Positions 1 through 53,084 of a stretch of DNA of 53,084 nt are shown here, one piece after another. How positions within the stretch are numbered: the stretch's first letter is position 1; the number at the start of each line of letters is the position of its first letter. Source of the DNA: an uncultured bacterium (GTDB lineage Bacteria; Acidobacteriota; Polarisedimenticolia; CBDVAL01); contig CBDVAL010000001.1 of NCBI GenBank assembly GCA_965371955.1, positions 1 to 53,084 on the forward strand. Direction: 5' to 3'. The translations under genes were made by a program, and so were the position numbers. The notes under the pieces are model-generated. The model searched no databases. It was given only the letters and a program-made list of their open reading frames with translations, and was not told where the DNA came from.

Positions 1-1
1 C

Positions 2-157
2 GCCGGAGACAAGACCACGATGTTCTATCTCAACCGCACCTCCACCGATCAGGTGGCGGGCTTCATGAGCGGCACACGCCACAGCCTGGGCCGGAAGTTC
101 ATGGAGAAGGCGATCCGCAAGCAGTTCGACACCGCCCTGGCGGCGGTTAGCGACTAG
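2..157 (+). CDS. 3' end of an unidentified protein-coding gene (last 51 codons; start lies upstream of the window)
   Basis: Frame open from the window edge, ending in TAG at 155-157 (...MFYLNRTSTDQVAGFMSGTRHSLGRKFMEKAIRKQFDTALAAVSD*). Codon style matches the neighbours. No family recognised. Confidence 0.45.
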   Translation, partial: AGDKTTMFYLNRTSTDQVAGFMSGTRHSLGRKFMEKAIRKQFDTALAAVSD

Positions 158-196
158 CATCCGGCGACGCAGGGTCGACGGGATATACTGCGTGCC

Positions 197-1630
197 ATGA
201 CGCACGGGCAGGCGGTCCTGGCGACCCTCATCCTCTACCAGCTGATCCTGGTGGGTCTGGGAGTCCTCTCCCAGCGTCGCGTACGCGACGGCGTCGACTT
301 CTTCCTGGGCGGCCGGGGGCTGGGCCCGATGGTGGCCGCCATCAGCGCCTCGGCCAGCTCGTCTTCAGCCTGGACCTTGCTGGGTGTGAGCGGCGCCGCC
401 TACGCCTGGGGCCTGTCGGCACTCTGGCTGTTCCCCGCCTGCGTGGGCGGCTTCGCGCTCAACTGGTACCTGCTGGCCCGCGGACTGCGCGCCTGCAGCC
501 GCGACAGCGGTGCGGTCACCGTCACCGAGGTTCTGGCCGGACCTCCCGGCCGGCCGCTACACGACGCCATCACCCGGGTGGCCTCGTTCATCGTCCTGTT
601 CTCCCTGTCGTTCTACGTGGCATCGCAGTTTCAGGCGGCGGGCAAGGCCTTCCACGAGACCTTCCAGTGGGGCATCACCGAGAGCGTCCTGCTGGGAAGC
701 GCCGTGGTCATCGTCTACACGCTCCTCGGGGGTTTCTGGGCGGTGAGCCTCACCGACACGCTGCAGGGGCTGGTGATGGCGGCCACCGCAGTTCTGCTTC
801 CCGTGGCGGCACTGGTGGCGGTGGGAGGGCCGGGCGGCCTGGTGGACGGCGTGCGAGCCATCGAGGCCGACGGGTTTCTGAGTCTCACCGGCCACTGGCA
901 GGGGCCCGCGGGCATCGGCTTCATCCTGGGGCTGCTGGGCATCGGGCTGGGCTACCCGGGCCAGCCGCACGTGGTGAACCGGTTCATGGCGCTCCAGGAG
1001 GGTGAGGCCACGCTGCGGCGGGCGCAACGGATCGCCATGGGCTGGGCCGTGCTGGTCTACGGCGGCATGCTGCTGCTGGGGTGGTGCGGCCGGGTGCTCT
1101 ACCCCGCGCTGGCCGACCGCGAGGCATTGTTCCTGCGCGCCACCAATGAGCTGTTCCCACCCATCGTGGCCGGCGTGATGCTGGCGGCGGTGCTCTCGGC
1201 CATCATGTCCACCGCCGACAGCCAGCTTCTGGTGGCGGGCTCGGCGGTGACGCAGGATCTCAAGCTCGGGGGCAGTTCGCCGCGCTCCATGCTGCTGCGC
1301 TCGCGCATGGTGGTGGTGCTGCTCAGCCTGGGGGCCGTGGTGGTGGCTCTCTACGGCAGCCAGGAGATCTTCTCACGGGTGCTGTTTGCCTGGGGCGCCA
1401 TGGGCGCGGCGTTCGGGCCGGCCTTGCTGGTGACCGTCCTGCGGGGCCCGCGCTCGCCTGGAAGGGTGCTGGCCTCCATGGTGCTGGGGTTCCTTCTGAG
1501 CGTCACCGCGTACAACCTGCCCCTCCCTGCCAGCCAAGAGGGGTTCTGGGAACGGGTGATGCCGGTGGGTGTGGCCTCGGCGATTCTCCTGGCGCCGTGG
1601 CCGCGGCGCGGCAAGACCGATCCTGACTGA
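197..1630 (+). CDS. Sodium:solute symporter (SSS) family transporter, PutP/PanF-like
   Basis: 477-aa polytopic membrane protein. The N-terminus (LILYQLILVGLG...DFFLGGRGLGP...SASASSSSAWTLLGVSGAAY) is typical of the SSS family. About 12-13 hydrophobic segments. Confidence 0.85.
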   Translation: MTHGQAVLATLILYQLILVGLGVLSQRRVRDGVDFFLGGRGLGPMVAAISASASSSSAWTLLGVSGAAYAWGLSALWLFPACVGGFALNWYLLARGLRACSRDSGAVTVTEVLAGPPGRPLHDAITRVASFIVLFSLSFYVASQFQAAGKAFHETFQWGITESVLLGSAVVIVYTLLGGFWAVSLTDTLQGLVMAATAVLLPVAALVAVGGPGGLVDGVRAIEADGFLSLTGHWQGPAGIGFILGLLGIGLGYPGQPHVVNRFMALQEGEATLRRAQRIAMGWAVLVYGGMLLLGWCGRVLYPALADREALFLRATNELFPPIVAGVMLAAVLSAIMSTADSQLLVAGSAVTQDLKLGGSSPRSMLLRSRMVVVLLSLGAVVVALYGSQEIFSRVLFAWGAMGAAFGPALLVTVLRGPRSPGRVLASMVLGFLLSVTAYNLPLPASQEGFWERVMPVGVASAILLAPWPRRGKTDPD

Positions 1631-1722
1631 TCGCAGTCGATTCCGGCCTTCCCCGATCGTCTTGTAGTAAGATGGTTCTTCACAACACTTACGTTCCCGG
1701 CTCGTAGTCTGTATGAGAGAGC

Positions 1723-2808
1723 ATGAGACGCCCACACCACCAACGGCCGCTGCTGGCCACCGGTCTTCTCCTGCTGGCGGGTTCGTCCGTGCCGGCGCAG
1801 GATCTGCCACCGGCGATGGTGCGCTTCACCGAGGCGCTGGCGCATGACGTGCGTCACACCATCCGGCTGTCCGGCTCGGTGGAATCCCCCACATCCAGCA
1901 TGGTGGCCACCGAAGTGGCCGGCCCGGTGCGCGAGCTACGAACGCGCGAGGGCACCGCCGTACACAAGGGCGAGGTGCTGGCGGTGCTCAGCAGCACCAA
2001 CCTGGACCTGCGACTGCAGGCGCTGCAGGCACAGATCAAGGAGGCCCGGGCGCGGCTGCAGCTTGCCGAGAGCAACCTCGAGCGCACCCGGGAGCTGTTC
2101 GCATCGGACGTGGTGGCAAGGCAGCAGCTCGACGACGCGTTCTCCGAGTTCACCGCCTGGCAGGGCCGGGTGGAGGCTCTGGCGGCACAGGAAGCACGCA
2201 TCAAGACCGATCTCCAGCGCTGTTCCGTGCGCGCCCCGTTCGGCGGCGTGGTGGTGGGCGAACACGCCGAGGTGGGCGAATGGCTGGCGGTGGGAGCGCC
2301 GGTGGTGGAACTGCTATCGCTGGAAACCCTGGACATCCGCGTGCAGGTGCCGGAGAAGTTCTTCAGCAATCTGGTACCCGGTGGTGACGTCGCGGTGCGC
2401 TTCGATGCCCTGCCGGATCTCAAGATTCAGGGCACGGTAAGTGCGATCATCCCCCGGGCCGATCCCCGGGCGCGCACATTCCCGGTGAAGGTGCGCATCC
2501 CCAACGGGGACGGCCGCATCGGCGTGGGGATGCTCGCCGAGGTGTCGCTGCCTGCCGGCGTATCGTACCGGGCCACGGTGATCCCCAAGGACGCGCTGCT
2601 CACCCGGGGTCAACAGAGCTACGTCTTCGTGCTCAACGGTGATGACACCGTCCAGCGCGCCTCGGTGGAGTCCGGCGGCGGCATCGGCGCATGGATCGTG
2701 GTGCGTGGCAACATCCAGCCGGGCCAGCGTGTCATCACGCGTGGCAACGAGCGCCTGCAGGAGGGACAGGCGGTGGTGGGCGAGTACGTCGAGTACGCAC
2801 TGCCATGA
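1723..2808 (+). CDS. Efflux RND transporter periplasmic adaptor subunit (MFP/HlyD family)
   Basis: Signal peptide, then a coiled-coil hairpin (LQALQAQIKEARARLQLAESNLERTRELF), then beta-barrel motifs (VRAPFGGVV..., VQVPE). The stop overlaps the downstream RND pump start (ATGA at 2805-2808). Confidence 0.9.
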   Translation: MRRPHHQRPLLATGLLLLAGSSVPAQDLPPAMVRFTEALAHDVRHTIRLSGSVESPTSSMVATEVAGPVRELRTREGTAVHKGEVLAVLSSTNLDLRLQALQAQIKEARARLQLAESNLERTRELFASDVVARQQLDDAFSEFTAWQGRVEALAAQEARIKTDLQRCSVRAPFGGVVVGEHAEVGEWLAVGAPVVELLSLETLDIRVQVPEKFFSNLVPGGDVAVRFDALPDLKIQGTVSAIIPRADPRARTFPVKVRIPNGDGRIGVGMLAEVSLPAGVSYRATVIPKDALLTRGQQSYVFVLNGDDTVQRASVESGGGIGAWIVVRGNIQPGQRVITRGNERLQEGQAVVGEYVEYALP

Positions 2809-5800
2809 AGATCGTCCAGGATGCCATCCGCTTTCCGGTGACCACCGCGGTGGGCGTCATCCTCCTGGTGCTGTTCGGCACCCTCGCCCTCAACCGCATC
2901 CCGGTACAGCTCACACCCAACGTCGAGGATCCGGAGATCACCATCTCCACGTTCTGGCCGGGGGCCAGCCCGCAGGAGGTGGAGCGCGAGATCGTCGATG
3001 AGCAGGAGGAGCAGCTCAAGTCGCTGCAGGGGCTGGTGAAGATGGAGAGCTCCAGCGCCGACAGCAACGGCTCCATCACGCTGACGTTCCAGGTGGGCAC
3101 CGACATCGACGGCGCACTGCTCAAGGTATCCAACGCTCTGGAGCAGGTGCCCTCCTACCCGGCGGACGCCGACAAGCCGGTGATCCGCACGGTGGATCCC
3201 AACTCCAACGCCATGGCGTGGTTCATCCTCGAGCCGCTCCCCGGCACCGTCCATGACGGCCCGCTGCCGCAGTTGTACGACTACTGCAATGACGTCCTCA
3301 AGCCCGAGATCGAGCGCGTGTCCGGGGTGGGAACCGCGGGGATCTTCGGCGGCGAGCAGCGTGAGATGCAGGTCATCGCCAACCCGGCGGACCTGGCGGC
3401 ACGCCAGGTGACGCTGAACCAGCTGGGCGCCGCGCTGGAGCGCGAGAACCGCAACTACAGCGGCGGCGATTTCGACGAAGGCAAGCGGCGCTACATCGTC
3501 CGCACCACCGGCGAGTATCGCAGCACCGAGGACATCGAGGACATCGTCATCGCGGTGCGCAGCGGCGTGCCCATCTACCTCCGTGACGTGGCGCACGCCC
3601 AGATCGGCTACCGCAAGCCGCAAGCCAAGGTGTTCGAGAAGGGCCGGCTGCTCATCGCCATGAACGCGGTCAAAGAGCCGGGGACCAATGCCATCAAGGT
3701 GATGGCGGGCATCAAGCAGGCCATCGCGCGGCTGAATCAGGAGCTCCTGGCGGATCGCGGATTGCGACTGCGCCAGGTCTATGACCAGACCGAGTACATC
3801 GAGAGCGCCATCTCGCTGGTGCGGCAGAGTCTGGTGGTGGGAGGCTTGCTGGCGTTGCTGGTGCTCCTCATCTACTTGCGAAGCGGCACCAGCACGCTGG
3901 TGATCTTCATCGCCATCCCCATCAGCGTCATCGGCGCCTTCATGATGATGTACGCCTTCGGCCGCTCGCTGAATGTGATCAGCCTCGCGGGTATGGCGTT
4001 CGCCGTGGGTATGGTGGTGGACAACTCCATCGTGGTGCTGGAGAACATCTACCGCCACCGGCAGATGGGCAAGTCACGCCGGATAGCAGCCCACGACGGC
4101 GCGCGCGAGGTGTGGGGCGCCGTGCTGGCCAGCACGCTCACCACCATCGCCGTGTTCGTTCCGGTGGTGTTCATCCAGGAGGAGGCGGGCCAGCTGTTCG
4201 GCGATATCGCCATCGCCATCAGTTGCGCCGTGGCGCTCAGCCTCATCGTCTCCATCACGCTGATCCCCAGCCTGTCGGCGAAGATCCTCAGCGCTGCCGG
4301 GCGCGGCGCGGGTACGAAAGGCTACCAGGGGCTGTGGGGTGGCGTGCGCCTGGCACAGGGTTTCACCGACCGGTTGACCGGCATGGTGGACTGGATCAAC
4401 CACTCCACGCTGCGACGCGTCGCGGTGATCCTCGGCCTCACCGGTGCTTCCGTGGGCCTGAGCCTGATGCTCCTGCCGCAGGCGGAGTATCTCCCGCTGG
4501 GCAACCAGAACTTCCTCATCGGCTTCATGCTGCCACCCCCCGGACTGAGCCTGGACGAGATGTCAGAGCTCCAGGACATCTACACGGCAGAACTGGAGCC
4601 GCTGTGGCAGCACGAGGCCGGTTCGCCCGAGGCACTGGCACAGCCCGGCGGCGGCATCCAGAATTACTTCTTCGTCACCCTGAACAACTTTGCGTTCATC
4701 GTGGCCAGCGCCAACGATCCCATGCGGGTGCGCGAGCTCATCCCGGCGTTCTTTGCAGGCAGCGCCAAGATCCCCGGCGCCTACGTGGTGGTGAATCAGT
4801 CCAGCATCTTCGAGCGCGGCCTGGGCGCGGGGCGCAACATCGACGTGGAGATCACAGGGCCGGAGCTGGAGCGCATCATCACCCTGGGCAACGAGGTGCT
4901 GGGGAACGTCATGCAGAAGCTGCCCGGCAGCCAGGTGCGCCCCATCCCCAGCCTGGATCTGGGCAATCCTGAGGTGCAGGTGCGCACCCACCGCAGGCGG
5001 GCGGCGGAGCTGGGCATCTCCAACCGCGATCTCGGCTTTGCCGTGAGCGCCCTGGTGGACGGCGTGAAGGCCAGCGACTTCCGCTTCGAGGGCAAGGAGA
5101 TCGATCTCAAGGTGATGGCCGCCGGCGACGTGGCCCACCGCACGCATCTACTGGAGCAGATGCCCATCGCCACGCCAGACGGACGGCTGGTAACGCTGGG
5201 CTCGGTGGCGGAGATCTCGGTGGTCAGCGGCCCCACCACCATCAACCACAGCGAGCGCGAGCGCACCATCACCATCCAGGTGACTCCCGACGAGCGCATG
5301 CCCCTCGAGCAGGCCATGAGCCTCATCGAGACCGAGGTGCTGCAGCCCATGAAGGACGGTGGGCGCCTGGGCGGCCTCTATCAGGCCGGGCTCAGCGGCT
5401 CCGCCGACAAGCTCACCCAGACGGCCCGGGCCCTGCGGCTCAACCTGCTGCTGGCCCTGGCCATCACGTACCTCTTGATGGCAGCGCTGTTCGAGAGCTT
5501 CCTCTACCCGTTCGTCATCATGTTCAGCGTGCCGCTGGCGGCACTGGGCGGTTTCCTCGGCCTGGCCGCGGTGAATACGTTCATCGGCTACCAGGCCATG
5601 GACGTTCTCACCATGCTGGGCTTCATCATCCTCATCGGGACGGTGGTGAACAACGCCATCCTCATCGTCCACCAATCGCTGAATCACATGAAGGACGAGG
5701 GCATGACTCCGCGCCACGCCATCCGCGAGTCGGTACGTACGCGCATCCGCCCGATCTTCATGAGCGTCAGCACCTCGGTGTTCGGCATGCTGCCGCTGGT

Positions 5801-5993
5801 GCTGTTCCCCGGCGCGGGCTCCGAGCTCTACCGCGGCCTGGGAGGCGTGGTGATGGGCGGATTGATCGTGTCCACGGTATTCACGCTGTTCCTGGTGCCG
5901 GCCCTGTTCAGCCTGAGCCTCGACATCCGCGCTGCCCTGGCCGTGAGGCTGCGCCGCTTCTCGCTGTCGCCCCACCAGGCCGACGCGCAATAG
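2805..5993 (+). CDS. Efflux RND permease (AcrB/AcrD/AcrF family, about 1062 aa)
   Basis: From MKIVQDAIRFPVTTAVGVILLVLFG onward this has the classic 12-TM AcrB architecture with two large periplasmic loops. I chose ATG 2805 (translational coupling to the adaptor) rather than the track start at 2691. Confidence 0.93.
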   Translation: MKIVQDAIRFPVTTAVGVILLVLFGTLALNRIPVQLTPNVEDPEITISTFWPGASPQEVEREIVDEQEEQLKSLQGLVKMESSSADSNGSITLTFQVGTDIDGALLKVSNALEQVPSYPADADKPVIRTVDPNSNAMAWFILEPLPGTVHDGPLPQLYDYCNDVLKPEIERVSGVGTAGIFGGEQREMQVIANPADLAARQVTLNQLGAALERENRNYSGGDFDEGKRRYIVRTTGEYRSTEDIEDIVIAVRSGVPIYLRDVAHAQIGYRKPQAKVFEKGRLLIAMNAVKEPGTNAIKVMAGIKQAIARLNQELLADRGLRLRQVYDQTEYIESAISLVRQSLVVGGLLALLVLLIYLRSGTSTLVIFIAIPISVIGAFMMMYAFGRSLNVISLAGMAFAVGMVVDNSIVVLENIYRHRQMGKSRRIAAHDGAREVWGAVLASTLTTIAVFVPVVFIQEEAGQLFGDIAIAISCAVALSLIVSITLIPSLSAKILSAAGRGAGTKGYQGLWGGVRLAQGFTDRLTGMVDWINHSTLRRVAVILGLTGASVGLSLMLLPQAEYLPLGNQNFLIGFMLPPPGLSLDEMSELQDIYTAELEPLWQHEAGSPEALAQPGGGIQNYFFVTLNNFAFIVASANDPMRVRELIPAFFAGSAKIPGAYVVVNQSSIFERGLGAGRNIDVEITGPELERIITLGNEVLGNVMQKLPGSQVRPIPSLDLGNPEVQVRTHRRRAAELGISNRDLGFAVSALVDGVKASDFRFEGKEIDLKVMAAGDVAHRTHLLEQMPIATPDGRLVTLGSVAEISVVSGPTTINHSERERTITIQVTPDERMPLEQAMSLIETEVLQPMKDGGRLGGLYQAGLSGSADKLTQTARALRLNLLLALAITYLLMAALFESFLYPFVIMFSVPLAALGGFLGLAAVNTFIGYQAMDVLTMLGFIILIGTVVNNAILIVHQSLNHMKDEGMTPRHAIRESVRTRIRPIFMSVSTSVFGMLPLVLFPGAGSELYRGLGGVVMGGLIVSTVFTLFLVPALFSLSLDIRAALAVRLRRFSLSPHQADAQ

Positions 5994-6041
5994 TCGTGGG
6001 CAGGCTCCTTCTTCTGTTCATCCCGCCGGCCGCGTCAGCGC

Positions 6042-6767
6042 TCACTTCTTGCGGAACTTGAGGAAGTAGTTCTCCCGGAAGCCCGCGATCTTCTTCTCTT
6101 CCACGAACTCGAACCCGGCCGCCTCGATCTCCTCCCGAAAAACCTCCTTGCCGGCGCGCACGTGATCCACGATCCACTCACGCGACTCACCGGGGATACG
6201 CTCGAAGTCGATGACCACCAGGCTGCCGCCCGGCGCCAGCGCCTCATGGATGGAGCGCAAGCTGGCCTGAGGAGACTCGAGGTGATGGTACGTGTCGCAG
6301 AGGAAAGCGAGGTCGATGGAGGCCGGCGGCAAGCGCACCGAATCCTCCTGCCCCAGGACCGCGGTGATGTTCGTCGTGTCGATGGATTCCCGGTTGATGT
6401 GCTCGAGGAACCGGATGGAGATGTCCACGGCGTACACCCAGCCCTTCTCACCGGTGGCCTCGGCGAACAGCCGGGTGTAGAGTCCGGTCCCGGCACCGAT
6501 GTCTGCGATCCGCTGCCCCGGCTGGAGCTCGCACTGCGCCACCACCTCGTGGCGGGCCGAGAACACCTCGCGGCTCTCGCCCTCGAAGGTTGCCACCCAC
6601 TGGTCGACATCCAGTTCGGGACTGAGAAACTTGTCGTTGATTCCTGGCGGGACGCTCTTGCTGTCCTGCTCCGCCACCGCGGGCGGCATGTCGCCACAGG
6701 CCCATCCCACCGGTATCAGCAGGAGAATGAAGAGCCGTTGCAGCCAGTAACTCCCTGGAGTCTTCAT
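6042..6767 (-). CDS. Class I SAM-dependent methyltransferase with N-terminal signal/anchor sequence
   Basis: Motif I is [12 protein letters not shown], followed by an acidic loop (VYAVDIS) and motif ([12 protein letters not shown]). I chose the internal Met ([25 protein letters not shown]), which gives a hydrophobic leader. The track start at 6806 is also possible. Confidence 0.75.
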
Positions 6768-7059
6768 GTGCAACCCTCCTATCCCACGCAGTGTAACCAA
6801 TCCCACCAGCAGGGACCATCGCTGGAATGGGCAGAAGGCGCAGGTCCGCGCCGCCTGACGCGATGAGCAGGAGGAAATGACGAAGCAGTCGCCCCGGGAG
6901 AAGGGGACTCCCAGGGCGACCCTCGGTGCAATTGGGGCCCATCTCGGGGTATTGTCAAGGCCTACACACGCCTTGGTGGGATACTCGGAGGGGAGGGTTA
7001 CGTTCTCGCTATCGACTCATGGAACGGTGGGTCGGGCCCCTCATGCCCCCTTGCAACAA

Positions 7060-7093
7060 GGCGGCCCGCCGGTTTATTCCGGCGGCCCGCCGG
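7060..7093. repeat. GC-rich near-perfect hairpin, also readable as a 13-mer direct repeat (GGCGGCCCGCCGG x2), inside a 434-nt non-coding gap
   Basis: GGCGGCCCGCCGG (7060-7072), TTTATT loop, CCGGCGGCCCGCC (7079-7091). 12 of 13 positions pair. The same 13-mer recurs at 7081-7093. Confidence 0.5.
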
Positions 7094-7240
7094 ATTTCTG
7101 CCGGGCGCTGCAGTTCGAACGAGTCGATGCCGGGGGCGGCTCCATCGCAACTTCTCCGCTGGTTCCGATAACATCATGGATCCTGCCGCTCGGGCACCGT
7201 GGATCAAGCCTCTCCGCCGCAGGGGACGGGAGACGTACCC

Positions 7241-7627
7241 ATGACACGATGGTTCTTCCTGGCCGGCTCGACCTTTGGGTTCCTCGGAGTGGCAGCGGGG
7301 GCGTTCGGAGCCCATGCGCTCCGCGGCGTGCTCGAACCCCGCATGCTGGATGTGTTCGAGGTGGCTGTGCGCTACCAGATGTTGCACGCCCTGGCCCTGC
7401 TTGCCGCCGCATGGGTATCCAGTAGGGCGCCCGGCCGCTGGGCCGCCTGGTCGGGCGGGCTGTTCGTCACCGGCATCGCGCTGTTCTCCGGCAGCCTGTA
7501 TCTGCTCACGCTGGCAGGGCAGCGCTGGGCCGGCGTCGTGACACCGCTGGGAGGCGCGACCCTGCTGGCCGGCTGGGCCTGCCTGGCGCTGGCCGGCAAT
7601 CGAATCTCCGGAGGAGCGGTCTCTTGA
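7241..7627 (+). CDS. DUF423 domain-containing inner-membrane protein (YgdD-like)
   Basis: MTRWFFLAGSTFGFLGVAAGAFGAHAL...YQMLHALALL. This is the hallmark GAFGAH motif in a small 4-TM protein. I chose the internal Met at 7241. Confidence 0.85.
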   Translation: MTRWFFLAGSTFGFLGVAAGAFGAHALRGVLEPRMLDVFEVAVRYQMLHALALLAAAWVSSRAPGRWAAWSGGLFVTGIALFSGSLYLLTLAGQRWAGVVTPLGGATLLAGWACLALAGNRISGGAVS

Positions 7628-7762
7628 TCTCTTGCGCGCCCCGGCTGCCGAAACCGGCGCGCGACTCGTAGCGATCCAGGCGTCGCTTCCCGCCGCTTGA
7701 CGCGGAGGCGCCCGTGGGAGACCATGGAGCACTTCTCGTCAAGTTGTTTGTGCGGGTGGGTG

Positions 7763-8302
7763 CTACCAGCGCCGGACGCGCCCTGTGTCGACGTGGATGA
7801 AGTTCGAGCGAGAGTAGTAGCCCACACCACCCGACTCCATGGACAGTGCGATGTCACGGAGGAGGTCGGTATCCACGTCAGTGAGGCGGACATCGATGGC
7901 CTTGCCCAGCAGGTGCTGGCTGTGCTTGGCGACTCCGGAGCTGCGTCGGCGCAGCATCTCGTTGGTCTCCGGCGAGCGGTAGGCCGAGATGACCTCGAAC
8001 GTGCCGGTGCTTCCGGTGGCCTTCTGCAGGGAGTGAAGGATGTCGAACAACGCCGGATCCATCTCGACGACGTCGCCGGTGCGGAAGTCAAACAGGAAAC
8101 GGTTCAGTTCCTGCAGCGCCTGCGGGACGTAGGCCCCGTCACGGTAGTAAGTCACTGTGAGACGCTGGTTGGTATGGGTGTGCTGGAACGAGAGCGAGCG
8201 GTCATCGGAGGCAGAGGTGCCGGTCCCCCACGGCAACAGCAAGAGGCATAGCAGGGCCAGGGAACGCGCGGGAGCAGATAGGAGACACAGGCTCTTCTTC
8301 AA
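7763..8302 (-). CDS. DUF882 / YcbK-family peptidase M15A-like protein (secreted)
   Basis: Signal peptide, then ...ISAYRSPETNEML...HSQHLLGKAIDV...NFIHVDTG. These are H-x6-D and terminal His zinc ligands of the M15/YcbK type. Confidence 0.85.
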   Translation of the reverse strand: MKKSLCLLSAPARSLALLCLLLLPWGTGTSASDDRSLSFQHTHTNQRLTVTYYRDGAYVPQALQELNRFLFDFRTGDVVEMDPALFDILHSLQKATGSTGTFEVISAYRSPETNEMLRRRSSGVAKHSQHLLGKAIDVRLTDVDTDLLRDIALSMESGGVGYYSRSNFIHVDTGRVRRW

Positions 8303-8321
8303 GTTTCACCTCGGGAGGGAC

Positions 8322-9959
8322 ATGCTAGCACAAGCTCGTTTTTGTTTTCTCGCACTCACCCTACTCACGCTCGGAAACGCCTCCGATGCCTTGTGGGCCA
8401 TGGACCCGTTGCTCATGGCGCGGATCGAGCAACTGCGCGCCACGGGCCGGCTGGAGGTCGCCGGAGCCCCCATCGCCGCCATCCATCTGATCCCGGCATT
8501 CTACGAGGCCCGGGGCTTCACACGCGCCTGGCAGCGGGCCGAGCGCATCGCGGATCTCCTCGAGCTCCTGGCATCCGCGCCCGCCGAGGGGCTGGACCCT
8601 GAGGATTACCACTTCTCAACATTGAAGCGCCTGCAAGGTTCTGCAACCATTTCACCGGCGGATCACGACATCCTGCTCACGGACGCCCTCACGCGCTACG
8701 GCTACCACCACCTGTTCGGCAAGGTGAACCCCCAGCAGCTCGACGGCGACTGGAATCTCAGCCGCGACATGCAGGGCGTCGATCCCGCGGTGGCCATCCA
8801 GCACGCCGTCGACTCGCCCTCGCTGGCAGCGTTCGTGGAGAGCCAGGTGAACCGAGGCCGCTACCACGAGCGCATGAAGCAGATTCTCGCCCAGTACCGC
8901 GGTTATCAGAGGCGGGGCGGCTGGCCCCGCGTCACCGACGGTGACGCACTCAAGCTCGGGGACCAGGGCCCTCGCGTGCTGGAACTGCGCCGGCGGCTTG
9001 CCGTCACCGGCTTGCTCGATTCCGCCCTGCAGGACGATCCCCGCTTCGACGAGACCCTGGAGCAGTCTGTGCGAGCAATGCAGGACCAGCATGATCTGGA
9101 GGCTGACGGTGTGGTGGGCCCGCAGACACTGGCCGAGCTGAACGTGACCGTGGAGCAGCGCATTGACCAGATCCGGGTGAACCTCGAGCGCGGCCGCTGG
9201 GTCCTCGGCGGCATGACCGACGTCGACGAGTTCGTCCTGGTGAACATCGCCGGCTTCAAGGCCATGTTGATTCGTGACGGCCGCATCATCTGGACCACCC
9301 GGGCGCAGGTGGGCAAGATCTACCGCAAGTCTCCGGTATTCACCGCACCGATGAAGTACCTCGTGTTCAATCCCACCTGGACGGTGCCGCCCGGCATCCT
9401 GAGGAAGGACATTCTTCCCGAGGTCAAGAAAGACCCGGGCTATCTGGCAGAACACAAGCTCCGCGTCATCGACTCGGGTGGCCGGTTGATCGACCCGGCG
9501 ACCGTGGATTGGCAGGACTTCCGTCATCATATCCGCCAGGATCCCGGACCGCACAACGCACTGGGCCTGGTGAAGTTCATCTTCCCCAACCCTCACTTCG
9601 TGTTCCTGCACGACACGCCGCATCGTGAGTATTTTGATCGTGACGTGCGCACCTTCAGCTCTGGTTGCATCCGCATCGAGGACCCCATGGAGTTCGCACG
9701 CCTGCTGCTCGAGGATCAGGAGGGTTGGGATGCGCAGAAGATCACGGCCACGGTGGATGCCGGAGAGACGAAGACGGTGCTTCTCGGCGAACCCATCCCC
9801 GTCCTGGTGCTGTACTGGACGCTGGCGGTGGAGGAGGAGGGCAGGGTCCGTTTCCTCCCGGACGTCTACCATCGGGATCAGGCCGTCCTGGATGCGTTGA
9901 ATGCGGAGTTCCAGTTCAGTGCGCCCGCCGGCCTACCCGGCTGGGCGGAGGAGCATTGA
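8322..9959 (+). CDS. YcbB/LdtD-type L,D-transpeptidase with peptidoglycan-binding domain
   Basis: PG-binding repeat (GDQGPRVLELRRRLAVTGLL...DGVVGPQTLAELN). YkuD catalytic motif FLHDTPHREYFDRDVRTFSSGCIRIEDP. ATG 8322 is preceded by GGGAGGG and yields a signal peptide (MLAQARFCFLALTLLTLGNASDA). Confidence 0.87.
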   Translation: MLAQARFCFLALTLLTLGNASDALWAMDPLLMARIEQLRATGRLEVAGAPIAAIHLIPAFYEARGFTRAWQRAERIADLLELLASAPAEGLDPEDYHFSTLKRLQGSATISPADHDILLTDALTRYGYHHLFGKVNPQQLDGDWNLSRDMQGVDPAVAIQHAVDSPSLAAFVESQVNRGRYHERMKQILAQYRGYQRRGGWPRVTDGDALKLGDQGPRVLELRRRLAVTGLLDSALQDDPRFDETLEQSVRAMQDQHDLEADGVVGPQTLAELNVTVEQRIDQIRVNLERGRWVLGGMTDVDEFVLVNIAGFKAMLIRDGRIIWTTRAQVGKIYRKSPVFTAPMKYLVFNPTWTVPPGILRKDILPEVKKDPGYLAEHKLRVIDSGGRLIDPATVDWQDFRHHIRQDPGPHNALGLVKFIFPNPHFVFLHDTPHREYFDRDVRTFSSGCIRIEDPMEFARLLLEDQEGWDAQKITATVDAGETKTVLLGEPIPVLVLYWTLAVEEEGRVRFLPDVYHRDQAVLDALNAEFQFSAPAGLPGWAEEH

Positions 9960-10024
9960 GGCCCCAGGGGCGGCTGGAAGCTGACGCCGTCATGCTGCCG
10001 CCAGCGTCCTGATAGACTGCAGGC

Positions 10025-10732
10025 GTGACCTTTCCCTCCCAGCAGCATCCCCGTAAGGCCTGGCTCGTGGTCGCGGCCCTGGTCCTGGCGTGCGGCTACC
10101 TGGCCTGGACGATGGTGTCCACTCTGGCCTCGCTGCCGTCCGAATCGGAGACCGGTGGGGAGCCCGAGGATTTTGATCGTCTCCGCATCACCGACTTCCA
10201 ACACACGGTGTACGCAGGAGAACGGCCGGCGCTATCCCTGCACGCGGACGTGATCATCCACCGGAGGAGATCGCTGGGCCCGGTGGCAATCAACCCCATC
10301 AAGGAGCTCGTCTTCAGGGGTGTGAACATCGAGATGACGGCGCCGGAGATGGACCCGAGGGCCTCCGCCTCAGCCGGCGCCTACCTTGCCGTTCTGATCC
10401 AGCAGATGCTGTCGCAGGCGGACCTCGGGATCGTATCGCGAGTGCTCATGGAGGACCTGGAGCTCACCCTGCTGAACGACCGGGCGACGGTCTTCTCCCT
10501 GTCCACAAGGAAGGCTGAGATTGCCATGGCAGAACCGGTTGTAGAACTGAGCCAGGGCTTCCGGCTCATCTCGGCGAACGGCGACAGGCTGCGGGCGCAT
10601 CGTGCCCGCTGGGAGGTCCAGCGGCAGATCTTTGACGTCGACGGGCCCTACCTGCTCACCACCGCAGCGGGCCCGGCCTATGGCTCGGGCAGGATCTTCC
10701 GGGTCGACCCGTCGGGCGCCATCGTGCGCTAG
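10025..10732 (+). CDS. Hypothetical membrane-anchored protein (single N-terminal TM helix)
   Basis: GTG start. AWLVVAALVLACGYLAWTMV is a TM helix followed by a soluble beta-rich region. Any resemblance to LptC-like folds is only an impression. Confidence 0.45.
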   Translation: MTFPSQQHPRKAWLVVAALVLACGYLAWTMVSTLASLPSESETGGEPEDFDRLRITDFQHTVYAGERPALSLHADVIIHRRRSLGPVAINPIKELVFRGVNIEMTAPEMDPRASASAGAYLAVLIQQMLSQADLGIVSRVLMEDLELTLLNDRATVFSLSTRKAEIAMAEPVVELSQGFRLISANGDRLRAHRARWEVQRQIFDVDGPYLLTTAAGPAYGSGRIFRVDPSGAIVR

Positions 10733-10844
10733 TGTCCGCCCGCTCAATCTCACCTAAACGCGTGAAACCCCTGCACTTGCAAGACGCCGCCGCAGAACCG
10801 TCCGAGGAGGCTCCCTTCCCAGCCCGTCGGCGAAATCCTGGATC

Positions 10845-10873
10845 TGGACACCCAGCACGGGATCTCGTATGTT
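10845..10873 (+). promoter_or_regulatory. Candidate sigma70-type promoter for the FG-GAP mega-protein gene
   Basis: TGGACA (10845-10850), 17-nt spacer, TATGTT (10868-10873). A GGGGGA Shine-Dalgarno lies 5 nt before ATG 10913. Confidence 0.35.
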
Positions 10874-10912
10874 AGTAGCGCTCCGCAACAATCAGAGTCC
10901 AGGGGGATCACC

Positions 10913-13900
10913 ATGATCTTGTTTTCCAGAGGCATTCGCCGGTCTCTCATGCTGGCCGCCATCCTGTGCACCTGCACCTCAGCGATCTTCGCCGCATCCG
11001 AGTCAGTCCAGGGAATCGGCACGGCCCGCGTGGTCGCCCAACCGTCCAGTCTTGTCGTCTCGACGCTCACGGATGTCCTGCCCGCGGAGCAGACCCTGGT
11101 GATCCGGAACGAAGGCTTCGGGTCTTGTGTCGGTGGCGCCCGCGACGGCTCGGGATGCGAGGCAACGCCGGACGATCGCTGCATCACCGAAGGAGGCGTC
11201 TGCGACGTGGACACGGGGTTCTGGACCCTGACGTCGGATGCGCCCTGGCTGGAGCTGGCGCCGTCATCAGGCGAGGTTGCATCCGGCCAGGAAGTGCTCG
11301 TGTCCGTTCGTGTGACGGCAACGTTCGCCGCTCCAGGGCGCAGCCTGGCAAACATCACCCTCACGGATGCGGGCTTCGAGGTGGATCAGATCCCCCTCCA
11401 CCTGATTGTCCTGGAGAACGACTGCCGCGGCATATTCTTCAACAGGAACATCATCGAGGCGGATAACTGCTTCCAGGAGAGAATCAAATCGGACGCCGGC
11501 GACGAGGAGGCGCACGTGTTCCGCGCCATGACGCGCATCCTGCGGGCGTGCGAGGAGCAGGTGGACGGGCCTGACGAGAGTTCCTTCACGGACAGCTGCA
11601 AGGAGATGATGGACCGCGCCGGCTTCCCACCGGAAGGCCGGAGCCTGTTGGACTTCACCGCCCAGCTGCCGGAGCCGCCCCTCACGGACTCCCCCACCAG
11701 TGGGGATCTGCAAGCGTTCTTCCTCGACGTGCTGCTGCCGCAGCTCGCGGGTGCGGTGGAGGAGAACTTCTCCAGCGTGAGCCCGTCGTACGAGACAACC
11801 TGGACCGCCGACGAGCAAACGGCCCTGGCGGCGCAGTTGACGGACGAGTTCGTGCAGATCGACTTCGGGGATGTGAGGCTGATCCAGTCGTTCCTTTTCC
11901 TCATCAAGGGGCAACTGGAGAGCTTCCTGCTGGCGCTGGACTTGAACGTGGACCTCGATGAGCTGGACCTGTTGGCGGCCGGGGAGGATGGTATTCCCGA
12001 CAGCGGGGATGAAGTAATCGGCTTTCCCCGCATCCAGGAGGACATTCTCGATGTCTACCTGGAGCTGTTGGAACTGACCCGGATGCTGGGCAGCCAGGGG
12101 AAGAACGGTGCCGCACTGGCGCAGGACGGCAGGGTCTCCATCCGGCAGTCCATCGCCTCCTATTACGAGGGATCGAGCTTCATCCGTAACGAAACCGACG
12201 ATCAGGCCGACGACCTGCTGACCATTGGCCTGCTCGAGTTGGAGGCAGATCGTGAGCTGCGCGCCGGCCTGGCGGAGCTGCTGTGCTCCATGGACGGGCT
12301 GGGCGCCCCCGAAGGCGTCGAGGACCCCGCGCCGGAGGACTGCGTCGCCCCGCCTGCCAGCATCGGCGGGCAGGAGATCGACCTGAGTCCCTACTTCGAT
12401 GGCGACACCGCCTTGCGTGGACTGCTTCCGCAGCCGTTCCTGTTCGACGACGAATGCGAGCAAGAATACGTGGACTCGCTGTCCTTTCTCGAGCCCGACT
12501 TCCCGTTCCCGGATCCGTCGCTGAACAGGATCCTGCCGGACCGGACCCAGGAGGAGTTGCTCCGGCGTCTGGAGCTGTTCCCCGCGGTGGACGTGCACAC
12601 GCCGCAGCTGTTCAGCGCCCCCGTGGGCTTTCCGGCCCAGGCGCATGGGGAGATCGGCAAGGGGAGCGTGAGCGGGCTTGCCCCGCCGACCGAACTCCTG
12701 AACTTCCGCCTGGAGACAGGTGTTGCGTTCAGCCTCAACAACTTCGGTGAGACGCCACCCTTCAAGCTCTGTCTCCGGCCGCCCGGCTGTTCGGATGACG
12801 CATGCGAGGATCTCGTCTGCGCGCTGGACGCGTTCTGCTGCGCCGGGGAGTGGGACCTCATCTGTGCCCAAGGAGCCATGGCAATCCCGAGTTGCCTGTC
12901 CGCCTGCGGCGAGGGCAGCGATTGCTGTGAGCCGCATCCCAGCGGCAGCGACCACGCTGAGTTCCAGCTCATCTTCACGCCTGCCGACACCGGCCTGTTC
13001 CAGGACAACCTGATTGTCGAGAGCAACTCGCCGGACTCGCCGGTGCTTGTGCCGCTCGCCGGCTGTGGCGGGTTGCCTGAGGATTGTGATGACAACGAGG
13101 CCGGGCCGGGAAACAACAACCGGGAGAATGCCACCGCCGTCTCCTGCCCGTCGTTCGCGGCCACGGCCACGCTGCACGAGGGAGATGTCGACTTCTACCG
13201 GATCTTGGACGAGCCTGGCCTGGTGGTCAGCGTCGACGTGGATGCCGACGATCTGGGCTCGAGCCTGGATTCCATGCTGGGTGCCTTCAACTCGGACGGG
13301 CTCCTCCTCGCCAGTGCCGACGACGTCCCGGCGCCCGGCGAGATTGGTTTTGGCTTTGACCCGTATCTGGAGATCATGATCCCGGCGGACGGGGAGCTCT
13401 TCATCGCGATGGCACGCTTCGGCGACAACAATTTTGATGGAACCAGCGGCTTCAGCACCGGGCTCTATATCCTGTCGGGAGACTGCAAGGCAGAACCCTT
13501 CTGCGGCGACACGCTCCTGGATCCGGGTGAGGAGTGTGATGATGGTAACAACCTGGATGGCGACGGTTGCTCCAGCCTCTGCCGGCTCGAGCCCGTCCTC
13601 ATCACGGAGATTGCGACCGAGTCGGGTGGATTCGCCGAGGAACCGGCTCCCAACTTCGAGGGCGGGACTTCCGTCTCCGCCGCGGGTAACCTGAACAACG
13701 ATGACTTCGACGACTACCTGGTGGGTGCCCCCGGTTTCTTCATCAATCAGAACGAGCCGGCCGTGGGAGGGGTGGGCGTCTACTTCGGCAGCATGGACGG
13801 ACAGGACAGTCCACCGGCCATCGTGTTCGTCGGCGAGTCGATGCACGACCGTGCCGGCGTATCCGTGGCCGGCAACTTCGACTTCAACCGCGACGGCATA

Positions 13901-15655
13901 CCCGACATCCTCATCGGAGCGGAGCAGACCGACCGCAGCGGGGTACCGGGCGTGCCCGCAGGCAATGGCAAGGCCTACCTGATCTTCTTCAACCCGAGCG
14001 ACTATGACCTGTCGTCGACGCCGCTCTTCGTCAGTCTCGCGGACGTGGGAGTCCAGGGTGGAATCCCCGGCGTCGTGTTCCAGGGGACAGGACTCGGTGA
14101 CCGCGTCGGCTTCGACGTGGACGGCGGCGGCAGGGTCAACGCCGGTGCCGGGGACGACATCATCATCGGCGCCCCGGGACGCGACGTCGGCGGGCTCATC
14201 GATGCCGGGACCGCCTACATCGTCTTTGACGATCCATCCCTGACCGGCACGGTGAGTCTGGACCGCGTGGGCATCGCACATGCCGACCCGGTGGATGGAT
14301 TCCTGGTGGTGGGCGACGAGGCCAACGAGCAACTGGGCTACGCCGTGAGCTTCCCCGGCGATGTGGTGGGCACCGCCGGAGACGACGTCGCCATGGGCGC
14401 GCCCGGCGTGGGCAGCCCCATCGAGGCAAGGCGCGATACCGGCGCCGTGTTCGTCCTGCAGGCCGGCTCCCTGGTGAGCCGCGATCCCATCGAGGGCTGC
14501 TCCATCGGCGACGACGACGAAATCGAGGCCGTGCTGGTTCCGGGCGCCCAGATCGTCGGCACACAGGATGGCGAGGCCTTCGGCGCCTCCGTAGACGGCG
14601 GCGGCGACAACCTGGTCAACGGCGAGGCGGACCTGCTGATGGGAGCGCCGGGCTACGACAGTGATGCCGGTGTCGCTTCGGCCCTGGAGGGCGGGTTCCT
14701 CCTGGTGGATGCCGGCCGCGTGGCGCAGACCGCGTCGACGCTGGCGGTGGGCATCTTCACCGCAGCCGACATCGGCGTTCAGGGCGGCCTGGAGGGGATC
14801 ATCTACACGGGTGCGTCGGGCGGGGATCGTCTGGGCACGGCGGTGGCCGGGCTGGGTGACATCACCGGCGACGGGCTGGCCGACATCGCCTTCGGCGCGC
14901 CGGGGGCAGCCGCCTCCGCGGGAATCGTCTACGTGGCTGCAGGCGTGGCGCTGCCGGACTTCCACCTGGGTGTCACCGATCTGGGCGACGGGTTCGCCGG
15001 CCTCCAGATCATCGGCGAGGAGCCCGGCGATATGCTGGGAACTTCCATTGCCGGTATCGGCGATGTGAACAACGACGGCGGCAACGACCTCATCATCGGA
15101 TCTCCCGGACATGACCAGGAGGATTCCTCCGGCGTAAGTCAGGAGGATGCAGGCACGACCCACGTGGTGAACGCCTGCGGACTCGACAACTTCGACGGCG
15201 ACGGCATCCCGGACTTCTGCGACAACTGTCCGTTCGTGGCCAACCAGAACCAGGCCGACTGTGACATGGACGGCATCGGCGACGTGTGCGACCCCAGCGT
15301 GGAGGCGTGCGTGGAGGCACAGGTGAACCTGGATCCGGACACGCTGAACGTCCTCTCCAAGGGGCTATTCGTCACGGCAGAGATCCTTCTCCCGGAGGGC
15401 CTGGCAGTGGACCGGTCGACGGCTGCCATCATCGCCATCGACGATATCGCCATCGACCCCATCCAGGCCACGGGGCCCTCGGATGAGGTCAAGTTCTCGC
15501 GGCAGGCATTGCTCGGGACCATCGGGGAGATGGGGCTGGCGATCTTGCCCGCGTCGCAGGGGGGTACCACCGTCAGGCTCACCGTCGCGGTGTCCTCCAT
15601 GGACGGCCGTGCTTTCACCGGGGAGGATTCGGTGGTGGTCATCGGCAGCAACTAG
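10913..15655 (+). CDS. Large secreted multidomain protein: Ig-like/ASH-type domains, Cys-rich insert, PPC-like domain, Cys-rich (DUF4215/Myxococcus-type) repeat, multiple FG-GAP (integrin-alpha) repeats, thrombospondin type-3 repeat, C-terminal Ig-like domain
   Basis: Signal peptide (MLAAILCTCTSAIFAASES). CGDTLLDPGEECDDGNNLDGDGCSSLCRLEP. More than 10 FG-GAP-like units (e.g. GDRLGTAVAGLGDITGDGLADIAFGAPG, GTSIAGIGDVNNDGGNDLIIGSPG). TSP3-like DNFDGDGIPDFCDNCPFVANQNQADCDMDGIGDVCD. Confidence 0.85.
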   Translation: MILFSRGIRRSLMLAAILCTCTSAIFAASESVQGIGTARVVAQPSSLVVSTLTDVLPAEQTLVIRNEGFGSCVGGARDGSGCEATPDDRCITEGGVCDVDTGFWTLTSDAPWLELAPSSGEVASGQEVLVSVRVTATFAAPGRSLANITLTDAGFEVDQIPLHLIVLENDCRGIFFNRNIIEADNCFQERIKSDAGDEEAHVFRAMTRILRACEEQVDGPDESSFTDSCKEMMDRAGFPPEGRSLLDFTAQLPEPPLTDSPTSGDLQAFFLDVLLPQLAGAVEENFSSVSPSYETTWTADEQTALAAQLTDEFVQIDFGDVRLIQSFLFLIKGQLESFLLALDLNVDLDELDLLAAGEDGIPDSGDEVIGFPRIQEDILDVYLELLELTRMLGSQGKNGAALAQDGRVSIRQSIASYYEGSSFIRNETDDQADDLLTIGLLELEADRELRAGLAELLCSMDGLGAPEGVEDPAPEDCVAPPASIGGQEIDLSPYFDGDTALRGLLPQPFLFDDECEQEYVDSLSFLEPDFPFPDPSLNRILPDRTQEELLRRLELFPAVDVHTPQLFSAPVGFPAQAHGEIGKGSVSGLAPPTELLNFRLETGVAFSLNNFGETPPFKLCLRPPGCSDDACEDLVCALDAFCCAGEWDLICAQGAMAIPSCLSACGEGSDCCEPHPSGSDHAEFQLIFTPADTGLFQDNLIVESNSPDSPVLVPLAGCGGLPEDCDDNEAGPGNNNRENATAVSCPSFAATATLHEGDVDFYRILDEPGLVVSVDVDADDLGSSLDSMLGAFNSDGLLLASADDVPAPGEIGFGFDPYLEIMIPADGELFIAMARFGDNNFDGTSGFSTGLYILSGDCKAEPFCGDTLLDPGEECDDGNNLDGDGCSSLCRLEPVLITEIATESGGFAEEPAPNFEGGTSVSAAGNLNNDDFDDYLVGAPGFFINQNEPAVGGVGVYFGSMDGQDSPPAIVFVGESMHDRAGVSVAGNFDFNRDGIPDILIGAEQTDRSGVPGVPAGNGKAYLIFFNPSDYDLSSTPLFVSLADVGVQGGIPGVVFQGTGLGDRVGFDVDGGGRVNAGAGDDIIIGAPGRDVGGLIDAGTAYIVFDDPSLTGTVSLDRVGIAHADPVDGFLVVGDEANEQLGYAVSFPGDVVGTAGDDVAMGAPGVGSPIEARRDTGAVFVLQAGSLVSRDPIEGCSIGDDDEIEAVLVPGAQIVGTQDGEAFGASVDGGGDNLVNGEADLLMGAPGYDSDAGVASALEGGFLLVDAGRVAQTASTLAVGIFTAADIGVQGGLEGIIYTGASGGDRLGTAVAGLGDITGDGLADIAFGAPGAAASAGIVYVAAGVALPDFHLGVTDLGDGFAGLQIIGEEPGDMLGTSIAGIGDVNNDGGNDLIIGSPGHDQEDSSGVSQEDAGTTHVVNACGLDNFDGDGIPDFCDNCPFVANQNQADCDMDGIGDVCDPSVEACVEAQVNLDPDTLNVLSKGLFVTAEILLPEGLAVDRSTAAIIAIDDIAIDPIQATGPSDEVKFSRQALLGTIGEMGLAILPASQGGTTVRLTVAVSSMDGRAFTGEDSVVVIGSN

Positions 15656-15659
15656 CGGA

Positions 15660-16493
15660 CTAGCGCGTTTTCCCCTTTGTCAGCCAGCCCGCGTAGAGTT
15701 CCGGCCGTCGATCGGCGAGGAAGAGCCTGCGCGCATGGGATTCGCGTGACAGCCGGAGATCCAGGTCACAACCGAGAATCTCGTCCGTGCCCTTGCCGGC
15801 CCGGGCGATGACGTTGCCGTCGGGGGCGCAGACGAACGACTCGCCGGCGAACTCCAGCCGGGATTCTACCCCCACACGGTTGCAGAGCGCCGTGAAGTAG
15901 CCGTTCTGGAACGAGGCAACACGCATCTCCGCCTCGAACAGGCCATCCGGCCACTCGTCGACGCCGCCGGCCTGGGGCACGACCACCACCTCCGCTCCGG
16001 CCAGGGCGAGGGCGCGCATGTACTCCGGATAGTGGCGATCGTAACAGATGGCGACGCCCACCTTGCCGAATGCGGTCTCGTAGACCGGTGCGCCCCGATC
16101 ACCCGCTGCGTAGTAGCCACGCTCGTGGAAACAGGCGTAGTCGGGTACATGCACCATGCGCGTCTTGCCGAGAATGGTGCCGTCCGAGTCGATGACGGGG
16201 GAGGAGTCGTAGGTCCGCCGGCCATCCCGCTCGAACAGGTTCAGGACCACGGCCACACCGAGGCGACGCGCCAGCGAACATACCGCCTCCGTGGTCGGGC
16301 CGGGGATGGTCTCGGCAAGCGAGGACACGTCTCCCTCAGCCGGCGATTGCGGGTAGAAGGGCTCGAACCCCAGCTCGGCGAAGCAGATGAGTTGCGCGCC
16401 CTGGCGTGCCGCGGCCTCCAGAGCGTCGAGGCCCCTGGCCCGGTTATCTGCAGGGTCTTCCGACGCGTGCTGCTGGATCAGCGCGATTCTCAA
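15660..16493 (-). CDS. Carbon-nitrogen hydrolase (nitrilase superfamily) protein
   Basis: The E-K-C triad context is conserved: LICFAELGF (Glu), GKTRMVH (Lys), VGVAICYD (Cys). Length 277 aa. Confidence 0.85.
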   Translation of the reverse strand: MRIALIQQHASEDPADNRARGLDALEAAARQGAQLICFAELGFEPFYPQSPAEGDVSSLAETIPGPTTEAVCSLARRLGVAVVLNLFERDGRRTYDSSPVIDSDGTILGKTRMVHVPDYACFHERGYYAAGDRGAPVYETAFGKVGVAICYDRHYPEYMRALALAGAEVVVVPQAGGVDEWPDGLFEAEMRVASFQNGYFTALCNRVGVESRLEFAGESFVCAPDGNVIARAGKGTDEILGCDLDLRLSRESHARRLFLADRRPELYAGWLTKGKTR

Positions 16494-16540
16494 TGGATCA
16501 ATCTCCTGCGCGATGTCGTCGCGGACGGTGCCGCACCCGG

Positions 16541-18937
16541 TCAGCGTGTCGTCGGTGTTGGGTTCCCACCGCCATCCGCGGTGGCGGAGTCGGATTGGCC
16601 CGAAGACTCGCCGGGTCCGGAGAGGCCGTGCTGTTCCCGCAGTTCTGCTGCCCAGTTGCGGGCCTTCTCGGCTTCGGCGGGGCGCCCCAATCCGTCCAGC
16701 AACTCGGCGTTCTCGGCTAGGGTCTTCACCAGCGACCTAGCATCATCCGGGTCCTCTGGGTCTAGGTTCTTTTCGTCGATGGCGCGAGCGCGCTGGTAGA
16801 AGGCGTAGCTCTGTTCGCCGTTTCCGAGTTTCATGTGGGTTTCAGCGAGGCATGAGAACGCGATGCTGATGTTGTCGTCGTCGGCATCGTAGATTCTTTC
16901 CCACGCACTCAGCATCTTCGAGAAGCTGTCAAGGGCTTCTTCATAGGATGACGATTGTAACTGGACATCGCCGAGAGTGAAGTAGCCAAAGCCAACGCTG
17001 GCAGGCTTCGGTTCGGACTGGTTCAGCCTTATCTCCAGCGATTGCTCGGCATAGGATATTGCGGCCTCATACTCACCCGATTTGGTCATCGTGCCTGCCA
17101 TGCTGCTTAGCGTCCTGGCCACCTTCATACTATTGGGCCCAAGAAGTCGCCTGCGCACTTCGAGCACGAACTCGAGCATCTTGCGCGCGTCATCGGGGCG
17201 TCCTGAAAGCCGGTAGGCGTCGGCGATATTCTTGCGTATGTTCAAGCCATCAAGGCTCTCCTCTCCATGAAGGGCCACTTCGATTGCCAGCATTTGCTCG
17301 AACACCTCTATGGCACGCTGATAATCCTGTCTCTTGTTGTAAAGAATGCCAAGCTGATTCAGCGCACTGAAGACATGCCTGCTCTGCTCTCCGTAGGACA
17401 ATCGCAGTAGGGGAAGCGCCTGCTCGAGCAACGAGCTCGCCTCTGTATAAGCGCTCAGGCCGGAGTACGCCTTGGCCATGGCGAGCATGACGCGGCCTCT
17501 GGCGCCTGGTTGGTCCGGCAAGACGTTCTGAACTCTTGGAGACTTCTCGTCGAGCATGTCACGTAGCGTAATGGGTTCGCCGGTAGATTGCTCCGGGTTC
17601 GCTAGCTCGAAGACTTGCACGATGTAGTCCAATGCAGACTCGGAAGTCTTTGTCTCTTCTTCAGCCCGACGTTCCGCCGCTTTGGCTCGGACCATCTGGA
17701 ATGTCGTGCCGACAATCCCGATCACCAGCGCAACAAACACCGCGGCAATCGCAGCCACGCCCACCTTGTGTCGCTTGATGAACTTGCGCGTCCAGTACAC
17801 ACGGCTGATGGGCCGTGCCACCACCGGCTGGTTGGCCAGATACCGCCCCACATCCGCCGCCAGCTCCGACGCCGATGCGTAGCGGCGATCCTTCTCCTTC
17901 TCCAGCGCCTTCATGACGATCCAGTCGAGATCTCCGCGCAGCGCCCCGGCCAGCGAGCGGGTATCCGTCCGGCGCAGGGCGGCCACCTGGGCCGATGCAT
18001 CGTCCATGCGCTGCAACCGGGCGCTGGGCCGCAAGGGCTCCACCTCACGGATGGCCCGGAGGATGTCGGTGAACGGCTGGTCTTCCAGGGACTCGAACGG
18101 CAGGGTGCCGATGAGGAGCTTGTAGAGCACGAGGCCCAGTGAATACACATCGGTGCGGGTGTCGATGTGGGAGCCGGTCATGCTGGCCTGCTCAGGGCTC
18201 ATGTAGGCCAGGGTGCCGATGACCTGGCCCACCTCGGTGAGCATGGTGGCCTTGGCGTCGGTGGCCTTGGCGATGCCGAAGTCGATGATCTTGGGCAGAG
18301 GAGTGCCGTCGTCCTGCTCGGTGACCAGGATGTTGGACGGCTTGATGTCCCGGTGGATGATGCCCTTCTGGTGAGCGTGCTGGATGCCTTCACAGATCTG
18401 CACGAACAGTTCCAGGCGCTGTCGTGTGCTGAGGCGATGCTCGTCGCAGTACGTGGCCAGCGGGACGCCGTCCACGAACTCCATGACGAAGTACGGACGA
18501 CCGTCCTCGGAGGCGCCGGCGTCGTACACGTTGGCGATGGACGGGTGCCCCATCCTGGCCAGCGCCTGGCGCTCGGCGTGGAACCGGCTCACCATCTCAT
18601 GCGTGTCCATCCCCAGCTTGATGAGCTTGATGGCGACGGTGCGCTGCACCGGATGGTGCTGCTCCGCCTGGTAGACGACGCCCATGCCGCCTTTTCCCAC
18701 CGGGCGGATCAGCGTGTAGCCCTCGATCTCGTCCGGGGTGGAGTCGTCCATGGCACCGGCAAGGAAGGACTCCCTTGCGGGCTTGGTCATCTCCTCACCG
18801 AATAGCTTCTCCACCTCCGCCTGGACGGCGGGGTCGTCAGCGCATTCGTCCTGCAGCAGGACCTGCCGCTTCTCATCCGGGAGATCGACGGCGCGCGCGA
18901 AGATCTCCTGCACCCGGTCCCACTGCTTCTCGGTCAA
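16541..18937 (-). CDS. Transmembrane Ser/Thr protein kinase with C-terminal TPR-repeat domain
   Basis: Hanks kinase motifs: GKGGMGVVYQA, VAIK, HRDIKPSNILV, DFGIAKA, YMSPEQ. One TM helix (VGVAAIAAVFVALVIGIVGTTF), then about 8 TPR-like repeats. The apparent start codon is TTG at 18937. Confidence 0.9.
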   Translation of the reverse strand: MTEKQWDRVQEIFARAVDLPDEKRQVLLQDECADDPAVQAEVEKLFGEEMTKPARESFLAGAMDDSTPDEIEGYTLIRPVGKGGMGVVYQAEQHHPVQRTVAIKLIKLGMDTHEMVSRFHAERQALARMGHPSIANVYDAGASEDGRPYFVMEFVDGVPLATYCDEHRLSTRQRLELFVQICEGIQHAHQKGIIHRDIKPSNILVTEQDDGTPLPKIIDFGIAKATDAKATMLTEVGQVIGTLAYMSPEQASMTGSHIDTRTDVYSLGLVLYKLLIGTLPFESLEDQPFTDILRAIREVEPLRPSARLQRMDDASAQVAALRRTDTRSLAGALRGDLDWIVMKALEKEKDRRYASASELAADVGRYLANQPVVARPISRVYWTRKFIKRHKVGVAAIAAVFVALVIGIVGTTFQMVRAKAAERRAEEETKTSESALDYIVQVFELANPEQSTGEPITLRDMLDEKSPRVQNVLPDQPGARGRVMLAMAKAYSGLSAYTEASSLLEQALPLLRLSYGEQSRHVFSALNQLGILYNKRQDYQRAIEVFEQMLAIEVALHGEESLDGLNIRKNIADAYRLSGRPDDARKMLEFVLEVRRRLLGPNSMKVARTLSSMAGTMTKSGEYEAAISYAEQSLEIRLNQSEPKPASVGFGYFTLGDVQLQSSSYEEALDSFSKMLSAWERIYDADDDNISIAFSCLAETHMKLGNGEQSYAFYQRARAIDEKNLDPEDPDDARSLVKTLAENAELLDGLGRPAEAEKARNWAAELREQHGLSGPGESSGQSDSATADGGGNPTPTTR

Positions 18938-19087
18938 TGACTTGCTCAGGGCTTCCTCTCCTTCTGTTTGCCGGGAGCGGCGAACTTCCGGTCTGAATCG
19001 GCGGTTCGGGCCGGGACCTCCAGCAGATCGGCCGTCCCGATTCGCCCGCGACGAGCCATTGCGGCGTCGTTCTGTTTCGTTTTTTGA

Positions 19088-19116
19088 ACCCTACCGGGAA
19101 TCGCAGTGCCCGTCAA
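19088..19116 (-). promoter_or_regulatory. Candidate sigma70-type promoter for the kinase gene
   Basis: On the minus strand: TTGACG (19116-19111), 17-nt spacer, TAGGGT (19093-19088). Confidence 0.3.
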
Positions 19117-19207
19117 TGGATCCGCGGAGACGCTTGTTCCGGCCCTGAACTCGTGTAGGTCTCCGAGCCGGAACCGGAAGTGCTGTCCCTTCAATAAGTC
19201 CCGCAGG

Positions 19208-19237
19208 TTGCGCTGACCCCGTCGGTACCGTTATCTT
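19208..19237 (+). promoter_or_regulatory. Candidate sigma70-type promoter for the FAH-family gene
   Basis: TTGCGC (19208-19213), 18-nt spacer, TATCTT (19232-19237). GGAG lies 4 nt before ATG 19254. Confidence 0.25.
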
Positions 19238-19253
19238 ATTTGCCCGGAGCGCT

Positions 19254-20618
19254 ATGCGTCCTCTGGAGACTGCTTTGCGGCGAAGGACATCATCGGAAGA
19301 CGCCCCACAGGGGCGTGCGAGGTCGTCACGGGTGGTCTCTTCGATGGCAATCCTGCTGGCGGTGACCGCCTTGGCGTTGCTCCTGCTGGGCTCCACCCGC
19401 CTGTCGGTCAGCAACCCACGCTTCGACCGGGACCTGCCGGCCACCGAGGATGTTCGCCTGCCGGCTGTGGTGCGTTACCTCTCCTCCCTATCCGGACACC
19501 AGGGAACTGCGTGCTACGGCCTGGTGCTGACGGCACGCGCCGGCGTTCCGGAGCGCGTGCTGAACCTCACGGCGATCCGTCCCGAGTTGGGCTCCTCGTT
19601 CTTCACCTTTGTCGAGCACCAGGGCTTCGCCCTGGCGGACGAGATGTTCGAGACGGCCCCCGATCTGCGGCCCAAGGAGTACGCCGAGTCGGTGGCCGAG
19701 TCCGACCTTGCAGAGCGGATCCTTCCCCCCGTGGATGTCTCGCTGCGGGAGATCGAGGCCGGGGAGCGCTTCATCCTGAGCACCGGCTTCAACTACGATG
19801 AGCACCGGGAGGAGACTCACTGGAAGAGGCAAATCCTGGTGGCCAAGCTGGTCGAGCCCACCGGGGCATACCGGCCCGTCAGCATCGGCCTGGAGGACGG
19901 AACCGACGGCGGCCAGGGGCTGCTCCCCGACTATGAGGTGGAGATCGGATTCGTGCTGCTGGAGGACATCGACCTGAACGACCTCCCGGGCGACGAAGAT
20001 CTGCGCCATGCGCTGGCGTTCTTTCACGCCAACGATCTCTCCGACCGCTGGCCCATGATCCTCGAGGGCGATATCGGCTACACCAAGGGCAAGTCGCGCC
20101 CGTCGTATCTCCCCATCGGCCCATGGATGGTCCACGGAAGCCGGCTCAACTTGAAGACCCGCAGCGGTGGAAGCGAGGAGTTGCAGCTGCAGCTTCGGGT
20201 GGATGAGCCCGGCGCCTTCCGGGGCGGGGCATGGCGCCAGCAGGCCTCGTCCACCGCGATGATCCTCGGACCGCGGGAGATCCTGGCCAGGGTCACGGAG
20301 CTCTACGAGCAGAGCATGCGTCCCGATGCGGCAGGCACGATTCGCCCCATCGCGCGCCGGAAGAACGGCAAGCTGCTTCTGCCGGCGGGGAGTATCGTCC
20401 TCACCGGGACCCCCGGCGGCACCGCCATCCAAGCGCCGATGGGCCTGGACAAGGCGCGCCTGGCCGTGATGGCCGGGCTGTCCACGGCGCGCGCCCGACT
20501 GCTCTACGCCAAGCATTGCGTGGAGCACCGTGAGGAGATGGGCTTCCTCAAGGAAAGCGACACCGTGGAGAGCCGGATCCAGCACCTGGGCCACCAGCGC
20601 TGGAAAGTTCAGCGGTAG
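19254..20618 (+). CDS. Fumarylacetoacetate hydrolase (FAH) family protein with an N-terminal anchor and an extra domain of about 190 aa
   Basis: C-terminal FAH-fold motifs: DYEVEIGFVL, GSIVLTGTPGGTAI. The N-terminus contains the hydrophobic segment MAILLAVTALALLLLGS. The start could be 19254 or the Met at 19344. Confidence 0.7.
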   Translation: MRPLETALRRRTSSEDAPQGRARSSRVVSSMAILLAVTALALLLLGSTRLSVSNPRFDRDLPATEDVRLPAVVRYLSSLSGHQGTACYGLVLTARAGVPERVLNLTAIRPELGSSFFTFVEHQGFALADEMFETAPDLRPKEYAESVAESDLAERILPPVDVSLREIEAGERFILSTGFNYDEHREETHWKRQILVAKLVEPTGAYRPVSIGLEDGTDGGQGLLPDYEVEIGFVLLEDIDLNDLPGDEDLRHALAFFHANDLSDRWPMILEGDIGYTKGKSRPSYLPIGPWMVHGSRLNLKTRSGGSEELQLQLRVDEPGAFRGGAWRQQASSTAMILGPREILARVTELYEQSMRPDAAGTIRPIARRKNGKLLLPAGSIVLTGTPGGTAIQAPMGLDKARLAVMAGLSTARARLLYAKHCVEHREEMGFLKESDTVESRIQHLGHQRWKVQR

Positions 20619-20771
20619 CTCCCCCTCCGGAACACGGTCTCTGCCTCGAAGGATCGCGCCGCCTGGCGAATGAGCTCGCAGATCCTGGACCCGCAACCGA
20701 AAACCCATACAAACAAAGGGCTTTCATCCGAAGGAACCCTTTCTTCCATGGCGCGAAGGAACCTTTGAGAG

Positions 20772-20777
20772 TACTAT
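20772..20777 (+). promoter_or_regulatory. Candidate -10 box (TACTAT) upstream of the S8 mega-protein gene
   Basis: TACTAT matches 5 of 6 positions of TATAAT. The -35 is weak (TGGCGC at 17-nt spacing). It lies in the only AT-rich patch before the gene. Confidence 0.25.
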
Positions 20778-20835
20778 TGTGTCTGAATCAGGGGGAACCC
20801 GCCGGACGGCCGCCCGGCTGCTGAGGAGGGGGTTC

Positions 20836-23800
20836 ATGGTGCGCAGCCCCCATCGCGGGAGAAAGTGGTTGGCGTGGGCGGTGCTCATCATGGTCGCCGC
20901 CGCCTTGCTGGGAACGCCGGCGCTCGCGCCGGGCCCGCCGTCGAGTCCCGCGAACCACCCGCTGCCGCCGCACCGCCCCGGCGAAATCCTGATCAAGTTC
21001 CGCCACCAAGCATCCCCATCGCAGCGCCAGGCGATACGCACGGACCTGGGTGCCGGCACGAGACGGCAGCTCCTGCGCGGCATCGAGCACCTCAGGCTCG
21101 GCCGCGGGGTGAGTATCGAGGAAGCCCTGGAGCGCTACCGCCGTCACCCCCACGTTCTCTACGTCGAGCCCAACTACCTGATCCAGGTCGCGGTGCTCCC
21201 TGACGACGTGGAGTTCGACCGGCAATGGGGCCTGCACAATCGGGGCCAGACCGAGGGCACTCCCGGCGCGGACATCGGCGCGCAGGAGGGCTGGAACATC
21301 AGCACCGGGCGCCGCGACGTGCTGCTGGCGGTGGTGGACACGGGCATCGATTACACCCATCCAGACCTCGCCGACAACATCTGGCACAACCCGGGAGAGA
21401 TTCCCGGCAACGGACTGGACGACGACGGTAACGGCTTTGTCGATGATGTGCGCGGCTGGGACTTCGTGGCGAACGATGCCGACCCAATGGACGAGAACGG
21501 CCACGGTACGCACGTCTCCGGGATCGCCGGCGCGGCGGGCGACAACGGCGTGGGTGTTGCCGGCGTGGCCTGGAAGGTGAGCCTGGTCCCGTTACGCGCC
21601 CTCGATGCCAACGGGTTCGGCGACGTTGCAGACTCCATCGAGGCGTTCGCGTACGCCATCTCCATCGGCGTGCGCATCGTCAATAACTCCTGGGTGGCGC
21701 CGCACTCCCAGGCCCTGGAGGATGCGGTGCAGGCCACCGAGGATGCGGACGTGCTGATGGTGGCCGCGGCCGGGAACTTTGGTTTCGACCTGGAGGTGGA
21801 TCCGGTCTACCCTGCTTCCTTCCCCAACGACAATATCGTGGTGGTGACCACCAGCAATGACGACGATCGTCGCCCCTTCTTCGCCAGCATCGGGTCGGCG
21901 AGCGTGGACCTGGCGGCGCCCGGAGTCAACATCTTCAGCACTGTGCTCGGCGGCAGCTATGGTTTCAACAGCGGAACCTCCATGTCCACGCCCCACGTCT
22001 CCGGAGCGGCCGCGTTGTTGATGTCCGTGGCTCCCAACCTGCCGGCGTCCTCGGCGCGCAGGATTCTCGTGCAGACCGCCGAGCCCGCCGAGGCGTTCTC
22101 CGGGCTGACGGTGAGCAGCGGCACGGTGCACATCGGCAATGCTCTGTCCAGCCTGGACACCATGGCCCCGGGAGCCGTGGACGATCTATCGGTGGAGGAG
22201 AGCTTCAGCAACTCCCTGGCCATGAGCTGGACTGCCACCGGCGACGATGGGGAGCAGGGCGCCGCCCTCGCCTATGACCTGCGCATCGCCACGACACCCC
22301 TGGACGAGGCGACGTTTCTCACCGGGACAAGGATCCACGGCGTGCCGCCGCCCGGACAGGCCGGCTCCCGGGAGAGCTTCGAGATCCCCGATCTGCTGCA
22401 CGGCACCAGCTATCATGTGGCGCTGCGCGCCGAGGACGATTGGGGCAATGCCGGTCCGGTGAGCAACGTGGTGACGGCCACCACCCTTCCCGCGCCGTCG
22501 GCGTCGCTGACACCGATCACCTTCGAGGCTTCCCTGTTCACCGGCCAGTCGGTGGGCACGGTGATCACGCTCCACAATGCCGGCCCGGGCACTCTGGACT
22601 GGAGCATCCCCCCGCCTCACGTCATCGGCCCCACCGGTCTGGAGGTCGAGAACGTTGCCGGCGTCTTCCCCGCTGCCGGGAGATTGGCGGCGGGCTCCGC
22701 GCAGGAGATCACCGTCACGCTCGATGCTCTGGGCCTCGACGGCGGTCTCTACGACGGGACGGTGGAGATCGAGTCCAACGACCCTGCGCGCCCCCAGCTA
22801 CTCCATTCCTCGCAGCTCACCGTCATCGACGCGGCCGACATGAGGGTCCGGGGAGCGCAAGCCCTCCTGGAGTCCACGGCGCCGTACTTCTTCGGCGGCG
22901 GCCAGACGTCCCACGCCCTTCCCATCACGCTGCCGGTGGGGGGCGGCGGCACGCTGGAGCTGGCGGCCAACGGAAACTTCGGCCGCATCCACGAGCTCGC
23001 CACCCTGCACGTCGAGGGCCTGGTGCTGGGGCCGGTGGGCGGGCAGGGGATCGACTGCGCACCCACCACCGCCGGCTTCCCCCTCAGCCCGGACGAGTTG
23101 CAGGATCTGGTGGCGGACGGCGTGGTGGAGGTAGTTGTCCAGAACACCATCACGGTGGAGGTCCTGTGCAACATCAACGAGCACACCGTGCGTCTGCACT
23201 ACCGCGGGCCCTTCGACCATATCGACTTCGGCATGGTGCGTAGCGGCCAGGAACGCGAGATCCCCTTCGAGGTGGAGAACCGGGGCAGCCTGGACCTGAC
23301 CCTGCAGTTGCAACTCGATGGTTCCGGGTTCAGCATCCCCTGGACCGAGCGCACTGTGCCCGCAGGCAGCACGCTGGAGGTTCCCATCCTGTTCGCCCCC
23401 GGCGCCGCCGGGCCGGTCCAGGGTTCGCTGGTCCTCTCCGGTAACGACCCCGATACGCCCGAGTTCCTCACCACGCTGCAGGGCGTCGGAGAGGCTCCAC
23501 CGGTCCTGGAGATCAACCCCGAGTTGCTGGAGTCCACGCTGCAAGCAGGCGCCGGCGGTGCACACACCGTCACTCTGACCAACGCCGGGGGTGAGTCCAT
23601 GGACTTCTCCCTGGAGCTGCCTGCTGAGGCAAGCTTCCTCACCGCACAGCCGGAAGCCGGCATCATTGCCGCGGGCGCATCGCAGGATGTGACGGTGCTG
23701 CTGGACAGCTCGGGGCTGACCTCCGGGCTTCACAGCGCCGTCCTGGCGGTGCACACCAACGACCCGGACCGACCGGTGGCGGACATCGTGGTGAATCTCA

Positions 23801-26800
23801 CCGTCCTGGGCGGCCCTCGCCTGGTCACCTCCGGCGACCTGGACTTCGGCAGCGTTGTGGTGGGGGCCACTGCCGGACTGGCGCTGGCAGTGAGCAACCC
23901 GGGAAACGACCCGCTGGAGATCGCAGCGGTGGACAGCAGCCTGCCGGACGTGATCGCATCGCCGGCTTCGTTGGTGCTGATGCCGCAGGACTCCGCCACC
24001 ATCACGGTCCAGTTCACACCGTCCGGAACCGGCGCCATCGACGGGACGCTCACCGTCCTGAGCAACGACCCGGACTCACCGGCGACAGCGCTGGCCGTCT
24101 CCGGGTCGGGTCAGGAGGCGCCGTCCCTGCAAGTGGAGCCGGTGGAGATCCAGGCGACCTTGCTGGAGAACCGCAGCGAGAGCCGGGTGGTGACCCTGTC
24201 CAACGCGGGCACGGGCGAGCTCGCCTATGTGCTCACGTTGACGCCCGCTGAGCCGGCATTCGCCTCGCTGGATGTGTCCTCGGGCCTGGTGCCGCCTTCC
24301 TCATCGGCGAACGTAAGTGTCCTCCTGGACAGCACAGCTCTTGCTCCCGGCCCCTACGAGGCGGAGCTCCACGTGACCTCCAACGACCCCGCCACGCCTC
24401 TGCTCATCGTACCTGTCCGCCTGACGGTGGTGGGAACGCCGGACCTGTTCCTCCCCGGCGCGGCGCTGATGCTGGAGTCGCAGCGCGAGTTCTTCGACAC
24501 GAACGAGACCACCACGCATTCCCTCTCACTCACGGTGCCTCCGGCCGGCGAGGGCCTGGTGGAACTCACCGCCGATGGGGACTTCGGCGCCTCGTTCGAG
24601 ACCGCCACGGCGTCCGTCGACGGACAGCTTCTGGGCTCCGCTGGAGGCGCCGGGCAGGACTGCAGCGTCGCCGTGGCGAGCTTCACACTGGATGCCGACC
24701 GTCTGGCGGAACTGGCCGGGGACGGCGTGATCTCTTTCCAGGTGCAGAACTCCGATGAGGTGGCTCCGTTCTGCATCGCAAACCTGCACCGGGTACGGCT
24801 GAGCTACCGCTCCGCGCCGGATCGCCTGTCCTTCGACCCCACATTCGTGGGCGGCCGGCGGGACCAGCCCTTCGCCGTGGAGAACCGCGGCACGGCATCG
24901 CTGGAGGTGAGCCTCGGCACCGACACCCCGGACTTCACCCCATCGGCAGGCTCGCTGTCCATCGCTCCCGGGGAGACGCGCATGATCTCGGTGACGTTCG
25001 CACCCGGCAGCGCGGGACCGAAGAGCGGCAACCTGCTCCTGGACAGCAACGACCCGGACATGCCCCAGGTGCTGGTGCCGCTGCAGGGGATGGCAGAGCC
25101 GGCGCCCGTCCTGAGCGTGACGCCGCCGGCGCTGGACGTGATCCTGTCCGAGGGGGGCCAGAGCGTCGGCTCCCTGCAGCTATCCAATGACGGCGGCAAC
25201 CCGCTGGAGTTCTCCATCCGTCGGCAACTCCTGCCGCCGGTGTTCAGCCAGGGTGACCCCGATCATCCCACCCTGGGTGCAGTGGAGCGGACGTTCCAGC
25301 TGCTGAGCCCCAGCCCGGAGCCGCTTTCCTGCATCGTCGAGGATGACGCCCGCGGCCATCTCTACGGGCAGGCGCACCAGGGCGACACGTTCTACCGCTA
25401 TCTCGCCGTGGACGATGCCTGGGAACGTCTCACCACGGCACCCCTGAACGCCAGCGGCGGCTGCGGGGCGGCACTGCTGGACGATACCGTCTATACCGCC
25501 TATGGCTTCGACAGTTCCGCCCTGGGCGCGTACGACATCGAAGCGGGACGCTGGTCCATGGTGGACAATCCGCTCATCCTTCCTTCCGCCAACATCGCCA
25601 GCGACGGGGAACGATTCCTTTATATCGCCTCCGGCTCCCAGCTGCTGCGCATCGACCCGATCTCGGGCGAGAACACCCTACTGAGCAGACCTCCGTTCGC
25701 CTTCACGCGGCTGGGCGGCCTGCGGCACTCTGAAGGTATCCTCTATGGTCATCGCGGCAGCGGCCGGACCCAGGCGGCGAGCTACGATATCGCCGCCGAT
25801 CAGTGGGCCATCCTGCCGCAGCTCTCCGAGGGAGCGCTCCTGGGTGGCGCGTTCAACCCGGTGGATGAGGAGTACCTGGCCTACGGCCCGAACCAGGGGC
25901 AGAACCTGTACCGCTATTCGCTGCGCACCGGAGCCTGGGACGCCACCACCATCCCCTTCTTCTCCGTGGGTCACGGTGGCATGGGGTGGTTGACGCTGCC
26001 CGTGCCGGGCGTCTACTTCGTCGAGGGCCAGAACGGCACAGGGCTGGCGCGCTGGGTCACCGGCAGCCTGTTCGCCAGCGTCAGCCCGTCGTCGGGAATC
26101 ATCCCACCGGGAAGCTCGCAGAGTGTCGGCGTGACCTTCGACGGCACCGGCCTGGCTCCGGGCCTGCATCCCATGAATCTGCGCATCGCCAGCAACGACC
26201 CGTTGCGTCCCGAGACGGCGACACCGGCCGAACTCACCATCCTGGGCACACCGGAGCTCTCCTTCGTGCAACAGGCGCTGACGGTGGAGTCGGGCAAGCT
26301 GTACTTCACGGCCGGCGGGCGCACCGAGCACCACCTGACGCTGGATCTGGCGCCCATCGGCGGCGCCACGCTGGCCCTCACCCTGGAGGGCGACTTCGGC
26401 CAGGCCGGCGAGACGGCGACCCTGATGGTAGAAGGCCTGGACTTCGGCCCCACGCAGAGCGACGGCGGCGACTGTGCGCCGGTGACCGCGAGATTCGACC
26501 TCAGCGCCGGCAACCTGGCGGTGCTGGCGGCGGATGGCGTCCTCGACGCCGAGGTGCAGAACGCACCCGGCGTCGAGCTGCTGTGCCCGGTCAACCGCCA
26601 CACCTTGCGATTGTTCTACAACGGCAAGCCGGAGGTGGACTTCGGCAGCTCCTTCCTGGGCGTTGCGGTGGAGCGCTCTCTGACGCTGGCCAACACCGGC
26701 TCCGCCACCCTGGAGGCGCACGGACTGCACACCGACCGGACCGAGTTCTCGGTGACGCCGCAGGCTGTGACCTTGCCCCCGGGCGGCTCGTCCGAGATCT

Positions 26801-29800
26801 CCCTGGTCTTCCTGCCCGGCCAGGTGCAGGCCTTCGACGGCAGGCTGATCCTGGACAGCAACGATCCGAACGCCTCCCACCTGGAGATCATCCTGCGCGG
26901 CACGGGCGTGGATCTGCCGCAAGTGGGTGTGGACCCGCCGGGCCTGCAGGCAACCGTGAACGCGGGCAACCGCGAACAGCAGACGCTGCGCATCCTGAAC
27001 ACCGGAGGCGGCCCGCTGGAGTTCTCCGTGACGCTGGAGAGCGCGGACAATGGGGTTCCGCCGTCGGACTACGCGCTCCTGGTCGTATCGTCCGGGATCG
27101 TGCCGGCGGGCAGCCACGCGGAGGTGCCGCTGGTGTTGCACGGCCAGGGGGTGCCGCCCGGCGAGTATCTTGCGCGCATCGTCGTCGCCAGCAATGACCT
27201 GCAACTCCCCCGGCTGGAGGTCCCCGTGACATTGAACATCGTGGGCGCCGCCAACCTGCAGCTCGGGGGCGAGGAGACCACGCAGGAGTCGCGACAGGAA
27301 TACGTGGACGCGGGTGCCTTCACCGAGCATGCCTTTGCCCTGCAGGAGGACCTGGTGGGACCGGTCCTGCTGGAGCTGGAGTCCAGCGGTGACTTCGGCA
27401 ACAGCGTCGAGAATGCCGTGGTGAACATCGAGGGAACCGTGGCCGGTTCCGCCGGAAACTTCGGAGAGGACTGCATCTCCTGGACACGATCGTTCGTCGT
27501 CTCCCGGGCGGAGATGGAACCAATCCGTATCGATGGACGGCTGGAGGTACGAGTGGAGAACACCGCCGCCGTGGATCCCCGGTGTCCGGACAACGATCAC
27601 ATCGTGCGCTTGCGGACGGTGGCTCCCCTGCAGCGGCTGGACTTCGGCTCGGTGATCGTGTCCACGGCACAGGGACGGACGATCCTGGTGGACAACAGCG
27701 GCAGCACGGCTCTGGAGGTGACTTCCATCAGCAGCACCGCGCCTGAATTCTCCACCTCCTCGAACTCGCTGGTGGTGGCTCCCGGCGCCTCGGAAGCCCT
27801 CACCGTGTTCTTCTCGCCGCCGTCCGAAGGCACCTTCGATGCCGTGATGCTCGTCGACAGCAACGACCCCGACGGCGTCCTGGAGATACCGCTCTCCGGC
27901 AGCGGCATCGGAGCTCCGCGCATCACGGTGGATCCGACGCTGCTGTTCACCACGGTGGCCCAACAGGAGGAGGCGACTCTGGCCGTGCAGATCTCCAACG
28001 GTGGTTCCGGCCCGCTGGAGTTCCGCATCGAGATCCCGTCCGCGGGTGACGCGTTCGCGCAAGCCGTCCCCGCCATGGGTACGGTGCCGCCGGGCTCCAC
28101 CACCGAGGTCGGCGTACGCTTCCTGGCCGGCAGCCTGGAGGCGGGATTCCACCTTTCCGAGTTGCAGATCCTCAGCAATGACCCGGACACGCCGGCCGTC
28201 CTGGTGCAGGCCCTGCTCTCCGTCGTGGGCGCACCGGACCTGTCGATCCGGGAGTCGCTGACGCTGCAATCGATCCAGGAGTTCTCCTTCCCCGGCGCGC
28301 TGACCCGGCATTCCTTCCCGGTGCGCAGCATGCCGGCCGGATCAGGAACACTGGAGCTGATCGTCGGCGGGGACTTCTCGGACCCCGCGGAATTCGCCAT
28401 GGTGCAGGTGCAGGGCCTGCCGCGGGGATCGTTGGGCAACACAGGGACGGATTGCACCACCGCATCCACCGACCTGGAGCTGACGCCGGCGGAGATGACC
28501 TCCTTCGGACAATCCGGCAACCTGGAGGTGGTGCTGACCAACACCGAGGCGGTACAGCCCATCTGCTCGGATAGCTTCCACAGCGTGGCACTGCGCTATC
28601 AGGCCCTGGTTCAGGAGCTGGACTTCGGCGAGGTCTTCCTCGGCGAACAGCGCACCCTGATGGTGGACTTCGTCAACCAGGGCGGTGAGGAGCTGCAGGT
28701 GACCGCCCTCGGTCTGGACGATCCCGCTTTCTCGATCTCCGGGGATCCCTTCTCGCTGGGACCGGGAGCGTCCCGTGCGCTGGAGATCACGTTCCGGCCC
28801 GATCAGACCGGCCCGCTGGGGTCCAGCCTTGCGGTGGAGAGCAACGACCCGGGCAAGGAGGCCCTGCTCACCGTGGAGGGGATCGGCCGGGAACCGCCGG
28901 TCCTGGAGATCGTACCTGCACAGCTGGAGTCGGAGATCTTCCAGGCCGATAGTGAAGTGCAGACGATGGTCCTGTCCAACACCGGCGGCAGCGAACTGTC
29001 GTTCTCGCTGGAGGTGGATCCCGCAGTCACCAATACGTACCTGCAGGTCGAACCCTCTGCGGGAACCATCCCTGCCGGGGGGGTCCAGCTTGTGACCGTC
29101 ACCTTCGACGCCGGGGAGATCGCCCCCGGCCTGTTCGAGACCATCATCCTCGCCACCAGCAATGACCCTGAGGGGCCGGCTGTCGCCATTCCGGTGGCGC
29201 TCACGGTGATCGGACGGCCGGTGGTGCAGCTACCCCGGGAGCGGGTCACGGTGGAGTCCGCTCAGTCGTACTTCCTGCAGGGAGATCGAACCTTCCACCA
29301 GCTGCCCATCACCGTTCCCCCCGCCGGAGACGGCATGTTCTTCATCACTGCAGACGGGGACTTCGGGCTGCCGGCCGAGATCGCGAGCGCCTCCGCCGAG
29401 GGGCGCTTCCTCACCAGTGTGGGCGGTCTGGGCCGGGATTGCACGGCGGGCACCGGCGTCGCCCCGATCCTGTTGGCCGACCTGCAAGCCCTGGCGGCGG
29501 ATGGCATGGTGGAGCTGGAGGTGGAGAACAGCCCGGTGGTGGAGGCCAAGTGTGAAGTGGACCAGCACCGTATCCGGCTGGTGTACGACGGCGAACCCTT
29601 CTTGCTGGACTTCGGCACGGTGTTCGTGGGCGTGGAGAAGGAACATCCGTTCCTGGTCTCGAACTCGGGCTCCGGCGTTCTGGAGATCGCATCGGCCGCC
29701 ACGGACTCGCCGGAGGTGACCGTGATTGGCCTGCCCGCCACCATCCTACCGGGTGAATCGGCGGAGATCCTGGCGGTCTACCGCCCCTCCACGCCGGGAC

Positions 29801-31212
29801 CGCTGGCAACTCTGGTTCACCTGCACTCCAACGATCCCGGCCGGCCCGTCACCACGATCCCGGCGCAAGGGACGGCTGCTGGGCCGCCGGTCGCCATGCT
29901 CGAGCCATCGTCGGTGCAGGCGGCGCTGCCTCCGGACGATCCTCGCGTGCGCGTCAAGACCGTCCGGCTCAGCAACACCGGCAGCAGCGAGCTGGAGTGG
30001 AGCATCAGTCGTCTGACCGCCCGGGTAGCCGCCGCCTCGTCCTGGGCGCCGGAGCCCAAGGGAGACGAATCGCGGAACGGTGACGGTCTGCTCTCCGGTC
30101 CTCGCGCGGCCCGGACCGGCGGCCCGGACCCCGACGGCTACCGATTCCGCGACAGCGACGAGCCGGACGGGCCGCTGTTCTTATGGGTGGAGACGGCCCG
30201 CAGCGGGACGGCCCTGGCTGTGGACGGGGACGACGAGACGTCGGAGCCCGTCCCGCTGGGGTTCGAGTTCCCGTTCTACGACGAGACGTTCACGCAGCTG
30301 CGCATATGCACGAACGGCTGGCTCAGCTTCAGCTCGGACGGGACGCAGTTCAGCAACCCGGACGCGCTGCCCAGCACCAGCCCGGCAGTCCCTCGGTTCC
30401 TGCTGGCGCCGTTCTGGGATGACCTCGACCTGCGCGGCGAGCGCCGCATCAGCTACACGAATGACGCCTCGCGCTTCATCGTGCAATTCACCGGCGTCGA
30501 CCGTTACGCCAGCGATGCCGACCTGACGTTCCAGGTGATTCTCTACCCCAGCGGCCGGATCCTGTTCCAGTATCTCTCCCTGTCCGGCGTCCAGGACAGC
30601 GCCACCGTGGGCATCCAGAACGGTGACGGAACCGCCGGGCTGCTGGCCGGCTACAATGACGGCTACGCTCACGACGGGCTGGCCGTGGAGTTCGCGCCGG
30701 TTCCCGAGTGGGTGCGTATCGAGCCGGCATCGGGTGTAGTGCCCGTCTCTGGCCACACGGACATGGACGTCGTGTTCACTTCCGCCGGTCTCGGGCCGGG
30801 TGACTTCCATGCCGTGCTGGAGGTGTACACCAACGATCCGGCTCATGAGACGCTGGGCGTGGACGCGGTCCTGCACGCCGCCCTGGTGCCACTGGACCGC
30901 TTCGAGATCCTTCCCAGGACGGTGAAGCGTGCGTCGGGCCGCGGGTCCATCCGGATGGACCTACAGCTCCCGCCGGGGTTGGACCCGCGTGACGTGCTCC
31001 TGCCCAGCGTGACCGTGAACGGGTCGCCGCTGCCCGAGGGCGTGCAGGTGTCGTTCCGTGACGGGAACGATGATGGCGTCGAGGAGCTCACCCTGCGCCT
31101 GGACCGGGAGTCGTTCCTTGCCATCGCCGGCGAGAGCGGCATCGTGACGGTCCTCGGTGAGGTGCGCGAGACCACCTGGTTCAGCGGAACCTCCAGTGTC
31201 CGCATCCGCTGA
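20836..31212 (+). CDS. Giant secreted subtilisin-family (S8) serine peptidase, about 3458 aa: I9 propeptide, S8 catalytic domain, Fn3-like domain, then repeated Ig-like (ASH/choice-of-anchor-D-type, SNDP motif) domains and an unknown module, with nested Kelch-like and NIDO-like domains
   Basis: Catalytic triad contexts: VVDTGIDYTHPDL (Asp), HGTHVSGIAGA (His), SGTSMSTPHVSGAAALL (Ser). I chose ATG 20836 because GAGGAGG lies 6 nt upstream and it yields a signal peptide (MVRSPHRGRKWLAWAVLIMVAAALLGTPALA). The track start is GTG 20779. Confidence 0.9.
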   Translation: MVRSPHRGRKWLAWAVLIMVAAALLGTPALAPGPPSSPANHPLPPHRPGEILIKFRHQASPSQRQAIRTDLGAGTRRQLLRGIEHLRLGRGVSIEEALERYRRHPHVLYVEPNYLIQVAVLPDDVEFDRQWGLHNRGQTEGTPGADIGAQEGWNISTGRRDVLLAVVDTGIDYTHPDLADNIWHNPGEIPGNGLDDDGNGFVDDVRGWDFVANDADPMDENGHGTHVSGIAGAAGDNGVGVAGVAWKVSLVPLRALDANGFGDVADSIEAFAYAISIGVRIVNNSWVAPHSQALEDAVQATEDADVLMVAAAGNFGFDLEVDPVYPASFPNDNIVVVTTSNDDDRRPFFASIGSASVDLAAPGVNIFSTVLGGSYGFNSGTSMSTPHVSGAAALLMSVAPNLPASSARRILVQTAEPAEAFSGLTVSSGTVHIGNALSSLDTMAPGAVDDLSVEESFSNSLAMSWTATGDDGEQGAALAYDLRIATTPLDEATFLTGTRIHGVPPPGQAGSRESFEIPDLLHGTSYHVALRAEDDWGNAGPVSNVVTATTLPAPSASLTPITFEASLFTGQSVGTVITLHNAGPGTLDWSIPPPHVIGPTGLEVENVAGVFPAAGRLAAGSAQEITVTLDALGLDGGLYDGTVEIESNDPARPQLLHSSQLTVIDAADMRVRGAQALLESTAPYFFGGGQTSHALPITLPVGGGGTLELAANGNFGRIHELATLHVEGLVLGPVGGQGIDCAPTTAGFPLSPDELQDLVADGVVEVVVQNTITVEVLCNINEHTVRLHYRGPFDHIDFGMVRSGQEREIPFEVENRGSLDLTLQLQLDGSGFSIPWTERTVPAGSTLEVPILFAPGAAGPVQGSLVLSGNDPDTPEFLTTLQGVGEAPPVLEINPELLESTLQAGAGGAHTVTLTNAGGESMDFSLELPAEASFLTAQPEAGIIAAGASQDVTVLLDSSGLTSGLHSAVLAVHTNDPDRPVADIVVNLTVLGGPRLVTSGDLDFGSVVVGATAGLALAVSNPGNDPLEIAAVDSSLPDVIASPASLVLMPQDSATITVQFTPSGTGAIDGTLTVLSNDPDSPATALAVSGSGQEAPSLQVEPVEIQATLLENRSESRVVTLSNAGTGELAYVLTLTPAEPAFASLDVSSGLVPPSSSANVSVLLDSTALAPGPYEAELHVTSNDPATPLLIVPVRLTVVGTPDLFLPGAALMLESQREFFDTNETTTHSLSLTVPPAGEGLVELTADGDFGASFETATASVDGQLLGSAGGAGQDCSVAVASFTLDADRLAELAGDGVISFQVQNSDEVAPFCIANLHRVRLSYRSAPDRLSFDPTFVGGRRDQPFAVENRGTASLEVSLGTDTPDFTPSAGSLSIAPGETRMISVTFAPGSAGPKSGNLLLDSNDPDMPQVLVPLQGMAEPAPVLSVTPPALDVILSEGGQSVGSLQLSNDGGNPLEFSIRRQLLPPVFSQGDPDHPTLGAVERTFQLLSPSPEPLSCIVEDDARGHLYGQAHQGDTFYRYLAVDDAWERLTTAPLNASGGCGAALLDDTVYTAYGFDSSALGAYDIEAGRWSMVDNPLILPSANIASDGERFLYIASGSQLLRIDPISGENTLLSRPPFAFTRLGGLRHSEGILYGHRGSGRTQAASYDIAADQWAILPQLSEGALLGGAFNPVDEEYLAYGPNQGQNLYRYSLRTGAWDATTIPFFSVGHGGMGWLTLPVPGVYFVEGQNGTGLARWVTGSLFASVSPSSGIIPPGSSQSVGVTFDGTGLAPGLHPMNLRIASNDPLRPETATPAELTILGTPELSFVQQALTVESGKLYFTAGGRTEHHLTLDLAPIGGATLALTLEGDFGQAGETATLMVEGLDFGPTQSDGGDCAPVTARFDLSAGNLAVLAADGVLDAEVQNAPGVELLCPVNRHTLRLFYNGKPEVDFGSSFLGVAVERSLTLANTGSATLEAHGLHTDRTEFSVTPQAVTLPPGGSSEISLVFLPGQVQAFDGRLILDSNDPNASHLEIILRGTGVDLPQVGVDPPGLQATVNAGNREQQTLRILNTGGGPLEFSVTLESADNGVPPSDYALLVVSSGIVPAGSHAEVPLVLHGQGVPPGEYLARIVVASNDLQLPRLEVPVTLNIVGAANLQLGGEETTQESRQEYVDAGAFTEHAFALQEDLVGPVLLELESSGDFGNSVENAVVNIEGTVAGSAGNFGEDCISWTRSFVVSRAEMEPIRIDGRLEVRVENTAAVDPRCPDNDHIVRLRTVAPLQRLDFGSVIVSTAQGRTILVDNSGSTALEVTSISSTAPEFSTSSNSLVVAPGASEALTVFFSPPSEGTFDAVMLVDSNDPDGVLEIPLSGSGIGAPRITVDPTLLFTTVAQQEEATLAVQISNGGSGPLEFRIEIPSAGDAFAQAVPAMGTVPPGSTTEVGVRFLAGSLEAGFHLSELQILSNDPDTPAVLVQALLSVVGAPDLSIRESLTLQSIQEFSFPGALTRHSFPVRSMPAGSGTLELIVGGDFSDPAEFAMVQVQGLPRGSLGNTGTDCTTASTDLELTPAEMTSFGQSGNLEVVLTNTEAVQPICSDSFHSVALRYQALVQELDFGEVFLGEQRTLMVDFVNQGGEELQVTALGLDDPAFSISGDPFSLGPGASRALEITFRPDQTGPLGSSLAVESNDPGKEALLTVEGIGREPPVLEIVPAQLESEIFQADSEVQTMVLSNTGGSELSFSLEVDPAVTNTYLQVEPSAGTIPAGGVQLVTVTFDAGEIAPGLFETIILATSNDPEGPAVAIPVALTVIGRPVVQLPRERVTVESAQSYFLQGDRTFHQLPITVPPAGDGMFFITADGDFGLPAEIASASAEGRFLTSVGGLGRDCTAGTGVAPILLADLQALAADGMVELEVENSPVVEAKCEVDQHRIRLVYDGEPFLLDFGTVFVGVEKEHPFLVSNSGSGVLEIASAATDSPEVTVIGLPATILPGESAEILAVYRPSTPGPLATLVHLHSNDPGRPVTTIPAQGTAAGPPVAMLEPSSVQAALPPDDPRVRVKTVRLSNTGSSELEWSISRLTARVAAASSWAPEPKGDESRNGDGLLSGPRAARTGGPDPDGYRFRDSDEPDGPLFLWVETARSGTALAVDGDDETSEPVPLGFEFPFYDETFTQLRICTNGWLSFSSDGTQFSNPDALPSTSPAVPRFLLAPFWDDLDLRGERRISYTNDASRFIVQFTGVDRYASDADLTFQVILYPSGRILFQYLSLSGVQDSATVGIQNGDGTAGLLAGYNDGYAHDGLAVEFAPVPEWVRIEPASGVVPVSGHTDMDVVFTSAGLGPGDFHAVLEVYTNDPAHETLGVDAVLHAALVPLDRFEILPRTVKRASGRGSIRMDLQLPPGLDPRDVLLPSVTVNGSPLPEGVQVSFRDGNDDGVEELTLRLDRESFLAIAGESGIVTVLGEVRETTWFSGTSSVRIR
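25222..26070 (+). other. Kelch/beta-propeller-like insertion nested inside an A-type Ig-like domain of the S8 mega-protein
   Basis: Five to six blades of about 45-50 aa (e.g. TFYRYLAVDDAWERLTTAP, LGAYDIEAGRWSMVDNP, AASYDIAADQWAILPQL, LYRYSLRTGAWDATTIP). They are inserted between ...NPLEFSI and ASVSPSSGIIPPGSSQ..., the two halves of an A unit. Confidence 0.55.
30010..30707 (+). other. NIDO-like (GYxFxDSDEP ... FPFY ... NGWLSF) insertion nested inside the last A-type Ig-like domain
   Basis: DGYRFRDSDEPDGPLFLWVE...PLGFEFPFYDETFTQLRICTNGWLSF...APFWDDL is inserted between ...SELEWSI and WVRIEPASGVVPVSGH.... Confidence 0.5.
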
Positions 31213-31265
31213 CGGCGGCCGGTTGCGAAGCGCAACCATCCGGCGCGCCGCCGTGGTATATTTGG
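31213..31265 (+). terminator. Candidate intrinsic terminator after the S8 mega-gene
   Basis: GGTTGCG-AAG-CGCAACC forms a 7-bp stem (31221-31237), extended by flanking CGGCGGCC / GGCGCGCCG pairing. A TATATTT stretch begins at about 31257, so the U-tract is not directly adjacent. Confidence 0.35.
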
Positions 31266-31311
31266 AACCCATTTCATAATTGTCGCCCGTCCCTGACCTG
31301 TGGAGATCGAC

Positions 31312-31821
31312 TTGACCGGATGGTGGCTTCGCCTCACGAGCAGCTGGCTGATTCCTCTGCTGCTGGCGGTAACGGCGGCACTGCCGGCGGTAAAGGTGGA
31401 ATCCTACGAAGAAGCCGGGTTCGACGAGTTCGCCACGTACGCCTGGATCCAGGGGACGCCCGCACGGCGTGAAGGGTTGGAGCAGGCGATTCGAACCGCC
31501 GTGGAGCTGGAACTGGAGTCCCGCGGGCTGCAGCAGGTGGACCAGGGCGCCGATCTTCTCGTGGCCACGCATGCGTCCCGGGAGGGGACCGCAGGGCTGG
31601 ACCCCAAAGCCTTCGTGTACGGCGGTGCCCCCTGGAAGGGATGGACCGACCACGGACCCATCGAGGGGGCCCTTCTGGTGGACCTGGTGGACGGCAAGTC
31701 GAAGCAGCTTCTGTGGCGCGGGTTGTCCACCAGCAAGGTTCCCGCGTCCACGGTGAAGGCCGAGAAGAAGGCGGTCAAGCTGATCCGCAAGATGTTCCGC
31801 GAGTATCCGCCGGGTCCCTGA
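31312..31821 (+). CDS. DUF4136 domain-containing secreted/lipoprotein
   Basis: ...FATYAWIQG...ELESRGL...ADLLVATH...GALLVDLVDGKSKQLLWRG matches the DUF4136 pattern. TTG 31312 has GGAG 6 nt upstream. The alternative start is GTG 31300. Confidence 0.65.
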   Translation: MTGWWLRLTSSWLIPLLLAVTAALPAVKVESYEEAGFDEFATYAWIQGTPARREGLEQAIRTAVELELESRGLQQVDQGADLLVATHASREGTAGLDPKAFVYGGAPWKGWTDHGPIEGALLVDLVDGKSKQLLWRGLSTSKVPASTVKAEKKAVKLIRKMFREYPPGP

Positions 31822-31822
31822 T

Positions 31823-32380
31823 CTAGACCTGCCGGTAGCGGAAGCAACCGGTGAGATGGTCGTTCACCAGGCCCACCGCCTGCATGTGGGCGTAGCAGAT
31901 GGTGGAGCCCACGAACGAGAAACCGCGCTGCTTGAGATCCTTGCTCATGGCGTCGGACTCCTTCGTGGTGGCGGGCACTTGCGCAAGAGTCCTCCAGCGG
32001 TTCTTCTTCGGCCGTCCACCCACGAACGCCCAGAGGTAGGCACTGAACGACCCGAGTTCCTTCTGCACGGCGAGGAAGGCACGTGCGTTCTTTCTTGCCG
32101 CCTCCACCTTGAGGCGGTTGCGCACGATGCCGGGGTTCTGCAGCAGCCGCTCCAGCTTGCGGCGGTCGAACCGCGCCACCCTGGCGACGTCGAATCCGGC
32201 GAACGCCTTGCGGAACGCCTCGCGTTTGCGCAAGATGGTCAACCAGCTCAGGCCGGCCTGGAACCCCTCCAGGATGAGGAACTCGAACATGGTGCCGTCG
32301 TCGTGCACCGGCACGCCCCACTCCTCGTCATGATAGGCCACGTAGAGTGGGTCGGAGCCCGCCCAGCCGCAGCGCTTCAT
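31823..32380 (-). CDS. tag: DNA-3-methyladenine glycosylase I
   Basis: MKRCGWAGSDPLYVAYHDEEWGVPVHDD...FLILEGFQAGLSW...ICYAHMQAVGLVNDH is canonical Tag over its full 185 aa. Only the 3' third of the 479-aa track ORF is real. Confidence 0.92.
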   Translation of the reverse strand: MKRCGWAGSDPLYVAYHDEEWGVPVHDDGTMFEFLILEGFQAGLSWLTILRKREAFRKAFAGFDVARVARFDRRKLERLLQNPGIVRNRLKVEAARKNARAFLAVQKELGSFSAYLWAFVGGRPKKNRWRTLAQVPATTKESDAMSKDLKQRGFSFVGSTICYAHMQAVGLVNDHLTGCFRYRQV

Positions 32381-33249
32381 TCCGAGCGGATGACCACCCG
32401 GTTGAACGCGCCGTCGGAGCGCAGCCGGTAGGCCGGACCGCTCCGCTTGCGGGCGTTGGAGCGGCGGTCCACCAGGTTGATGAAGCCGTCGGTGGAGACG
32501 CGCACCGGGGTGTCCTCGGGCACCACCAGCTCCAGATGGTTGAAGGCGCCCTCCAGGTTCACACGGACGTCGGTCCGGGGCGCTCCCAGGCGCAACGTGA
32601 GATCGTTGAAGGCCCCGTCCAGGTCCACGCGCGTGATCTCGATGGTCTCCAGATCCAGTTCCCCCCCGGAGAACGCGGTCTCCAGCTGCAGCGCCATGGG
32701 CAGGTCGTCGGCCACGTCCACATCCCAGAGGTGCCTCCTGCCGGGCAGGAAGTGAATGCTGCCGGACCGCCAGCGCCCGCCGCGCAGATAGACCCGCGAC
32801 GAGTCGCCGCGATCCGAGACACGCACGCTGCCGCGATTCGACGGTGCCGTGCGTCCCTGGAGCAGCATCCCCGGGGCCACCGAGCCGGCTCGCAGGTCCA
32901 GGTCCGCCAGGGCCATGCGCGCCTCCAGGCTCCAGGACTTCACCTCCGCGTCCCGGACGGCCTGCACCGTCTTCCAGTCCGTGGAGGGCGGTTCGGCGCC
33001 GCGCCATGCCACGTAACTCAGGGTACCCATGAGGAGCAGCGGCGAGAGCAGGACGGCCCAGGGCGCCTTGCTGCGCTCGAACATCAGGCGCAAACCCAGG
33101 GCAATGAGGAGTAACGGCCAGAAAGCCAGCGCATCCATCCAGAAGCCACGATGCAGCATGCCCTGCGTGGAAAGGAAGAAGAACACGCCGAAGCCGATGA
33201 AGCACAGCCCGCGCGAAGCGCGCCGCCACGCGATGCGTGACTCGCTCAT
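32377..33249 (-). CDS. LiaF-like / DUF2154-type membrane protein (cell-envelope stress module)
   Basis: N-terminal TM helices (GLCFIGFGVFFFL, ALAFWPLLLIALGL), then a repetitive beta-strand C-domain (LDLETIEITRVDLDGAFNDLTLRL...VNLEGAFNHLELVVPEDTPVRV). Its stop overlaps the tag start (ATGA). Confidence 0.65.
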   Translation of the reverse strand: MSESRIAWRRASRGLCFIGFGVFFFLSTQGMLHRGFWMDALAFWPLLLIALGLRLMFERSKAPWAVLLSPLLLMGTLSYVAWRGAEPPSTDWKTVQAVRDAEVKSWSLEARMALADLDLRAGSVAPGMLLQGRTAPSNRGSVRVSDRGDSSRVYLRGGRWRSGSIHFLPGRRHLWDVDVADDLPMALQLETAFSGGELDLETIEITRVDLDGAFNDLTLRLGAPRTDVRVNLEGAFNHLELVVPEDTPVRVSTDGFINLVDRRSNARKRSGPAYRLRSDGAFNRVVIRSE

Positions 33250-33731
33250 GCCCTCTCCTCACGGGAGCGCATCAGCATCGACACGCCGATGGCCACCAGG
33301 ATCAGAGGCCACAGGTTTCCGAAGCGCAACCAGTGCGGCCAGTGGAACATCCAGGAGAATCGATCCAGCAGGAACACCAACCCCAGGACGATGAGGACGA
33401 CCCCGCCAATCATGCGGCCGCGGCCCGAGTCCCTCACCTCCCGGACCTCGTCGGCAACTCTCTCTCCAGCCGCGCGCACCTGCTCCCCGGCCGCGCGCAC
33501 CTCTTCCGCCACCTTCTCTCCGGTGGGCGTCTGCTGCGGAACACCTTCTTCATTGGTCGGCATGATCACCCAGCAAATGATGTAGAAAAGGAGCCCGATG
33601 CCGTTGGCCAGGCACAGGAGAACGAAGCCCAAGCGTACCAGCACCGGGTCCACGTTGAAATAGTCGGCGAAGCCGGCGGCCACACCGCCGACCACCGCCT
33701 TGCGTCGATTCCTTGTCAGGCGTTGAGCCAT
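33246..33731 (-). CDS. PspC domain-containing membrane protein
   Basis: MAQRLTRNRRKAVVGGVAAGFADYFNVDPVLVRLGFVLLCLANGIGLLFYIICWVIMP is a canonical PspC domain. Its stop overlaps the liaF-like start. Confidence 0.85.
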   Translation of the reverse strand: MAQRLTRNRRKAVVGGVAAGFADYFNVDPVLVRLGFVLLCLANGIGLLFYIICWVIMPTNEEGVPQQTPTGEKVAEEVRAAGEQVRAAGERVADEVREVRDSGRGRMIGGVVLIVLGLVFLLDRFSWMFHWPHWLRFGNLWPLILVAIGVSMLMRSREERA

Positions 33732-33983
33732 GTTCCCCCCTTCAGCGACAGGTGCCCCTGCCAAGGGGGGCCGTCACTCCAGTCTACGAAATCCGGACCA
33801 CGGACGTTGCATGGACTCCTCCGCGAACCCAGCCGGAGGCGCAAAATCGGTGCAAAACAAGGGTTTCTCGGGCCGGCCGGGTTCTGCTATTCTGGGCCCG
33901 AGGCGGGAGATCCTGCTGAAATCGGTTCTCTTGCTGCTCCTGGCCGGCTACGTCTACTCTTCACTGTTTTCAGGGGGTGGTTG

Positions 33984-34403
33984 ATGCAACAGCACCTGCA
34001 CGAGTTCCTGATCGCCACGACCCGGCGAGGCATGGTGGACTTCACCGCGCAAGTTGCCTCGTGGGTTGCCTCCAGCGGCGTCCGGGAGGGGCTGCTCACG
34101 TTGCACGTCCTGCATACGTCGGCTTCTCTCCTCATCCAGGAAAACGCCGACCCCGCGGTACAGTCGGACATGGAGCGATTTCTCGAGCGGCTGGTGCCGG
34201 ACGGCGATGCCATCTATCGCCACACCGCGGAGGGCCCGGACGACATGTCCTCCCACGTGCGCTCCGCCCTCACGGCCACCAGCCTCTCCATCCCGGTGCA
34301 GGCAGGCCGGCCCACCCTGGGAACCTGGCAGGGGATCTACCTCTACGAACATCGCGTCGCGCCGCATCAGCGGCGTGTCGCGGCGCACCTGTTGGGCGAG
34401 TAG
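33984..34403 (+). CDS. yjbQ: YjbQ/UPF0047 family protein (secondary thiamine-phosphate synthase enzyme family)
   Basis: ...GLLTLHVLHTSASLLIQENADPAV..D...L..LVP...YRH...GPDDMSSHVRSAL...S..IPV..G...LGTWQGIYL.EHR. Only the last 139 codons of the 388-aa track ORF are real. Confidence 0.88.
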   Translation: MQQHLHEFLIATTRRGMVDFTAQVASWVASSGVREGLLTLHVLHTSASLLIQENADPAVQSDMERFLERLVPDGDAIYRHTAEGPDDMSSHVRSALTATSLSIPVQAGRPTLGTWQGIYLYEHRVAPHQRRVAAHLLGE

Positions 34404-34412
34404 AGGAATCGC

Positions 34413-36056
34413 GTGAACCGAACCGAACAACCGGATGTGGCCATCCTGGGCGGCGGACTGGCAGGGCTTTGCCTGGCCATCCAGCTCAAGCGGGAGCGCG
34501 CCGGGACGTCGGTCATCGTCCTGGAGAAGGCCCCCCATCCGCCGCCGGCGGCGGCCCACAAGGTGGGTGAGTCCACGGTGGAGCTGGCGGCGTTCTACTT
34601 CAGCAAGGTCCTGGGGTTGCAAGAGCACCTGGACCGCCACCAGTTGCGCAAGTACGGGCTGCGTTTCTTCTTCCGCAGCAGTGATCCCTCGGAGGACATC
34701 GCCCGCCGGGTGGAGGTGGGAGCCAGCGACTACATGCCGACACCGAGCTACCAACTGGATCGGGGGCTGTTCGAGGCGTTCCTGGCGGAGCACGCCGCCA
34801 CGCTGGGTGTGGAGTTCGTCGACTCCGCCGCCGTCTCCGGGGTGGAGTTGTCGGACGAACCGGCCAGGCATCGCATCCAGTACCGCCACGACGGCAGCGC
34901 GAAACAGCTCCGGCCACGCTGGGTGGTGGATGCCAGCGGCCGGACCAGGCTCCTGGCGCAGCAGCGGAATCTCTCGTCTCCGGTGAGCCACCGCGCCAGC
35001 GCCGTCTGGTTCCGCGTGCAGACACGGCTGAACATCGACGACTGGAGCAGCGCCGCGTTGTGGCGCCGCGACGGCAGGTCGGAAAGATTCTCGCGCTGGT
35101 ACAGCACGAACCATCTCATGGGCCCCGGATACTGGGTGTGGCTCATCCCGCTGGCGTCGGGCGCCACCAGCGTCGGCATCGTCACCGATGAGGCCATGCA
35201 TCCCGTGGGCGGGTACAACACGCTGGACGACGCCATGGACTGGCTCCGCCGGCACGAACCGGCCTGCGCGCAGCACATCGAGCCACACCGCGAGCGCATC
35301 CTGGACTTCAAGGTGATCCGCAGCTACTCCCGCGATGTCACCAGCGTGTTCTCAACGCAGCGCTGGGCGCTCACCGGCGAGGCCGGCGTCTTCGTGGACC
35401 CGTTCTACTCCCCGGGCAGCGACTTCATCGCCATGAGCAACAGCTTCGTGGCCGATCTGATCCGTCGCGACATGGAAGGCGAGCCCATCGCCAAGCGCGC
35501 CCGCATCTACGACCAGCTCTACCTGTCGTACAGCCGCAACACGTTCCCGCTGTTCGAGGGGCAGTATCCCCTGTTCGGCAACCCCCTGGTCATGCCGGTG
35601 AAGGTGGTGTGGGACTTCGCCGCCTACTGGACCTTCCTGGCCTTTGTCTTCTGCCAGGGCAGACTGTGTGACCTGAGCCTGTTCGTCCACACGCGCACCG
35701 GCGTCGGGCGATTGCGCCTGCTGAACGAGAGGATGCAGCGCTTGCTGCGCCAGTGGCATGAGGTGGAGCGGACGACACCGGAACCGGTGTTCCTCGATCT
35801 GACCCGGTTGGAGGTCCTGCCCCGCCTCAACGGCGGACTGACGGACGCGCTCTCCGACGAGGACTACCTGGCGCGCCTGGAGGAGAACATCACCCTGATG
35901 CACTCCCTGGCCGCGGAGATCGCCTGGGTCGCCGGCAACCGTCACCCGTCGCTTCCCGTCGCCGAGTTGGGCGGGGATCAGCCGCCTGCCAGCGCGCACC
36001 TGGAGAAGCTGTTCGACGCCCTCGCCCTGGCTCAGCGCTGCCGGCCGGGCCTCTAG
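34413..36056 (+). CDS. Flavin-dependent halogenase family protein (tryptophan-halogenase-like FAD enzyme)
   Basis: GxGxxG (VAILGGGLAGLCLA), HKVGEST lysine region, WxWxIP motif (GYWVWLIPL) and FVDPFYSPGSDF. GTG start with GAGGAA 4 nt upstream. Confidence 0.8.
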   Translation: MNRTEQPDVAILGGGLAGLCLAIQLKRERAGTSVIVLEKAPHPPPAAAHKVGESTVELAAFYFSKVLGLQEHLDRHQLRKYGLRFFFRSSDPSEDIARRVEVGASDYMPTPSYQLDRGLFEAFLAEHAATLGVEFVDSAAVSGVELSDEPARHRIQYRHDGSAKQLRPRWVVDASGRTRLLAQQRNLSSPVSHRASAVWFRVQTRLNIDDWSSAALWRRDGRSERFSRWYSTNHLMGPGYWVWLIPLASGATSVGIVTDEAMHPVGGYNTLDDAMDWLRRHEPACAQHIEPHRERILDFKVIRSYSRDVTSVFSTQRWALTGEAGVFVDPFYSPGSDFIAMSNSFVADLIRRDMEGEPIAKRARIYDQLYLSYSRNTFPLFEGQYPLFGNPLVMPVKVVWDFAAYWTFLAFVFCQGRLCDLSLFVHTRTGVGRLRLLNERMQRLLRQWHEVERTTPEPVFLDLTRLEVLPRLNGGLTDALSDEDYLARLEENITLMHSLAAEIAWVAGNRHPSLPVAELGGDQPPASAHLEKLFDALALAQRCRPGL

Positions 36057-36059
36057 AAC

Positions 36060-37283
36060 TCAGGCGCGCTCCAGGAACAGCCAGGCCGCTGCGCCGCCCG
36101 AGGCATGCGTGCAGCCCAGCAGGGTTCGTGGCGCATCCAGCGGCGTCCCATCGTGCGGCACGATGCCGAGCGACGGGTCGGGCTCGCGGAACCCGGCGGT
36201 GGGCCCGAACGTGGCGCCCTCCATGGCCAACAACAGGGATGCGAGGTAGCCGCCGCCGTACTCGCCGGTGACGGCCTTGGGCGCCAGGATGGGCGGCAGC
36301 TTCTCCTCACCCCACAGCGCCCGCAGCGTCAGCGCCTCCAACCGATCGCCGGTCACGGCGCCGGACGCGCCGGAGACGATGCGCTGGATCTCGCCGGGCT
36401 GCAGCGACAGGCGGCGCATGGAGGCCGCCATGGAACGCGACAGACCCTGGTGATCGCGGCCCCAGGAGGTTGCCGTCGCCGACGGGTCGTTGGCCTGTCC
36501 CCCGCCACGGATACGCGCAAGAATGCGGGTGTTGTCTCGAAGAGCATCCTCCTCACGCTCGAGCAGGAGCATCGTCGCACCGTCGCCCATGAGAAAGCCG
36601 TTGCGTCCCCGGTCGAACGGACGTGCACTTTCCTCCTCGCCGTCCCGGGCCACGGCCAGCGCGCCGAAGCGGTCCAGGACCGAATGCGACAGAGGATCGT
36701 ACTCGTCCACGACGCCCACCAGCGCCATGTCGGCCCGCCCCGACTCCACCTCGGCAGCACCGCGCAACACGGCGATGAGCGCACCCGCCTCGCGCTGCGT
36801 GAACGTGAAGTTGCCCTCCCGAGCGCCGAAGGCAATGGCGATCTGCGCCGCAGGAGCATTGGCCACCGACTCGGCGAACAGGAAGGGTGACGTGGCCTCC
36901 GGGCCCGAGTCGTTCAGCTCGCGCAGGATGCGCTCGCACAGCGAGGCCGGGCCCAGGCAGGTGGCCATGGAGACCGTCATGCGGCGGCGCCCCAACGAAT
37001 CCTCGTCATGGCCCGCATCCGCCCACGCCATGCGCGCCGCGCCCACGGAATAGCGCGATGACGGACTCATCCGTCGCGCTATGCGCCCGGGAACCCACTG
37101 GCGCAGCTCGCCGGCGTCAACCTGTGCCGCCGTGCGTGCCGAGTCCAGGCGGTGGTAGCCACCGGAACGATCCACCGGCGAGGCCAGTTGCCTGGACTCG
37201 CGCAGCGCCTGCGCCAGACCGGGCCGGCCGCAGCCACCAGGGCCCACCGTCCCCATCCCGGTGATCACCACGCGCGCGCTCAC
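36060..37283 (-). CDS. Beta-ketoacyl synthase-like protein lacking the His-His catalytic pair (chain-length-factor-like KS partner)
   Basis: KS fold (VVITGMGTVGPGG...). The positions matching the KS His residues read GGGQANDP and KAVTGEYGGGY, and the Cys-loop reads MATCLGPAS. GTG 37283 overlaps the upstream KS stop (GTGA). The alternative start is ATG 37301. Confidence 0.78.
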   Translation of the reverse strand: MSARVVITGMGTVGPGGCGRPGLAQALRESRQLASPVDRSGGYHRLDSARTAAQVDAGELRQWVPGRIARRMSPSSRYSVGAARMAWADAGHDEDSLGRRRMTVSMATCLGPASLCERILRELNDSGPEATSPFLFAESVANAPAAQIAIAFGAREGNFTFTQREAGALIAVLRGAAEVESGRADMALVGVVDEYDPLSHSVLDRFGALAVARDGEEESARPFDRGRNGFLMGDGATMLLLEREEDALRDNTRILARIRGGGQANDPSATATSWGRDHQGLSRSMAASMRRLSLQPGEIQRIVSGASGAVTGDRLEALTLRALWGEEKLPPILAPKAVTGEYGGGYLASLLLAMEGATFGPTAGFREPDPSLGIVPHDGTPLDAPRTLLGCTHASGGAAAWLFLERA

Positions 37284-38536
37284 GGTCCTTCCCCATTCCA
37301 TCGCGACAGGATCAGCGCCGCGTTGGCGCCGCCGAAACCGAGGTTGGTGGAGAGCACCGTCCGGACATCCTTCATCACACGCGGCGTCGATCGCACCAGA
37401 TCCAGCGACATCGCCGGATCCAGCGGGGGCTCGGCCGGAACCGGATGCGCCTCGCCTTCCTGCAGGCAGAGCACGCAGACCACCGTCTCCAGGGCGCCTG
37501 CGGCGCCGAGAAGGTGGCCGAACAGCGCCTTGGAGCAGGTCACCGGGATACCGGCTGCGCGCTCGCCGAACACCTGGCGGAAGGCGTTCCACTCCGCGGG
37601 GTCGTTGTGCTCCGTGCCGGTGGCGTGCGCGTTGATCAGATCGACGGCCTCCGGCTCCATCCCCGCGTCGCGCAGGGCCAGGCGGATGGCGTGGGCAGCG
37701 CCGTCGCCGTCCGCATCGGGCGCGGTCATATGGCCGGCATCACAGGAGGTGCCGAAGCCGGACACGGTTGCCAGCGGGCGAGCCCCCCGGGCGCGAGCAT
37801 GCGGCAGCGATTCCAGCACCAGCGCACCGGCGCCCTCGCCCAGGGACATCCCGGCCCGCCGCGCGCGGAACGGACGACAGGGCTCGAGGTCCACGGCGCG
37901 CAACGAGTTGAATCCGGCGTAGGTGAGCTCGCAGAGAGAATCCGCGCCGCCCGCCAGCGCCACCTCCACGGCCCCCGAGCGCACCGCCTGGAGCCCCAGC
38001 CCGACGGCCATGGAACCCGATGCGCATGCCGTGGAGAGCGTCTCCACCGGTCCGCGCACCTGGAAGTGCCGCGCCACCGCGGCACTGGGCCCATCGTTGG
38101 CCGCGGAGGACAGCGCTCCCACCCTGGCACGCCGCGTCGGCTGCTGGCCGTGGGTCTCGGCCAGCATGCGTTCCAGCTCGAACATGCCGCCCGTGCTGCT
38201 GCCCCAGTAGACTCCCACATGCGCTTCGGAGAGCAACGCCCCCAGGTCTGCGTGCTGCACGGACTCGTGCACGGCGGCCACGGCGAAGCGATCCGACCAG
38301 GACAGGCGGCGCGCCTCCTGCGCCGTGAGCGGCAGCGTGGACGGGCCGTCCGGCACCTGGGCCGCCACATGCGAGCGGTGCCGGCTGTGATCGAACCGGT
38401 CGAAGCCGCGGATGGCGGTACGCCCGGCGCGCAGACCGGCCCACAGCGCGCGCCGGCCCCACCCGAAGCCGCTCACCGCGCCGATGCCGGTGACCACGAC
38501 CATGGGTGCCGGCGGGCTGTCAGTTCTGGACGACAT
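37280..38536 (-). CDS. Beta-ketoacyl-[ACP] synthase (FabF/KS-alpha-like, complete Cys-His-His triad)
   Basis: VVVTGIGAVSGFG. Active-site Cys in LSTACASGSMAVG. His in INAHATGTEHND and SKALFGHLLGAAGA. Confidence 0.9.
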   Translation of the reverse strand: MSSRTDSPPAPMVVVTGIGAVSGFGWGRRALWAGLRAGRTAIRGFDRFDHSRHRSHVAAQVPDGPSTLPLTAQEARRLSWSDRFAVAAVHESVQHADLGALLSEAHVGVYWGSSTGGMFELERMLAETHGQQPTRRARVGALSSAANDGPSAAVARHFQVRGPVETLSTACASGSMAVGLGLQAVRSGAVEVALAGGADSLCELTYAGFNSLRAVDLEPCRPFRARRAGMSLGEGAGALVLESLPHARARGARPLATVSGFGTSCDAGHMTAPDADGDGAAHAIRLALRDAGMEPEAVDLINAHATGTEHNDPAEWNAFRQVFGERAAGIPVTCSKALFGHLLGAAGALETVVCVLCLQEGEAHPVPAEPPLDPAMSLDLVRSTPRVMKDVRTVLSTNLGFGGANAALILSRWNGEGP

Positions 38537-38804
38537 GGGCGGTAGCCTTGCACCTCTCCACCAGGTCGGCCAGGGTGCTCACCGATGCGAACGTCTTCGG
38601 CCCGGCCTCGCTGGTGGGGATCTTGATATGGAACGTCCTCTCCAGCCCCACGAGGAGTTCGAGGGCGTCGATGGAGTCGAGACCGAGGCCGCCCTCGAAG
38701 AGCGGCTGATCATCGCCGATCTCCTGCGGAGACAGACCGTCGAGGCGGAGACTCTCCACCACGAGTCTCTTGATGCGATGGCGGGTGTGGCGGTTCTTCG
38801 TCAT
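38520..38804 (-). CDS. Acyl carrier protein
   Basis: GGLGLDSIDALELLVGLE contains the phosphopantetheine-attachment Ser motif. About 94 aa from the internal Met (MTKNRH...). The 3' end overlaps the KS start by 17 nt. Confidence 0.85.
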   Translation of the reverse strand: MTKNRHTRHRIKRLVVESLRLDGLSPQEIGDDQPLFEGGLGLDSIDALELLVGLERTFHIKIPTSEAGPKTFASVSTLADLVERCKATAHVVQN

Positions 38805-38911
38805 GCCGGGTTTCGTTTGCTGGCGCGGGAACACTTGGTCTCTTCGGAGCGGCATCATCTATACTAGCATATCGGTTTGACCATGCACCGGCAGGATCTC
38901 GCAAGGAAACC

Positions 38912-40348
38912 ATGACACACCCCATCCTGGAGAGGTTCGGGCGACTGCTGGAACAGGCGCCCGACAGGACCCTGGTGGCCAATCGCGCGCGGTCCACTTC
39001 GGTGGCGGGCGTCCACGAGATGGCCCGCCGCGCCGAGCGGCGCCTGAAGGATACGTCCCTGCGCGCCGGAGGGCTGCTGGGACTGGTGGCTCCCGCGGGA
39101 CCCGGCTTCCTTGCCGCACTGCTGGCGCTCCGACGGCTGAAGCTGGCCGCACTGCTCCTCGACCCGGACACTCCGCTGAGCGAGCAAGCCAGGGTGGCCC
39201 GTGCCCTGGGAGCACCGTCGCTGCTGACCCTGACATCGGCATGGCCGGAGGCCGAGACGGACTGGGTCATCTCCGCGGTTCCCGGGGTGACTCGACCGGC
39301 CGAGCTGAACGGAGTGGGCGTGGTCAAGCTCACCTCGGGCTCCACCGGCGAGCCCCGGGGCATCGCCACCAGCGAGAGAGCGCTGGTCAGCGATGCCGAT
39401 GCCCTCAACCGGACCATGGGCATCACGCCGGACGACCGCCTTCTGTCCGGCATACCCATGTCGCACTCCTACGGGCTCTCCACCCTGGCCGTCACGGCTC
39501 TCACCCAGGGGACGACGCTCGTCCTGCCGGATGGCCTCGCCCCGTTCGAGCCGTTCCTGGCCGCCGAGGAGCTCGGGGCCACGGTGTTCCCCACCGTCCC
39601 CGCCTTCCTGCACGCGCTGCTGCGCCTGTCGGACCCACCTGCGCAGCCGGCGCGGCTACGGCTGGTGATCTCCGCCGGCGCTCCGCTGACGCCCTCCACG
39701 GCGGTGGAGTTCCGCCGCCGCTTCGGGCTGCCCGTCCATGTCTTCTACGGCGCCAGCGAGTGCGGCGGCATCTGTTACGACCGCGAGGGTTCCGCCGGCG
39801 AGCGCGGCACCGTGGGCACACCGGTGGAGGGTGTCCGCGTCACGCTGGAATCGTCGCACGGATCACTCCCCGGCGCAGTGGTGATCTCCTCGCCGGCGGT
39901 GGCCGAAGGGTACCTTCCCGGGGCGGACAGCAGCCTGGGCGGCGGATGCTTCCGCAGCAAGGACCAGGCGGAATGGCGCGACGGCGAGCTGGCCCTGCGG
40001 GGGCGTCGGGAGGACTGGATCAACGTCGGCGGGAAGAAGGTCAACCCACGGGAGGTGGAGGCCGTTCTGAAGCAACTGGACGGTATCGAGGACGCCGTGG
40101 TGTTCGGCTTCTCCATCCCCGGGCGCGAGGGAGAGGCCGTCCGCGCCGTGGTGGCCGGCACGGGTGTCCCCGGCTATCTGGAAGTGGTGGCCCGCTGCCG
40201 CGACAGCCTGGCGGCGCACAAGGTGCCGCGCAGTGTGCTGGGCGTCCGTGAGATCCCGCGCACCTCGCGAGGCAAGCTCGACTGGAGGCGCATCCGCGCG
40301 CTGGCGCCCGGGCAACGGGGAGGGACTACTCTCCTGGAGGAAGAGTAG
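38912..40348 (+). CDS. AMP-dependent synthetase/ligase (adenylate-forming enzyme, acyl/aryl-ACP or -CoA ligase)
   Basis: LTSGSTGEPRGI (A3), YGASECGG (A5), DWINVGGKKVNPREVE (A8), C-terminal PRTSRGKLD (A10 Lys). AGGAAA RBS before the ATG. Confidence 0.85.
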   Translation: MTHPILERFGRLLEQAPDRTLVANRARSTSVAGVHEMARRAERRLKDTSLRAGGLLGLVAPAGPGFLAALLALRRLKLAALLLDPDTPLSEQARVARALGAPSLLTLTSAWPEAETDWVISAVPGVTRPAELNGVGVVKLTSGSTGEPRGIATSERALVSDADALNRTMGITPDDRLLSGIPMSHSYGLSTLAVTALTQGTTLVLPDGLAPFEPFLAAEELGATVFPTVPAFLHALLRLSDPPAQPARLRLVISAGAPLTPSTAVEFRRRFGLPVHVFYGASECGGICYDREGSAGERGTVGTPVEGVRVTLESSHGSLPGAVVISSPAVAEGYLPGADSSLGGGCFRSKDQAEWRDGELALRGRREDWINVGGKKVNPREVEAVLKQLDGIEDAVVFGFSIPGREGEAVRAVVAGTGVPGYLEVVARCRDSLAAHKVPRSVLGVREIPRTSRGKLDWRRIRALAPGQRGGTTLLEEE

Positions 40349-41291
40349 CTTGTCGCCATTCTGCGTCGGCGATGCGGCTTTCGGGATGGAGGCCGGCCCA
40401 GACGAACCAGTACATCGTCCTTACCGGGATCTCCTCGTTCCTCGCCCAGTCCGGCCCCCCCGAGGAGAACCACGCGCGTGTGGACCCGGTGGATCCCTGG
40501 TGCTCCACCACGATCTCCCGATGGTCCCAGCGCAGGCGCACGACCTGGCGGCCGCTTCCACCCGGCAGGGCCACGGCCACGGCATCCGAACCGTCGCCGG
40601 CGGCAAAGCCGGCCACCTGGGTCTTGCCGGGTAGCCTCGGATCCGGGTTCTCCGTGCCCAGCATTCCCAGCAGGTGCGGCGCCCGGGGATAGAGGACGTG
40701 CTTGAGCTTCCTCCGACCCTTCCAGGGCAGGGCGAGAGTGTCGGGGTGGCGCTCCTTCCAATCGCCCCAGGTGGTCATCTCCGAGACCACAGGCTCGAGG
40801 GCGTTCCCTTCCAGATCACCACGAATGGATCGCCCGGAAGGTTGCGCCCACAGGCTGCCGGTCTGTCGATCCTCGAGCACCAGGGAGTCGTTCCAGAGCT
40901 TGCCGGAATGGACGAAGTCCAGCACGCGCTGGTTCACGCTGCGACCGTAGACCACGGCCGCCCCGGCCAGCGTTCACCAGCTGGCGACGAACGGTTCTCC
41001 TGCATCGCCGTTCACGATCTCGTGACGATCCAGCAATGCCACGGAAATAGCCACGGGTGTATTGCCGCTCAGGAAGCCCAGGATCTTCTCGGAGGAACGC
41101 ATGAGCCGGTCCGCCTGGTCGCCCTTGACGAACTCCGGATCGCTGAGGGACGGGATATCCTCCCGCGGTCGCATGGTGACCAGCCGGCTGTCATGAAGAT
41201 CCTCGGTCTGCAGCGGCTGCGGCAGACAACCGAGCATGACGGCCAGCAGACCCGGAAGCGCCACCTTGGCGCCACGACGGAACGTGCGCAC
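40326..41291 (-). CDS. DUF3179 domain lipoprotein interrupted by a single in-frame TGA (40974-40976): candidate selenocysteine codon, or a pseudogene
   Basis: The two track ORFs (40974-41291 and 40326-40955) are in the same frame. The junction reads ...HEIVNGDAGEPFVASW-TGA-TLAGAAVVYGRSVNQRVLDF...SLVLEDRQTGSLWAQ. The N-terminus has a lipoprotein-like leader (LLAVMLGC). Confidence 0.6.
40936..40976 (-). promoter_or_regulatory. TGA codon plus an immediately downstream imperfect GC-rich hairpin (SECIS-like candidate)
   Basis: mRNA: UGA-ACGCUG-GCCG-G-GGC-GGCCGUG-GUC-UA-CGGU-CG-CAGCGU. Drawn by eye: a 6-bp lower stem, a 4-bp middle stem, a 3-bp upper stem and a 7-nt apical loop. Confidence 0.25.
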
Positions 41292-41347
41292 GGATGGGTT
41301 CGTCCTCCTCTGATTCTACGCAACCGTCGCCGCCGCCGGGTTATTCC

Positions 41348-42970
41348 TCAGCGCGTGATGCGCGACAGCATGTTGCGGCGCAGGACCACCGAGGCGGCGA
41401 GGACCCCCGACATCGCGGCGCTGGTCACGCCCACCACCACCACATCCTGGCCCGTGAGCAGGAGGTTTCTTACCGGCGTGTGGGTGCGTAGCCATGGAAG
41501 CCGGAAACGCTCCGGCGTGTGCTCCAGGCCGTAGATCTCCCCGTACGGGTGGTTGCTGAAATGGCGGGTGGACAGCGGGGTGGATAGCTCCGAGTACTCG
41601 ATGTGATCGCGGGCTTGCGGCGCCACCTCCAGGAACTTGCGCAGCAGACGGTCCGACAGGCGCTGCTTGAACGCCTCGTAGTCCGGACCCCGTCGCTGCC
41701 AGCTGGTGTCGCGCCACGATGCGAACCACTCGTACGGGGCCACGCCGATGACCTGCACCGTGGCCTTCCCCGGCCGCGTCCGCTTCCAGTCCGGATCCTT
41801 GGCCGAGGGGAAGCTGATGTAGGCGAACGGCGGCTCGGCCTCCGGTTCCCGCGCGTAGCGCTCGATGAGGCCGTCGAAGTCGTAGCTGTCGTAGATCCAG
41901 TAGTTCCAGCGCGGCAGATCCAGTGCCGCGTCGGAGCGATCCAGGCCGAGATAGAGGCAGACGTGCGCGTAGGACGGTTTGACGCGCTGCAGGTCGTGCA
42001 GGATGCGGCGGCGCCACGGCCGCTCCTCCTGCACCAGCCGCTGGAACGTATTGCGCGCGCTGGCATTGCTGATCACCACAGGGGCGCGCAGCTCGTCGCC
42101 GTTGGCCATGCGCACCCCCACCGCCTTGCCCCGCTCCACCAGGACGCGGTCCACCTCGGCTGTTGTCGCGACCTGGCCGCCGTGTTCCTGGATGACAGAC
42201 AGCACCGCCTCGTGAATGCTCGATGCACCGCCGCACGGGTAGTTGCCGCCGTCCAGGTAGTGCCGGGCGAGGAGCACGTGCATGGCGAAGCTGCTGCGGC
42301 GTGGGGTCAGACCGTAGTCGCCGCACTGGGCGCACAGGACGCTGATCAGCCTGTCGTTGTCGGTGATGCGGCGCAGCATGTCGTAGGTGGTGACGTCCGA
42401 GTACTTGAGGAAGCCGCGACGCAGGAAGTAGCCGGCCCAGCAGCTCAGGAAGCGCGGCATGGCCCGCTCGCCGAAGTACATCTGCGTGCGCAGGCTGAAC
42501 GAGTCCAGCATCTCGAAGTAGCGCTCGATGGCGACGCGTTCGGCGGGGAAGTAGTCGATGAGCCGCTCGCGCTGCCGGTCGGCCCCGGCAAGGAACTCGT
42601 AGCGCTCGCCGGCGATGATCGCGATGTCGTAGATGTCGCCCAGGGACGCCCATCGCAGCTTGCCACCGGTGATGTAGTCGAAGACCTGGCGCCCCATGGA
42701 CTCCTCGCTGTGCACCTCCCCGACGTAGTGCACACCCACGTCCCAGACAAAGCCCTTCCTGTGAAAGGTGTGGGTGAAGCCACCGGTGACGTAGTGCCGC
42801 TCCAGGACCAGCACCTTCTTGCCGGCCTGCGCAAGCAGCGAAGCGGCGCTCAGGCCGCCCATGCCGCTGCCGATGACGAGGACGTCATAGCTCGCGCGCG
42901 CCAGCCCCGAGTGGTAACGAATGGCCTCGCCGGTCCGGGAAGCGTGCGTTTCTTCTACCAGATCGCTCAT
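41348..42970 (-). CDS. NAD(P)/FAD-dependent oxidoreductase, phytoene desaturase (CrtI) / RetSat-like family
   Basis: Dinucleotide fold YDVLVIGSGMGGLSAASLLAQAGKKVLVLERHYVTGG. C-terminal ...LLLTGQDVVVVGVTSA. I chose the Met at 42970 (GGAG upstream). Confidence 0.85.
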   Translation of the reverse strand: MSDLVEETHASRTGEAIRYHSGLARASYDVLVIGSGMGGLSAASLLAQAGKKVLVLERHYVTGGFTHTFHRKGFVWDVGVHYVGEVHSEESMGRQVFDYITGGKLRWASLGDIYDIAIIAGERYEFLAGADRQRERLIDYFPAERVAIERYFEMLDSFSLRTQMYFGERAMPRFLSCWAGYFLRRGFLKYSDVTTYDMLRRITDNDRLISVLCAQCGDYGLTPRRSSFAMHVLLARHYLDGGNYPCGGASSIHEAVLSVIQEHGGQVATTAEVDRVLVERGKAVGVRMANGDELRAPVVISNASARNTFQRLVQEERPWRRRILHDLQRVKPSYAHVCLYLGLDRSDAALDLPRWNYWIYDSYDFDGLIERYAREPEAEPPFAYISFPSAKDPDWKRTRPGKATVQVIGVAPYEWFASWRDTSWQRRGPDYEAFKQRLSDRLLRKFLEVAPQARDHIEYSELSTPLSTRHFSNHPYGEIYGLEHTPERFRLPWLRTHTPVRNLLLTGQDVVVVGVTSAAMSGVLAASVVLRRNMLSRITR

Positions 42971-43105
42971 GGTCTCCAGCGGAGCTTCTCCATGATTGGC
43001 GGACAGTATAGAGTGTAGCAGGAGCATACCGCACCGTCCGACGGTGTCGTGCCCGGGTGGGAAACCTCGAGAAGGGAGCGATTCTTGCAGGTCTGGATCC
43101 GGTCG

Positions 43106-44407
43106 ATGAGCGATTGGCTGTGGGGCTGGCCCATGCTGGTGCTGTTCCTGGGTACAGGCGTCTATCTGATCTTCCGCTTGCGCGTCGTCCAGGTCCGTTC
43201 GTTCCTGCCGGGCCTGCGAGCCTTGACACGCAAGAGCGATGCAGAGGAAGGAGAGATCTCACCGTTCGCGGCGCTGATGACCGCCGTGGGCGGGATCGTC
43301 GGCAACGGCAACATCGCCGGTGTCGCCACGGCCATCACCCTGGGCGGCCCCGGAGCGCTGTTCTGGATGTGGATCTCGGGCGTCGTGGGCATGGGAACCA
43401 TGTTCGCGGAGTCCACGCTCGGTGTGCGCTACCGCCGTCGTGATTCGCGCGGGCAATGGGTCGGCGGTCCGATGTACTACATCCGGGATCGCCTGGGCTG
43501 GCCGCGTGTGGCGGCGTTTTTCGCCGTCGGTCTGGCGCTCAAGACGATGCTGGCCACCACGTCGGTGCAGAGCAGCTCCATCGCCTCCGTGGTCTCCGCG
43601 CAGCTGGGATGGCGGCCGTGGCTCGTCTGCCTGACCCTCGCCCTGGTCACCGGGGTCGCGATCCTGGGGGGCGTGCGACAGATTGCACGCATCTCGCAGG
43701 TGCTGGCGCCGTTGATGGGACTGCTCTACCTGAGCGGCGCAGCCATTGCCCTGGTGATCTTCCGCCACCAGCTCCCCGGCGCCGTCTCCCTGGTGGTCTC
43801 ACATGCATTCTCCCCCATCGCCGCCACCGGCGGCTTCGTCGGCGCCGGCGTGAGCCAGGCGTTCCGCTTCGGGCTGGCCCGGGGTGTCTACTCCAACGAG
43901 GCGGGCACGGGCTCGGTGCCCATCGCCCACGCGTCGGCGCGCACCAACGATCCGGTGCGGCAGGGCAACGTGGCCATGCTGGGTGTGTTCCTGGACACTC
44001 TGGTGGTGTGCAGCGCCACCGGGCTGGTGCTGGTGGCCAGCGGGGTCTGGAGTTCCGGCCAGGATTCGGCGGCGCTGACGGCGGCGGCGTTCTCGGCCGG
44101 GCTGGGTGCCACAGGTGGCTGGGTGGTGATGGGCGCCTCGTTGCTGTTCGGCCTGTCCAGCTTGATCTCGTGGGCGTTCTACGGCGAGCAGGCGGCGGCC
44201 TACCTGTTCGGCGCCGGGGCGCGTGCGCCCTATCGCGCCCTCTACTGCGTCGCCATCATGGGCGGTTCCCTGGCCACGGTGCGAACCATCTGGGCCTGGG
44301 CGGATCTGCTCAACGGGCTCATGGCCATCCCCAACCTGCTGGCCCTGCTGTTCCTCGCGGGCGAGCTGGCCCGGGGCCGCAGCGCTGCCTCCCGCGCCAC
44401 CTCCTGA
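43106..44407 (+). CDS. Alanine/glycine:cation symporter (AGCS) family transporter
   Basis: ...ISPFAALMTAVGGIVGNGNIAGVATAITLGGPGALFWMWISGVVGMGTMFAES...GGPMYYI is the AGCS signature. I chose the internal Met at 43106. Confidence 0.9.
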   Translation: MSDWLWGWPMLVLFLGTGVYLIFRLRVVQVRSFLPGLRALTRKSDAEEGEISPFAALMTAVGGIVGNGNIAGVATAITLGGPGALFWMWISGVVGMGTMFAESTLGVRYRRRDSRGQWVGGPMYYIRDRLGWPRVAAFFAVGLALKTMLATTSVQSSSIASVVSAQLGWRPWLVCLTLALVTGVAILGGVRQIARISQVLAPLMGLLYLSGAAIALVIFRHQLPGAVSLVVSHAFSPIAATGGFVGAGVSQAFRFGLARGVYSNEAGTGSVPIAHASARTNDPVRQGNVAMLGVFLDTLVVCSATGLVLVASGVWSSGQDSAALTAAAFSAGLGATGGWVVMGASLLFGLSSLISWAFYGEQAAAYLFGAGARAPYRALYCVAIMGGSLATVRTIWAWADLLNGLMAIPNLLALLFLAGELARGRSAASRATS

Positions 44408-44465
44408 CCCAACGAGGTGTGTGGTACCATCGAGGCACCTGCTCGTCCACGAACCAGGAGAACGT

Positions 44466-45725
44466 ATGAAACCGTTGATCCTGCCCCTGCTGGCGCTACT
44501 GCTATCCCTCCCGGCTGCCGGCGCCGGCGCCCCATGGAAGGTGCAGGAGATCCCCTCTCCGGCCGGATCGTCCAGCGGTGAGCCGTTTCTCACCATGCGA
44601 GGACGGACCGTCTATTTGAGCTGGCTGGAGAAGGGGCAGTCCGGCGAACACAGCCTGCGCATGGCGGCGTGGGACGGCGCGGAGTGGAGCAAGCCCTCCA
44701 CCATCGTCACCAGCGACTCGCTGTTCGTCAACTGGGCGGACTTCCCCTCTCTCATCGCGCTGCAGGACGGCTCGCTGGCGGCCCACTGGCTGGCCAAGGC
44801 GGGCGAGGGCACCTACGCCTACCACGCCTGGATGGCCCTCTCCGCTGACGGCGGCACGAGCTGGACGGCGGCACGGCGGCTGCACAGCGACGTCTCGGAG
44901 ACCGAGCACGGATTCGTGACGCTGCTGCAGGGCGACGACGGGCTGGCTGCGGCCTGGCTGGACGGCAGGAACTATGCCGCTGCCGAGGCCGGCGGCCACG
45001 GCGGGTCGGAGGAGATGATGCTGCTGTTCGGCTCCAGCACCGACGGCACGTTCGGCGGTGAGACCGTGCTGGATTCCCGGGTGTGCGATTGCTGTCAGAC
45101 GGCCGGTGCCCCCATTCCGGGCGGCTTCTTCATCGCCTACCGGGACCGCAGCGAGGACGAGGTGCGTGACATCTCGTACGTGCGCCAGGTGAACGGGCGG
45201 TGGAGCGAGCCGCGCACGTTGCATGCCGACGGCTGGAGGATCGCCGCGTGTCCGGTGAACGGTCCCGCGGTGGCCGCGAACGGCAACCACGTGGCGGTGG
45301 CATGGTTCACTTCCCCCCGTCCGCTGGGCAAGGACGGCAGCAAGGGCGAGGCGAACCGCCGGGTGCAGGTGATCTTCTCCTCCGATGCCGGCAAACACTT
45401 CGGCGCTCCGGTGCGGCTGGACCGGGATCATCCGCTGGGCCGGGTGGATGTACGCTGGCTGGACGAGGAATCCGTGTTGGTGGTCTGGCTGGAGAAGACC
45501 GGTAGCGGCCAGGCGGAGATCCGCGCGCGCCGCGTCCACGCCGACGGCCGGCCGGAGGAGACCTGGACGCTGACCCGGACCCGGACCGCCCGCGGCAGCG
45601 GCTTTCCGCGGCTGGTGGTCACCGGCCACGGTGTCGTGGCGGCATGGACGGAGGCCGGAGAGCCATCGCAGGTGCGGCTGGCGTTGCTGTCCCTGCCCCC
45701 CGGGCGGAACAAGGGGCGGCCATGA
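44466..45725 (+). CDS. Secreted BNR/sialidase-like beta-propeller protein
   Basis: Signal peptide MKPLILPLLALLLSLPAAGAGA. BNR motifs SADGGTSW and SSDAGKHF. Cys motifs VCDCCQT and ACPVNGP. Confidence 0.7.
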   Translation: MKPLILPLLALLLSLPAAGAGAPWKVQEIPSPAGSSSGEPFLTMRGRTVYLSWLEKGQSGEHSLRMAAWDGAEWSKPSTIVTSDSLFVNWADFPSLIALQDGSLAAHWLAKAGEGTYAYHAWMALSADGGTSWTAARRLHSDVSETEHGFVTLLQGDDGLAAAWLDGRNYAAAEAGGHGGSEEMMLLFGSSTDGTFGGETVLDSRVCDCCQTAGAPIPGGFFIAYRDRSEDEVRDISYVRQVNGRWSEPRTLHADGWRIAACPVNGPAVAANGNHVAVAWFTSPRPLGKDGSKGEANRRVQVIFSSDAGKHFGAPVRLDRDHPLGRVDVRWLDEESVLVVWLEKTGSGQAEIRARRVHADGRPEETWTLTRTRTARGSGFPRLVVTGHGVVAAWTEAGEPSQVRLALLSLPPGRNKGRP

Positions 45726-46252
45726 GCCATCGCGCGCCTGTCCCGGCGCTGATGCTGGTGCTCCTGCTGAGCGGCGCGACCGCCGGCGAGGGCAAGCCCG
45801 TCGAGCTGCAGGACCGGGCGGCACTGGACTTCCAGGCCCCGACGCTGGACGGTGGCGAGCTGCAGCTCTCTTCTCTGCAGGGCAAGGTGGTGCTGTTGAA
45901 CTTCTGGGGCATCTGGTGCATCCCGTGCCGCAAGGAGATCCCCAAGCTGCAGGCGATGTACGAGGAACTCCGCCACCGGGGGCTGGAGATCGTGGGAATC
46001 GATGTGGGCGATGAGGCCGAGGCAGCCAGGAAGTACGTGGCCCAGCAGTCCATGTCGTATCCGGTCTTGTTGAGCGAAGACATCGCCGAGGACTACGACG
46101 TGGAGGTGTTCCCCACCAACGTCATCATCGACCGCGCAGGCCGCATCCGTCATGTGGAGGAAGGCTACGAGGACGGCACGACAGCCGTGCTGCGCGACAT
46201 CATCGAGCGGCTGCTGGCGCAGGAGCCGCCGGGCACAGGGGACAGGCCATGA
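45722..46252 (+). CDS. TlpA-family thiol:disulfide oxidoreductase (secreted thioredoxin-fold protein)
   Basis: Signal peptide, then [21 protein letters not shown] (CxxC). The ATG overlaps the upstream stop (ATGA). Confidence 0.85.
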
Positions 46253-46716
46253 GCACAGGGACCTTTGCGGCCGGATGCTTCTGGGGCGTGGAGGCCGCGT
46301 TCCGCCAGGTGGAGGGCGTGCGTTCCACCAGCGTGGGCTACACTGGGGGGGTAATGCAGAAGCCCAGCTACGAGCAGGTATGCGCGGGAAACACCGGGCA
46401 TGCCGAGGCGGTGGAGGTGGTCTTCGACCCGGAGCGCGTCTCCTATGATGATCTCTTGCAGGTCTTCTGGGAGAATCACGACCCCACCACCCTCAACAGG
46501 CAGGGCCCCGATAGGGGCAGCCAGTACCGCTCGGCCATCTTCTTCCACGACGCCGGCCAGCAGGCCGCAGCCACAGCCTCCCTGAAGGCGGCGCAGAACA
46601 ACCACGCACGCCCCATCGTCACCGAGATCACCCGGGCGGCAGAGTTCTACCCTGCCGAAGACTACCACCAGCAATACCTGGAAAAGCGCGGCCTGGCTCA
46701 ATGCCGCATCAAGTGA
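46249..46716 (+). CDS. msrA: Peptide-methionine (S)-S-oxide reductase
   Basis: [13 protein letters not shown]...GYTGG....[19 protein letters not shown]...Y..LL..FW..HDPT..NRQG.D.G.QYRS.IF. ATGA overlap with the tlpA-like gene. Confidence 0.95.
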
Positions 46717-46732
46717 ACCGTGGGCCTTTCTC

Positions 46733-47230
46733 TTGACATGGATCATTGATGGGATGACCAGTGCGGACTGGGAGGCGGTTCGATCCATCTATCAGGAAGG
46801 GATCGAGACGCGACTGGCCACGTTCGAGACCGAGGCGCCGGCGTGGGAGGACTGGGACCGGAGCCACCGCGCGGACTGCCGGCTGGTGGCGAGAGACGAC
46901 GGGGCGGTGCTGGGCTGGGCGGCGCTGTCGCCGGTGTCGGAGCGCTGCATCTACGGCGGTGTGGCGGAGGTGAGCGTGTACGTCGCCGCAGCAGCACGCG
47001 GCAAGGGCCTGGGGAAGGCTCTGCTGAACGAGCTGGCCGGACGCTCAGAGGCGGCGGGGATCTGGACGCTGCAGGCAGGGCTGCTCCTCGAGAATCAGGC
47101 CAGCGTGGCGCTGCACCGGTCGTGCGGCTTCCGCGAAGTGGGGATCCGCCGGCGCCTGGGGAAATTCGGCGGGCAGTGGCGCGACGTGTTGCTGATGGAG
47201 CGCCGTAGCCGGGTAGTGGGCGCTGATTGA
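46733..47230 (+). CDS. GNAT family N-acetyltransferase (phosphinothricin acetyltransferase-like)
   Basis: IYQEGIETRLATFETEAP.WE.W...GWAALSPVSERCIYGGVAEVSVYV...RGKGLGKALL...LLENQASVALHRSCGF. The TTG 46733 start is tentative; the alternative is ATG 46754. Confidence 0.78.
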   Translation: MTWIIDGMTSADWEAVRSIYQEGIETRLATFETEAPAWEDWDRSHRADCRLVARDDGAVLGWAALSPVSERCIYGGVAEVSVYVAAAARGKGLGKALLNELAGRSEAAGIWTLQAGLLLENQASVALHRSCGFREVGIRRRLGKFGGQWRDVLLMERRSRVVGAD

Positions 47231-47269
47231 CGCCGACCGGCTGGTGATGGACAATAACTTCGGTTTAGC

Positions 47270-47298
47270 TTGACCGTAGGAAACAACACAGAAAAAAT
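47270..47298 (+). promoter_or_regulatory. Candidate sigma70-type promoter for the STAS / M14 operon
   Basis: TTGACC (47270-47275), 17-nt spacer, AAAAAT (47293-47298), inside the 107-nt AT-richer gap before ATG 47338. Confidence 0.3.
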
Positions 47299-47337
47299 CT
47301 CGGGATCGGTGATGGACGCGCTCGCCGGGGAGACAGC

Positions 47338-47676
47338 ATGAAGATCCAGGTGCGCAAGAAGGGCAGCGTCAATATCCTCGAGATGGCCGGGAAGATGATC
47401 ATCGGCGAGGGAGACGTGTTGCTGCGCGACACTGTACTCGGCCTGCTGGACCAGGGCGAGCGGTTGTTCATCTTCGACATGCTGCTGGTGACCTGGCTGG
47501 ACAGCGGCAGCGTGGGTGAGGTGGTGGCATGCTACAAACGTGCCGTGGCGCTGGACGGCGACATCAAGCTGGTGCTGCAAGGTCGTGCCCACGACGTCTT
47601 CACCACGTTCAGCCTCAACAAGGTCTTCGAGATTGCGCCGGATCTAGAGACGGCGCTGGCCAGCTTCGCCACGTGA
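47338..47676 (+). CDS. STAS domain protein (anti-sigma-factor antagonist, SpoIIAA/RsbV-like)
   Basis: 112 aa. ...LEMAGKMIIGEG...LFIFDMLLVTWLDSGSVGEVV... The conserved DS(G/S) loop holds the phosphorylatable Ser. Confidence 0.78.
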   Translation: MKIQVRKKGSVNILEMAGKMIIGEGDVLLRDTVLGLLDQGERLFIFDMLLVTWLDSGSVGEVVACYKRAVALDGDIKLVLQGRAHDVFTTFSLNKVFEIAPDLETALASFAT

Positions 47677-50288
47677 CCCCGCCTTCCGGGAAGTGGGGCC
47701 GCTGGCTGGCAAGTGTCGTCCTGGTCGCCCCCCTGTGCTCCATGGCCATCGCCGCTGCCGTCCCCATGCCGGAGGAATTCCTCGGCTTCCAGGTGGGGAC
47801 GGATCGTCGTCTGGCGGACTACGACCAGATCACCACCTACTTCCGCATCCTCGACGACGCGTCGGACCGGCTGGAGCTGGTGGACATCGGCGACAGCGTG
47901 CAGGGGCGTGACCTCTGGATGGCGGTGATCTCCGCGCCCGACAACCTGGCGAACGCCGCCCGCTACCGCGACATCGCTCGCAAGCTGGCCGACCCGCGTG
48001 GGCTGTCCGCCGGGGAGATCGAGCAGCTGGCGGCGGCGGGCAAGACCATCGTCCTGGTCACGTGCAACATCCACTCCACGGAGATCGCCTCCAGCCAGAT
48101 GGCCATGGAGCTGGCCTGGTACATGACCGTCACCGACGAGGAACCATGGACACGCGTCCTGGACGACGTGATCCTGCTGCTGGCTCCGTCCATCAACCCC
48201 GACGGCCAGCAGATGGTGGTGGACTGGTACCGCAAGCACCTCGGAACCGAGTATGAAGGCGGCCGCATGCCGTGGCTCTACCACCACTACGCCGGCCACG
48301 ACAACAACCGCGACTGGTTCATGCTCAACCTGCCGGAGACCCGGGCGGTGAACCGCGTGCTCTACCACGACTGGTTCCCGCAGGTGTACCTGGACATCCA
48401 CCAGATGGGCAGCACCGGGCCGCGCATGTTCGTGCCGCCGTTCCAGGACCCCATCGGCATCAACATCCACCCGCTCATCTGGCGCCTCACCGATCTCTTC
48501 GGCACCGAGATGGCGGTGCGCCTGCAGGAGGACGGCCGTCCAGGCGTCATCGATGGCTTCGCCTACGACGGCTACTGGCCCGGCGGCACCATGAACACGG
48601 CGTGGTGGAAGAACGTCGTGGGTCTGCTCACCGAGTCCGCCAGCGTGCACATGGCCACGCCCCTCCGCATCGAGAAGAACGAGCTGCACGGCGGCCGCAA
48701 GGGGCTGCCGGACTACCGCAAGCAGGTGAACTTCCCCGACCCCTGGCCCGGCGGCAGGTGGAATCTGCGCGACATCGTGGAGTATCAGATCATCAGCACC
48801 GGCTCGCTGCTGGAGACCGCCGCGCGCTACCGCGAGGACCTGCTGCGCGACATGGCGCGCATGGCCCAGGACGCCGTGCAGGCAGGACGCAGCAAGGCGC
48901 CGTACGCCTACCTGGTCCCGCCGGGGCAACGAGACCAGGTAACAGCGGCGCGAATGATCGACATCCTGCTGGAGAACGGCGTCGAGGTGCACCGCGCCAC
49001 CGCTGCATTCCAGGTGGACGCGCGCTCCTACGCCAGCGGAACACTGGTGGTGCGCATGGACCAGCCGTACCGCGCCTTCATCAAGGAGATGCTGGAGGTG
49101 CAGCGCTTTCCGGAGATCCGTCCCGCCGTCGGCGAGGATATCCTGCCGCCGTACGACGTCACCGGCTGGACGCTGCCGCTGCTCATGGGCGTGCAGGGAC
49201 AGTGGGCGGAGACGCCGGTGGAGGTAGCGCTGGTGCGGGTGGAACAGCCGCCCTACCCGGCGGGCGTCGTGGAAGGAAAGGGCAAGACCTTTCTGCTGCG
49301 CCGCGACACCAACGCCGCGGCGCATGCGGTGAACCTCCTGCTGGAGCAGGGTGCGCGGGTGCGAGCGACCACCGAGGGCTTCGACGCCGGCGGCGAACGC
49401 TGGCCGGCCGGGACCTACGTGGTCCGCAAGGCCGGCAAGGACCTGGAGGCCCTTGCCGGGCGGACCCGCGTGACGTTTCACGCCACCGACAAGGTTCCTG
49501 AGGTCGCAACGCGCGTGCTCAGCCCCCCGCGGGTCGGCCTCTACAAACCCTGGACGTCGTCCATGGACGAGGGCTGGACCCGCTTGGTGCTGGAGCGCTT
49601 CGGCTTCGCCTTCCAGTCCCTGGACAACGCCGCCATGCGCAAGGGCGACCTGGGCGCGTCGTTCGACGCCATCATCCTTCCGGATCAGTCGAAGAGCCTG
49701 CTGCTGGAGGGGGTGCGCGAACCGCGCGAAGGACAGCCGCCGCGGTATGTGCCTCCCGTGCCGCCGGAGTACCAGGGCGGCCTGGGCGAGGAGGGCGCCG
49801 ACGCCCTGCAGGAGTTCGTCGAGCAAGGCGGCACGCTCATCACCCTCGACTCCGCCGGCGAGCTTCCCCTGGATCGCATGAAGCTGCCGGTGCGTGATGT
49901 CCTGGCGAAGCTGCCGTCCAGCAGCTTCCTGTGCCCGGGCTCGCTGCTGCGCATCCTGGTGGATCCGTCGCACCCGCTGGGCTACGGCCTGCCTCCCGAA
50001 GTGGCCGGCTACTTCTCCCGCGGCCCCGCGTACGCCACCAGCATCCCGGGCGCAGAGCGCACCCGGCAGGTGGTGGCCCGCTACCCCGCCGAGGGGCCGG
50101 TGCTGCTCAGCGGCTGGATCCGCGGCGAGGAACATCTACGCCGTCGTGCCGCCGTGGTGGAGGTGGGCGTCGGCAAGGGGCGCGTGGTCCTGCTGGGCTT
50201 CCGCGTGCAGCACCGCGCCCAGCCTGACGGCACCTTCCGCTTCCTGTTCAACGCCCTGGAGCGCGCAGGCTGGAAGGAGGGGTCATGA
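47673..50288 (+). CDS. Secreted M14-family zinc metallopeptidase-like protein (about 871 aa), paralog 1
   Basis: HxxE zinc site (NIHSTEIASSQ), NPDG, HHYAGHDNNRDWFMLN, third ligand DIHQMG. GTG 47673 overlaps the STAS stop (GTGA) and gives a signal peptide. Confidence 0.83.
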   Translation: MTPPSGKWGRWLASVVLVAPLCSMAIAAAVPMPEEFLGFQVGTDRRLADYDQITTYFRILDDASDRLELVDIGDSVQGRDLWMAVISAPDNLANAARYRDIARKLADPRGLSAGEIEQLAAAGKTIVLVTCNIHSTEIASSQMAMELAWYMTVTDEEPWTRVLDDVILLLAPSINPDGQQMVVDWYRKHLGTEYEGGRMPWLYHHYAGHDNNRDWFMLNLPETRAVNRVLYHDWFPQVYLDIHQMGSTGPRMFVPPFQDPIGINIHPLIWRLTDLFGTEMAVRLQEDGRPGVIDGFAYDGYWPGGTMNTAWWKNVVGLLTESASVHMATPLRIEKNELHGGRKGLPDYRKQVNFPDPWPGGRWNLRDIVEYQIISTGSLLETAARYREDLLRDMARMAQDAVQAGRSKAPYAYLVPPGQRDQVTAARMIDILLENGVEVHRATAAFQVDARSYASGTLVVRMDQPYRAFIKEMLEVQRFPEIRPAVGEDILPPYDVTGWTLPLLMGVQGQWAETPVEVALVRVEQPPYPAGVVEGKGKTFLLRRDTNAAAHAVNLLLEQGARVRATTEGFDAGGERWPAGTYVVRKAGKDLEALAGRTRVTFHATDKVPEVATRVLSPPRVGLYKPWTSSMDEGWTRLVLERFGFAFQSLDNAAMRKGDLGASFDAIILPDQSKSLLLEGVREPREGQPPRYVPPVPPEYQGGLGEEGADALQEFVEQGGTLITLDSAGELPLDRMKLPVRDVLAKLPSSSFLCPGSLLRILVDPSHPLGYGLPPEVAGYFSRGPAYATSIPGAERTRQVVARYPAEGPVLLSGWIRGEEHLRRRAAVVEVGVGKGRVVLLGFRVQHRAQPDGTFRFLFNALERAGWKEGS

Positions 50289-52897
50289 GCCGCCGCATCC
50301 TCGGGCGCGCCGCGCTGGCGGCCCTGCTGGCCGCAGCGCTCACCGCATACGCCGCCGACGTCCCGGCTCCGGAAGAATTCCTCGGCCATCCGCTGGGCGC
50401 CGACCGCAAGCTGGCCGACTACCACCAGATCGTCGACTACCTCGATCGCATCGACGCCGCCTCCGACCGGCTCGATCTCCTTCGCCTGGGCAAGACCACC
50501 CTGGGTGAGGACTTCGTGGTGGCGGCCATCTCCACCGCCGCCAACCTGCGCGACGCCGGGCGCTACCGCGACATCGCCCGCAAGCTGGCCGACCCCCGGG
50601 GCGTGGGCAAGAAGGAGCGCAAGCAGCTCATCGCCGAGGCCAAGGTCATCGTCATGGTGACGCTGAGCATCCACTCCACCGAGATCGGCGCCAGCCAGAT
50701 GTCGCTGGAGCTGGCCTGGAACCTCGCCATGCAGGACAATCCGGACGAGCAGCGCTGGCTGGAGGACGTCATCCTGCTGATGGTCCCGGCGCTGAACCCC
50801 GACGGTCAGCTCATGGTCACCGAGTGGTACCGCGAGTTCGTGGGCACCGAGTTCGAGGGGGGCCCCATGCCGCGGCTCTATCATCATTATGCCGGCCACG
50901 ATAACAACCGTGACTGGTTCATGCTGAACCTAGTCGAGACCCGGATGCTCAGCCGGTTGCTCTACCACGACTGGCACCCGCACATCTTCGTGGACGAGCA
51001 CCAGATGGGCATGAGCGGCCCGCGCCTGTTCGTGCCGCCGTTCAAGGATCCCCCGGGCGAGCAGATCCATCCGCTGATCTACCGCCTCATCGATCGCATC
51101 GGCACCGCCATGGCGCTGCGCGAGCAGGAGGCCGGCCACTCCGGAGTCATCCAGTCGGCACAGTTCGACGCCTACTGGCTGGGCGGCACGCGCAACACCG
51201 GCTGGTACAAGAACACGGTGGGCCTGCTCACCGAGCTGGCCTCGGTGCGCATCGCCTCCCCCATCTACGTCGACCCCGGCGAGCTCAGCGGCGGTTCCAA
51301 GGGCCTGGCCGACTATGCCCCGCAGGCCAACTTCCCCGACCCCTGGCCCGGCGGCTGGTGGCACCTGCGCGACATCATCGACTACGAGCTGGTGCTGACA
51401 CGCAGCCTGCTGGAGACGGCGTCGCGCTACCGCGAGGACTTCCTGCGTGACGGCATGCAGATGGCCCTGGATGCCGTGGCCATGGGTGGAAGCGAAGCAC
51501 CGTTCGGCTGGGCCGTGCCGGCCGGGCAGCGCGACGAGGTGGCCACGGCGCGCATGCTGGAGCTGCTGCGCCTGCACGGCGTGGAGGTGCATCGCGCACC
51601 GTCGTCCTTCTCCCACGGCAAGCGTCTGTTCCCCGCGGGAACCTGGGTGGTGCGCGCCGACCAGCCGTACCGCAGCTTCGCCCGGGAGGTCCTGCAGCCG
51701 CAGCGTTACCCGGAGGTGCGGGTATCGCCCGGCGGTCCGGTGCTGCTGCCGTACGACGTCAACAACTGGTCGCTGCCGGCGCTGTTCGACGTGGAGACGG
51801 TGGCGCTGCGCGACGGGCCGCTGCAGATGGACCTCGAGCCGGTGGAGACCGTCCCCTACCCGCAAGGCCAGGTCCTCGGCAGCGGCAGCAGCGAAGACGT
51901 GGCGCTGCTGGCCCCGGCGGGCAACGCGGCCTCAGCCGCGGTGAACCGTCTCCTGGAGGCCGGCGCCGACGTGCATCTGGCTCGGACCGGGTTCCAGGCC
52001 GGCGAGCGGACGTGGCCCGCGGGAACCGTCATCGTCCGGCCCGGCATCTCCGCCGAGGATCTCTCCCGTATCGCGGAGGAAGAGCACGTCACGTTCCAGC
52101 GCCGGCCGCAGCCACCCGACGTGGAGACGCTGCAGCTGCACAAGCCGCGTATCGGTCTGTATCAGGGTTTTCTCCCGTCCATGGACGAGGGCTGGACGCG
52201 CCTGGTCCTGGATCGGCACGGCTTCGAGCACGTGTCCCTGGACGCCGAGACCGTGAAGGGAGGAGACCTTCGGGAGAATCTCGACGTGATCATCCTGGCC
52301 GACGAGTCAGCGGACGAGATCATGGAGGGTCGCTCCGAGCGAGCGAGCAAACGCTACCGCGCCCCGTTCCCCCCCGACTACCGCGGCGGCATCGGCAAGG
52401 AGGGCGCCGAAGCGCTCAAGCTGTTCGTGCAGGAGGGCGGAACACTCATCGCCATGGACAGCTCCACCGAGCTTCCGGTGGAGAAATGGAACCTGCCGGT
52501 GCGCCGCCCGCTGGCCAAGCTGAAGCAGGACGAGTTCTACTGCCCCGGCTCCATGCTGCGCGTGCAGATCGACAACACCCACCCGCTGGGCTACGGCATG
52601 CCCGGGCGGGCCGCGGTGCTGTTCGCGCGCAGCCAGCCGTTCCAGACATCGATCCCGGGCGCAGAGGTGACCCGGCAGGTGGTGGCGCGCTTCCCCGACG
52701 AACCGCTGCTGCTCAGCGGCTGGATACGCGGCGAGGAGAAGCTGCACCGCAAGGCGGCCCTGGTGGAGGTGGGGCTGGGCCAGGGCCGCATCGTCCTGTT
52801 CGGCTTCCGGCCACAGTTCCGTGGCCAGGCGGTCTCCACCTTCAAGCTACTGTTCAACGCCATCCATCTGGGAGGCAGCCGGCCTCACGGAGGGTAG
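50285..52897 (+). CDS. Secreted M14-family zinc metallopeptidase-like protein (870 aa), paralog 2
   Basis: Collinear with paralog 1 throughout (SIHSTEIGASQ, NPDG, HHYAGHDNNRDWFMLN, DEHQMG, RYRDIARKLADPRG identical). The ATG overlaps the paralog 1 stop (ATGA). Confidence 0.85.
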   Translation: MSRRILGRAALAALLAAALTAYAADVPAPEEFLGHPLGADRKLADYHQIVDYLDRIDAASDRLDLLRLGKTTLGEDFVVAAISTAANLRDAGRYRDIARKLADPRGVGKKERKQLIAEAKVIVMVTLSIHSTEIGASQMSLELAWNLAMQDNPDEQRWLEDVILLMVPALNPDGQLMVTEWYREFVGTEFEGGPMPRLYHHYAGHDNNRDWFMLNLVETRMLSRLLYHDWHPHIFVDEHQMGMSGPRLFVPPFKDPPGEQIHPLIYRLIDRIGTAMALREQEAGHSGVIQSAQFDAYWLGGTRNTGWYKNTVGLLTELASVRIASPIYVDPGELSGGSKGLADYAPQANFPDPWPGGWWHLRDIIDYELVLTRSLLETASRYREDFLRDGMQMALDAVAMGGSEAPFGWAVPAGQRDEVATARMLELLRLHGVEVHRAPSSFSHGKRLFPAGTWVVRADQPYRSFAREVLQPQRYPEVRVSPGGPVLLPYDVNNWSLPALFDVETVALRDGPLQMDLEPVETVPYPQGQVLGSGSSEDVALLAPAGNAASAAVNRLLEAGADVHLARTGFQAGERTWPAGTVIVRPGISAEDLSRIAEEEHVTFQRRPQPPDVETLQLHKPRIGLYQGFLPSMDEGWTRLVLDRHGFEHVSLDAETVKGGDLRENLDVIILADESADEIMEGRSERASKRYRAPFPPDYRGGIGKEGAEALKLFVQEGGTLIAMDSSTELPVEKWNLPVRRPLAKLKQDEFYCPGSMLRVQIDNTHPLGYGMPGRAAVLFARSQPFQTSIPGAEVTRQVVARFPDEPLLLSGWIRGEEKLHRKAALVEVGLGQGRIVLFGFRPQFRGQAVSTFKLLFNAIHLGGSRPHGG

Positions 52898-52900
52898 CCT

Positions 52901-53083
52901 TCACTTGGAGCCGTGCGTCTGCTCCAGCTGGATGATGGCCAGGGCTGCCCCGGTGGGATCGGCGAACACCGCGAAGCGTCCCACGTCGGGGATGTCATTG
53001 GGCGGGACGAACGTCTTTGCCCCCAGCTTGCCGGCCTTGGCGGCCGTCGCGTCGCAGTCGTCCACCATGACGTACGGCATCCA
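52901..53083 (-). CDS. VOC (glyoxalase/bleomycin-resistance) family protein, C-terminal 60 codons (start lies beyond the window)
   Basis: The minus-strand frame reads WMPYVMVDDCDATAAKAGKLGAKTFVPPNDIPDVGRFAVFADPTGAALAIIQLEQTHGSK*, a typical VOC C-terminal beta-alpha-beta-beta-beta unit. It is not in the ORF track because it is truncated. Confidence 0.6.
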   Translation of the reverse strand, partial: WMPYVMVDDCDATAAKAGKLGAKTFVPPNDIPDVGRFAVFADPTGAALAIIQLEQTHGSK

Positions 53084-53084
53084 G

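Follow-up and report, generated by a model that had tools for sequence, protein, structure and literature searches.

An ACP, ketosynthase, ligase and flavin halogenase locus as a putative cut-down derivative of aryl-polyene-like gene clusters

What could be made by a gene cluster that encodes a ketosynthase (KS), a CLF-like partner, an acyl carrier protein (ACP), an adenylate-forming (ANL) ligase and a flavin-dependent halogenase without a ketoreductase (KR), dehydratase (DH), cyclase or thioesterase? All seven genes listed in the initial annotation at positions 34413-42970 of the window (the whole stretch of DNA analysed, 53 kb) were confirmed at these coordinates with Pfam and NCBIfam, and their third-position GC content is 0.79-0.90. 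The halogenase gene (34413-36056, plus strand; 547 aa; Pfam Trp_halogenase and FAD_binding_3) converges on the CLF gene (36060-37283, minus strand; 407 aa, full length and catalytically dead), with the stop codons 3 bp apart, an arrangement also seen in the related loci L004 and L006. Next to the CLF gene are those for the KS (37280-38536, minus strand; 418 aa) and the ACP (38520-38804, minus strand; about 94 aa if the ATG at 38804 is the start, although the longest open reading frame begins at 38858; Pfam PP-binding, with the Ser in LGLDSID). The proposed translational coupling of these three genes is consistent with a 17-nt overlap between ACP and KS and with the GTGA overlap of the KS stop with the GTG start of the CLF. 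An intergenic region with presumed promoters (38805-38911) separates this operon from the divergent ligase gene (38912-40348, plus strand; 478 aa; Pfam AMP-binding and AMP-binding_C). Further along are a DUF3179 gene (40326-41291, minus strand; Pfam DUF3179) with an in-frame TGA at 40974-40976 and a gene for a CrtI/RetSat-like FAD oxidoreductase (41348-42970, minus strand; about 540 aa from Met20; Pfam Amino_oxidase).

The KS possesses the intact Cys-His-His triad that had been attributed to it (Cys171, His304 and His341). Among solved structures, 6KXD ('Ketosynthase'), which we take to be Iga11 of the ishigamide system, matches this KS at 230.6 bits. The triad positions of the CLF are occupied by Glu165, Gly305 and Glu341; the initial description of a partner devoid of both His residues is thus accurate but incomplete because the Cys is absent as well. 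The QREAG motif of this protein is kept across the CLF family, with Glu where the chain-initiation factors of aromatic type II PKSs have Gln. The ligase retains the core motifs TSGSTG, YGASE and C-terminal SRGK and is presumed to be a starter-acid:ACP ligase, although solved-structure comparison and NCBIfam gave generic ANL matches only, none of them substrate-specific. The best NCBIfam match of the ACP, PRK09184, is below the cut-off.

The cluster had been described as an orphan, which it is not: over 2000 homologues of the CLF-like protein were found, with names that point mostly to MAGs of Acidobacteriota and Planctomycetota, and the ligase/ACP/KS/CLF core is found in conserved clusters. 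The typical order in these full-type clusters is methyltransferase-deacetylase-ligase, divergent from ACP-KS-CLF-GT2-KR-MMPL-LpxL-type acyltransferase, often with the addition of ApeP/ApeI-like dehydratases. Synteny is conserved in the relatives, the divergent layout of ligase and ACP being kept in more than 100 loci, and of the 118 loci whose sequence extends 2.5 kb or more past the CLF, 110 carry GT2, KR or both. In the full-type MAG clusters L001, L002/L017 and L003, which are uncharacterised, the ligase, ACP, KS and full-length QREAG CLF are orthologous to those of the window and identically arranged. The closest of these clusters is L001, with 65-69% identity across the four proteins (67% for the ligase), compared with 53-57% for the rest (53% for the L002 ligase). 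Missing from the window, compared with these clusters, are GT2, KR, MMPL, LpxL-type acyltransferase, both dehydratases, deacetylase and methyltransferase; their halogenase is short whereas that of the window is of a longer, different type, and the window has a RetSat-like neighbour instead.

No KR, ApeP, ApeI, GT2, MMPL, LpxL, deacetylase or methyltransferase gene was detected in the 53-kb window by tblastn with sister-cluster proteins, even at E<1, and no DH, glycosyltransferase, acyltransferase, exporter, cyclase or thioesterase is encoded anywhere in it; the remaining high-GC3 ORFs belong to unrelated Pfam families. Genes for chorismate lyase, XanB2 or TAL are missing from the window and from the Pfam-annotated genes of sister clusters L001-L003. 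The initial proposal of a halogenated aryl-polyene-type core stripped of KR, DH, lipid-transfer and export genes fits these results well, with KR, ApeP/ApeI-like dehydratases, GT2, MMPL and LpxL all encoded in the clusters of relatives. Some otherwise fuller Planctomycetota clusters also lack KR within +/-10 kb, and three of them (L016, L046 and L053) still have dehydratases, so that a KR acting in trans is plausible in this APE-like family.

The halogenase retains the GxGxxG, WxWxIP and FxDPxFSxG motifs, the first two already recognised in the initial annotation, as GGGLAG at residue 13, WVWLIP at 241 and FVDPFYSPG at 327, and Lys80 (in LRKYG) aligns with the catalytic Lys of CmlS. Its best matches among solved structures are CmlS, PltA (56.6 bits, at low identity) and other flavin-dependent halogenases. 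CmlS probably acts on an activated non-aromatic carbon. PltA belongs to the PltF/PltL/PltA module of pyoluteorin, in which halogenation occurs on a carrier-protein-tethered substrate; this module loads proline and requires a dehydrogenase to form the pyrrole. The joint encoding of an adenylating ligase, a carrier protein and a flavin-dependent halogenase in both systems suggests, by analogy, that the substrate might be carrier-tethered here as well, although modules of the Plt type are not coupled to a KS-CLF pair. The window enzyme is of the 'long' type, with a C-terminal extension of about 190 aa, and is only 26% identical to the short halogenase of L001. Its relatives at 50-53% identity adjoin KS/short-CLF pairs in the xanthomonadin/APE-type loci L007-L010, with DUF3261 and LolA genes in the neighbourhood, which agrees with the aryl-polyene-type reading. 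Similarly, a halogenase adjoins the KS/ORF16 pair in Xanthomonas clusters (PMC3691225). We propose that a xanthomonadin-type flavin halogenase was acquired by the compact cluster.

Apart from the long halogenase, the xanthomonadin and xanthomonadin-like clusters (Xanthomonas, Lysobacter; PMC3691225) and L007-L010 share with the window the priming logic of AMP-ligase and ACP and a KS with an inactive partner. However, their KS is 35-44% identical to that of the window, compared to 55-70% for the APE-like family loci, their CLF is a short Ketoacyl-synt_2 protein of about 260 aa, and they include a KR, a pair of dehydratases and export genes of the LolA/DUF3261/MMPL type. Canonical APE clusters (E. 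coli, Xenorhabdus, Acinetobacter; ApeA-R; PMC8358021, PMC8253772) likewise encode a stand-alone type II KS:CLF heterodimer, a dedicated ACP and a ligase that adenylates the starter (the function of ApeH), but they have two ACPs compared with one in the window, which also lacks ApeR, ApeQ, ApeI/P, ApeK, ApeD, ApeJ, ApeL and ApeM. The ApeC CLF of the canonical clusters is half-size (PMC8358021). Because the CLF of the window is full length and its KS is no closer to Xenorhabdus (X. doucetiae) ApeO (6QSP, 159.7 bits) than to FabF (about 236 bits), the pair is best viewed as APE-like, from a sister family, and not as canonical APE. By analogy, APE chemistry might carry over to the ligase/ACP/KS/CLF family given the dehydratases of the sister clusters, which Pfam assigns as ApeI-like and ApeP-like. 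The actinomycete highly reducing type II PKS of ishigamide (Iga10-Iga13, Iga16; PMC8358021) also combines a full-length KS, a full-length CLF and a discrete ACP; in contrast to the window, it has its own KR and DH and neither a ligase-primed aryl starter nor a halogenase, and Asp113 of Iga11 is Thr throughout the window's family.

The compact form recurs in L004, L090, L094 and L095 at about 93% nucleotide identity, in L091 as CrtI-ligase-ACP-KS-CLF (74-79%) and in L006 as KS-CLF-long halogenase (about 70%). An ACP-KS-CLF-long halogenase array is also found in two other deep lineages, L164/L165, where a peptidase and a sulfatase follow, and L085; the CLFs of these lineages are at most about 55% identical to any other locus. 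The L085, L006 and L094 contigs are short, so that proof that neighbouring genes are absent comes from the window and L164 only. In a neighbor-joining tree of CLFs, the compact clade and the full-type L001 group together (bootstrap 40/40) and are nested among full-type loci, which indicates that the compact form is derived; monophyly of the compact clade alone has a bootstrap of 22/40. The compact cluster is under purifying selection, with dN/dS of 0.16-0.39 for all its genes, including comparisons at dS 0.6-1.0 (0.11 for the neighbouring symporter). The compact clade departs from the full-type loci at only two of the CLF columns with 95% or higher conservation in the latter, and both changes also occur in L001, which suggests that the KS-CLF chemistry is probably unchanged.

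The best explanation, in which we have moderate confidence, appears to be that the region represents a trimmed but functional version, specific to its lineage, of the widespread Acidobacteriota/Planctomycetota APE-like reducing type II PKS cluster that retains only the priming and chain-building core, supplemented by the acquired halogenase. The product is probably a halogenated small polyketide made with enzymes encoded elsewhere: the module would either lean on KR and DH in trans or else yield an unreduced halogenated ketide. In the putative pathway, the ligase would adenylate a carboxylic acid starter, most likely hydroxybenzoate by analogy with the APE and xanthomonadin pathways, and load it onto the dedicated ACP. 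The KS with its dead full-length partner would then extend the chain with malonyl units, which are likely to be loaded by FabD, the malonyl-CoA:ACP transacylase of fatty acid synthesis, because the cluster lacks an acyltransferase. The halogenase, with FADH2 from an unlinked reductase, would chlorinate or brominate the intermediate while it is tethered, on its electron-rich aryl ring or at an activated carbon. Keto-reduction and dehydration could occur in trans via FabG/FabZ, assuming that these act on the cluster's ACP, or via unlinked APE-type KR and DH, whose supply in trans is assumed given that none is encoded within the 53 kb; this would give a halogenated aryl-(poly)enoyl chain in which, more speculatively, the RetSat-like flavoenzyme may act on one C=C bond as a saturase or desaturase. 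The compact cluster is best regarded as a curiosity, an offshoot of a widespread aryl-polyene-like pigment/lipid pathway and not a new kind of system.

Alternatively, ligase, ACP, KS, CLF and halogenase might already be a complete, non-reducing pathway, in which the KS-CLF pair carries out a single condensation or a few of them, the beta-keto(poly)acyl-ACP is halogenated at an activated methylene or aryl ring, and spontaneous hydrolysis or pyrone/resorcinol-type cyclisation releases a small halogenated ketide instead of a membrane-anchored polyene. Several observations are compatible with this scheme. Three deep lineages, namely the window clade, L164/L165 and L085, have the five-gene set without nearby KR, DH, GT, acyltransferase or MMPL; the set is under purifying selection; CmlS is among the best single matches of the halogenase; and the genes for lipid anchoring and export have all disappeared together, as they would for a product that is no longer an outer-membrane lipid. 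Nevertheless, we regard this scheme as rather unlikely: KS and CLF of the compact clade carry no changes of their own when compared with L001, which itself encodes KR and lipid-anchoring genes, a thioesterase or cyclase for release is missing, the CLF has the Glu substitution, and the short contigs limit the proven absence of neighbours as indicated above.

It is also doubtful that the locus serves as a satellite to another, complete APE-like cluster elsewhere in the genome, i.e., is part of a split or duplicated standard pathway whose compact paralogue feeds a halogenated primer or chain to full-type KR, DH, GT, acyltransferase and MMPL machinery. L001 joins the compact clade with full bootstrap support, stems from metagenome series ZHEN22-1, as does L004, the relative at 94% identity, and has a similar GC content (0.675 vs 0.671-0.685), and some Xanthomonadales loci, such as L010, keep KS-CLF-GT2-halogenase apart from the rest of the pathway. 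However, similar GC content and a common sample series are weak indicators of a shared genome, and the divergence (dS about 1.1) is just as compatible with an orthologue from a related organism.

A decaying remnant of a full APE-like cluster without current function could account for the loss of at least eight near-universal family genes and for the unrelated DUF3179 gene inserted between the CrtI and ligase genes in the window lineage, but it is improbable given that all reading frames are intact, catalytic motifs are kept, dN/dS values are low even between the more divergent copies, and the arrangement persists down to about 70% nucleotide identity and recurs in other lineages. Finally, a housekeeping FabF/FabB pair with AcpP, a possibility suggested by the FabF-type top NCBIfam and solved-structure matches of the KS, is effectively refuted by the gene context and the dead partner, considering that these matches are all under curated cut-offs (339.6 bits vs the NCBIfam FabF cut-off of 493.75), fabD, fabG and fabZ are missing from the context, and the nearest KS relatives (55-70% identity) are all encoded in APE-like secondary-metabolite clusters.

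Two genes remain that were initially counted as cluster components. The first encodes the CrtI/RetSat-like protein, which does not reach the NCBIfam thresholds of either the CrtI family or CRTISO, and has only a weak link to the cluster. This gene adjoins the ligase gene in close relatives only, namely L090 (95%) and L091 (79%; the outer flank of L091 differs from that of the window), whereas the homologues in L092/L093 (68%) and one from Cytophagaceae are unlinked to the cluster; it might encode an accessory enzyme, but its membership is uncertain. The TGA-containing DUF3179 gene is indeed located where it had been described, but it is absent at L090 and L091 and is a lineage-specific insertion outside the conserved cluster. 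Its Pfam match (148.9 bits) runs across the in-frame TGA, a homologue in L139 has a stop in the same alignment column, and a GGUC-loop hairpin is found 3' of the UGA in both genes. The DUF3179 family is listed among selenoproteins, with a UxxC/T motif (PMC9312934), and the product of this gene is a probable selenoprotein of this known family.

All seven genes of the compact locus (34413-42970) were recovered by Pfam and NCBIfam scans at the positions proposed in the initial annotation: a flavin halogenase of 547 aa (Trp_halogenase/FAD_binding_3; 34413-36056, plus strand), a CLF-like KS partner of 407 aa (36060-37283, minus strand), a KS of 418 aa (37280-38536, minus strand), an ACP (38520-38804, minus strand), an AMP-binding ligase (38912-40348, plus strand), a DUF3179 gene with one in-frame TGA (40326-41291, minus strand) and an Amino_oxidase/CrtI-like (RetSat-like) flavoprotein (41348-42970, minus strand). 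The third-position GC content of all seven genes is 0.79-0.90 in a sequence of 67% GC, which supports all of them as genuine genes. The KS stop and CLF start codons overlap in a GTGA that couples their translation, and between the ACP and KS genes there is an overlap of 17 nt. The convergent halogenase and CLF genes end with stop codons 3 bp apart (36054-36062) and the convergent ligase and DUF3179 genes share 23 bp at their 3' ends (40326-40348), leaving no space for terminators at either junction.

The locus is a reduced form of aryl-polyene (APE)-like type II PKS clusters rather than a novel type of system. In the literature, APE-type clusters are said to be more widely distributed than any other bacterial biosynthetic gene cluster family (PMC8253772). 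The signature combination of these clusters, a KS adjacent to a catalytically inactive CLF with a dedicated ACP, is present here: the KS retains the triad Cys171, His304 and His341, whereas the CLF has Glu165, Gly305 and Glu341 in the respective alignment columns. Thus, not only are both histidines missing from the CLF, as noticed initially, but the cysteine is replaced as well. The description of the cluster as an orphan does not hold, given that the CLF has more than 2000 homologues with 50-57% identity, the named ones coming from MAGs of Acidobacteriota (Thermoanaerobaculia, Vicinamibacteria and Holophagales) and Planctomycetota. A set of 23 reference proteins was mapped to about 170 fetched homologous loci. 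Where the sequence extends 2.5 kb or more beyond the CLF on its downstream side (118 loci), GT2 and/or KR genes are present in 110 cases, and the usual gene order is methyltransferase-polysaccharide deacetylase-ligase, followed divergently by ACP-KS-CLF-GT2-KR-MMPL-LpxL-type acyltransferase. Such full-type clusters often continue with ApeP-like and ApeI-like dehydratases and a halogenase of about 440 aa (Pfam labels). The window shares the hallmark of this family, namely the ligase divergent from ACP-KS-CLF together with a QREAG motif in the CLF. More than 100 loci have these four genes in the same order, and the encoded proteins show 53-69% identity to the ligase, ACP, KS and CLF of the window. 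This Acidobacteriota/Planctomycetota family with full-length CLFs is a reducing type II PKS/lipid cluster of the aryl-polyene-like kind, a branch that so far has no characterised product. In contrast to most of the family, the window lacks GT2-KR-(MMPL)-LpxL after the CLF and instead contains a convergent long halogenase in this position, followed by YjbQ, PspC and LiaF-like genes.

The missing functions were sought with proteins of the full-type sister clusters; tblastn (E<1) identified no KR, ApeP, ApeI, GT2, MMPL, LpxL, deacetylase or methyltransferase in the 53-kb window. Also missing from the window are lipid-anchoring and export genes (acyltransferase, glycosyltransferase, LolA-like and MMPL) and a thioesterase. 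The initially reported absence of KR, DH, cyclase, thioesterase, lipid-transfer and export genes is therefore borne out by both tblastn and ORF annotation. By contrast, canonical APE clusters encode their own KR (ApeQ) and DH pair (ApeI/ApeP), as do the sister clusters. A KR is missing from eight of the 67 loci that extend 6 kb or more to both sides of the CLF. The eight include four Planctomycetota clusters that are fuller in other respects (L016, L046, L047 and L053); they encode GT2, LpxL, MMPL and two halogenases but no KR within 10 kb on either side, and three of the four (L016, L046 and L053) keep dehydratases, which suggests that keto-reduction occurs in trans in this lineage and makes a trans-acting KR plausible for the APE-like family. 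Another independently reduced form of the cluster is found in an Acidobacteriota MAG (L058:7322-11227), where a single strand carries just ligase, KS and CLF, and the 10 kb to either side contain no halogenase, KR, DH or GT2.

The compact arrangement is conserved among relatives. It is the same in four loci with about 93% nucleotide identity to the window (L004, L094, L095 and L090), of which L090 also shares the right flank. A more distant locus (L091, 74-79%) contains CrtI-ligase divergent from ACP-KS-CLF but, unlike the window, carries FG-GAP protein genes outside the CrtI-like gene, and in L006 (about 70%) the gene after KS-CLF is again the convergent long halogenase (54% identical in its C-terminus). 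A single-protein search of the species-genome collection retrieved no CLF relative and an alignment-based search of it none above 56% identity; the metagenome scan added just two relatives with about 93% identity, both on short contigs. In a KS-rooted neighbor-joining tree of a thinned set of 66 CLFs, the compact clade together with L001, a full-type cluster that is 65-69% identical to the window in ligase, ACP, KS and CLF, is recovered in 40 of 40 bootstrap replicates and is nested among full-type loci; the compact clade by itself is monophyletic in 22 of 40. Hence the compact form arose from a full cluster by loss and replacement. For every cluster gene, dN/dS is 0.16-0.39, compared to 0.11 for the neighboring symporter (dS range 0.1-1.0). 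The compact cluster is thus conserved, derived and under purifying selection. Of the CLF columns with at least 95% conservation in full-type loci, only two are changed in the compact clade. Both changes are shared with the full-type L001, and there is no sign of altered KS-CLF chemistry.

The halogenase contains the motifs GGGLAG at residue 13, WVWLIP at residue 241 and FVDPFYSPG, and its Lys80 aligns with the second lysine of the CmlS 'VKK', the catalytic residue (Lys71, counted from the tagged chain). The set of motifs, including the GxGxxG and WxWxIP noticed initially, is therefore complete, and the protein is a predicted flavin-dependent halogenase. The 16 solved-structure matches listed are all flavin-dependent halogenases except for 3nix, which is named only 'Flavoprotein/dehydrogenase'. 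The family is very large, with named members from Xanthomonadales, Steroidobacter and Sulfidibacter. Three relatives with 50-53% identity could be placed in their genomic context: two lie immediately upstream of genes for a KS and a short Ketoacyl-synt_2 CLF, and their clusters contain, in addition, DUF3261, LolA, a second halogenase, a further KS and ApeP-like genes; the third (Tahibacter) lies within a KS-CLF-GT2-...-halogenase group. These neighborhoods agree with the xanthomonadin clusters of Xanthomonas, in which a halogenase adjoins the KS/ORF16 pair (PMC3691225). Given this kinship and the identity of only 26% to the short halogenase of L001, the window cluster is chimeric, its priming and elongation core being of the Acidobacteriota type and its halogenase of the xanthomonadin type. 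The original reading of the locus as the initiation core of a halogenated APE-like pathway is essentially supported, since the clusters of the family are APE-like and the kin of the halogenase are of the xanthomonadin type.

Under this reading, the ligase would load a carboxylic acid starter on the ACP, probably a hydroxybenzoate by analogy with the APE and xanthomonadin pathways. The KS-CLF pair would then elongate the chain, with FabD supplying the malonyl units, the halogenase could modify either the aryl ring or an activated carbon of the tethered chain, and reduction and dehydration would be performed by enzymes encoded elsewhere. A rather unlikely alternative is that the ligase, ACP, KS-CLF and long halogenase form a minimal type II PKS that is autonomous, has evolved recurrently and releases a free halogenated aryl- or acyl-ketide, unreduced or partly reduced (for example, an alpha-halo-beta-keto acid, a pyrone or a resorcinol-like compound), the RetSat-like flavoenzyme being an extra tailoring step in the window lineage. 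The set is indeed seen in three deep lineages: ACP-KS-CLF-long halogenase without a nearby KR or DH is also found in L164/L165 and in a Planctomycetota MAG (L085), with CLFs at most about 55% identical to any other; L164 has a divergent ligase, and genes for an M28 peptidase and a sulfatase come after the set. If true, this would be a type of compact halogenated-polyketide pathway not yet described. It is unlikely that the genome contains a second, full cluster to which the compact locus is a satellite, a possibility weakly favored by the origin of the full-type L001 from the same metagenome series as the compact L004 and by its similar GC content. A decaying remnant is highly improbable, considering the intact motifs, the dN/dS values and the recurrence of the arrangement.

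A trimmed APE-like cluster served by a KR and DH in trans is the reading to which we lean. The compact form comprises only priming, condensation and halogenation and is conserved, selected and recurrent in other lineages. Either these type II systems regularly rely on a borrowed KR and DH acting in trans, or the product is smaller and different. At 8.6 kb, the locus fits one expression construct and is therefore a convenient handle on two questions, namely which acid is loaded by the ligase of this family and what is the target of the still uncharacterised xanthomonadin-type halogenase.

The KS-CLF pair is not housekeeping FabF/FabB, an assignment that is excluded for practical purposes by the dead partner, the sub-threshold score of the KS (339.6 bits against the TIGR03150 (FabF) cut-off of 493.75 in NCBIfam) and the lack of fab genes beside the pair in the window. 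The pair also departs from canonical APE systems. In particular, the CLFs of this family are full length (407 aa in the window, with matches to both the N- and C-terminal ketoacyl-synt domains in Pfam), whereas short CLFs of about 260 aa were seen only in the xanthomonadin-type loci L007-L010. Furthermore, by score against solved structures, the KS is no nearer to Xenorhabdus ApeO (6QSP, 159.7 bits) than to FabF (about 236) or 6KXD (230.6); these and actinorhodin KS-alpha all fall within 160-237 bits and no close match is singled out, and the KS was placed by synteny and family identity instead. Asp113 of Iga11 was considered as a marker of reducing behaviour; its position is occupied by Thr in 131 of 134 family KS, in compact and full clusters alike. 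The cispentacin-type AmcF/AmcG assignment was rejected (225 bits against a cut-off of 325 in NCBIfam, below the FabF score of the same KS), as was an aromatic non-reducing type II PKS, for which the CLF has Glu165 rather than the active-site Gln at the Cys position and the window encodes no aromatase or cyclase. For the ligase, NCBIfam and solved structures yielded only generic ANL matches and no specific acid.

The RetSat/CrtI-like protein may be an accessory to the cluster. Its identification as CrtI/phytoene desaturase was rejected: the scores (124.1 bits for crtI_fam against a cut-off of 238.1 and 144.2 for carot_isom against 586.9) are below all NCBIfam carotenoid cut-offs and no carotenoid genes are found nearby. 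The homologues form a broad family labeled 'all-trans-retinol 13,14-reductase' by JGI. The gene abuts the ligase in L090 and L091 but not in L092/L093, where the protein is 68% identical, and a Cytophagaceae homologue with 56% identity is located among housekeeping genes, so that RetSat-like proteins have no general link to PKS clusters.

The DUF3179 gene with its in-frame TGA was correctly recognized, but its membership in the cluster is not upheld: it is missing in L090, where about 9 bp stand in place of 1,052 bp of the window, and in L091, and thus is an insertion. The Pfam match (148.9 bits) runs across the TGA (40974-40976), which falls in the same column as the stop codon of a 53% identical homologue in L139, and in both genes a GC-rich hairpin with a GGUC loop is located about 24 nt past the UGA. 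DUF3179 is listed as a selenoprotein family with a UxxC/T motif (PMC9312934); at this site the window has U-T-L-A, with Ala rather than Cys/Thr in the second position. Together, the shared column, the hairpin and the listing of the family imply that the gene probably encodes a selenoprotein and is not a pseudogene. The L139 gene (L139:12638-13516, minus strand) is the sole other DUF3179 homologue among the approximately 170 fetched loci and lies directly upstream of ApeI/ApeP-like dehydratase genes in a full APE-like cluster. These two independent juxtapositions of a Sec-DUF3179 gene with an APE-like cluster could be due to chance or to a functional link.

The remaining ORFs of the window are unrelated to the cluster by Pfam, and no RNA family reached the Rfam gathering score anywhere in the window. 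The left flank encodes YjbQ, PspC, a LiaF-like protein, an adenine glycosylase, DUF4136 and an S8 protease, and the right flank a Na/Ala symporter, a BNR-like protein, an AhpC/TSA redoxin, MsrA, a GNAT protein and M14 peptidases. The mechanically called YjbQ/UPF0047 ORF (33237-34403, plus strand) is too long, as only its last 130 or so codons match the family and its upstream part overlaps the real PspC-domain gene on the opposite strand (33246-33764). Several large proteins are encoded in the flanks, including a 1580-aa FG-GAP/DUF4215/TSP3-repeat protein (10913-15655, plus strand), a Ser/Thr kinase fused to TPR repeats (16541-18937, minus strand) and the S8 subtilase, a single ORF of 3477 aa (20779-31212, plus strand) with a fervidolysin-like prodomain and, after the prodomain and protease part, many HYDIN/ASH/Cep192-type Ig-like repeats and DUF1573. 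The first two of these proteins recall the gene content of Myxococcota-like or comparable soil bacteria with large genomes. Finally, two tandem proteins of about 900 aa (47529-52897, plus strand) each contain an N-terminal M14 zinc-carboxypeptidase domain, with DUF4350 in the first.

Follow-up and report, generated by a model that had tools for sequence, protein, structure and literature searches.

DUF3179 (PF11376) is included in a catalogue of bacterial selenoprotein families with the motif UxxC/T (PMC9312934, 2022) and was catalogued again with the same motif in 2026 (PMC13188914); both sources, reviews by Zhang and colleagues, credit the DUF3179 selenoproteins to Zhang and Gladyshev 2007 (PMC1976440). 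The gene described here lies on the minus strand of a 53,084-nt stretch of DNA, called the window throughout, from an Acidobacteriota metagenome-assembled genome (MAG). Like the catalogued DUF3179 selenoproteins, it encodes a full-length PF11376 domain, with one predicted selenocysteine (Sec) per protein at the first Cys of the CPLC motif and a putative SECIS element directly downstream in the coding region. In contrast to their UxxC/T motif, the window protein carries U-T-L-A, with Ala at the fourth position and Thr in place of a nearly invariant Pro. This motif is the sole new point, and the gene represents neither a new selenoprotein family nor a new recoding mechanism.

Comparable systems outside the family are the thioredoxin-fold selenoproteins with UxxC or CxxU motifs (DsbA-like, Prx-like, AhpD-like), which likewise use Sec for one Cys of a CxxC-type motif and which the window protein also resembles in being probably extracytoplasmic. 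Unlike these proteins, DUF3179 is predicted from a structural model to have a fold that is not thioredoxin-like, and the window protein has no partner Cys. Regarding the recoding signal, the canonical bacterial SECIS (bSECIS) of the E. coli fdhF type is likewise a stem-loop within the ORF just past the UGA, with a small apical loop bearing G and then U/G in its first positions. The window hairpin is, however, unrelated to the fdhF element in sequence, no bulged U was found in it, and its SelB site is putative; its GGUC-type loop presumably resembles that of fdhF.

Our main reading, to which we assign a probability of about 0.9, is that the window contains an intact DUF3179-family selenoprotein gene in which UGA106 is read as selenocysteine and not as a stop. 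The gene is intact, the codon occupies a Sec/Cys column, the TGA and the hairpin are conserved, the hairpin covaries, and the region past the TGA is under purifying selection. A first-pass annotation had listed the locus as a candidate new selenoprotein and had known of no listing of DUF3179 among established selenoprotein families. The conserved TGA, the covarying hairpin and the purifying selection uphold "selenoprotein gene", while "new" has to be dropped, DUF3179 being listed in both catalogues (PMC9312934, PMC13188914).

Gene organization and the predicted Sec codon

Two minus-strand ORFs (40974..41291 and 40326..40955) form a single frame broken only by an internal TGA (40974-40976), and the translation across the junction reads ...HEIVNGDAGEPFVASW*TLAGAAVVYGRSVN..., both as described in the first-pass annotation. 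The features of the locus are as follows:

40326..41291, minus strand: complete gene for the predicted DUF3179 selenoprotein; 321 sense codons (Sec106 among them), then the TAG stop
41304..41309, minus strand: AGGAGG, putative Shine-Dalgarno-like hexamer 12 nt 5' of the GTG, read by eye
41289..41291, minus strand: start codon GTG; ATG at the matching codon in the near-identical contig L005
41226..41291, minus strand: probable signal peptide with lipobox-like MRTFRRGAKVALPGLLAVMLG-C22 (...AVMLG-C22), judged by eye
40377..41162, minus strand: DUF3179 domain, residues 44-305, PF11376 match
41010..41024, minus strand: HEIVN motif, His90-Asn94, 15 residues N-terminal to Sec
40974..40976, minus strand: UGA, codon 106, predicted to encode Sec; aligned with the first CPLC Cys; local motif U-T-L-A
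40936..40973, minus strand: extended 38-nt hairpin, MFE and centroid prediction for the window only
40941..40961, minus strand: predicted core hairpin of the bSECIS, nt 16-36 counting from the U of UGA, GCGGCCGU-GGUCU-ACGGUCGC
40326-40328, minus strand: stop codon TAG, end of the DUF3179 gene

Against PF11376, the 321-aa read-through protein scored 142 bits with an E of 3.4e-41 (gathering threshold 27); the match is end to end, running through the TGA from profile position 2 to position 292 of 292. No further lesion was found in the window gene, which has no frameshift and a full-length domain. Within the HEIVN motif, the family alignments show no variation at H90, V93 and N94 and almost none at E91. 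The N-terminus preceding C22, read by eye, is lipobox-like under the PROSITE-type rule, and homologues also have N-terminal hydrophobic segments. According to the Cys inventory, Cys22 is the sole Cys of the window protein.

When the protein was aligned with 29 full-length homologues, the TGA column corresponded to the first Cys of CPLC and was occupied by Cys in 28 of them, and the second Cys was Ala in the window protein. This bore out the placement that the first-pass annotation had made from the family consensus, and the Sec/Cys pair proposed on that basis was found again in 12 GTDB loci with TGY in the TGA column. Relative to the DUF3179 consensus, the window site keeps HEIVN and the first position (as Sec) and has T for P and A for the second C. 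The nearly invariant positions altered nearby are D95G, P107T and C109A, and the changes D95G and C109[A/I] are common to the window and the orthologue L002. UTLA departs from the catalogued UxxC/T, having no Cys or Thr three residues past Sec. Additionally, the base 3' of the UGA is A in the window versus C in all 68 other aligned Sec forms. Both this base and the altered positions count against the Sec reading.

The AF2 model of a Cys homologue (P0005) was all-beta, with a pLDDT of 85.7. A PDB fold search with this model returned no significant match, its best local resemblance being to a NirD/Rieske-like beta domain at a non-significant E of 0.33, and no sequence relatives were found in the PDB. 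Synteny with the window that included AMP-binding and ACP genes was limited to loci L001 and L002. Gene neighbourhood as a guide to function was rejected as uninformative, the recurrent neighbours corresponding to SAR202 housekeeping synteny or to generic ECF sigma and GNAT genes.

The hairpin downstream of the UGA

Folding of the window sequence gave an upper stem of 8 bp (9 with a closing G.U) and a dG of -12.8 kcal/mol; the apical loop, which spans 40949-40953 and begins 20 nt after the UGA, is GGUCU (or GUC where G.U closes it). In the extended hairpin predicted for the window sequence, nt 4-8 pair with nt 37-41 in a lower stem, ACGCU/AGCGU. The 38-nt hairpin after the UGA with its lower stem, as drawn in the first-pass annotation, was recovered in this predicted fold, but the apical loop had been misplaced: "GGCCGUG" belongs to the upper stem as its 5' arm, and the predicted apical loop is GGUCU. 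The consensus rules for bSECIS elements specify an apical loop 3-9 nt long with G in its first two positions, a stem of 4-16 bp, a spacing of 16-37 nt and an MFE <= -7.5 (PMC13188914), and the window hairpin conforms to all of them. Its stability was unexceptional against shuffled sequences in this 67% GC DNA (z-scores -0.5 and 0.0), and generic bSECIS-like hairpins followed 5-9% of the 1174 TGA triplets in the window (8.9% for those of at least 7 bp). The weight of the hairpin rests on comparison with relatives, since single-sequence folding was not significant in this GC-rich DNA.

The family hairpin consists of 7 bp and a 5-nt loop in a fixed register, nt 17-23/29-35 from the U of UGA, and 98.8% of the cells in this register were paired among 69 Sec forms. 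Compensatory changes altered both sides in five of the seven pairs (90 cells). None of 500 shuffles matched this result, and controls with a slid register paired at only 24-53%. The apical loop was always N-G-[U/G]-N-U in the Sec forms. The same register in 12 Cys forms was 58% paired, no better than shuffles; judged from these alignments, the hairpin is specific to Sec forms and absent from Cys forms. A covariance model (R1) trained without the window and without its close orthologues L001 and L005 placed the window site as the top match across the whole window (14 bits, E about 0.012). Family-register pairing was present at one of the 1174 window TGA triplets, namely the DUF3179 site. A search of the window for Rfam families yielded no match.

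Conservation of the TGA and competing explanations

Related sequences were compared at the TGA codon, and TGA was found at the matching codon of the orthologue L002 (about 51-53% aa identity), in the same column of L006 and L007, and in 68 of 80 related GTDB loci, the other 12 having TGY. The TGA loci span Chloroflexota, Acidobacteriota, Methylomirabilis, Planctomycetota, Nitrospinaceae and Tectomicrobia. The contig L005, identical to the window in its N-terminal part and sharing 92% aa identity over the C-terminal ORF, served for estimating selection: dN/dS 3' of the TGA was 0.034/0.151 = 0.23, which indicates purifying selection there.

Regarding the Sec machinery, none of selA, selB, selD and tRNA-Sec was found within the 53-kb contig, which counts against the Sec reading, and no other selenoprotein gene was found in the window. 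Two candidates in the window were rejected, a thioredoxin-like gene at 45506-46252, whose motif is WCIPC and contains no Sec, and a 93-nt "tRNA-Pro(cgg)" called by ARAGORN and considered as tRNA-Sec-like, which is a false positive antisense in a giant ORF. Among the relatives, one locus (L059) has tRNA-Sec on the scaffold carrying the DUF3179 gene, SelD (TIGR00476, 343 bits) is encoded 3-9 kb from the DUF3179 gene in 14 loci, and in one locus (L044) the SelD gene itself contains a UGA.

The fresh pseudogene that the first-pass annotation had offered as its alternative would be a Cys-form DUF3179 gene killed by a recent nonsense change from TGC or TGT to TGA. One base change would be enough, the Sec machinery is not visible in the window, and several nearly invariant residues are altered around the site. 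However, two of those alterations, D95G and C109[A/I], also occur in L002, which has the TGA in common with the window, as do the 68 of 80 distant relatives. The TGA is also the sole lesion in a gene with a full-length Pfam match, the region past it evolves at a dN/dS of about 0.23, and the SECIS hairpin is kept in the exact family register. The conservation of the TGA, the covarying hairpin and the downstream purifying selection led us to reject the pseudogene as highly improbable. An error of sequencing or assembly at this codon is conceivable for a MAG contig such as the window, given that single-base errors occur, but the TGA and its flanks are identical in L005, an independent ENA assembly, and four Logan assemblies of the L002 orthologue also have the TGA, so that the chance of such an error is close to nil.

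Decoding of the UGA independently of selenium, by genome-wide sense reassignment or by SECIS-independent near-cognate read-through (Trp/Cys), would be compatible with the Sec machinery of the MAG not being seen in the 53-kb contig. Nevertheless, as the first-pass annotation had already observed for neighbouring genes, TGA serves as an ordinary stop: it ends 18 of the 29 high-GC3 ORFs in the window, the gene directly upstream of the DUF3179 gene terminates at a TGA (41348-41350), and no other window gene has an in-frame TGA. Plain read-through also gives no role to a conserved, covarying G-loop hairpin at SelB-type spacing, whereas Sec insertion needs one, and we regard selenium-free decoding as very unlikely. 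The remaining explanation, two genes, the first for a 105-aa N-terminal peptide and the second for a 209-aa protein starting at GTG 40955, agrees with the gene callers, which split the window gene into two ORFs (P0001 and an upstream 105-aa gene), as they do with most relatives. In contrast, the Pfam domain runs unbroken through the junction, the downstream protein would have neither signal peptide nor conserved motif, and the 18-nt spacer is in frame and codes for conserved family residues. Moreover, N-truncated gene calls are a known artefact for selenoproteins, and of the 150 nearest cluster representatives about 95 are truncated in this way, beginning 5-18 residues past the Sec column. These observations make a pair of genes extremely improbable.

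Proposed Sec insertion and the Uxx[A/I] clade

For the reading of UGA106 as selenocysteine, the standard bacterial pathway suggests that the mRNA hairpin 20 nt past the UGA would act as a bacterial SECIS. By analogy, its GGUCU loop would bind SelB together with GTP and Sec-tRNA(Sec), SelB would bring the Sec-tRNA(Sec) to the A site of the ribosome, where the UGA lies, and translation would then run on to the TAG at 40326. The product would be an exported, probably lipid-anchored, all-beta protein in which Sec substitutes for the first Cys of the CPLC site. An intramolecular selenenylsulfide would be impossible in the window protein. With Ala or Ile in place of the second Cys and no further conserved Cys in the window gene and a mainly Acidobacteriota clade, the selenol would have to work on its own; it could be a nucleophilic redox centre, for instance, or could coordinate a metal or metalloid jointly with the conserved His-Glu-x-x-Asn residues nearby. 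The cited selenoprotein literature reports no experimental Se incorporation into any DUF3179 protein.

The window gene falls within a Uxx[A/I] clade that is mainly from Acidobacteriota and has the forms UPLA or UPLI. Its members are the window gene, L002, the Acidobacteriota loci L008, L010 and L011, L006 (a metagenome contig) and a single Planctomycetaceae locus; a further Acidobacteriota locus, L019, stands beside the clade. The motif is UPLI in L002, where the second Cys is likewise lost, and UPLA in the Acidobacteriota forms. No resolving Cys is present anywhere in the mature protein of this clade. As a separate observation, codons +6 and +10 in the clade are reverse complements of each other, an amino-acid covariation attributable to the predicted SECIS lying inside the ORF.

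We suggest tentatively, at somewhat less than even odds, that the Uxx[A/I] clade may form a "lone-selenol" branch of DUF3179 with a function of its own, one missing from the UxxC/T catalogues. If so, the mature protein would have Sec as its sole chalcogen with a redox or metal-binding role, and the chemistry of this Sec would be unlike the presumed dithiol-type exchange of CxxC/UxxC sites; the selenol might, for instance, be a peroxidatic nucleophile or might bind a metal or metalloid. The N-truncated representatives imply that DUF3179 selenoproteins are systematically mis-annotated in Acidobacteriota, Chloroflexota and other phyla, the Chloroflexota concerned including the cultured SAR202 member 'Ca. 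Lucifugimonas marina'. The DUF3179 gene marks this Acidobacteriota MAG as a probable selenocysteine user and adds to the DUF3179 family a UxxA variant that lacks a resolving Cys.

Reading frame and domain at the TGA codon

The two minus-strand ORFs of the DUF3179 gene (40974–41291 and 40326–40955) share a single reading frame. Translation from 41291 to 40326 gave 321 sense codons and one internal stop, the TGA at 40974–40976, surrounded by the residues ...LLDRHEIVNGDAGEPFVASW*TLAGAAVVYGRSVN..., which agrees with the one interrupted gene described in the first-pass annotation. With the stop read as X, the protein matched the Pfam model PF11376 (DUF3179) with 142 bits (cut-off 27; E = 3.4e-41), while NCBIfam contained no model for it. 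In the alignment with 29 full-length homologues, 28 had a Cys in the TGA column, which corresponds to the first Cys of the near-invariant CPLC motif; the second Cys position is Ala in the window protein, and both points had been noted in the first-pass annotation. The N-terminus, MRTFRRGAKVALPGLLAVMLG-C, looks by eye like a lipoprotein signal peptide and is annotated here as putative. The elements of this locus are as follows:

40326–40348: 23-nt overlap of the DUF3179 3′ end with the 3′ end of the convergent AMP-binding gene
40929–40976 (−): best covariance-model match for the recoding element
40944–40946: codon +10 after the TGA (nt 31–33, counted from the U of UGA)
40949–40953: apical loop GGUCU, beginning 20 nt after the UGA
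40956–40958: codon +6 (nt 19–21)
41348–41350: TGA, ordinary terminator of the gene upstream of DUF3179

All of the nearest database proteins were "short" and comprised only the C-terminal half, and on their contigs an upstream TGA explains this truncation. Locus L005 matches the window exactly in the N-terminal part and at 92% identity over the C-terminal ORF. The junction reads ...TFAAAW*PLIHAAVVYSREV... in L001–L004, four Logan assemblies of one orthologue (51–53% identity to the window), and AVTW*PLAHSGVVY and AVTW*PLCYTGIVY in L006 and L007, respectively, from lineages with approximately 37% identity. Screening GTDB at one genome for each species recovered 80 related loci, 12 of them with TGC or TGT in the Sec column; the carriers of TGA included Dehalococcoidia and other Chloroflexota, Acidobacteriota, Methylomirabilis, Planctomycetota, Nitrospinaceae, and Tectomicrobia.

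These comparisons bear on the alternatives to recoding. A fresh pseudogene created by a nonsense TGA, the other option raised in the first-pass annotation, is unlikely, given that the same codon occurs in the orthologue of 51–53% identity and in 68 of the 80 GTDB loci, that dN (0.034) and dS (0.151) between the window and L005 downstream of the TGA give a ratio of about 0.23 and therefore indicate purifying selection, and that the gene contains no second lesion. A sequencing error at this codon is likewise improbable, as L005, an independent ENA assembly, has the same TGA and flanks and L001–L004 also carry TGA. There is little to recommend a reassigned code with UGA as sense, since TGA is a regular stop in the window, ending 18 of the 29 high-GC3 ORFs, the gene upstream among them, in line with what had been noted for neighbouring genes. 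Two separate genes meeting at the TGA are equally hard to reconcile with a PF11376 match that runs through it over profile positions 2–292 of 292, so that the domain is continuous. We consider it highly probable (about 0.9) that the DUF3179 gene is genuine and intact and encodes Sec, and that its bacterial SECIS (bSECIS) is canonical and conserved across the family.

The probable recoding hairpin in the family and in the window

When 69 distinct Sec-form sites were aligned by counting from the U of UGA, nt 17–23 paired with nt 29–35 around a 5-nt loop at a fixed position. Standard pairs occupied 98.8% of cells, and both-sided changes were found at 5 of the 7 pairs (90 cells), with compensatory examples at 18–34 (GC/UA), 20–32 (GC/CG), 21–31 (CG/AU/UA), and 22–30 (AU/GC). 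None of 500 shuffles reached the observed pairing or covariation score, and sliding the partner by 1–3 columns as a control left only 24–53% pairing. The 12 Cys forms showed 58% pairing at this register, no better than shuffles. The loop was always N-G-[U/G]-N-U (CGUGU 33, CGGGU 21, AGUCU 5, UGUAU 4, GGUCU 3, and others).

A 38-nt hairpin with the lower stem ACGCU/AGCGU was predicted after the window UGA, as the first-pass annotation had described, but the GGCCGUG named there as the apical loop lies in the upper stem, as part of its 5′ arm. This stem comprises 8 bp (G16–C36, and C17–G35 through U23–A29), or 9 with a G24.U28 closure; the 21-mer core folds with −12.8 kcal/mol in the family register, and the hairpin agrees with the published bacterial SECIS consensus in every criterion. 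A covariance model was trained on 67 sites, with the window and two close orthologues (L001, L005) left out. Run on both strands with filters off, it ranked the site at 40929–40976 first in the whole window (model positions 1–48; 14 bits; E of roughly 0.012), and its next-best match lacked the hairpin. The window hairpin alone was no more stable than shuffled sequence (z-scores −0.5 and 0.0), and hairpins of at least 7 bp that satisfy the generic bSECIS rules followed 8.9% of the 1174 TGA triplets of this 67% GC contig; thus, the weight of the hairpin argument is comparative. Pairing in the family register was found at this site only among those triplets.

In most Sec forms, codon +6 was the reverse complement of codon +10 (GGA/TCC 25, GGC/GCC 18, GCT/AGC 5, GCC/GGC 4), a relation absent from the 12 Cys forms. 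The residue at +6 (Gly or Ala) thus covaries with that at +10 (Ser, Ala, or Gly), a covariation that would be dictated by the SECIS stem. Two Terriglobia Cys forms with TGC (L039 10283–10330 and L080 10322–10369) kept 6 of the 7 hairpin pairs and grouped in the tree with Sec forms, outside the main clade of Cys forms; both may have switched from Sec to Cys recently. Another Cys form, L056, was nested among Sec forms.

Selenocysteine machinery and genomic neighbourhood

Neither tRNA-Sec, selA, selB, or selD nor any other candidate gene with an in-frame TGA was found within the 53,084-bp window. The AcrB protein encoded there has its nearest named relatives in Terriglobia, Acidobacteria, Acidoferrales, and Vicinamibacteria, which assigns the contig to Acidobacteriota. 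ARAGORN called a 93-nt tRNA-Pro(cgg), which is almost certainly spurious and a product of GC-rich coding sequence: it lies antisense within a 3512-aa ORF, its stems are mismatched, it has no T-loop consensus, and it has no Rfam match. Other carriers of Sec forms are Sec users. A Tectomicrobia scaffold (L059) bears both tRNA-Sec and a UGA-containing DUF3179 gene, and SelD lies 3–9 kb from the Sec-DUF3179 gene in 14 Dehalococcoidia loci, including L044, from the complete "Ca. Lucifugimonas marina" JH545 genome. SelD was detected by tblastn with the E. coli SelD sequence as query, and the match was confirmed by NCBIfam TIGR00476 (343 bits; cut-off 125); in the L044 gene, the catalytic position is itself an in-frame TGA (TCAG*AGK). 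Since housekeeping genes (apt, HAD, MazG) lie in between, this linkage seems to reflect synteny within the clade rather than a functional operon. The gene neighbourhood of DUF3179 loci was not conserved across lineages, and the AMP-binding and ACP genes of the window were syntenic only with the orthologue contigs L001/L002. The features concerned are:

10766–15655 (+): 1629-aa FG-GAP/DUF4215 protein, giant and of secreted type
20674–31212 (+): 3512-aa S8 subtilase with many HYDIN/ASH/DUF1573-type Ig-like repeats, giant and of secreted type
30067–30159 (−): rejected tRNA-Pro(cgg) call
34404–40348: small lipid/polyketide-type set (halogenase-like FAD enzyme, two ketoacyl synthases, ACP, AMP-binding enzyme)
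45506–46252 (+): thioredoxin/AhpC-TSA-like exported protein with WCIPC, a Cys form and not Sec
L059, 2–98 (+): tRNA-Sec, anticodon UCA
L059, 3803: TGA of the DUF3179 gene
L044, 14188–15258 (−): SelD

A UxxA/I clade within a known selenoprotein family

DUF3179 is already tabled among the prokaryotic selenoprotein families, with a single Sec in a UxxC/T motif (PMC9312934, 2022; PMC13188914, 2026), so the proposal of a new selenoprotein family is unsupported. Both papers, by Zhang and co-workers, cite Zhang & Gladyshev 2007 (NAR 35:4952), whose outline and new-selenoproteins section do not use the DUF name. In contrast to the catalogued motif, the window protein (UTLA) belongs to a neighbour-joining clade of seven forms with UTLA, UPLA, or UPLI, together with L002 (UPLI), the Acidobacteriota loci L008, L010, and L011, the metagenome contig L006, and the Planctomycetaceae locus L030 (all UPLA); L019 (UPLA, Marinacidobacterales) stands beside it. 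In these proteins and L019 the second Cys is not conserved: the window protein has a single Cys, the lipobox-like Cys22, and Cys is absent altogether from L011 and L019, so the selenol of this clade would have to act alone. Cys counterparts among cluster representatives were CPLA (two) and CPIA (one).

For the Cys homologue P0005, AlphaFold2 gave a confident model (pLDDT 85.7; pTM 0.81) that was mostly beta and had no significant PDB neighbour. A NirD/Rieske-like beta domain was its best local likeness (TM 0.54 over 82 columns, with probability 0.89 and E = 0.33) and serves as a lead only; PDB sequence and profile searches found nothing. With low confidence, we predict an extracytoplasmic redox or metal-binding selenol site that acts together with the conserved H-E-x-x-N.

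The C-terminal ORF was also searched exhaustively with HMMER against 1.84 billion cluster representatives; approximately 95 of the best 150 began 5–18 residues after the Sec column, and an upstream TGA was present in every such case checked at the DNA level. Two further proteins, P0156 (1587 aa) and P0198 (1004 aa), had six and four separate stretches, respectively, matching the C-terminal half, and may be repeat proteins with several DUF3179 units, or else fused calls. With family and mechanism both known, novelty is low: the window gene adds a member to the DUF3179 selenoproteins, whose Sec forms are routinely split or truncated by gene callers, and the "lone selenol" clade (UxxA) varies the family only modestly.
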